Sequence record: SRR20825019_117 | DNA: 20,000 bases | Strand: one strand, 5' to 3' | Shown: piece by piece, positions 1 to 20,000 of the stretch | Numbering within the stretch: the first letter of the stretch is position 1 | Layout of the letters: each line of letters begins with the position of its first letter | Made by a program: the position numbers and the translations under genes | The notes under the pieces: generated by a model | What the model saw: the letters and a program-made list of their open reading frames with translations, nothing else | The model's database searches: none | What the model was told of the DNA's origin: nothing

Positions 1-186
1 GACAATGCCCTGGGCGTTTCCGCTTGCCTTGACCACGTCCAGATAACCCGTTGGGGTTTCCCCTACCAGCCCTTGCTGTTTGGCGGTATCCAGCTGGTTT
101 TTGGCCTCTTGCAGCCCCATTGCCGCGGCCGGTAGTGCCAGGCAAAGCACGAGGAAAAACGCACCGAGTTTGGAAAACCGTTTCAT
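1..186 (-). CDS. ydbL: YdbL family (DUF1318) exported protein; runs off the window start
   Basis: Manual translation from ATG at 186: MKRFSKLGAFFLVLCLALPAAAMGLQEAKNQLDTAKQQGLVGETPTGYLDVV. Signal peptide plus the AKxxGLVGExxxGYL motif; GGAG RBS upstream; follows ydbH-ynbE. Confidence 0.88.
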   Translation of the reverse strand, partial: MKRFSKLGAFFLVLCLALPAAAMGLQEAKNQLDTAKQQGLVGETPTGYLDVVKASGNAQGIV

Positions 187-215
187 GAGTGACTCCCTGG
201 ATTCAGAATTGACCA

Positions 216-428
216 TCAGAACAACCCCTTCTCGCCGAAGAGTTCATCCACCTCTTCATCCACCTTCACGTAGATTTCATGCTGGATCTTGACGTTCAGG
301 TTCACGGTGATGGGCTCCTTGGGCGCCTCCATCCTGACCGTAGGCGTGCAGGCCGCCATACCCAGGGCCAGCAGCACCAGCGTGTAACCACCTTTTCCGG
401 ACAAACCGCCCGGCCCAAATGCGACCAT
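216..428 (-). CDS. ynbE: YnbE family lipoprotein
   Basis: Lipobox MAAC followed by TPTVRMEAPKEPITVNLNVKIQHEIYVKVD, typical of YnbE; lies between ydbH and ydbL. Start codon uncertain. Confidence 0.88.
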   Translation of the reverse strand: MVAFGPGGLSGKGGYTLVLLALGMAACTPTVRMEAPKEPITVNLNVKIQHEIYVKVDEEVDELFGEKGLF

Positions 429-433
429 ATACC

Positions 434-2245
434 TTACTCCTGATTGTTTCCCGCCCCGGTGGATTGACGTTGCGCGTCCCGCTCCCGTATCAGGTTGCGC
501 ACTTTTTCTGTCACGGCTTCATTGACCCGGCCACTCAGTTGCAGGCTGGTCAGCAACGCTGGAATGTCCTCTTCCAGATTGATATTCAGGACAATGGGAT
601 GACCATCTCGGACTTCGGGGCTGCTGCCTTCCAACCGCAATCCCAGCATAAGGGTACCATCCTGAGCGTAGTCTATCGTGCTGTTGAGAACCGAGTAGTG
701 AAAGTTTTCCATGGCCTGGACCACCAGTGCCATCGCCTGGTTACCCTGGGCCATCCCCTTCAATCGATCGGCTGGCAGTTTCAGCGTGCCGCCAGGGGCC
801 ACCGCCTGGACCTGCCCGGCATCAATGCTCACACCCTCCGGACCAACCCGGACCGGAATGGCGCCCTGAAGCAAACCACTGCCCGCCAACCCCTCGGCGG
901 GGTATACCTGCATCAGTTTCGCCAGCTCAATGCCGCTGAGTTCAAGGGGAATCCGCAGCGGCATGTCGGCAAGTTGCCATTCTCCGGGTGTGACCCGAAC
1001 CTCGCCACCCAGAAGCTCGGAAGAGGCCTGGTCCAGAACCAGGGTACCGTTGGCGATCTGATCCCGGGGTGAGCGATAGAGGCCGGCGACCCGCACATCG
1101 CGCAAGGCGATGCCCGGATTGAGGGCATCCAATACCAGGTCGGAGGTCCGGACATTTACGTGGTCATTGTCCAGGTTCAGATTCACCCTGCCGTCGAGAC
1201 CGGTCCAGGCCGTCCGGTCGTACAATCCATCAAGGTTATCGAAAACAAGATCTCCCTGAACGCGGATGCCCTGGGATGGGAAGCGCGCACTCAGGGCCGT
1301 CTCGACGCGGCCGTCACTCACCTCGAGCGCCGCTGGCCACGCGGTGAACGTATCCGCCAGCGCGCGACCGCCACTTGCTCCGACAGCGTTCATGCTCACC
1401 TCAAGCGCCGGTATCCCTTCGAACGGATAGTTCATGTCCATGTCAGCATCGACGCCGGCGTCCGACGAAAGCCTGCCGTCGATCTTCAATTCGCTGAGGG
1501 TGCCGTCCAGCTGCCCATCGAATCGCCAGGGCTGGGGAAGCAACTGGGGGTGGTGAATGGTGGCGACGGTCGCCTCAAACGGCCCCTCGACCGCAAGACG
1601 CTCCAATTCCATGGGGGTCAACTGATATTCCCCGACCAGAGTCACACCGGCCAGGTTGACCCACAGGCCATCCAACCGGGAATCCTTGCCGGGCGCGGCA
1701 ATATCGTCGAACTCGACGCGGCTTTGTTCGCCGAGGGTCAGTGTTGCAGCCTGCTCGCTGGCTGTACCGCTGACCGTCAGGTTTATCCGGCCTTCCCCCA
1801 TGGTCCAGCCAGCGAGGGCCCGCTCAGCCAAGCGACCTTCGATCTTCATGGCGCGAGTGATGAGTTGCCGTTCACCGGGTTCCAGGGGCCTTGAGATTGT
1901 CAGATCGCCCTCGGCATGGACACCTTGCGGCAGACTCAGTGCCAGTTGTTCGATCACAATGGCCTCGGGCATGGGACCATACCAGTGCCAGCGCCAGGCC
2001 AGCGACAGTTGTTTCCCCACCAGGTGATAGCGCTGCCCTTCCCGGCTCTGGGTCGCAGACAAACGGTCTAGCCGCAGGCCCGCCAGCGAGACGTCACCCC
2101 ATCGCCATTCAACGTTGCTGATGCCATTGGCCTTCCGCCAGGTCTCCCACGCCACAAGGGCGTACAGGCCTCCCGCCATCGACAACATGACAATCAGGCT
2201 CAGAAGCAGTAGCAGGCATCGGCGTAGTGTCATGAAAGCAGTCAT
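434..2245 (-). CDS. ydbH: YdbH family (AsmA-like) intermembrane lipid-transport protein
   Basis: N-terminal TM anchor, beta-rich body, C-terminal ENFHYSVL...LRLEG...PIVLNINLEEDIPALLTSL; ydbH-ynbE-ydbL synteny. Start is ATG 2245 or 2233. Confidence 0.85.
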   Translation of the reverse strand: MTAFMTLRRCLLLLLSLIVMLSMAGGLYALVAWETWRKANGISNVEWRWGDVSLAGLRLDRLSATQSREGQRYHLVGKQLSLAWRWHWYGPMPEAIVIEQLALSLPQGVHAEGDLTISRPLEPGERQLITRAMKIEGRLAERALAGWTMGEGRINLTVSGTASEQAATLTLGEQSRVEFDDIAAPGKDSRLDGLWVNLAGVTLVGEYQLTPMELERLAVEGPFEATVATIHHPQLLPQPWRFDGQLDGTLSELKIDGRLSSDAGVDADMDMNYPFEGIPALEVSMNAVGASGGRALADTFTAWPAALEVSDGRVETALSARFPSQGIRVQGDLVFDNLDGLYDRTAWTGLDGRVNLNLDNDHVNVRTSDLVLDALNPGIALRDVRVAGLYRSPRDQIANGTLVLDQASSELLGGEVRVTPGEWQLADMPLRIPLELSGIELAKLMQVYPAEGLAGSGLLQGAIPVRVGPEGVSIDAGQVQAVAPGGTLKLPADRLKGMAQGNQAMALVVQAMENFHYSVLNSTIDYAQDGTLMLGLRLEGSSPEVRDGHPIVLNINLEEDIPALLTSLQLSGRVNEAVTEKVRNLIRERDAQRQSTGAGNNQE

Positions 2246-2252
2246 CAATGGG

Positions 2253-3821
2253 TCAGTGTCCGCGCCAGTTCACCGTGTACAGATCGTGGCGGCGATCCTT
2301 GAGGTTCTTCACGGTACCGCTGTTGCGGGCGGTAAGCAGTGTTTCCGGCCGTAGATCGGCAAAGGCGACGGTCTCCACATTCGGCGTGGTATCCGCGGCG
2401 ATGCCATCACGGGCGAACGGAAAATCACAGGGTGTCAGGATGCAACTCTGGCCGTACTGCAACTCCATGTTGGGCACTTTGGGCAGGTTGCCGACATTGC
2501 CGGACATGACCACGAACAGCTGGTTTTCCACCGCACGGGCCTGACAACAGTACCGTACCCTCAGATAACTCTGGCGCTCATCGGTACAGAAAGGCACGAA
2601 CAGGATCTGGATGCCCTGGTCCACCAGATGACGCGTCAGCTCGGGAAACTCCGCGTCGTAGCAAACCAGGACCCCAATGGGGCCGCAATCGGTTTCAATG
2701 GCAGTGACACGGCTGCCACCGGTGATATTCCACCAATAGGCTTCGTTCGGCGTGGGGTGAATCTTGGGCTGCGAGAACACTTGCCCGTCTCTCAGGAACA
2801 CGTAGGCAACATTGCGAACCCGGCCGTCCTCTTCCTTGACCGGCGTGGAGCCACCGATAATGTTGATGTTGTGCCTCAGGGCCAGATCGCGCATCAGGTT
2901 GCGGAAGGGTTCGGCGTATTCCGTCACCGCTTCGATGGCTTCCGCCGGGGTCCCTTCACGGCTTTCAATGGACAGCAATTGCAGCGTGAACAACTCCGGG
3001 AACACCACGAAATCACCTTTGTAGGTGGACACCACATCCACAAAGTACCGGACGATGTCGCTGAATTCTTCAAACGATGCCACCCGGCGCTGCTGGTACT
3101 GGACCGTGCCGATCCGAACGGTGTCGGGCATTCGCCGGCCGTATCGCTTGCGCTTGCCGTTGTCGCCGTTGCGGGCCACCTTGGGATTCCTCCAGGTCAG
3201 GTGAATACCGTAACCCAGGGAAGCGTGGTCAGCATCCAGGTAGTGCGGAATAATGCCGTGGATTTCAAAACCGTTGTGTAATTGGAACGACAGTACTGGG
3301 TCCCGCTGCTTTTTCGATTTCACCGCCTCCACGTACTCTTCCACCGATTCAAACTTCTTCAGGCGCTTGGCCAGCGTCGGTAACCTGCCCGCGAACACAA
3401 CGCCCTGCAACTCCAGCGCCTGGCAGAGCGTTTTTCGTTCGTTGTACAGGCGCTCACCAATGCGGTAGCCACGGCAGTCGGGGTCTACACAAACCTCCAT
3501 GCCGTACAGCCACTCCCCTTCCGGGTCGTGGCGCGAGGCATAACCATTACCAGTAATTTCTGTCCAGTCATGGGGCGCCAATGCAACGTCTTCACCAATA
3601 CGAAACGTGGCGCAATACCCCACCACACGGTCACCCAGCATGGCGACAAACTGGCCCTCAGGAAAGGTGTTGATCTGCCCTGTCAGGGGGCCAGCTGTGT
3701 AGCCATACATCCCTGTGCCCGCGTACACTCGGCGGCTCAGGGCGATGATTCCCGGTATATCACCAAGGGTGGCGTTTCTTACGTACAGGCGCTGTGTCTT
3801 GTCTGAAAAGGGAGGACTCAT
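2253..3821 (-). CDS. GNAT acetyltransferase / carbon-nitrogen hydrolase (nitrilase superfamily) fusion protein
   Basis: N-terminal GNAT (EVCVDPDCRGYRIGERLY) and C-terminal CN-hydrolase with Glu-Lys-Cys triad (VFPE, QPKIH, VCYDAEFPE). ATG 3821 has a GAGGT RBS, so it is preferred over the ORF-track start at 3911. Confidence 0.88.
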   Translation of the reverse strand: MSPPFSDKTQRLYVRNATLGDIPGIIALSRRVYAGTGMYGYTAGPLTGQINTFPEGQFVAMLGDRVVGYCATFRIGEDVALAPHDWTEITGNGYASRHDPEGEWLYGMEVCVDPDCRGYRIGERLYNERKTLCQALELQGVVFAGRLPTLAKRLKKFESVEEYVEAVKSKKQRDPVLSFQLHNGFEIHGIIPHYLDADHASLGYGIHLTWRNPKVARNGDNGKRKRYGRRMPDTVRIGTVQYQQRRVASFEEFSDIVRYFVDVVSTYKGDFVVFPELFTLQLLSIESREGTPAEAIEAVTEYAEPFRNLMRDLALRHNINIIGGSTPVKEEDGRVRNVAYVFLRDGQVFSQPKIHPTPNEAYWWNITGGSRVTAIETDCGPIGVLVCYDAEFPELTRHLVDQGIQILFVPFCTDERQSYLRVRYCCQARAVENQLFVVMSGNVGNLPKVPNMELQYGQSCILTPCDFPFARDGIAADTTPNVETVAFADLRPETLLTARNSGTVKNLKDRRHDLYTVNWRGH

Positions 3822-3980
3822 GGAAACCTCGGAAGCTGGAAGCCTAAAGGCATAGTTCGCGAAATGTCCTCGAGCCGTCAAGTGGCCTCTGCAGAAAACA
3901 AATCGAAGCAAACTTTAACCTGACAAACCGGCGCCAGGCCTTTTAGAGTAGGCCCATGTAAAACGATTAGAGGCTTTCCC

Positions 3981-4484
3981 ATGAATCGGCGCCCAGTGCT
4001 TCCGATGCTCGCAATCCTGATGGCCGTCGGCCTCGCAGGCTGCGCCAGTAACCAGAACCTGCCTCCAACGAATGGCACCACCTGGCAGCCCCCTCACAAC
4101 GCCACACCCGAGGATGCTGCGACAGCAGATCGGTTATGGCAGGTATTCGAGCGTTACGAAGGCACGCCCTATCGCTACGGCGGCACCTCAGCCAATGGCT
4201 TCGATTGCTCTGGCTTCATCGCCACTGCCTTCGATGAAGCCCTCGGCCGTCAGTTACCCCGTACAACCTCACAGATGCTGGCATCCGGTGACGTGGTCGG
4301 GCGTGACCAACTGCGTGCTGGCGACCTGGTGTTTTTCCGTATCAAAGGCAAGGACCAGCATGCTGGCATCTACATGGGTGGTGACAGCTTCATTCATTCC
4401 TCGACCTCCATCGGCGTTACCCGCTCGTCCCTCAACGGATACTACTGGCGGGATCGTTTCAGCCAGGCTAGACGGTTTGACTAG
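3981..4484 (+). CDS. NlpC/P60 (C40) peptidoglycan endopeptidase lipoprotein
   Basis: Lipobox LAGC; PYRYGG, GFDCSGF, GDLVFF, HAGIY, FIHSS motifs. Confidence 0.93.
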   Translation: MNRRPVLPMLAILMAVGLAGCASNQNLPPTNGTTWQPPHNATPEDAATADRLWQVFERYEGTPYRYGGTSANGFDCSGFIATAFDEALGRQLPRTTSQMLASGDVVGRDQLRAGDLVFFRIKGKDQHAGIYMGGDSFIHSSTSIGVTRSSLNGYYWRDRFSQARRFD

Positions 4485-5518
4485 CCAGCCAGTAACAACA
4501 CTACGCCCAGCAGATAGAGAACCATGATAACCACGCTTTCTGTACCAATCTGACCGATACCGTGACGCTCACGGCGGATTAATCCCATCATCAGCACGCC
4601 GGACATCAATAGGGTGAGCGCCGCCCAGAATACCGAATCCTCCGGCATGGCATGGTAGATCGACCCGTCCCGGTAGGCGATATCGGAGGCTGCAGTAAAC
4701 AACGTGTCGAACGCGTTGCCGCCAATAATACCGCTTACAGCCAAGGTCAGAGCGCCTCGGCGAACTGCGGCTATGGACGTCACCAACTCGGGGATTGAGG
4801 TACTGATCGCCGTCAACATCACGCCAACAATGGTCTGGCTCAGGTTAGCCCTGTCTGCAATCACCGTTGCCGCCGGCTCCAGCATCCAGCCTGCAATTCC
4901 GAGCACCAGCATCAGCGCCAGAAATTCAATCCAAAGCCGCAGCAGCGGCGGCATGGCTGTAACGTCGTCAGGCTCGTCTTGCCGCGTGTCCCTGGTTATT
5001 GAAGGCCGCCACATGGGCGATTCCGATGCGTCCCGCACCAGGTATATTCCGTAGATGTAGGCGCCCAGAAGAACCGGCGTGACCGGATGAACGCCGAAGA
5101 ACGTCACGTCCGGCAGGTGGGGCGCGAACAGGATCAACGCCAGAAGGCAAATCAGCAAGCCGTTCTGCATCATGTTCGGCACAGACGCAGCCGCATGCTC
5201 AAGATTGGCGCGACGATAAACCATATCCGCCACCGCAAGGAAAAACGTCTGGACAGCAATGCCACCCAAAGCGTTGCTCACGGCCAGTTCCGCGTTGCCG
5301 TGCCACGCTGCAGTCACCGACAGCACCGACCCACCCAGGGATGTCGACGCCCCCAGAAGCACCGCGCCCGCAGCGGCCTCTCCTATTCCAGTGCGGTCAG
5401 CGAGTTGGTCCACAACCCGTGTGATACGCGTGCCGGCCAGCGCGATAATGGCGGCACACACGAAAAACACGAGACTACCCTGAAGAAGGGTCCAGCTTCC
5501 GGGAGACGATAGCTCCAC
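4481..5518 (-). CDS. Sodium/calcium (CaCA, YrbG-like) antiporter
   Basis: About 10 TM segments with two alpha-repeat-like motifs (GASTSLGG..., STSIPELVTS...GGNAFD). GTG 5518 with AAGGAG RBS; the ORF-track extension to 5704 overlaps the upstream gene. Confidence 0.82.
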   Translation of the reverse strand: MELSSPGSWTLLQGSLVFFVCAAIIALAGTRITRVVDQLADRTGIGEAAAGAVLLGASTSLGGSVLSVTAAWHGNAELAVSNALGGIAVQTFFLAVADMVYRRANLEHAAASVPNMMQNGLLICLLALILFAPHLPDVTFFGVHPVTPVLLGAYIYGIYLVRDASESPMWRPSITRDTRQDEPDDVTAMPPLLRLWIEFLALMLVLGIAGWMLEPAATVIADRANLSQTIVGVMLTAISTSIPELVTSIAAVRRGALTLAVSGIIGGNAFDTLFTAASDIAYRDGSIYHAMPEDSVFWAALTLLMSGVLMMGLIRRERHGIGQIGTESVVIMVLYLLGVVLLLAG

Positions 5519-5552
5519 GTTAAAAATCTCCTTGGAAAAGAGAGAATGGCAC

Positions 5553-5948
5553 CTATCTGCGCGAGCGAGGCGGAAACCACCACCAGGTAGCGACGACCAC
5601 AAGCCCGAATACCGTATAGGCGGCAATGAATACCCAGGCAGGCGCATCGTAATAGAGAATCTGCTGCAGCCAATGCTCGATAAAGCTGCCGGTATAGCCA
5701 TCAATACCGGCCTTTGACCGCAGCCATATTTCCAGTGTGGTCAACGGGCAGACAATGCCAAGCCAGGCCTCTGCAACCACGATGGCAATCGCACCCAGGT
5801 GAGCCAGCCGGAACCACAAATTGTTCACCCAGCGCCAACCCAGGCCGTTGCCCGCCAGCACCAGAACCAACCCGAACAGAACGAAGGCCACCACCAGCAG
5901 ATGAATGGTCAGGACGGTATCGGCGAGAATCTGATAAACGTTGCCCAT
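5553..5948 (-). CDS. DUF2784 family membrane protein
   Basis: LAD...HLLVVAFVLFG...FRLAHL...CPLTTLEIWLR...SFIEHWLQQILYY pattern. Confidence 0.82.
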   Translation of the reverse strand: MGNVYQILADTVLTIHLLVVAFVLFGLVLVLAGNGLGWRWVNNLWFRLAHLGAIAIVVAEAWLGIVCPLTTLEIWLRSKAGIDGYTGSFIEHWLQQILYYDAPAWVFIAAYTVFGLVVVATWWWFPPRSRR

Positions 5949-6124
5949 GACGACTGTCTACTCTATCAAATTGCCAGGTCCCCATGATCCCGCCAGACAA
6001 CATCGGTTGGCAAACGTGGACTCGCGCACGGAATGCACGATAATATCTGTAGCAAATATCTACAATCTTCTGTGGTTATGTCGGCGCCCCAAGCGCGCCC
6101 GCGATAAACGGAATTACAAACGCT

Positions 6125-7243
6125 ATGGACCCAGCACCCGGAAATCATCTCCAAGCCGTCAAAATAGAACTTAACCGCCTTGAGACCTACCGGCGGCGCA
6201 CCTATCTTGGCGTTCTGGCCTTGACCGTGGCTATCATGATGCTCAGTTGGGCCTTCCGGGAACAGGGCGACCCGTTCATTACCATCGCCTACCCTGTTTT
6301 TTCTGTCATTCTCACCATTCTTGGCTTCGCATTCTGGCGCCGATCCTTGCAGCTCAGAACCATGGAAATCACCCTCGTTGCCGTGGTCGGTACGATGATA
6401 CTCAGCCGCCTCGCATGGCATTTTGCGGTTGGCGACCCGCTCGGCGAACACCTTCTTTTGCTCACGGGCGGGCACTACTGGGCAGTGGGTATCATGATCG
6501 TTGGCGGTTTTATTGCGCTTGGTTTTCGGGGCGGCATGGTGACAGGTGTCGCGACCTTGCTGTTTTCGGGCGCGCTGACCACTCAGGAAGTCTCTCAATG
6601 CTTCCTGGCAGCAGGCGATCACTGTCAAAACTGGGTATACCTGCTGCGCATCCATCTGTTCCTCACCGTTCTGTTGGTGCTTACCAGCGCCGGAACGCTG
6701 CTGCGTGAACGCTCCTGGAGTGCCTTTGCGCGAGCCGAGACCCTGCACCATTGGGCGAACACAGATCCGCTATGCGGCCTGGCAAACCGCCGGGGTGCTG
6801 ACCGTTTCCTGTCTGCCGAAGCCGCCCAGGCAGACCGATACCAGCGCCCTCTGACCATCATTCTGATTGATATTGACGAATTCAAGAGCATCAACGATGA
6901 CTACGGCCACGAAGTTGGTGATGCGGTGATTCGCGAATTTGCCGCTATCCTTTCCAAAACCGTTCGTGAAGTGGACCTCGCCGCTCGCTGGGGCGGAGAC
7001 GAATTCCTCGTCGCCACACCGGGCGTGGACCTTCGCAGCGCCCGCCACGCCGCACAACGCTGCCGCCGCGCCATTGAAAGGGCACCCATCGCGGGTGTCT
7101 CCGTGACTGCCACCGTCGGTATTGCCGAGTACCTGCCTGGACAGGGCATCGAGGATGCCATCAGCCGGGCCGACGCCATGCTATACCGCGCCAAGGCCGC
7201 TGGCCGAAACCGGGTGATTACGGAGGCCTGCGAACTGGCCTGA
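6125..7243 (+). CDS. Membrane-anchored diguanylate cyclase (GGDEF)
   Basis: About 6 N-terminal TM helices; DPLCGLANRR, DIDEFKSINDDYGHEVGD, RxxD I-site (REVD), intact RWGGDEF, ADAMLYRAKAAGRNRV. Confidence 0.93.
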   Translation: MDPAPGNHLQAVKIELNRLETYRRRTYLGVLALTVAIMMLSWAFREQGDPFITIAYPVFSVILTILGFAFWRRSLQLRTMEITLVAVVGTMILSRLAWHFAVGDPLGEHLLLLTGGHYWAVGIMIVGGFIALGFRGGMVTGVATLLFSGALTTQEVSQCFLAAGDHCQNWVYLLRIHLFLTVLLVLTSAGTLLRERSWSAFARAETLHHWANTDPLCGLANRRGADRFLSAEAAQADRYQRPLTIILIDIDEFKSINDDYGHEVGDAVIREFAAILSKTVREVDLAARWGGDEFLVATPGVDLRSARHAAQRCRRAIERAPIAGVSVTATVGIAEYLPGQGIEDAISRADAMLYRAKAAGRNRVITEACELA

Positions 7244-7261
7244 ACGCTACGCGAGCATCCC

Positions 7262-7325
7262 TGCCGTTTTTGGACGACTTGGTGTCGTATTGGATTTACC
7301 ATCCTTGACCGATCCGGGCCACATT
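7262..7325 (+). promoter_or_regulatory. Putative activator-dependent promoter (tandem TGnCGT boxes plus -10 CACATT) of the flavoprotein gene
   Basis: TGCCGTTTTTGG (7262-7273)-N9-TGTCGTATTGG (7283-7293)-N26-CACATT (7320-7325); near-identical layout at 16966-16903 on the minus strand. Confidence 0.7.
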
Positions 7326-7374
7326 GAATCAAGGCCGCGCACGCGGCTGCCATTGTGGGTATAGGGGGATCGAG

Positions 7375-9945
7375 ATGGCACAACTACCGAAACGTGCAAA
7401 AGTCGTCATCATTGGCCAGGGCGGTATCGTTGGCTCATCGGTTGCCCACCACCTGATTGAACAGGGATGGGACGACATCGTCGGGCTGGAAAAATCCGCC
7501 ATTCCCTCGGACATTGGCTCTACGTCCCATGCCTCGGACTTCTGCTTCACCACCTCTCACGACAAGCTGAACATTTACACCACCAAATACAGCCAGGCGT
7601 TTTATGAAAAGCGCGGCAACTACGTGAAATGCGGTGGTATGGAAGTGGCTCGTGTCGATGACGACGAGCGCATGGAGGAACTGCGACGCAAGGTGGGCTC
7701 TGGCAAGGCCTTCGGCACCAACGTCAGCATGATTTCACCGAAACAGGCCAAAGAACTGTTTCCCCTGCTGAACGAAGACTGTATCCAGGGTGCCATGTGG
7801 GACCCGGACGCCGGGCTGGTGGTGCCCCGCTCCCAGAGTGTCGCGGGCGATCTGGTCGAAGAGGCGGTCGCTACGGGAAAACTACAGGCCTTTGCCTACA
7901 CACCGGCCATCCGCATCGATGTGCAGGACGGCCAGGTACGGGGCGTTGAAACCCACAAGGGCTATATCGAAACCGAGTACGTGGTGCTGTCCATGGGCAT
8001 CTGGGGGCCGCTGATGGCCAATACCGCCAACTCGCCCCTGCCGCTGATGCCACTGGAGCACCCACTGCTGTTCTTCGGTCCCTATGAGGAACTGGCCGGC
8101 ACCGGCAAGCAGATTGTCTATCCCTTGTTCCGCGACCAGGGTAACTCTGCCTACGTGCGTGATACCGGCGACCCCACAACCACCGAGGGTGGCCGCATTG
8201 AGTGGGGCTATTATGAATCCGAAGACCCACGGCTGGTCTACCCCGGTGCCATTTCCGAGCCCGGCGAGGCACGGATGTCGCCATCCATGCGAGACCTGAC
8301 TCTGGATCAGGTTATGGACGCTTACGAAAAAGCCATCGAAATGACGCCGATTCTCGGCGAACTGGGCTGGGAGGAAAAGCATTCCTTTAATGGCCTGCTG
8401 TCGGTCACGCCCGACGGCGGATCACTGATGGGGGAATCCCCGGAAGTGCGCAACCTGTGGTTCTGTGAGGCGGTCTGGGTCAAGGACGGCCCCGGAGCTG
8501 GCAAAGTCCTGGCGGACTGGATGACCCATGGTTCTCCGGAAATGGACCCCCACAGCATCGACATCGCCCGCCACTATCCGCTGCAGAAAACCCCGGACTA
8601 CGTGTACAACCGCTGCTACGAAACCGCCAAGAAAATCTACACGCCGGCGGTGCATCCCCGCGAGCCCTACATGACCGGTCGCAAGATGCGAACCAGCCCC
8701 TTCTATCTGCGCGAGGTGGAGCTGGGGGCCTACTTCATGGAAGCCGCCGGTTGGGAACGGGCCCACGGCTACGCCGCCAACGAGTCCACTTTGCTGGCGA
8801 AATACCGTGACCGCATTCCGGTCCGGGAACACGAATGGGACGCCCGGCATTTTTGGGAAGTCTCCAACGCCGAGCAACTTGAAATGAGCGAATCGGTGGG
8901 CATGATCAACCTCTCCCACTTCGCTATTTTCGACATCTCCGGTGACGACGCCGAAGCTCTGCTGGAGTATCTGTCCGTCGCCAAGGTGGGCGGCACCATT
9001 CCTCATGGCAAAGGTGTTTATACTCACTTCCTGGATGCCCGTGGCGGCATCCGCTCCGACCTGACCATCATCCGGCAGGGCGACAACGATTACCGGGTGG
9101 TCTGCGGCGGCGACACTGGCCATCGGGACCATTGCTGGATCAAACGCATCGCACGGGAAAAAGGCCTGCACCATATCCGCCTGCAGGACCGCACCGATGA
9201 GCTGGCCACCCTGGGGCTCTGGGGGCCGAAGGCGCGGGAAACCCTGGCTCAGTTCGTCACCAACCCTGACGAACTGTCGGCAGAAAATTTCCCATTCGCC
9301 ACCGCCCGGGAATTGAATGTCCAGGGCGTGCCGGTGTGGGCGTTCCGGATATCCTATGTGGGCGAGCAGGGCTGGGAACTCTACTTCCCGTTCAGCTATG
9401 GCCTGCGAATCTGGGACCTGCTGTACGAAGCTGGCGTTACGCCGGTTGGCATCGAGACCTACGCCAACACCCGCCGCCTGGAAAAGAGCCTGCGGCTGCA
9501 GAACGTCGACCTCGAAACGGAGTACAACCTCTACGAAGCCGGGCTCCAGCGGCCCAAGGTCAAGGAGGCCGACTTCCACGGCAAGGCCGCCTACCTGGAA
9601 CAACGAAGCTGGCCACAGCAGGCCGCGTACCTGTGCACCATGACCATGACGGAACATCGGGACGCCAACGGAGTACTGCGCTACCCGGTTGGCCAGTGGC
9701 CGATCCTCGACCCGCAAACCGGTGAGGTACTGGTGGACAGTCACGGCCGCCGCTCCTACAACACCAGCGTGGTTTGGGGACCGTCGGTGGGCAAGATCAT
9801 CCTGCTGGGGTACATTCCCGTGGAATATGCTCAGGAGGGACGGGAGCTGACCCTGGAATACTTCCAGGAGCACTACCCCATCCGTATCGAAGCTGTCGGC
9901 TACCGGGCGCTGTTTGATCCGGACAACGAACGGGTCAAGTCCTGA
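7375..9945 (+). CDS. Dimethylglycine oxidase/dehydrogenase-like flavoprotein (DAO-type FAD domain + GcvT-like THF-binding domain)
   Basis: 856 aa from ATG 7375 (GGGGGA RBS). IIGQGGIVG Rossmann motif; GSTSHA (covalent-FAD His position in DMGO); PLEH and SAYVR (His/Tyr dyad positions); TPDG; GWER; GGIRSDLT; LWGPKAR; RISYVGEQGWELY; RRLEK. Confidence 0.85.
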   Translation: MAQLPKRAKVVIIGQGGIVGSSVAHHLIEQGWDDIVGLEKSAIPSDIGSTSHASDFCFTTSHDKLNIYTTKYSQAFYEKRGNYVKCGGMEVARVDDDERMEELRRKVGSGKAFGTNVSMISPKQAKELFPLLNEDCIQGAMWDPDAGLVVPRSQSVAGDLVEEAVATGKLQAFAYTPAIRIDVQDGQVRGVETHKGYIETEYVVLSMGIWGPLMANTANSPLPLMPLEHPLLFFGPYEELAGTGKQIVYPLFRDQGNSAYVRDTGDPTTTEGGRIEWGYYESEDPRLVYPGAISEPGEARMSPSMRDLTLDQVMDAYEKAIEMTPILGELGWEEKHSFNGLLSVTPDGGSLMGESPEVRNLWFCEAVWVKDGPGAGKVLADWMTHGSPEMDPHSIDIARHYPLQKTPDYVYNRCYETAKKIYTPAVHPREPYMTGRKMRTSPFYLREVELGAYFMEAAGWERAHGYAANESTLLAKYRDRIPVREHEWDARHFWEVSNAEQLEMSESVGMINLSHFAIFDISGDDAEALLEYLSVAKVGGTIPHGKGVYTHFLDARGGIRSDLTIIRQGDNDYRVVCGGDTGHRDHCWIKRIAREKGLHHIRLQDRTDELATLGLWGPKARETLAQFVTNPDELSAENFPFATARELNVQGVPVWAFRISYVGEQGWELYFPFSYGLRIWDLLYEAGVTPVGIETYANTRRLEKSLRLQNVDLETEYNLYEAGLQRPKVKEADFHGKAAYLEQRSWPQQAAYLCTMTMTEHRDANGVLRYPVGQWPILDPQTGEVLVDSHGRRSYNTSVVWGPSVGKIILLGYIPVEYAQEGRELTLEYFQEHYPIRIEAVGYRALFDPDNERVKS

Positions 9946-9972
9946 AGGCCATCGTTCAGTCAACGCTGGCGG

Positions 9973-11355
9973 TCAGCACTCGATGATGTTGACCGCCAGC
10001 CCGCCTCTTGAAGTTTCCTTATACTTATCCAGCATATCGCGGCCGGTTTCACGCATGGTGTGCAACACCTTATCGAGGGAAACGAAATGTTTGCCGTCAC
10101 CGCGCAAGGCCATGATCGCAGCATCGATAGCTTTTACCGATGCCATGGCATTGCGCTCGATACAGGGAATTTGCACCAACCCACCAATGGGGTCGCAGGT
10201 CATCCCCAAGTGGTGTTCCATACCGATTTCGGCCGCGTTCTCAACCTGTTCCGGTGAACCGCCTGTCGCTGCAGCCAGCCCGGCAGCAGCCATCGCACAG
10301 GCCGATCCCACTTCGCCCTGACAGCCCACTTCCGCCCCTGAAATGGACGCGTTTTCCTTGAACAGTACGCCGATCGCCGCGGCTGTCAGCATAAAGCGGA
10401 CAACGCCGTCTTCATCCGCCTGGGGGCAGAACTCCCAGTAGTAATGCAGCACCGCCGGAATAATGCCAGCAGCGCCGTTGGTAGGTGCTGTCACTATCCG
10501 ACCGCCGGCCGCGTTCTCTTCATTCACGGCAAGGGCGTAGAGATTCACCCAGTCGAGCGCACTCAAAGACGGCGATATAAGGTCCACTCGCGTTTTGTCC
10601 ATCAGTGAACGATACAGCGACGCCGCTCTGCGCCGGACCTTGAGGCCTCCGGGCAACTCCCCCTCATGACGGATACCATTTTGCACACACTCACGCATTA
10701 CCCGCCAGAGTTCGAGAATGCCCGTTCGAATCTGTTCTGGCGAGCGCCAGGCCTGCTCGTTGGCCAACATAATGTCGGCGATGGTGAGTTCGTGTTCCTG
10801 GCAAAGAGCCAACAGGGTTTTCCCGCTGTTGAAGGGATAAGGCAAGGGCGTATCGTCTGCGCGGATTTCCAGGCTGCCGTCAGCGTTCGCCGCTACCACA
10901 AAACCACCGCCGACCGAGTAATAGGTGTGCTCACACAGGCACTGCCCATCCTCGTCGAATGCCTGACAGACCATGCCGTTGGGGTGTTCAGGCAGAGATT
11001 TCCGTCGGTAATACACGACATCGGAACTCTCGCGGAAACGAATCGGATGATGACCGGCAAGGCTGAGGGTTCCTGTGCTTCGAATACGCTCAAGCCGACC
11101 CGGCATTTGCTCGGGATCAATCCGGGCCGGCTCTTCCCCTTCCAGCCCCATCATCACAGCAGGGCCGGTGCCGTGGCCCTTGCCCGTAGCCCCCAAAGAG
11201 CCATACAGGGATACCTTCAGCCGACACACGGAGGCCAACAAACGTTCATCAGCAAGGCCACCTGCAAACCGGCGCGCGGCTTCCATGGGCCCGACGGTAT
11301 GGGAACTGGACGGTCCAATGCCTGCCTTGAACAACTCAAACAGACTGACAGCCAC
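9973..11355 (-). CDS. sdaA: L-serine ammonia-lyase, Fe-S dependent
   Basis: [103 protein letters not shown] 11355 with GGAGG RBS. Confidence 0.96.
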
Positions 11356-11386
11356 TTTGCAGCCTCCTACCTCGGGATGTGTTTCA

Positions 11387-11450
11387 AGGATAGCGCCTTC
11401 GGCAATCCACCGCCTGCTTGCTGACGACATTCGAACGATGGTTTACGACA
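11387..11450 (-). promoter_or_regulatory. Putative sdaA promoter with tandem TGTCGT boxes
   Basis: Minus strand: TGTCGT (11450-11445) and TGTCGT (11429-11424) are 21 nt apart; -10-like TATCCT (11392-11387) starts 37 nt after the proximal box. Confidence 0.6.
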
Positions 11451-11479
11451 GTCCTGCTCAACCAGAACAAAGGCATAAA

Positions 11480-11553
11480 CGTCGCTTCTGGATCATTCCG
11501 CAAAGCCCCGTGTCGGTTGTGGACCATTCGCTACCAAATGACCGGCATAGAAT
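11480..11553 (+). promoter_or_regulatory. Putative regulator-gene promoter / autoregulatory site
   Basis: Imperfect 18-bp direct repeat GTCGCTTCTGGATCATTC (11481-11498) / GTCGGTTGTGGACCATTC (11512-11529); TAGAAT at 11548-11553 starts 37 nt after TGTCG at 11511. Confidence 0.6.
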
Positions 11554-11682
11554 GAGATCACACTGGAACTGATCACTTATTGCACTATCAAAAGGCAACA
11601 ACTAGTGTTCAGGTTGAGGCAATAACTTGCTGTGACAGCCAGACATTGCCGCGACAGGCCCAGGCGGGGCAAGGGGGTTACC

Positions 11683-12795
11683 ATGACCACTGATACAGGC
11701 TCATACACAGACAGGCCCGCCCAAGAGCCCTATCGGGTCGGCTTCCTGCTGATCGATAATTTCACCCTGATTGCCCTCGCCACAGCCGTTGAGCCCCTAC
11801 GCATGGCCAACCAGTTGGCCGGCACTGAACTCTATTCCTGGAAGCTTCTTACGGCTGAAGGCGAACCTGCCCGGGCCAGCGATGGCATTACCATGCTGCC
11901 CGACGCGTCGATCCAGGAAGAGTGCCGGTTTGACCTGGTGATCGTAGTGGCTGGTATTGATGTTACCCGGAGTTTTTCCCGCAAAGAGGTTGTCTGGTTG
12001 AAGCAGATGGCCCGTCGCCACGTCCTCCTTGGGGCGGTCTGCACTGGCCCCTATGTCCTGGCCAGTGCGGGCCTTCTGGACGGTCACGCCTGTAGCGCCC
12101 ATTGGGAATGCCTGGAGGCCATGCAGGAAGGCTTTCCACGGGTACAAACCAACAACCGCCTGTTCACTGTCGAGCGGGAACGTATGACCTGCACCGGTGG
12201 TACCGTCCCCATGCACATGATGCTCAGCTTTCTGGCAAGGCGCCATGGCCAGGAGCTTAGTAATGCAATATCCCACATGTTTGTGTGCGACCGGGTGCGA
12301 GAGGAAAGCGAACAGCAACCGATGCCGATGCACCCCCGCCTGGCCTGCGCCCAACCCAAGCTGGCAGAGGCAGCCCAGTTAATGGAGGCCAATATCGAAG
12401 AGCCCATCGAACTGAAGGAACTGGCAACGCTGGCCGGCATTTCGCGGCGGCAACTGGAGCGGCTGTTCCTCAAGCACACGGGCTGCACGCCTTCACGTTA
12501 TTACCTGCGGGTGCGCCTTAATAGGGCGCGCCGATTGCTCAAGCAGACATCCTGCTCGATCGTGGAAATCGCCTCCATGTGTGGGTTCGTGTCAGCCACC
12601 CACTTCAGCCGGTGCTATCGCAAGACCATGGGGCGTGCCCCCAAACACGAACGAATGGAAATATACTCCCAGGGCTCTTCCAGCACAGTTTTTCCCGATT
12701 CCATGGCCAGCCTGCCGTCTTCCTCCCTGCAGGCATTGAGGCGCGCCCGGTCTGAACCGACCTATGGCATTTTCGAGAACACCGGATCAGGTTAA
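11683..12795 (+). CDS. gbdR: GlxA-subfamily AraC regulator, GbdR-like (glycine betaine/dimethylglycine-responsive)
   Basis: DJ-1-like N-domain [42 protein letters not shown]; Ara[13 protein letters not shown]...SRRQLERLF...PSRYYL...[14 protein letters not shown]. Closely follows Pseudomonas GbdR as recalled. ATG 11683 with GGGGG RBS. Confidence 0.8.
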
Positions 12796-14523
12796 CCCCA
12801 CCACCAAGCCGTTTTCATCCAGCGCAATGTCCATTGCCGCGGGGTGGCGTGGCAAACCGGGCATGGTCATGATGTCACCACACACCGCCACCACAAAGCC
12901 GGCGCCGGCTGCCAGGCGCACTTCCCTTACCGGCAGCATATGGCCGGACGGCGCTCCCTTCACCGACGAATCCGCCGAAAAGCTATACTGGGTCTTGGCG
13001 ATACACACGGGCAGGTGGCCAAATCCAAGACTCTCGTATTCCTCCAGTTGCCGCTTCGCTACTGTCGTGAATTCCACGCTACCTGCGTGATAGATACGCG
13101 TCGCGATGGTGCGGATTTTATCCGCCAGCGGCAGGCTGTCTTCATAGAGAAAGTGTACCTCCGGTGTGCCTTCGTCCATCTGATCAAGCACCGCCTGGGC
13201 CAGTTCGGTGGCACCCTCACCCCCCAAGGCCCAATGGTCGGCAGGCACTGCACGCACACCCAACGACTCACTGATGGACTGCACCAGCGACATTTCCTCC
13301 TCGGTATCGTCCGGGAAACGGTTGATGCACACCACTGGCGTCAGTCCGAACTGCTGAAGATTACGAATATGCCGCTCCAGATTGGCGGCACCCGCCCTCA
13401 AGGCAGCAAGGTCGGGAACGGATAGTTTGCTACGAGGAACCCCACCCTGCATTTTGAGGGCCCGGATGGTACAGACAACCACGGCGGCATCTGGCCGCAG
13501 GCCCGTGTGCCGGCATTTGATATCAATAAACTTTTCCGCCCCCAGATCGGCACCAAAGCCCGCCTCAGTGACCACCACATCGTTCAGCGCCAGGGCGGCA
13601 CGGGTGGCGGTCACGGAATTACAGCCGTGGGCGATATTGGCAAACGGCCCGCCGTGAATGAACACCGGGTTGTGTTCCAGGCTCTGGACCAGATTGGGCT
13701 GCAGCGCCTCCTTCAGAAGCACAGTTAACGATCCTTCCACACCCAGGTCACGAACGGTCACCGGCGTCATATCAGAGCGCCTGCCGATAATAATATTGCC
13801 CAGCCGCTGCTTGAGGTCTGCCCGACCGTCCGCCAGGCACAGGATCGCCATGATCTCGGACGACACGGTAATGTCGAACCCGGTTTCCCGAGGCACGCCA
13901 TGAGCCGCACCGCCAAGCCCACACACCATGTTCCGTAAGGAGCGGTCGGTCAGGTCCATCACCCTCCTCCAGCTCACATAGCGCGGATCCAAACCAGCCT
14001 CATTCCCCCAGTGAATGTGGTTGTCGATCAATGACGCCAGTAAATTATGGGCTGTAGTGATGGCGTGGAAGTCACCATTGAAATGCAGGTTGATGTCTTC
14101 CATCGGAATCACCTGCGCGCGACCACCGCCGGCAGCGCCCCCTTTCATGCCGAAGCAGGGGCCCAGGGAGGGTTCCCGCAGGCACACGGAAGAACGCACG
14201 CCCAGGCGGTTGAAGCCATCGTTCAGTCCCACACTCGTGGTGGTCTTGCCCTCCCCGGCTGGCGTGGGCGTAATGGCGGTCACAAGCACCAGTTTGCCCC
14301 GGGGTGCACTATCAGAGGTATCCACATAGGCCATATCCAGTTTGGCCTTGTAGTGGCCAAATGGCACCAGGCTCTCCCCCGGAAGACCGAAACGCTGTTG
14401 GGCCAGCAGCAGAATAGACTGCGGCTGGACCGAGCGAGCGATCTCAATGTCAGGAGTGCCCGGCGGCGGGAAGTCGGCTTCCGGTGGTGTTGCGGGTGTC
14501 AGCTTACTGTACTGAAGACTCAT
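12787..14523 (-). CDS. fhs: Formate--tetrahydrofolate ligase
   Basis: [103 protein letters not shown] 14523 with GAGG RBS overlaps the metF end by 20 nt. Confidence 0.96.
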
Positions 14524-15448
14524 GGAACTGACCTCTCTGGTCCTCAATGGACCCACTGTGTTCTCGAATCCATTGCGCCGATTGGCGCAGGCCACCGAAT
14601 GGGAAAAGATGAATGCCCCGTAGCAAGGTATCCGGGTTATGCAGGCAGTACTGGACAAGCGCGCGCACCATTCCGTCCGGCGACCAAGCACGCAACAGTT
14701 TGGCGCTGCCAGGACGTCGCAGCATCAGACGGGCCGATGCTCCCACCCCACATTGAGCCGCATAGGCAATGAGCGTTTTCACCCGGGTCGGGCCGGCCAT
14801 GCCAATGTACACCGGCACCTCTTCCAGGATACTGCCAAGGCTTTGCAGCCAGTCGATGACCACGTTGGCGTCAAAGGTGAACTGGGTGACCACCCAGAGC
14901 CGTGTGGACGTCGTGCGCGCGTATTCGCGTTTGATGCCAAGGGCCTGGATGAGGGTTGCCCGGTCCGCCATGGGATGCCCGTCCGGATGGGCTGCCACAC
15001 CGATACCATGGAATTGGAACTGTGCCAGCAGGCCGGACTCCAGAACCGCCAGGGTATCCTGAAAGGGGCCGGCGATCGCATCACTATCGCCAGCAATCAA
15101 CAGCAAGCGATCAACGCCGCTTTCATCCAATTGCGAGAGCCAGTCCCGGAGTTGCCCACGGCTCTCGGCCATACGTGCGGGTACGTGGGGAATCGGCTGC
15201 ATGCCAACGTTCAGCAGATGACGGCACGCCCGCAGGGTATCGCTGAACTCGCCTTTTGGCAGGAAAGGCACATAGACGCAGGTACCTCGCGGCAGCAAAT
15301 CCGGCAAGTGCTCCTGTGCCAGTATCTGGCGGGGTGTTGCCTCAATGGACGCCCAACGCACCAGAGCCTGCATCCTTGCGATGGCGTCCTCGTCGCGGGC
15401 ACTGAACGGCTGTGTATCACTCACCAGTTTCATGAATCGCGCACCCAT
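14504..15448 (-). CDS. metF: Methylenetetrahydrofolate reductase (MetF-like)
   Basis: [58 protein letters not shown]; lies between the methyltransferase gene and fhs. Start at 15448 or 15433. Confidence 0.82.
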
Positions 15449-15465
15449 TGCTACCTGTGTGCATT

Positions 15466-15496
15466 GGGCAGGCGGCAGTCACATTGCCGCCTGCCC
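15466..15496. other. Perfect 12-bp GC-rich intergenic hairpin
   Basis: GGGCAGGCGGCA (15466-15477)-GTCACAT-TGCCGCCTGCCC (15485-15496); no U-tract in the transcribed (minus) direction. Confidence 0.8.
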
Positions 15497-15506
15497 CACT
15501 GCGTTG

Positions 15507-16868
15507 TTAGTCCGCGAAGTCGATACCCTTCGCCCGTGCCCGTTCGCGGGCGTTGGGGTTCACAGAGGGCCGGAAGGGCACTTCCACCACTTCCGCCTCG
15601 ACATCCGTCGAACCATCCGCAGCGGCATATTCCACCGGCAGATGTACTGTCAGGCGGGTACCAACGGCGCGCATGTCAAACGGCACATAGGCCAGTGCGA
15701 TGTTGGTTTCCAGCTCGGGCGAGTACCAGGGAGAGGTAACGTAGCCCTCAGGCTCGCCGCCGTCTGCTCCGCTGACCAACCAGAAGTCATTGGCATAGTC
15801 GGTTACCTGGCCGCCACCAAACCGGACACCCACCATGATGTGGCTGAACGGCGGTCTGCCAGCGTCAAGTTGCTCGCGGACTTTCTCGAGCTTCTGCTTA
15901 CCGATGTAATCCGCGTCTTTGTTGCGAGGCACCTGATACGCCAGGTTGCACTGGAATGGCAGGGTTTCCTGGTCCACGTCCTGGCCCCAGGAAAGGATAC
16001 CGGCAGCTATTCGGCGGTGATGCGCCGGCGCAATCACCCTCAGGTTGTGGGCCTCACCAGCGGCAAGCACCGTGTACCAGAGGTCTTCGGCGTATTTGGT
16101 GGCTTCCTTGAGGTAAATCTCGTAGCCCTTCTCACCGGTAAAACCGGTCTGGGAGACAATCACGTCATGGCCGGCCACCTGCCCCTCCATCAAGCCATAG
16201 TACGGAATATCCTTCACTCGCTCACCGAACAGGTCAGCCATGAGCGCCTCAGATTTGGGCCCCTGGATTTGCACCGGAGCCACATCGATTTCCGCGATGG
16301 TGACGTTGAAGCCCATCCCGATGTTGACGCCTCGCAGCCAGAATTCCAGGTCGCTATCGGAAAGGGAGAACCAGAATTCGTCCTCGGCAACACGAAGCAG
16401 AACCGGGTCATTGAGAATACCGCCGTCCTCGTTGCAGAGGATGACGTACTTGCCACGCATGGGCTTTATCCTGGTGGCATCTCGAGTGATCACGTAGTTC
16501 ACGAAACGTTCCGCGTCCGGGCCCTTGACCTGAATCTGGCGTTCAACGGCGACATTCCACATGGTGACGTCATGAATCAGCGACTCATATTCCACCATGG
16601 CGCCGCCATCTTCGGGACGGACGTAGCCCCGGGGGTGATACATACGGTTGTAAACGGTCGCTCGCCAGCAACCGGCTTCGTACGCCAGGTGCCAGTACGG
16701 CGACTTGCGTACACGGGTTGAGATCAACATCTCCACCGGCGTGGGGCCGGACTGGCGTAAATTGATGGGAACCCGACGATCAGACTGGTCAACACTGTCA
16801 GGCTGGCGGGCCGCACCCGCTCGTTGTTGCGGATAATCCAGAAGTGCTTGCTCAAATTTAACGGCCAT
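15507..16868 (-). CDS. GcvT-superfamily THF-dependent methyltransferase, DmdA-like; substrate unknown
   Basis: RVRKSPY, TVYNRM, WNVAVERQIQVKGPDA, ILNDPVLL, FWFSLSDSD, IQGPKS, TGFTGEKGYEIY, RIAAGILSWGQD, TSPWYSP. The N-terminal half tracks DmdA motifs (YNHM, WDVAxERQ, NDPV, WxSxADSD). GGGGGAG RBS. Confidence 0.82.
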   Translation of the reverse strand: MAVKFEQALLDYPQQRAGAARQPDSVDQSDRRVPINLRQSGPTPVEMLISTRVRKSPYWHLAYEAGCWRATVYNRMYHPRGYVRPEDGGAMVEYESLIHDVTMWNVAVERQIQVKGPDAERFVNYVITRDATRIKPMRGKYVILCNEDGGILNDPVLLRVAEDEFWFSLSDSDLEFWLRGVNIGMGFNVTIAEIDVAPVQIQGPKSEALMADLFGERVKDIPYYGLMEGQVAGHDVIVSQTGFTGEKGYEIYLKEATKYAEDLWYTVLAAGEAHNLRVIAPAHHRRIAAGILSWGQDVDQETLPFQCNLAYQVPRNKDADYIGKQKLEKVREQLDAGRPPFSHIMVGVRFGGGQVTDYANDFWLVSGADGGEPEGYVTSPWYSPELETNIALAYVPFDMRAVGTRLTVHLPVEYAAADGSTDVEAEVVEVPFRPSVNPNARERARAKGIDFAD

Positions 16869-16902
16869 TGCTATCTCCCCCTACCGGGTTGTCGATAGCT
16901 CT

Positions 16903-16966
16903 AATGTGACCCTGTTTTCAGTTATCAGGTTGAACCAATACGACATTGGCACAACCAAAAACGTCA
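16903..16966 (-). promoter_or_regulatory. Putative activator-dependent promoter of the methyltransferase-metF-fhs operon
   Basis: Minus strand: TGACGTTTTTGG (16966-16955)-N9-TGTCGTATTGG (16945-16935)-N26-CACATT (16908-16903), matching 7262-7325. Confidence 0.72.
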
Positions 16967-17096
16967 ACACCGAGATGATGGATCCCGGAAGCCCTCCCAA
17001 AGCGCCAAGCATGAGGTGAGTAGACAGCAACCACCACCTGCTCCGTAAAGCCTGTTATATTGGTGGGGACCGTCCGTGCAGATCAAGGAGTCGACG

Positions 17097-17498
17097 TTGA
17101 CACTGACCACCCCTGCCCTTTTGTTTCCCGCCATTTCATTGTTGCTGCTGGCGTACACCAATCGCTTTCTCGTACTTGCTCAATTGATCCGTCAACTCAA
17201 ACAGATGGATACAGAAGAAGACCATGCCCTTATTGCCCGCCAGATCAGCATGCTGCGCAAACGCATTTTGCTGACCAAACGGATGCAGGCTTACGGTGTG
17301 CTCAGTTTTTTTGTCTGCACCATGTCCATGTTTGTTCTGTTTGTGGGAGCTCAGCTTGCTGGAGCAATCGCGTTCGGCATCAGTCTCGTGCTGCTGTCGG
17401 TCTCATTGTTGTATTCACTGTACGAAATCGTGATTTCCACCAACGCCATCAACGTTGAGCTTGAAAATTTCGAGGCCCGGAAACGAGCCGGGGAGTAA
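17097..17498 (+). CDS. DUF2721 family membrane protein
   Basis: LTLTTPALLFPAISLLLLAYTNRFL...LIRQL...QISMLRKRI...EIVISTNAI pattern. TTG 17097 follows AAGGAG; alternative start GTG 17076. Confidence 0.82.
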   Translation: MTLTTPALLFPAISLLLLAYTNRFLVLAQLIRQLKQMDTEEDHALIARQISMLRKRILLTKRMQAYGVLSFFVCTMSMFVLFVGAQLAGAIAFGISLVLLSVSLLYSLYEIVISTNAINVELENFEARKRAGE

Positions 17499-17585
17499 TA
17501 CACAAACGCTCAGGAAACCGAGCCAGGCGGATACAAAACCGGAGAAGGGGCAGCACAACTTTCGGAAAATATCTTGCACGGCACA

Positions 17586-18014
17586 TCATTTGTTTCTCGG
17601 GCTGACAACGGCCAATGTCACCGTTGCCTTGGAGACAAGTCGCATGTCACCAGCCTCGCCACAATAAACCTCAGACTCTACCACGGTTAACGTAGAGCCT
17701 GCCTTGAGCACAGTGGCGACACACTCGATATGTGTCCCACTGGCAGCCCTCAGCAACTTCAGCGAGAAGTCCGATGTCAGGACTATCTGCCCGGATTTAA
17801 CAGCGGAGGCACCGGCAGCACCCGCCGTGTGATCCGCCACCGTAGCCTGCACCCCGAAATGCACGAAACCATCCTGCTGCAGGTGCCGTTCCGCCAGTAC
17901 CAGGCGCGAACGGCATTCACCGGTTTTGATAGACACCAGTTCCAGACCAATATCCGCAACAAACGGTGCCGATGAAAATATCCGTTCCACTTCTTTATTG
18001 TTAAGCGTGTCCAC
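17586..18014 (-). CDS. PaaI family hotdog-fold thioesterase
   Basis: HLQQDGFVHFGVQATVADHTAGAA, LKLLRAA, VLKAGSTLTVVESEV; GTG 18014 with GGAG RBS. Confidence 0.85.
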   Translation of the reverse strand: MDTLNNKEVERIFSSAPFVADIGLELVSIKTGECRSRLVLAERHLQQDGFVHFGVQATVADHTAGAAGASAVKSGQIVLTSDFSLKLLRAASGTHIECVATVLKAGSTLTVVESEVYCGEAGDMRLVSKATVTLAVVSPRNK

Positions 18015-18119
18015 ATTGTCTCCGGAGCTGTTGTTGGTCAAGTGCGTCGGTATCTTTGAATCTTGGTTCGGTTTCGTAGTGGAACATTCGCCCCACCTCA
18101 CATCGTGTTAGCGGCAAAG

Positions 18120-18680
18120 TCACTCGGAATTTCCGGCGAGGGCAAACCGTTCAATGATCTGATAGACAGACCCATGATCCCCCTGTGTGCTTTCAAACAA
18201 CGCAATCCCGCCGACCGAAAATGCCCCTAACGGTTGTCGTTTCCGAGACTCCAGCAATTCGGCAACTGAGCCACGCTGTCTATTGAAACGCGACAACGTG
18301 ATATGTGGGCGGAACGGGCGTTTTTCCTGCTCAAACCCTGGCATGCAGAGCCTCTGGCAAAGCACCTCGTGAAGCTCTGCCAGTTTATCCGCTGGCTGAA
18401 CTCCGGCCCACAGATTTTTTGGAAAGTCCGGTCGGCCGAAGCAGCCCAGGCCACAAACCGTTAGATCAAATCGTTCAACTGGCAGGTTTCGGGCGGCATC
18501 ACATACATCCGGCAACCGCTGTCTGGCCACACTACCGAGAAATACCAGCGTAAGATGCAGCTGATCCGGTCGCTGCCAGCGCGCCCCTGCAACCGGTTGC
18601 TGAATTGACACCAGACGCTGTTTTACAGAATCGGGGATTTCCAACCCGAAGAACAGGCGATGTGTTTCTGGTTTATCCAA
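18120..18680 (-). CDS. thpR: RNA 2',3'-cyclic phosphodiesterase (2H phosphoesterase)
   Basis: RLFFGL, two HxT motifs (HLTLVFLG, FRPHITLSR), LFES. Start uncertain (TTG 18680 or 18692). Confidence 0.9.
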   Translation of the reverse strand: MDKPETHRLFFGLEIPDSVKQRLVSIQQPVAGARWQRPDQLHLTLVFLGSVARQRLPDVCDAARNLPVERFDLTVCGLGCFGRPDFPKNLWAGVQPADKLAELHEVLCQRLCMPGFEQEKRPFRPHITLSRFNRQRGSVAELLESRKRQPLGAFSVGGIALFESTQGDHGSVYQIIERFALAGNSE

Positions 18681-19263
18681 CCCGCACCCCAAACCATTCT
18701 GGAAACCGGCGCAGACAGTACAGCGCTATCATGTCGTAAACACCATGCCAGACCATCACCAACAACAAACTGTCCGTCAGTGCATAAGCTGCCCCCAACA
18801 CCACTCCAAGCCCCGTCGCCAATAGAAAGTAGGTGAACGAAAGATAATGCACCATGCCAAACAGCACCGACGCAGCCGCTATCGCAACCGCATCGTGGGT
18901 GTGTTGGGCCAGCCAACCCTGGACCGCCCCACGGAACAGCAATTCTTCACCGACTCCGGCGAAGACTGCCAAGGCTACCAGCACCGGCCAGGAATACCCG
19001 CAAGCGAAACGGTGCAACTGCTCCAACTGGGAGTCCAGAGAATTGCGGAGCCGGCCCGGCAGCCAGGTCAACATCATGATCACAACGTAGGTTGCCACAC
19101 TGCCGGCCACTCCCCATAGAACGACCGAGCCAAAGCTCAAACCATCGTACTGAACCGGTATACCGAACAAAAAAATCGCCAGCAGCCCCACCACACCAAT
19201 ACCGGCCTGAAATCCCAATGCGAACGTGGATGAAATCTGCGGGCGTTTGCGAGCCATCGCCAC
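18673..19263 (-). CDS. CPBP (Abi/CAAX) family intramembrane glutamic endopeptidase
   Basis: GEELLFRG, LFGMVH and WHGVYD motifs in a multi-TM protein. Start 19263 (GTG) or 19257 (ATG). Confidence 0.9.
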   Translation of the reverse strand: MAMARKRPQISSTFALGFQAGIGVVGLLAIFLFGIPVQYDGLSFGSVVLWGVAGSVATYVVIMMLTWLPGRLRNSLDSQLEQLHRFACGYSWPVLVALAVFAGVGEELLFRGAVQGWLAQHTHDAVAIAAASVLFGMVHYLSFTYFLLATGLGVVLGAAYALTDSLLLVMVWHGVYDMIALYCLRRFPEWFGVRVG

Positions 19264-19587
19264 TCATCTGCCTCGCTTGCCAGGCGGCATCACCACCCAC
19301 TCAGGGTCATCGAATTCGCCAAGCGGCGTAATCTCGCAAAATGGCGCGGCGCTACGGATGATTCGGGCCACTTCCGGGTTATGCTGCCCTTCCATGGCAT
19401 CCCGCTGCTCTTTACTGTCCCAACTGGCGATGGCAATCAGCACATTCGGGTCACCCATTTTCCGGTGCAACTCTGTACCACGCGCACCCGGCGCCTGCTG
19501 GATGATCTCGCTGGCGCGGACCCAGGCATCGGCGTATTCCTCTGCCGTGTGCCCTTCTCGTATGCGAACCTCGAAGATGTATTTCAT
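19264..19587 (-). CDS. Antibiotic biosynthesis monooxygenase (ABM)-like dimeric alpha/beta-barrel protein
   Basis: 107 aa; FEVRIREG...EEYADAW...APGARGTELHR...LIAIASWDS pattern; GAGGG RBS. Confidence 0.75.
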   Translation of the reverse strand: MKYIFEVRIREGHTAEEYADAWVRASEIIQQAPGARGTELHRKMGDPNVLIAIASWDSKEQRDAMEGQHNPEVARIIRSAAPFCEITPLGEFDDPEWVVMPPGKRGR

Positions 19588-19835
19588 GAGCTCACCCTCG
19601 TTCCAAACGGCAAATTCCCAAATAGCGGGCCTCTGACTCCCAGAGTAATTGTTTTGATTCTGGATCGCATCGGTAAATGCCTACAAATAAACTTGGCAAT
19701 TCCAGGGACATAGGAGTAAAGTGCGATCCGTAGGAAAGATTTAGCACAGCATTTCACGAATAAGACGTATCACCGTAGTTACTGGTAGTTTTCCGTCCTG
19801 TTTTTGATTCCGCGCGTTTTTTGTTTCCGCATAAC

Positions 19836-19869
19836 GCTGATCAGTCATCGTTTCCGATGGTCTGTCAGC
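19836..19869 (+). promoter_or_regulatory. Stem-loop in the leader of the cold-shock gene
   Basis: GCTGA-T-CAG-TCATCG-[TTTC]-CGATGG-T-CTG-TCAGC imperfect hairpin about 30 nt upstream of the csp ATG. Confidence 0.45.
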
Positions 19870-19900
19870 ACATTAAATTATCGATCTCAGGATTATGATT

Positions 19901-20000
19901 ATGTCTACCACTACCGGTACTGTTAAGTTTTTCAACGAAGCAAAAGGCTTTGGTTTCATCACTCGTGAAAGCGGCCCGGACGTATTCGTTCACTACAGCG
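19901..20000 (+). CDS. cspA: Cold-shock protein (CspA family); runs off the window end
   Basis: Manual translation [33 protein letters not shown] with RNP1 (KGFGFI) and RNP2 (VFVHY); AGGA RBS. Confidence 0.95.

Follow-up and report, generated by a model that had tools for sequence, protein, structure and literature searches.

The locus described here raises the question of how glycine betaine (GB) could be degraded from a gene cluster in which none of the known enzymes of the first demethylation is present. Profile scans of the 18 ORFs of the window (the whole 20,000-nucleotide stretch of DNA that was analysed) against Pfam and NCBIfam placed every gene named in the original prediction at or near its expected position, and identified no Rieske oxygenase, BHMT or MttB-family protein among the 18 ORFs, which bears out the claim that the window lacks all three known first-step enzymes. 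The segment 7265-16963, from Marinobacter, comprises a DMG-oxidase-like flavoprotein gene, sdaA, a GbdR-family regulator gene and a methyltransferase-MetF-like-fhs operon, arranged as follows:

7265..7293, plus strand: shared 29-bp box, copy 1, upstream of the flavoprotein gene (exact match)
7375..9945, plus strand: N,N-dimethylglycine (DMG) oxidase/dehydrogenase-like flavoprotein, 856 aa (DAO + FAO_M + GCV_T + GCV_T_C)
9973..11355 (ORF to 11430), minus strand: L-serine ammonia-lyase SdaA (TIGR00720)
11683..12795 (ORF from 11632), plus strand: GbdR-family AraC/DJ-1 (GATase-1-like) regulator, module-associated paralogue (NF052371)
12787..14523, minus strand: Fhs, formate--tetrahydrofolate ligase (NF010030, PF01268)
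14504..15448, minus strand: MetF-like protein, predicted type 4 (S6MTHFR-type) methylenetetrahydrofolate reductase (MTHFR) (orthologue profile, type 4 residues)
15507..16868, minus strand: DmdA-family GcvT-fold tetrahydrofolate (THF)-dependent methyltransferase, 453 aa (PF01571 + PF08669, Pfam scan)
16935..16963, minus strand: shared 29-bp box, copy 2, upstream of the methyltransferase-MTHFR-fhs operon (exact match)

It is proposed, with a probability of about 0.6, that a GB:THF methyltransferase opens an energy-conserving C1 oxidation and that the cluster is a self-contained, GbdR-type-regulated module of GB catabolism. GB is the putative substrate of the methyltransferase, assigned from gene context. 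In the proposed scheme the DmdA-family enzyme (15507-16868) would convert GB and THF to DMG and 5-methyl-THF independently of cobalamin and O2, the independence from O2 covering the first step of the pathway only; the co-transcribed type 4 MTHFR (14504-15448) would oxidise 5-methyl-THF to 5,10-methylene-THF, an activity known from the family prototype; and the flavoprotein (7375-9945) would convert DMG to sarcosine and methylene-THF and may also take sarcosine. Housekeeping GlyA would then form serine from glycine and methylene-THF, with SdaA yielding pyruvate, and excess methylene-THF would pass via FolD to 10-formyl-THF, from which Fhs would free formate and THF with a gain of ATP. A full-text literature search found no description of an enzyme of this kind and, if the proposal is true, it may represent a fourth entry into GB breakdown, one that requires neither oxygen nor vitamin B12.

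The best NCBIfam match of the methyltransferase is the DmdA model NF009133, which it reaches at 267.5 bits, short of the 410-bit cut-off; its best solved relative is the P. ubique DmdA (3tfh, E 6e-47); LigM-type models score just 28-46 bits. The family forms a tight clade that is separate from bona fide DmdA, here three sequences passing the NF009133 cut-off, and identity as a bona fide DmdA was rejected on the sub-cut-off score and the separate clade. At the position of DmdA W171, a Trp termed DMSP-specific (PMC7487153), every aligned member of the family has Phe; however, Tyr occupies this position in one of the sequences that pass the DmdA cut-off, and the site is therefore not diagnostic. 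Two Marinobacter genomes (G129 and G029) encode a separate paralogue of ~386 aa, a size nearer to that of DmdA. These relationships raise an alternative, which we consider unlikely, that the enzyme is a divergent demethylase of DMSP or of another sulfonium (e.g. dimethylsulfonioacetate), whose C1-oxidation partners are merely co-located and co-regulated with betaine catabolism since the two osmolytes arrive together. DmdA, the one close relative with a known function and also the nearest with a solved structure, demethylates a sulfonium rather than an ammonium, which tells against the GB reading; the best NCBIfam match is the DmdA model itself, and a SAR11 paralogue of DmdA adjoins metF (PMC3160333), yet the score and the clade just described speak against this alternative, as does the genomic context considered below.

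The MetF-like protein scores only 17 bits against the Pfam MTHFR model, and a profile of 14 orthologues matches S6MTHFR (PDB 7xg9) over its full length with an E value of 4.4e-72. Given also the type 4 residues L63-P64, C233 and P283-F-G-G-L287, motifs taken from PMC11868366, the gene is predicted from its sequence to encode a type 4 MTHFR that oxidises 5-methyl-THF to 5,10-methylene-THF. This class oxidises CH3-THF, and its partners are THF-dependent demethylases that make CH3-THF (PMC11868366); the upstream enzyme is therefore expected to carry out a genuine transfer of a methyl group from its donor to THF, as DmdA does. That class fits the transfer of the methyl group to THF put forward in the original prediction, and it suits the chemistry of DmdA on a sulfonium equally. 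Fhs scores 842.5 bits against NF010030 (cut-off 652) and also matches PF01268; its start, read from the sequence, is the ATG at 14523, giving a 20-nt overlap with the 3' end of the MTHFR gene. Among the 75 loci whose downstream sequence extends far enough, 70 keep the order methyltransferase-MTHFR-Fhs. A single ORF encodes both MTHFR and Fhs at L081, L096, L099 and L102, and there is no MTHFR between the methyltransferase and fhs at L058, L061 and L077, which counts against the proposed reading. A formate dehydrogenase is added in some relatives.

The best solved relative of the flavoprotein is the DMG oxidase of Arthrobacter (1pj5, E 1.2e-108, full length), followed by mammalian DMGDH. SdaA scores 686.3 bits against TIGR00720 (cut-off 345.1) with a match that begins at ORF residue 28, and its likely start is the GTG at 11355, which in the sequence is preceded by AGGAGG. 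The placing of sdaA in the cluster is correct for the window, but the gene is not a constant part of it, occurring in 22 of the 47 loci labelled Marinobacter.

The regulator scores 507.9 bits against the GbdR equivalog NF052371 (cut-off 480), with DJ-1_PfpI and HTH_18 domains, and its ORF (11632-12795, plus strand) has a likely start at ATG 11683. A GbdR-like gene adjoins in 65 of 80 related loci. The promoter boxes that the cluster was predicted to share are real: CGTTTTTGG-N9-TGTCGTATTGG has exactly two exact 29-bp copies in the window, one 82 nt ahead of the flavoprotein ATG (7265-7293, plus strand) and one 67 nt ahead of the methyltransferase ATG (16935-16963, minus strand), and none of 200 shuffles matched, even with 3 mismatches permitted. 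The box was not found before sdaA in the window. Nearly all Marinobacter loci retain it at both positions, the copy ahead of the methyltransferase lying ~68-97 nt before the ATG. In Photobacterium, Marinobacterium and Saccharospirillum the methyltransferase gene is preceded by a degenerate form. Its half-sites, GCCGTT and GTCGTA, are spaced by 21 bp, the same spacing as in the direct-repeat layout described for CdhR, GbdR and SouR (PMC5806209). The box is thus a candidate operator to which the adjacent GbdR-family regulator probably binds, and the divergent GbdR paralogue would switch on both promoters via this common 21-bp-spaced direct repeat.

Across the related loci, a DMG- or sarcosine-demethylating gene lies within 10 kb in 67 of 80, and the trio of methyltransferase, MTHFR and fhs adjoins DMG/sarcosine systems of three kinds across three lineages. 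In Marinobacter the partner is the DMGO-like gene, and in gammaproteobacterial MAGs it is a different DMGDH paralogue (28% identical), behind which some have soxB and soxA. In five Photobacterium loci the order is soxB-soxDAG, the trio and then M19 dipeptidase-DUF5943-dgcA-dgcB-etf, which is the layout of P. aeruginosa and V. natriegens (PMC12093977) with the trio at the place of gbcAB. An MttB-family gene lies next to the cluster at the MAG loci L099 and L102, which counts against the proposed reading. In line with the proposal, Gammaproteobacteria dominated the transcripts of DMG oxidase in the North Pacific, where only 3 of the 5 stations yielded gbcA (PMC9321204). The placing of the Photobacterium trio between sox and dgc genes and the frequent GbdR-type neighbour (65/80) argue against a sulfonium substrate, as do the absence of MMPA-pathway genes among the scanned neighbours (103 of 244 listed ORFs) and the separate paralogue, nearer to DmdA in size, of some Marinobacter.

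Of the 121 Marinobacter genomes scored for co-occurrence, 44 encode the methyltransferase, and exactly these 44 also encode the flavoprotein; the two genes share a contig in 43. This pairing with a DMG-oxidase-like enzyme (44/44) also speaks against DMSP. GbcA is present in 10 of the 121, and DgcB in those 10 and one more. The original prediction of a demethylase in place of GbcAB is borne out in 38 of the 44 module-bearing Marinobacter genomes, in which neither GbcA nor DgcB was found, but not in the remaining six, which carry GbcA-DgcB and a second GbdR alongside the module, nor in 3 of 14 cluster-bearing genomes outside Marinobacter, which have GbcA too. GbcA was not found in 4/4 Photobacterium genomes, in Tamilnaduibacter or in 6/6 MAG chromosomes. 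The coexistence of GbcA with the trio (6/44 and 3/14) counts against the GB reading and favours a sulfonium substrate, since the trio would otherwise be redundant where GbcA is present.

In the Marinobacter genomes with both modules, one GbdR gene lies next to each, and the copy beside the trio scores about 487-518 bits against 555-569 for the GbcA-linked copy; the two paralogues could respond to different inducers. This second, lower-scoring paralogue is in keeping with another quaternary or N-methyl substrate (choline, proline betaine, beta-alanine betaine, carnitine-derived betaine, trigonelline or homarine, for example), the product of which enters, or runs parallel to, the DMG/sarcosine enzymes. 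The many uncharacterised clades of the DmdA superfamily and a TRAP solute-binding protein upstream at one locus (L073) point the same way. Such a substrate is nevertheless improbable: DMG, the substrate class of all three partner systems (DMGO-like, DgcAB, and DMGDH paralogue with Sox), comes only from GB, sdaA (22/47 Marinobacter loci) indicates glycine or serine as the end product, and enzymes for other carbon skeletons are not recurrent among the scanned neighbours.

Genome-wide absences were scored in the nearest complete genome, Marinobacter salarius R9SW1 (G001; methyltransferase 97% identical to that of the window), a 97%-complete, frameshift-rich neighbour, rather than in the window's own assembly. 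In this genome GbcA was not found, the sole Rieske oxygenase being BenA; nor was BHMT, the sole PF02574 match being a 1235-aa MetH; nor were MttB, DgcB or GcvT. No SoxB scored above cut-off, and there is one folD and one glyA. MttB was likewise not found in 5 other module-bearing genomes searched for it. G001 yielded neither a sarcosine oxidase nor a sarcosine dehydrogenase, which leaves a gap between sarcosine and glycine in the proposed pathway. This raises the possibility that the methyltransferase fills the sarcosine step in Marinobacter by a non-oxidative demethylation of DMG or sarcosine, and that GB itself is not degraded. Natural clusters without any GB demethylase exist, as in V. fluvialis, which grows on DMG and sarcosine and not on GB (PMC12093977), so that the hole in the pathway is not a compelling argument on its own; furthermore, GcvT-fold O-demethylases such as LigM show that the wider superfamily can use non-onium donors (PMC11868366). 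However, this is very unlikely for two reasons: first, Photobacterium and several MAGs keep the trio though DgcAB or DMGDH and SoxBDAG cover both later steps. Second, on general chemical grounds a tertiary or secondary amine should give up a methyl group to N5 of THF far less readily than a quaternary ammonium does, which would disfavour DMG or sarcosine as the substrate. No report was found in the literature of GB growth by a module-bearing, GbcA-less Marinobacter. The interpretation of the cluster as a GB route is supported, with GB still the presumed substrate: the computational checks called for in the original prediction all fell in the predicted direction, the search of G001 by the absences and single-copy genes above, and the survey of synteny and co-occurrence by linking the methyltransferase with the catabolism of DMG and sarcosine in three lineages.

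The nearest earlier idea found in print comes from Sun et al. 2011 and concerns two aminomethyltransferase paralogues of SAR11, SAR11_1303 and SAR11_1265: one GcvT-like paralogue, beside a GBT transporter, was suggested to take part in GBT metabolism, and another was noted beside metF (PMC3160333). This was speculation that carried neither a function nor an argument from MTHFR class. DmdA (Pelagibacter ubique, Ruegeria pomeroyi; 3tfh) shares with the window methyltransferase the GcvT fold, the PF01571 and PF08669 domains and the GYE(I/V)Y folate-binding stretch; it differs in that identity is ~40% over ~280 residues, the window protein exceeds it by ~70-80 residues, with extra sequence at both termini, and the context of the window protein is betaine rather than DMSP catabolism. 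The same logic is seen in Sphingobium lignivorans SYK-6, with LigM/DesA, S6MTHFR (MetF) and LigH, which we take to be Fhs, and in the CmuAB and Dmt systems. There, a THF-dependent demethylase yields CH3-THF, a type 4 MTHFR oxidises it and formate-THF ligase follows (PMC11868366). In contrast, the demethylase of the window belongs to the DmdA branch, and its probable donor is an N-methyl onium osmolyte instead of an aryl methyl ether or chloromethane; the search in PMC11868366 was seeded with LigM, DesA, CmuAB and Dmt homologues, and the available text of that paper mentions neither DmdA nor betaine. The corrinoid-dependent MtgBCD likewise puts the methyl group of GB on THF in its net reaction (PMC12478193), but with three proteins and cobalamin where a single GcvT-fold protein is proposed here, and in the BHMT/MtgE comparison the acceptor of BHMT is homocysteine. 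With the GbcAB-DgcAB-SoxBDAG pathway (Pseudomonas aeruginosa, Chromohalobacter, Vibrio natriegens) the proposed route shares the sequence GB to DMG, sarcosine, glycine, serine and pyruvate and the GbdR family of regulators, and Photobacterium has the same sox and dgc blocks (PMC12093977). The tetrameric sarcosine oxidase of that pathway was not found in G001, a DMGO-like flavoprotein replaces DgcAB in Marinobacter and an ATP-gaining Fhs replaces PurU, while the methyltransferase replaces the Rieske monooxygenase GbcAB, and the product of the first step would therefore be CH3-THF, not formaldehyde.

Pfam and NCBIfam scans of 18 open reading frames of the window, which is Marinobacter DNA, recovered every gene named in the original prediction, and among these 18 there was no Rieske oxygenase, BHMT or MttB protein, as it had stated. 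The genes of the cluster are the following:

7375-9945, plus strand: flavoprotein with four domains, DAO, FAO_M, GCV_T and GCV_T_C (Pfam)
9973-11355, minus strand: SdaA (Pfam/NCBIfam)
11683-12795, plus strand: GbdR-family regulator (NF052371, 507.9 bits against an equivalog cut-off of 480; PF01965 and PF12833)
12787-14523, minus strand: Fhs, its ATG overlapping the stop of the preceding gene by 20 nt
14504-15448, minus strand: MetF-like gene (putative type 4 MTHFR), in an operon with the methyltransferase and Fhs genes
15507-16868, minus strand: GcvT-fold, DmdA-like methyltransferase, the first gene of the operon (PF01571 and PF08669)

The three operon genes are referred to below as the trio and, together with the flavoprotein and regulator genes, as the module. 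The flavoprotein is closest to characterised dimethylglycine (DMG) enzymes, with E values of 1.2e-108 for the Arthrobacter DMG oxidase (1pj5) and about 5e-72 for DMGDH, and both its architecture and its closest similarity place it, as a predicted member, in the DMG oxidase/DMGDH family. The methyltransferase is 97% identical to its counterpart in Marinobacter salarius R9SW1 (G001), the nearest complete genome, whose chromosome is complete but rich in frameshifts, and 98% identical to those of M. algicola DG893 and one Marinobacter MAG. RNA-Seq contigs from two libraries of one study (X6 and X9), from a relative about 90-95% alike, span the entire 6000-18000 region; these contigs are long and multi-gene, come with no stated growth condition, possibly include DNA, and are silent on induction and operon structure. 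Two unrelated genes lie to the left of the cluster, for a 604-aa protein that matches the YdbH model in its C-terminal half only (434-2248, minus strand) and for a 552-aa protein in which a weak GNAT match is joined to a carbon-nitrogen hydrolase domain (2253-3911, minus strand), and an unrelated gene for a membrane-anchored GGDEF diguanylate cyclase (6125-7243, plus strand) is directly upstream of the flavoprotein promoter.

The methyltransferase belongs to the GcvT-fold superfamily, with PF01571 (137.6 bits) and PF08669 (34.7 bits) both above their gathering scores. Its closest solved relative is the DmdA of P. ubique (3tfh, E 6e-47) and its top NCBIfam model is that of DmdA (NF009133), which would point to a bona fide DmdA. 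Two observations speak against this: first, its score of 267.5 bits is below the curated cut-off of 410, which is passed by only three of the 43 superfamily sequences scanned (P0154, P0236 and P0264), and the family members P0005, P0047, P0094 and P0116 score 258-267 bits. Second, in a 45-row tree, a quick search of chosen full-length representatives with the flavoprotein's own GCV_T half as outgroup, the methyltransferase is one of eight rows in a starred (99) clade, and the three that exceed the cut-off group well apart from it in another starred clade. The methyltransferase clade is tight, including Marinobacterium, Photobacterium, Parasalinivibrio, Woeseiaceae, Azotimanducaceae and an Azospirillaceae MAG protein, and the family is unusually conserved (75-98% identity over several gammaproteobacterial orders), with database names, including that of the homologue P0005, that are generic only, such as 'aminomethyl transferase family protein'. 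The position of W171, reported as a DMSP-specific Trp in the available text of PMC7487153, is Phe in all seven family rows aligned. Given that one sequence above the DmdA cut-off has Tyr at this position, it is given little weight. True DmdA is said not to accept glycine betaine (GB), a finding attributed to Reisch et al. 2008, and a change of specificity would therefore be required, which the separate clade allows and does not prove. Some Marinobacter also have another paralogue from the DmdA superfamily, with 40-42% identity to the window methyltransferase; the copy at G129:C1:292936-293994 is a 386-aa frame, nearer to the size of true DmdA, and that at G029:C9:13-933 ends at a contig edge. 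In addition, language-model features (query P0005, score 0.97) liken the family to a cluster of 759 proteins that are about 455 aa long, 61% of them archaeal (NCBI Methanobacteriota). P0122 (455 aa, 54% identity) may belong to this cluster, which points to possible relatives of the family among halophilic Archaea.

Of the genes that accompany the methyltransferase, the MetF-like one is the most informative. Its product is scarcely detected by Pfam (17 bits), and a profile of 14 orthologues searched against PDB sequences matched 7xg9 over its full length (E 4.4e-72, 246 bits), the other MTHFRs in this search having E values of 8e-9 or worse. The entry 7xg9 is S6MTHFR of Sphingobium lignivorans SYK-6, which oxidises CH3-THF and hardly uses NADH (PMC11868366). 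Type 4 is defined in the same paper by Leu48-Pro49, Cys219 and Pro268-Phe-Gly-Gly-Leu272, and the class is argued to pair with the THF-dependent, CH3-THF-making demethylases LigM, DesA, CmuAB and Dmt; the available main-text portions of PMC11868366 make no mention of DmdA or betaine. All of the type 4 residues are in the window MTHFR (FL63P64K, QC233GVG and FP283FGGL287), and across the 14 orthologues C233, F284, G285, G286 and L287 are invariant and P64 nearly so (90% or more), the counterpart of Arg78 being ambiguous in that the position aligned with invariant R92 is residue 77 of the 7xg9 chain. The protein is nearer to S6MTHFR than to type 1 or type 2 enzymes and has the motifs, and is on these sequence grounds assigned to the type 4 (S6MTHFR-type) MTHFRs. 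Given that this class oxidises CH3-THF, the upstream enzyme should deliver CH3-THF, and would thus be a methyl transferase acting on an activated donor, not an oxidative enzyme of the aminomethyl type, which would give CH2-THF. DmdA itself makes 5-methyl-THF by redox-neutral methyl transfer (PMC5395565, available text). One uninterrupted frame of about 855-900 aa encodes both MTHFR and Fhs in four long-read MAG chromosomes (L081:11292-13988, L099:11320-13887, and the same frame in L096 and L102); in that of L099 the Fhs model matches from residue 323, and the frame looks like a natural MTHFR-Fhs fusion.

The survey of cluster synteny envisaged in the original prediction took in 312 relatives in one-genome-per-species contigs, with 80 loci kept, and its outcome agrees with a conserved cluster: of the 75 loci that extend 3.5 kb or more downstream, 70 have the order methyltransferase, MTHFR, Fhs, and of all 80 loci, 65 have a GbdR-like gene and 67 a DMG- or sarcosine-demethylating gene within 10 kb of the trio. 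The remaining five of the 75 are three without the MTHFR (L058, L061 and L077) and two with a paralogue of the flavoprotein in place of Fhs; in the former three fhs directly follows the methyltransferase gene, the two being about 220 bp apart in L058. In the M. lipolyticus group and Tamilnaduibacter, fdhD and the formate dehydrogenase alpha, beta and gamma genes stand between fhs and gbdR, which fits Fhs working towards formate. The demethylating genes represent three unrelated solutions: the DMG-oxidase-like flavoprotein in Marinobacter and relatives (42 loci, identity at least 60%); a distinct paralogue of the DMGDH family, sharing 28% identity with the window flavoprotein, in 17 gammaproteobacterial MAG loci, six of which (L082, L094, L095, L103, L105 and L106) have soxB after it; and, in five Photobacterium loci, the arrangement soxB-soxDAG / trio / M19 dipeptidase-DUF5943-dgcA-dgcB-etf, with a SoxB of 700.9 bits against a cut-off of 529. 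In P. aeruginosa and V. natriegens the same layout has gbcA and gbcB for the first step (PMC12093977, available text), where Photobacterium has the trio. Sox genes also adjoin the trio in two further loci (an alphaproteobacterial MAG and a Woeseia MAG), and soxA is upstream on one short Photobacterium contig. Neighbouring frames were called greedily, some being spurious in high-GC loci, and 37 of 113 in one set and 66 of 131 in the other were scanned, those omitted being trio genes and frames far off. In Marinobacterium arenosum the gene immediately upstream of that for the methyltransferase encodes a TRAP-type DctP solute-binding protein (L073:8716-9804), and it is the sole transporter gene adjoining the trio among the neighbours scanned. 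In two Azotimanducaceae/Pseudomonadales MAGs an MttB-superfamily gene directly follows the DMGDH paralogue (L099:17059-18765, with PF06253 at 358 bits and TIGR02369 at 309 bits, the latter below its cut-off) or likewise stands after it (L102, near 17220), and may be a second, corrinoid-dependent methyltransferase of the same cluster.

Genome-wide absences were assessed on the neighbour G001 and not on the window's own assembly. There the expectation that no known first-step enzyme would be encoded elsewhere was upheld for GbcA, BHMT and MttB: the only full-size Rieske oxygenase is BenA, with 119.9 bits on the GbcA model NF058607 (cut-off 670), and the search of the genus also gave no match in G001; the sole PF02574 match lies within a 1235-aa frame of MetH size, leaving no stand-alone BHMT; and MttB (PF06253) has no match in G001 or in five other module-bearing genomes. 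Neither a SoxB above the cut-off nor DgcB was found in G001, which has one folD and one glyA, the latter about 14 kb from the cluster. A 701-aa OYE-family frame was considered as DgcA and rejected, being FadH-like and adjoining mnh genes with no DgcB. Frameshifts split the flavoprotein (714 + 224 aa), mnhA (453 + 394 aa) and folD of G001 (G001:C1:3706946-3709512; L024 13932-16333). Since intact copies occur in the window and in other Marinobacter, the splits are more likely artefacts of assembly than signs of pseudogenes. The GCV_T-domain genes of G001 are the two of the cluster only (counterparts of 7375-9945 and 15507-16868), and Tamilnaduibacter has the same two and one weak match (24 bits, below the family cut-off); no glycine-cleavage T protein (GcvT) was found in either genome, and glycine would therefore have to leave via GlyA and SdaA. 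A role of the methyltransferase as a substitute for GcvT in glycine cleavage was considered and dropped, given that coupling to a CH3-THF-oxidising MTHFR does not suit an aminomethyl transfer.

An order-level sample of 301 genomes held six family members (at least 74% identity), too few for a test of complementarity, and a genus sample was used instead, with 121 Marinobacter genomes, of which 100 are 90% complete or better. The methyltransferase and the flavoprotein are each present in 44 of the 121, the two sets of genomes being identical, and they share a contig in 43; GbcA is present in 10, with DgcB in the same 10 and in G401. A GbdR above the cut-off occurs in 48 genomes (43 of the 44 with the module, four with GbcA only, and G401), G001 probably being missing from this count due to a frameshift. 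Marinobacter has two alternative modules, one of the Pseudomonas type (GbcA, DgcAB and GbdR) and one composed of the trio, the DMG-oxidase-like flavoprotein and GbdR; four genomes have only the former, 38 only the latter and six both. The claim that the cluster stands in place of GbcAB thus holds for the 38 of 44 module-bearing Marinobacter in which GbcA was not found, and fails for the six that have GbcA as well. Of 15 other genomes reached via the loci, four have GbcA, among them M. lipolyticus, which the genus sample also contains, and none of these four has a DMG gene within 10 kb of the trio. In the other 11 (four Photobacterium, Tamilnaduibacter and six MAG chromosomes) GbcA was not found. 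A DMGDH-like or SoxA-size gene is present in all five genomes checked for GCV_T-domain proteins, and among the genomes checked no module-bearing one was found without a way to use DMG.

The shared promoter boxes of the original prediction were borne out. The motif CGTTTTTGG-N9-TGTCGTATTGG has exactly two copies in the window, 82 nt upstream of the start ATG of the flavoprotein gene and 67 nt upstream of that of the methyltransferase gene, and is absent from all 200 of 200 shuffles, even with three mismatches allowed. In the 80 related loci the box is conserved at both positions in nearly all Marinobacter, and the form CGTTTTTGG-N9-TGTCGTA... precedes the methyltransferase gene in Photobacterium, Marinobacterium and Saccharospirillum. 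No such box was found upstream of sdaA, and scans of 7000-17200 for sigma-70 promoters and terminators gave counts no higher than the shuffle level. Candidate half-sites (G)NCGT(T/A) repeat in the box with a period of 21 bp; this direct-repeat layout is that of CdhR sites (GGTCGC-N15-GGTCGC), which are likened to GbdR, SouR and ArgR sites (PMC5806209, available text). The neighbouring regulator has a DJ-1/PfpI-like N-domain and an AraC HTH and exceeds the GbdR equivalog cut-off by a narrow margin, and it is this protein that would bind the shared box. On NF052371, the copies linked to the module reach 487-518 bits, against 555-569 bits for those linked to GbcA. The six Marinobacter with both modules (G309, G335, G340, G361, G373 and G376) have two GbdR genes, one beside each module, of about 561-569 bits on the gbcA-dgcB side and about 487-511 bits on the trio side. 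Pseudomonas GbdR answers to GB and DMG (PMC12093977), and the two lineages may differ in ligand.

In the proposed pathway, GB would be the methyl donor from which the methyltransferase passes a methyl group to THF, the flavoprotein would take DMG and perhaps sarcosine, GlyA and SdaA would drain glycine, and FolD and Fhs, joined by formate dehydrogenase in some genomes, would oxidise surplus C1 units with a gain of ATP. The core of the argument is that no onium compound other than GB gives, on demethylation, a product that enters all three partner systems, and on this comparative ground GB is probably the substrate of the methyltransferase. Several observations count against this reading. First, GbcA and the trio occur together, with separate regulators, in nine of the 58 module-bearing genomes examined; this is tempered by the redundant GB demethylases documented in Phaeobacter (preprint 10.64898/2025.12.19.695462, available text). 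Second, an MttB-family gene is beside the cluster in two loci (L099 and L102). Third, the sarcosine step has no candidate in G001, the other DAO-family proteins of which are DadA-like and pipecolate-oxidase-like. Fourth, V. fluvialis shows that clusters for DMG and sarcosine only exist (PMC12093977). GB as methyl donor nevertheless remains the preferred reading, and the interpretation put forward in the original prediction is supported by independent comparative evidence. It is suggested, with a probability of about 0.58, that a DmdA-family GcvT-fold enzyme is a single-protein GB:tetrahydrofolate N-methyltransferase which, with type 4 MTHFR, Fhs and, in some genomes, formate dehydrogenase, would form a fourth, energy-conserving route of GB demethylation free of cobalamin and O2.

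GB is among the main osmolytes and labile sources of carbon, nitrogen and methyl groups in the sea and in saline soils, and the first demethylation step has been the uncertain part of its catabolism. If the proposed route is true, it would be present in about one third of the Marinobacter species sampled, in Photobacterium and in many uncultured marine Gammaproteobacteria, and would account for the use of GB by Gammaproteobacteria that express DMG oxidase yet have no gbcA. Marker-gene surveys of GB turnover, which at present miss these organisms, would change, and GB use would be uncoupled from the supply of cobalt/B12 and, at the first step, from oxygen. The DmdA superfamily would include enzymes for ammonium as well as sulfonium donors, which would matter for taking metagenomic dmdA-like genes as markers of DMSP, and type 4 MTHFRs, a class defined only recently, would acquire a second and large physiological setting. 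Furthermore, the haloarchaeal relatives of 455 aa may extend the GB:THF route to hypersaline Archaea.

The original prediction knew of no characterised route of this kind, and no description of a GB methyltransferase of the GcvT/DmdA family was found in the full-text literature, in which subscription journals and supplements are thinly covered; nothing usable was found there on growth of Marinobacter on GB, and a Halococcus paper made no mention of the family. In their available text, a 2022 field study (PMC9321204), a 2025 PNAS paper (PMC12478193) and a December 2025 preprint (10.64898/2025.12.19.695462) list BHMT/MtgE, GbcAB and MtgBCD as the only routes of GB demethylation, MtgBCD being presented in PMC12478193 as closing the gap at the first step. 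The nearest prior idea is that of Sun et al. 2011, who speculated on a role in GBT metabolism for SAR11_1303, which adjoins a GBT transporter gene, and in whose account SAR11_1265 adjoins metF (PMC3160333, available text). The finding has two known kinds behind it, the DmdA-type methyltransferase and the pairing of a demethylase with type 4 MTHFR, and what is new is the variant of them found here.

Follow-up and report, generated by a model that had tools for sequence, protein, structure and literature searches.

The window, a stretch of 20,000 nucleotides from sequence record SRR20825019_117, carries at positions 15507..16868 on the minus strand a gene, here called the target, for a 453-aa protein of the GcvT/DmdA fold, a putative THF-dependent methyltransferase identified from its ORF and translation, its Pfam domains, a structure model and a tree. 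The target opens an operon of three genes and is followed by a MetF-like gene for a "type 4" MTHFR of the S6MTHFR type (14504..15448, minus strand), which likely has its true start a few codons in, at MKLV, and by a gene for the formate-tetrahydrofolate ligase Fhs (12787..14526, minus strand; Pfam FTHFS 2.2e-251; NF010030 842.5 bits, cut-off 652), whose start codon, the ATG at 14526, overlaps with the MetF-like gene at the latter's end. Next come a GbdR-type AraC/DJ-1 regulator for the catabolism of choline and glycine betaine (11632..12795, plus strand; NF052371 507.9 bits, cut-off 480) and an L-serine ammonia-lyase of the SdaA type (9973..11430, minus strand; TIGR00720 686.3 bits, cut-off 345.1). 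Beyond them lies a gene for an 873-aa flavoenzyme resembling dimethylglycine (DMG) oxidases and dehydrogenases (7324..9945, plus strand), with Pfam domains DAO, FAO_M and GCV_T and with Arthrobacter dimethylglycine oxidase as best PDB match (1pj5, E 1.2e-108). A GbdR match over its cut-off together with SdaA and a DMG-oxidase-like gene marks the region, on gene content, as a putative GbdR-controlled locus of glycine betaine catabolism. The first-pass annotation, made from the sequence alone, had stated that no gcvH, gcvP or dmdBCD genes are adjacent. We likewise found none of them among the 19 window ORFs scanned, but that statement overlooked the neighbours that are informative, and the MetF-like, Fhs, GbdR, SdaA and DMG-oxidase-like genes rule out its implication that the target lacks an informative context.

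A 28-nt promoter-like or operator-like site, GTTTTTGG-N9-TGTCGTATTGG, lies at 16935..16962 on the minus strand, about 67 nt upstream of the target start, and a second copy (7266..7293, plus strand) lies just upstream of the DMG-oxidase-like gene. The window holds no further match with three mismatches or fewer, and 200 shuffles gave none. The site is conserved across eight Marinobacter loci, being found unchanged in the same position ahead of the target in seven (L001, L006, L007, L008, L009, L010, L011) and in the same relative position ahead of the DMG-oxidase-like gene in six (L001, L008, L009, L010, L011, L012). A GbdR-type regulator, the presumed binder, probably activates the two transcription units via this shared site. 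Contigs from RNA libraries of relatives (85-99% likeness), coming from runs of three studies, cover the genes and bridge the junction between the target and the MetF-like gene; as contigs are no proof of a single transcript, this is weak evidence for transcription, and it speaks to presence in RNA libraries and to junction bridging only, not to induction, strand or level.

A GcvT-fold family separate from DmdA and GcvT

The target had been described in the first-pass annotation as a DmdA-like methyltransferase of a separate clade, with a divergent substrate region and terminal extensions, and each element of this description was borne out. The ORF is real and runs on the minus strand from an ATG at 16868, with a Shine-Dalgarno site, GGGGGAG (16875..16881, minus strand), read directly in the sequence 6 nt 5' of that codon. 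All of the motifs noted earlier (TVYNRM, WNVAVERQ, NDPVLL, WFSLSDSD, APAHHRRIA and TGFTGEKG) are present in the translation, and the DmdA counterparts given with them match a HMMER alignment to Pelagibacter DmdA (PDB 3tfh, 369 aa), where TIYNHM, WDVAAERQ, NDPVVL, WWISIADSD, CPNLIERIE and SGWSKQGG stand at these places. The translation also contains the N-terminal DQSDRRVPINLRQSGPTP as well as the C-terminal RPSVNPNARERARAKGIDFAD. That the terminal extensions are genuine follows from the Shine-Dalgarno site before the ATG and from motifs conserved at both ends among relatives: an alignment of 12 sequences from several orders shows no variation at residues ~27-47 or in the tail VPFRPSVNPN, VPxNLRQSG occurs near the N-terminus in 80/80 related loci, and RPSVNP occurs near the C-terminus in 66 of them, neither motif having been included in the pattern used to search for these loci. 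An internal start at Met47 was considered and rejected, given the Shine-Dalgarno site before Met1, the invariant residues upstream of position 47 and the presence of Leu, not Met, at that position in three homologues.

Pfam assigns to the protein the domains GCV_T (5.9e-40, 137.6 bits against a gathering score of 25.6) and GCV_T_C (1.7e-08, 34.7 bits against 25.9). An AF2 model (pLDDT 93.2, pTM 0.91) has the three-domain fold of 3tfh, 1woo and 1yx2 (TM 0.88-0.94); the best structural match is DmdA 3tfh (TM 0.94, rmsd 1.9). The scores fall below the family cut-offs, with 267.5 versus 410 bits for the DmdA model NF009133 (250-269 bits for family members at other loci), 140.2 versus 235.85 bits for the GcvT model TIGR00528, and 158.2 versus 300 bits for the GcvT model NF001567. 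In a quick IQ-TREE analysis of 62 rows with SH-aLRT support, 14 members of the target family and the fragment-like cluster P0130 form one clade (support 99), the five sequences that pass the NCBI DmdA cut-off form their own (98), and the two clades fall within different 24-row clades (98 and 97). Judged by its sequence, the target is thus neither DmdA nor GcvT. It shares 32-39% identity with sequences over the DmdA cut-off, and the target family itself is very uniform, at 70-98% identity across phyla.

The comparison with Pelagibacter ubique DmdA (3tfh, NF009133) shows which parts of the active site have been kept and which remodelled. Both proteins have the GcvT fold and the motifs NDPV(L/V)L, (S/A)DSD and GYE(I/V)Y, and the residues aligned to DmdA E204 and Y206 (chain numbering) are retained in the target within GYEIY. 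Phe243 of the target, in TGFTGEKG, takes the position of the Trp in DmdA SGWSKQGG; W171 of DmdA, which the consulted portion of PMC7487153 gives at second hand as a DMSP-specific contact, would, going by the alignment, be this very Trp. Relative to DmdA, the replacements R240Q, E288A, E306Q and D105N are invariant in the 14 target-family rows compared, whereas the aligned rows of DmdA and DmdA-like sequences keep R240, E288 and E306, with exceptions such as P0143 and P0271. Unlike DmdA, the target has an N-terminal extension of ~45 aa, a GGAM insertion and a C-terminal tail of ~20 aa, and its context is one of betaine genes instead of dmdBCD. DmdA moves a methyl group from an onium compound onto N5 of THF in a redox-neutral reaction (PMC5395565, part consulted), and the target presumably does likewise.

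Pairing with a type 4 MTHFR

The MetF-like protein is far closer to S6MTHFR (7xg9, residues 28-299, E 1.1e-47) than to ordinary MTHFRs (1e-4). It retains L48/P49, C219 in helix alpha8 and P268/F269 of S6MTHFR, has Tyr in place of F215, and carries M, not R, at the residue aligned to chain position 78. Enzymes of the S6MTHFR type are described in the consulted text of PMC11868366 as oxidising CH3-THF, barely using NADH and being paired with THF-dependent demethylases. We would therefore predict, by analogy, that the MetF-like protein oxidises 5-methyl-THF to 5,10-methylene-THF, and a partner of this methyl-THF-oxidising type in turn predicts 5-methyl-THF as the product of the target. The pairing is widespread: a MetF-like gene is present in 56/80 related loci from five phyla, and it directly adjoins the target in 19 of the 20 target-bearing Marinobacter genomes.

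The same logic is found in the combination of LigM, DesA or Dmt with S6MTHFR in Sphingobium SYK-6, where a GcvT-fold demethylase, a methyl-THF-oxidising MTHFR and a formyl-THF-processing enzyme act together (PMC11868366, as far as consulted); the terms betaine, DmdA, GcvT and Pelagibacter do not occur in the consulted portion of that text. The kinship of the target itself with LigM is no more than distant (E 2e-4, TM ~0.62), and the substrate that we propose for it is an N-methyl onium osmolyte, in contrast to the aryl methyl ethers used by LigM, DesA and Dmt. Fhs in the target operon stands where SYK-6 has LigH/PurU. A canonical glycine cleavage T protein was not found in four of the five Marinobacter genomes checked, and SYK-6 is likewise described as being without one in the part of PMC12585457 consulted.

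Distribution and other first-step enzymes

The target family was matched in ~600 species genomes, among them a Pelagibacteraceae MAG, related SAGs of alphaproteobacteria, and genomes of Marinobacter, relatives of Halomonas, Vibrionaceae and Actinomycetota. Around it recur the genes of N-methylglycine catabolism, with DAO-GCV_T enzymes in ~52/80 related loci and GbdR-like genes and SoxB in 28 each. The SAG locus L059 has the order soxBDAG-DMGDH-MetF-like-target, a gene order common to the Pelagibacteraceae MAG L051, and Photobacterium L023 has soxB, soxA/G, target, MetF-like, Fhs, M19 peptidase, DUF5943, DgcA, DgcB, an arrangement that Grimontia L042 resembles. Formate dehydrogenase genes also lie at the Marinobacter locus L006. 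Of 41 genomes of the genus Marinobacter, 20 carry the target, and precisely these 20 carry the DMG-oxidase-like gene. Some contexts are of another kind: Yaniella (L046) has genes resembling dimethylamine monooxygenase, a spirochaete (L078) has one resembling TauD/gamma-butyrobetaine hydroxylase, and Litchfieldella (L034) has a creatinase/M24-like gene, for which tblastn gave a match at L036 as well. An MttB-family gene beside the cluster at L028, and likewise at L033 (89%, by tblastn only), could itself encode a betaine methyltransferase. Thirteen loci without known neighbours were examined for other context, and no betaine-linked genes were found in 12 of them; the exception, L047, has a DAO-GCV_T gene.

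Most target-bearing Marinobacter genomes show no other candidate for the first step. Just 5 of the 41 genomes of the genus have GbcA, which is missing from 17 of the 20 with the target; no genome of the 41 has an MTTB/MtgB-family protein over the cut-off. Genome G001 has one Rieske oxygenase candidate as large as GbcA, namely BenA, and a single S-methyltransferase match, a 1235-aa frame of MetH size. The Photobacterium satsumensis and Geminicoccaceae genomes yielded no GbcA and no MTTB. Strict mutual exclusion of target and GbcA can be rejected, as the two occur together, with GbcA over its cut-off, in three of the 20 target-bearing Marinobacter genomes and again in three of five genomes from elsewhere (Grimontia, whose GbcA copy has an in-frame TAG, Parasalinivibrio and Halomonas salinarum). 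For BHMT, Pfam PF02574 is uninformative beyond G001, because the small S-methyltransferase-family frames of 303-432 aa that it matches in all five of these other genomes are indistinguishable from MmuM-type enzymes. SAR11 also has Bhmt, according to the consulted part of Sun 2011 (PMC3160333). A further step is missing: SoxB was not found in 17 of the 20 target-bearing Marinobacter genomes, nor was a monomeric sarcosine oxidase or a second DAO-GCV_T enzyme in any of the five genomes checked. A single methyltransferase together with a single flavoenzyme therefore leaves one of glycine betaine's three demethylations unaccounted for.

Proposed reaction and alternatives

We suggest that the target is a THF-dependent methyltransferase that acts on glycine betaine and yields dimethylglycine plus 5-methyl-THF, a reading of substrate and product from genomic context to which we give somewhat better than even chances. 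It would move the first methyl of glycine betaine (N,N,N-trimethylglycine), an abundant osmolyte, to THF, with no requirement for O2, cobalamin or homocysteine. The type 4 MTHFR would next oxidise 5-methyl-THF to 5,10-methylene-THF, part of which could combine with glycine to form serine, for conversion to pyruvate by SdaA, while the remainder would be oxidised to 10-formyl-THF, from which Fhs, if flux runs in this direction, would release formate and ATP. The dimethylglycine would be processed further by the divergently placed DMG-oxidase-like enzyme, and the GbdR-type regulator would turn on both transcription units through their common 28-nt site. A betaine substrate had already been suggested in the first-pass annotation, and the context supports it, through GbdR and the DMG-oxidase-like gene, soxBDAG and dgcAB in other taxa, and the adjacent methyl-THF-oxidising MTHFR. 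Counting against this reading are the overlap with GbcA in some genomes, the presence of Bhmt in SAR11, the demethylation left unaccounted for, the MttB-family gene at L028 and the loci whose neighbours show no link to betaine. In addition, methyl groups are given up less readily by a quaternary ammonium than by the sulfonium of DMSP.

Among the alternatives, the one that deserves most attention, unlikely as we judge it, is that the same transfer to THF acts on another N-methyl compound, such as dimethylglycine, sarcosine, proline betaine, carnitine, gamma-butyrobetaine, choline or trimethylamine. The missing sarcosine step of the 17 Marinobacter genomes would be filled if the target removed a later methyl or several, the co-occurrence with GbcA is simpler to explain if the two enzymes differ in substrate, and the neighbours in Yaniella, the spirochaete and Litchfieldella are varied. 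The context that recurs is nevertheless GbdR with DMG and sarcosine enzymes, not genes for proline betaine or carnitine, and 70-98% identity across phyla argues for a single substrate everywhere. Tertiary and secondary amines are, moreover, much poorer methyl donors than onium compounds.

It is considerably less probable that the protein is no methyltransferase at all but a T-protein-like partner that captures an aminomethyl group or formaldehyde, making 5,10-methylene-THF from the iminium product or formaldehyde of DgcAB, DMGDH or Sox. Such a role would suit the GcvT/DMGDH-like TGFTGEKG at the SGWSKQGG position, the adjacency in Photobacterium and Grimontia to DgcAB, an enzyme that lacks a folate domain, and the lack of a canonical GcvT in four of the five Marinobacter genomes checked. 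Were methylene-THF the product, however, the near-obligate neighbour, a methyl-THF-oxidising MTHFR, would be left without its substrate; the DMG enzyme of the window already has a GCV_T domain of its own, and the nearest relatives of the target in structure and sequence are DmdA-like methyltransferases. This last kinship, with DmdA the top match in both NCBIfam and PDB, might instead indicate a divergent demethylase of DMSP or another sulfonium (dimethylsulfonioacetate, for example), or of methylmercaptopropionate (MMPA), as Sun et al. (2011) speculated for SAR11_1265, a DmdA-related gene next to metF (PMC3160333, part consulted). We regard this as the most improbable of the readings, given a score under the DmdA cut-off and a place outside the DmdA clade, the change of the Trp reported as DMSP-specific to Phe and of R240, E288 and E306 to Q, A and Q, the lack of dmdBCD among the window ORFs scanned and a context of N-methylglycine catabolism.

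If glycine betaine is the substrate, the target family would add to a short list. The consulted portions of recent work (PMC12093977, PMC12478193; 2024-2025) name only GbcAB, Bhmt and MtgBCD as first-step routes, and a 2025 PNAS paper, in the part consulted, states that the first demethylation mechanism in marine bacteria "remained elusive". GbcAB/BmoAB, Bhmt/Bmt and MtgBCD share with the target the proposed outcome, glycine betaine to dimethylglycine, and the Pseudomonas-type pathway has its downstream genes and its regulation by GbdR in common with the target locus (PMC12093977, PMC12478193, as consulted). The target differs from them in its unrelated fold and, as proposed, in its cofactors: it would need no O2/NADH, homocysteine or corrinoid protein and would keep the methyl as methyl-THF. 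The chances seem to us evenly balanced that its family constitutes a fourth, undescribed type of first-step enzyme, a stand-alone glycine betaine:tetrahydrofolate methyltransferase that, without O2, B12 or homocysteine, feeds the methyl by way of a dedicated methyl-THF-oxidising MTHFR into C1 oxidation that yields energy. We found no functional report of a THF-dependent glycine betaine methyltransferase in the searchable literature, and none there on SAR11_1265 or on Marinobacter dmdA, though supplementary gene lists, such as the 68 S6MTHFR homologues of PMC11868366, might include the target/MTHFR pair.

Should the proposal be correct, it would provide a route for glycine betaine independent of O2, B12 or a homocysteine cycle, would extend the module of type 4 MTHFR and demethylase from lignin degraders to marine osmolyte turnover, and would make this family responsible for a large part of the oxidation, in the sea, of methyl groups from glycine betaine. 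Likely mis-annotations as GcvT or dmdA in metagenome surveys would be corrected. One might also speculate that the terminal extensions are new structural elements, for instance for closing the active site on a smaller N-onium substrate or for docking the MTHFR. The proposal would further give a function to the Pelagibacteraceae MAG and SAG gene, probably SAR11_1265, that has been unexplained since 2011. In the consulted part of PMC3160333, SAR11_1265 is a DmdA-related aminomethyltransferase without an assigned substrate, located beside metF (SAR11_1264) and near single copy in SAR11; MMPA demethylation was the speculation of Sun et al., as against the glycine betaine that we propose for the target family. 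In the Pelagibacteraceae MAG (L051) and related SAGs, a MetF-like gene is immediately followed by a family member of 70-71% identity, and from the published description this member is probably SAR11_1265 itself. The mRNA abundances of SAR11_1265 and SAR11_1264 change jointly (PMC5069961, part consulted).

The target protein and its family

The target is encoded on the minus strand at 15507-16868, by an ORF of 453 codons with an ATG start at 16868 and a Shine-Dalgarno sequence (GGGGGAG) 6 nt upstream of it. Pfam recognises GCV_T (5.9e-40) and GCV_T_C (1.7e-08) domains; the top NCBIfam model is DmdA, at 267.5 bits below its cut-off of 410, and the GcvT models are likewise under theirs. All motifs quoted in the first-pass annotation are found in the translation, and the DmdA counterparts that it set against them are seen in the alignment to Pelagibacter DmdA (PDB 3tfh, 369 aa; E 6e-47 over residues 50-331). 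Compared by Foldseek, an AlphaFold2 model made from 59 sequences (mean pLDDT 93.2, pTM 0.91) is closest to DmdA (rmsd 1.9, TM 0.94 on the target); next come T-proteins and the folate domains of DMGDH, DMGO and sarcosine oxidase, with LigM, the THF-dependent demethylase of Sphingobium SYK-6, far behind.

The extensions at both termini, which the same annotation had pointed out, are real. Besides the Shine-Dalgarno site, residues 33-61 (VPxNLRQSG...LISTRVRKSPYWH) are nearly invariant and the C-terminal tail VPFRPSVNPN is invariant in an alignment of 12 homologues from several orders. An internal start at Met47 was ruled out, as three of these 12 have Leu at this position. VPxNLRQSG was present in all 80 loci fetched around relatives of the target and RPSVNP in 66; these counts are not circular, because the loci had been retrieved with other peptides (VRKSPYWH and WNVAVERQ). 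The model shows the N-terminal segment 21-50 as an ordered coil (pLDDT 82-91); over the final 24 residues, pLDDT is 65-82.

The family is distinct and unusually conserved. The top 120 matches of a word-indexed search (363-478 aa, 75-95% identity) are called, where named, only 'aminomethyl transferase family protein' or 'glycine cleavage T C-terminal barrel domain-containing protein'. A scan of species genomes confirmed at least 597 family stretches from 600 candidates, the best 80 being 69-98% identical to the target. Of these 80, 42 are from Gammaproteobacteria, 28 from Alphaproteobacteria (among them a Pelagibacteraceae MAG and many related SAGs), 6 from Actinomycetota, one each from Latescibacterota, Spirochaetota and Gemmatimonadota, and one from an unclassified member of the Pseudomonadota; the 80 are not independent, as 13 are from Marinobacter and about 20 are near-identical SAGs. 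The target is much better conserved than its neighbours: between the window and one SAG (L059) it is 70% identical, whereas the MetF-like protein and the DAO-GCV_T enzyme described below reach 29% and 32%, and for locus L017 the figures are 79% for the target, 41% for MetF-like, 66% for Fhs and 42% for the GbdR-like regulator.

The claim of a separate clade was borne out by a maximum-likelihood tree of 62 rows (quick search, SH-aLRT support only, four long-branched outgroup rows). The 14 family members, with the fragment-like cluster P0130 inside, form one clade (99) nested in a 24-row clade of non-DmdA sequences (98), and the five DmdA rows group together (98) within another 24-row clade (97). 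When 50%-identity representatives were searched exhaustively without a profile, the closest other clusters of full length (P0123, P0124) were 54% identical to the target; the rows passing the NCBI DmdA cut-off (P0155, P0214, P0237, P0265, P0271) are 32-39% identical.

Judging from the alignment, the predicted active-site motifs are remodelled relative to DmdA. At 28 positions, at least 13 of the 14 family rows share a residue differing from the DmdA majority. Most DmdA, DmdA-like and outgroup rows retain the Arg of SRTG/SRSG, the Glu of R(I/L)E(A/G)G and the Glu of P(F/Y)E (P0143 and P0271 are among the few exceptions), whereas the target family has Gln240, Ala288 and Gln306; likewise WDVA becomes WNVA, and CPNxIERIE becomes PAHHRRIAAG. 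A DmdA Trp is reported to be the DMSP-specific contact (PMC7487153); mapped by offset onto the Trp of SGWSKQGG, it would correspond to Phe243 in the target. The N-terminal NLRQSG motif and a GGAM/GGLM insertion, both common to the family and the sister clusters P0123, P0124 and P0143, are absent from DmdA.

A MetF-like partner and the surrounding locus

An ORF of 314 aa (14504..15448, minus strand) begins 58 nt past the target stop. Pfam finds no recognised domain in it and NCBIfam only weakly an MTHFR (E 4.7e-8), but comparison with solved structures gives E 1.1e-47 for 7xg9, the MTHFR of Sphingobium SYK-6, versus about 1e-4 for ordinary MTHFRs. Enzymes of this type (type 4) oxidise methyl-THF to methylene-THF, co-occur with THF-dependent demethylases and owe their very low reactivity with NADH to Leu48-Pro49 and Pro268-Phe269 (Yu et al. 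2025, PMC11868366). The L-P and P-F pairs and Cys219 are conserved in the window's protein and in nine orthologues from other loci; Phe215 of the SYK-6 enzyme is Tyr, and the residue aligned to chain position 78 is Met, not Arg.

The ATG (14526) of Fhs, a formate-THF ligase (12787..14526, minus strand; 842.5 bits against a cut-off of 652), overlaps the MetF-like stop. Convergent to it is a GbdR regulator (11632..12795, plus strand; 507.9 bits, cut-off 480), beyond which Pfam and NCBIfam scans place an L-serine ammonia-lyase, SdaA (9973..11430, minus strand). Next, placed divergently, is an 873-aa enzyme with the Pfam domains DAO, FAO_M and GCV_T (7324..9945, plus strand), which among solved structures is closest to Arthrobacter dimethylglycine oxidase (E 1.2e-108). 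The first-pass annotation, which had remarked that gcvH/gcvP and dmdBCD are not adjacent, overlooked all these informative neighbours. The window also holds, on the minus strand, a 552-aa ORF unrelated to the target (2253-3911; a weak GNAT acetyltransferase region and a carbon-nitrogen hydrolase domain) and a YdbH-like protein matching only the C-terminal half of the Pfam model (434-2248), and on the plus strand a GGDEF diguanylate cyclase with a membrane N-terminus weakly matching EamA (6125-7243).

The target operon and the dimethylglycine (DMG)-oxidase-like gene have a 28-nt promoter site in common, GTTTTTGG-N9-TGTCGTATTGG, at 16935-16962 (minus strand) and 7266-7293 (plus strand) respectively. 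The window has no other match with 3 mismatches or fewer (none in 200 shuffles), and exact copies occur at corresponding places in 8 of 13 Marinobacter loci. The site is a putative shared operator, with GbdR as the obvious candidate binder. Contigs of relatives (85-99% alike) from RNA libraries cover the target, MetF-like and Fhs genes and bridge the target/MetF-like junction in three libraries from three studies (X15, X17, X19); being contigs, they speak for presence in RNA libraries rather than for a single transcript, strand or level.

Across the 80 loci, several of which are short contigs, tblastn (query coverage at least 50%, E <=1e-10) matched MetF-like in 56, the DAO-GCV_T enzyme in 53 (one of them, L049, probably the target itself), Fhs in 31 and the GbdR-like regulator in 28. 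SoxB and SoxA homologues are each found in 28 loci, DgcA/DgcB in 2. By domain scan, the SAG L059 and the Pelagibacteraceae MAG share the order soxB-soxD-soxA-soxG, DAO-GCV_T, MetF-like, target; a Geminicoccaceae MAG has soxBDA, GbdR-like, target, MetF-like, Fhs, DAO-GCV_T; Photobacterium satsumensis has soxB, soxA/G, target, MetF-like, Fhs, M19 peptidase, DUF5943, DgcA, DgcB; Grimontia has target, MetF-like, Fhs and, further on, DgcA, DgcB; Spiribacter has soxG, GbdR, Fhs, FixC-like, DAO-GCV_T, EtfAB, target; and Marinobacter sp. DUT-3 has target, MetF-like, Fhs, FdhD, formate dehydrogenase alpha, NuoF-like, GbdR. Unlike this recurring context, the target's neighbours are dimethylamine monooxygenase-like genes and an IclR regulator in Yaniella, a TauD/gamma-butyrobetaine hydroxylase-like gene in a spirochaete and a creatinase/M24-like gene in Litchfieldella. 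An MttB-superfamily gene (17059-18765 of L028, a pseudomonadal MAG; 309 bits to the trimethylamine methyltransferase model, under the cut-off of 525) lies beside a GbdR-target-MetF-like-Fhs-DMGDH cluster, and an MttB-family gene was matched at 89% in L033, by tblastn only. Of 13 further loci, 12 have unrelated housekeeping or other genes and one (L047) a DAO-GCV_T gene.

Distribution among genomes

In an even sample of the order, the target gene is present in 7 of 301 genomes (E <=1e-100), five of them among the 10 Marinobacter genomes sampled. We surveyed 41 genomes of this genus (in 33, completeness is 90% or more and contamination 5% or less). The target and the DMG-oxidase-like gene occur in the identical 20, and the MetF-like gene directly adjoins the target in 19; the twentieth genome (G021), in which bases are partly missing, has just a 34% MetF-like match elsewhere, and G328, without the target, has a 36% paralogue. 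GbcA is over its cut-off in five genomes (G304, G328, G329, G334, G335), and SoxB occurs in exactly these, a few kb from GbcA. Three genomes have both GbcA and target; 17 of the 20 target genomes are without GbcA. There are therefore two separable modules in the genus, a Pseudomonas-type GbcA/Sox module (5 genomes) and that of the window (20), and the former looks to be distributed independently of the latter. No MTTB-family match is over cut-off in the 41 genomes.

The nearest genome, G001, carries the window's locus at 97% identity. Of its three Rieske matches, one is a BenA (763 bits to benzoate dioxygenase, just 120 to the GbcA model) and two are small frames; it has no MTTB match, and its sole S-methyltransferase match is a MetH-sized frame of 1235 aa. 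Its DMG-oxidase-like orthologue is in two pieces with an in-frame TAA (contig C1, 3706946-3709563), so that the gene may be broken or the stop a sequencing error; matches with one stop are also seen in G305, G115, G312, G325 and G324. Outside the genus, GbcA co-occurs with the target in genomes of Grimontia (a copy with an in-frame TAG), Parasalinivibrio and Halomonas salinarum, and was not found in those of Photobacterium satsumensis or Geminicoccaceae; none of these five has MTTB, and all have small S-methyltransferase-family frames, assigned at family level only.

In four of five genomes checked (G001, G305, G319, G313), Pfam GCV_T matches nothing over cut-off but the target and the DMG-oxidase-like enzyme; these four therefore seem to be without a canonical glycine cleavage T protein, as also reported for Sphingobium SYK-6 with its LigM/MTHFR system (PMC12585457). 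G115 has a second GcvT-family gene, a 386-aa frame, adjoining a second MetF-like gene that is 35% identical to the window's (contig C1, 293020-295015); the two may form a further demethylase/type 4 MTHFR pair that acts on a different substrate.

Predicted function and its alternatives

The target is predicted to be a THF-dependent demethylase of the GcvT fold whose partner is a type 4 MTHFR. We lean, with moderate confidence, towards glycine betaine as the substrate and dimethylglycine as the product, because the nearest characterised relative forms 5-methyl-THF from an onium compound, the near-obligatory neighbour would specialise in 5-methyl-THF oxidation, and the locus holds enzymes of N-methylglycine catabolism and its regulator. 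The betaine substrate proposed by the first-pass annotation is thus supported, and much strengthened by the gene context. The methyl group would pass to THF, the MetF-like enzyme would oxidise methyl-THF to methylene-THF, and this would yield serine and, via SdaA, pyruvate (assuming GlyA elsewhere) or, alternatively, formyl-THF and then formate and ATP via Fhs (assuming FolD elsewhere), with formate going on to CO2 in some loci. If true, a major marine pathway would gain a new route.

Against glycine betaine stand the co-existence of target and GbcA in some genomes and an unfilled sarcosine step: SoxB was not found in 17 of the 20 target genomes of the genus, nor a monomeric Sox or second DAO-GCV_T enzyme in any of five checked. 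Either the DMG-oxidase-like enzyme takes sarcosine too, or the target removes more than one methyl, or another enzyme exists. The same chemistry on a related N-methyl compound is an alternative that we regard as rather unlikely.

Only the Rieske monooxygenase, Bhmt/Bmt and a cobalamin system are named as glycine betaine demethylation routes in the accessible text of a 2025 PNAS paper, a 2025 AEM paper and a 2024 preprint. Searched in full text, the main articles of journals readable without subscription gave nothing relevant on a THF- or folate-dependent glycine betaine methyltransferase, and nothing on SAR11_1265 beyond two papers. In Sun et al. 2011 (PMC3160333), SAR11_1265 is a closely dmdA-related aminomethyltransferase of unknown substrate, near single copy in SAR11 and adjoining metF (SAR11_1264); its authors speculated that SAR11_1265 takes off the second methyl of DMSP. 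From gene order and description, SAR11_1265 is very probably the SAR11 member of the target family. SAR11_1265 and SAR11_1264 change together in a table of a 2016 proteome paper (PMC5069961).
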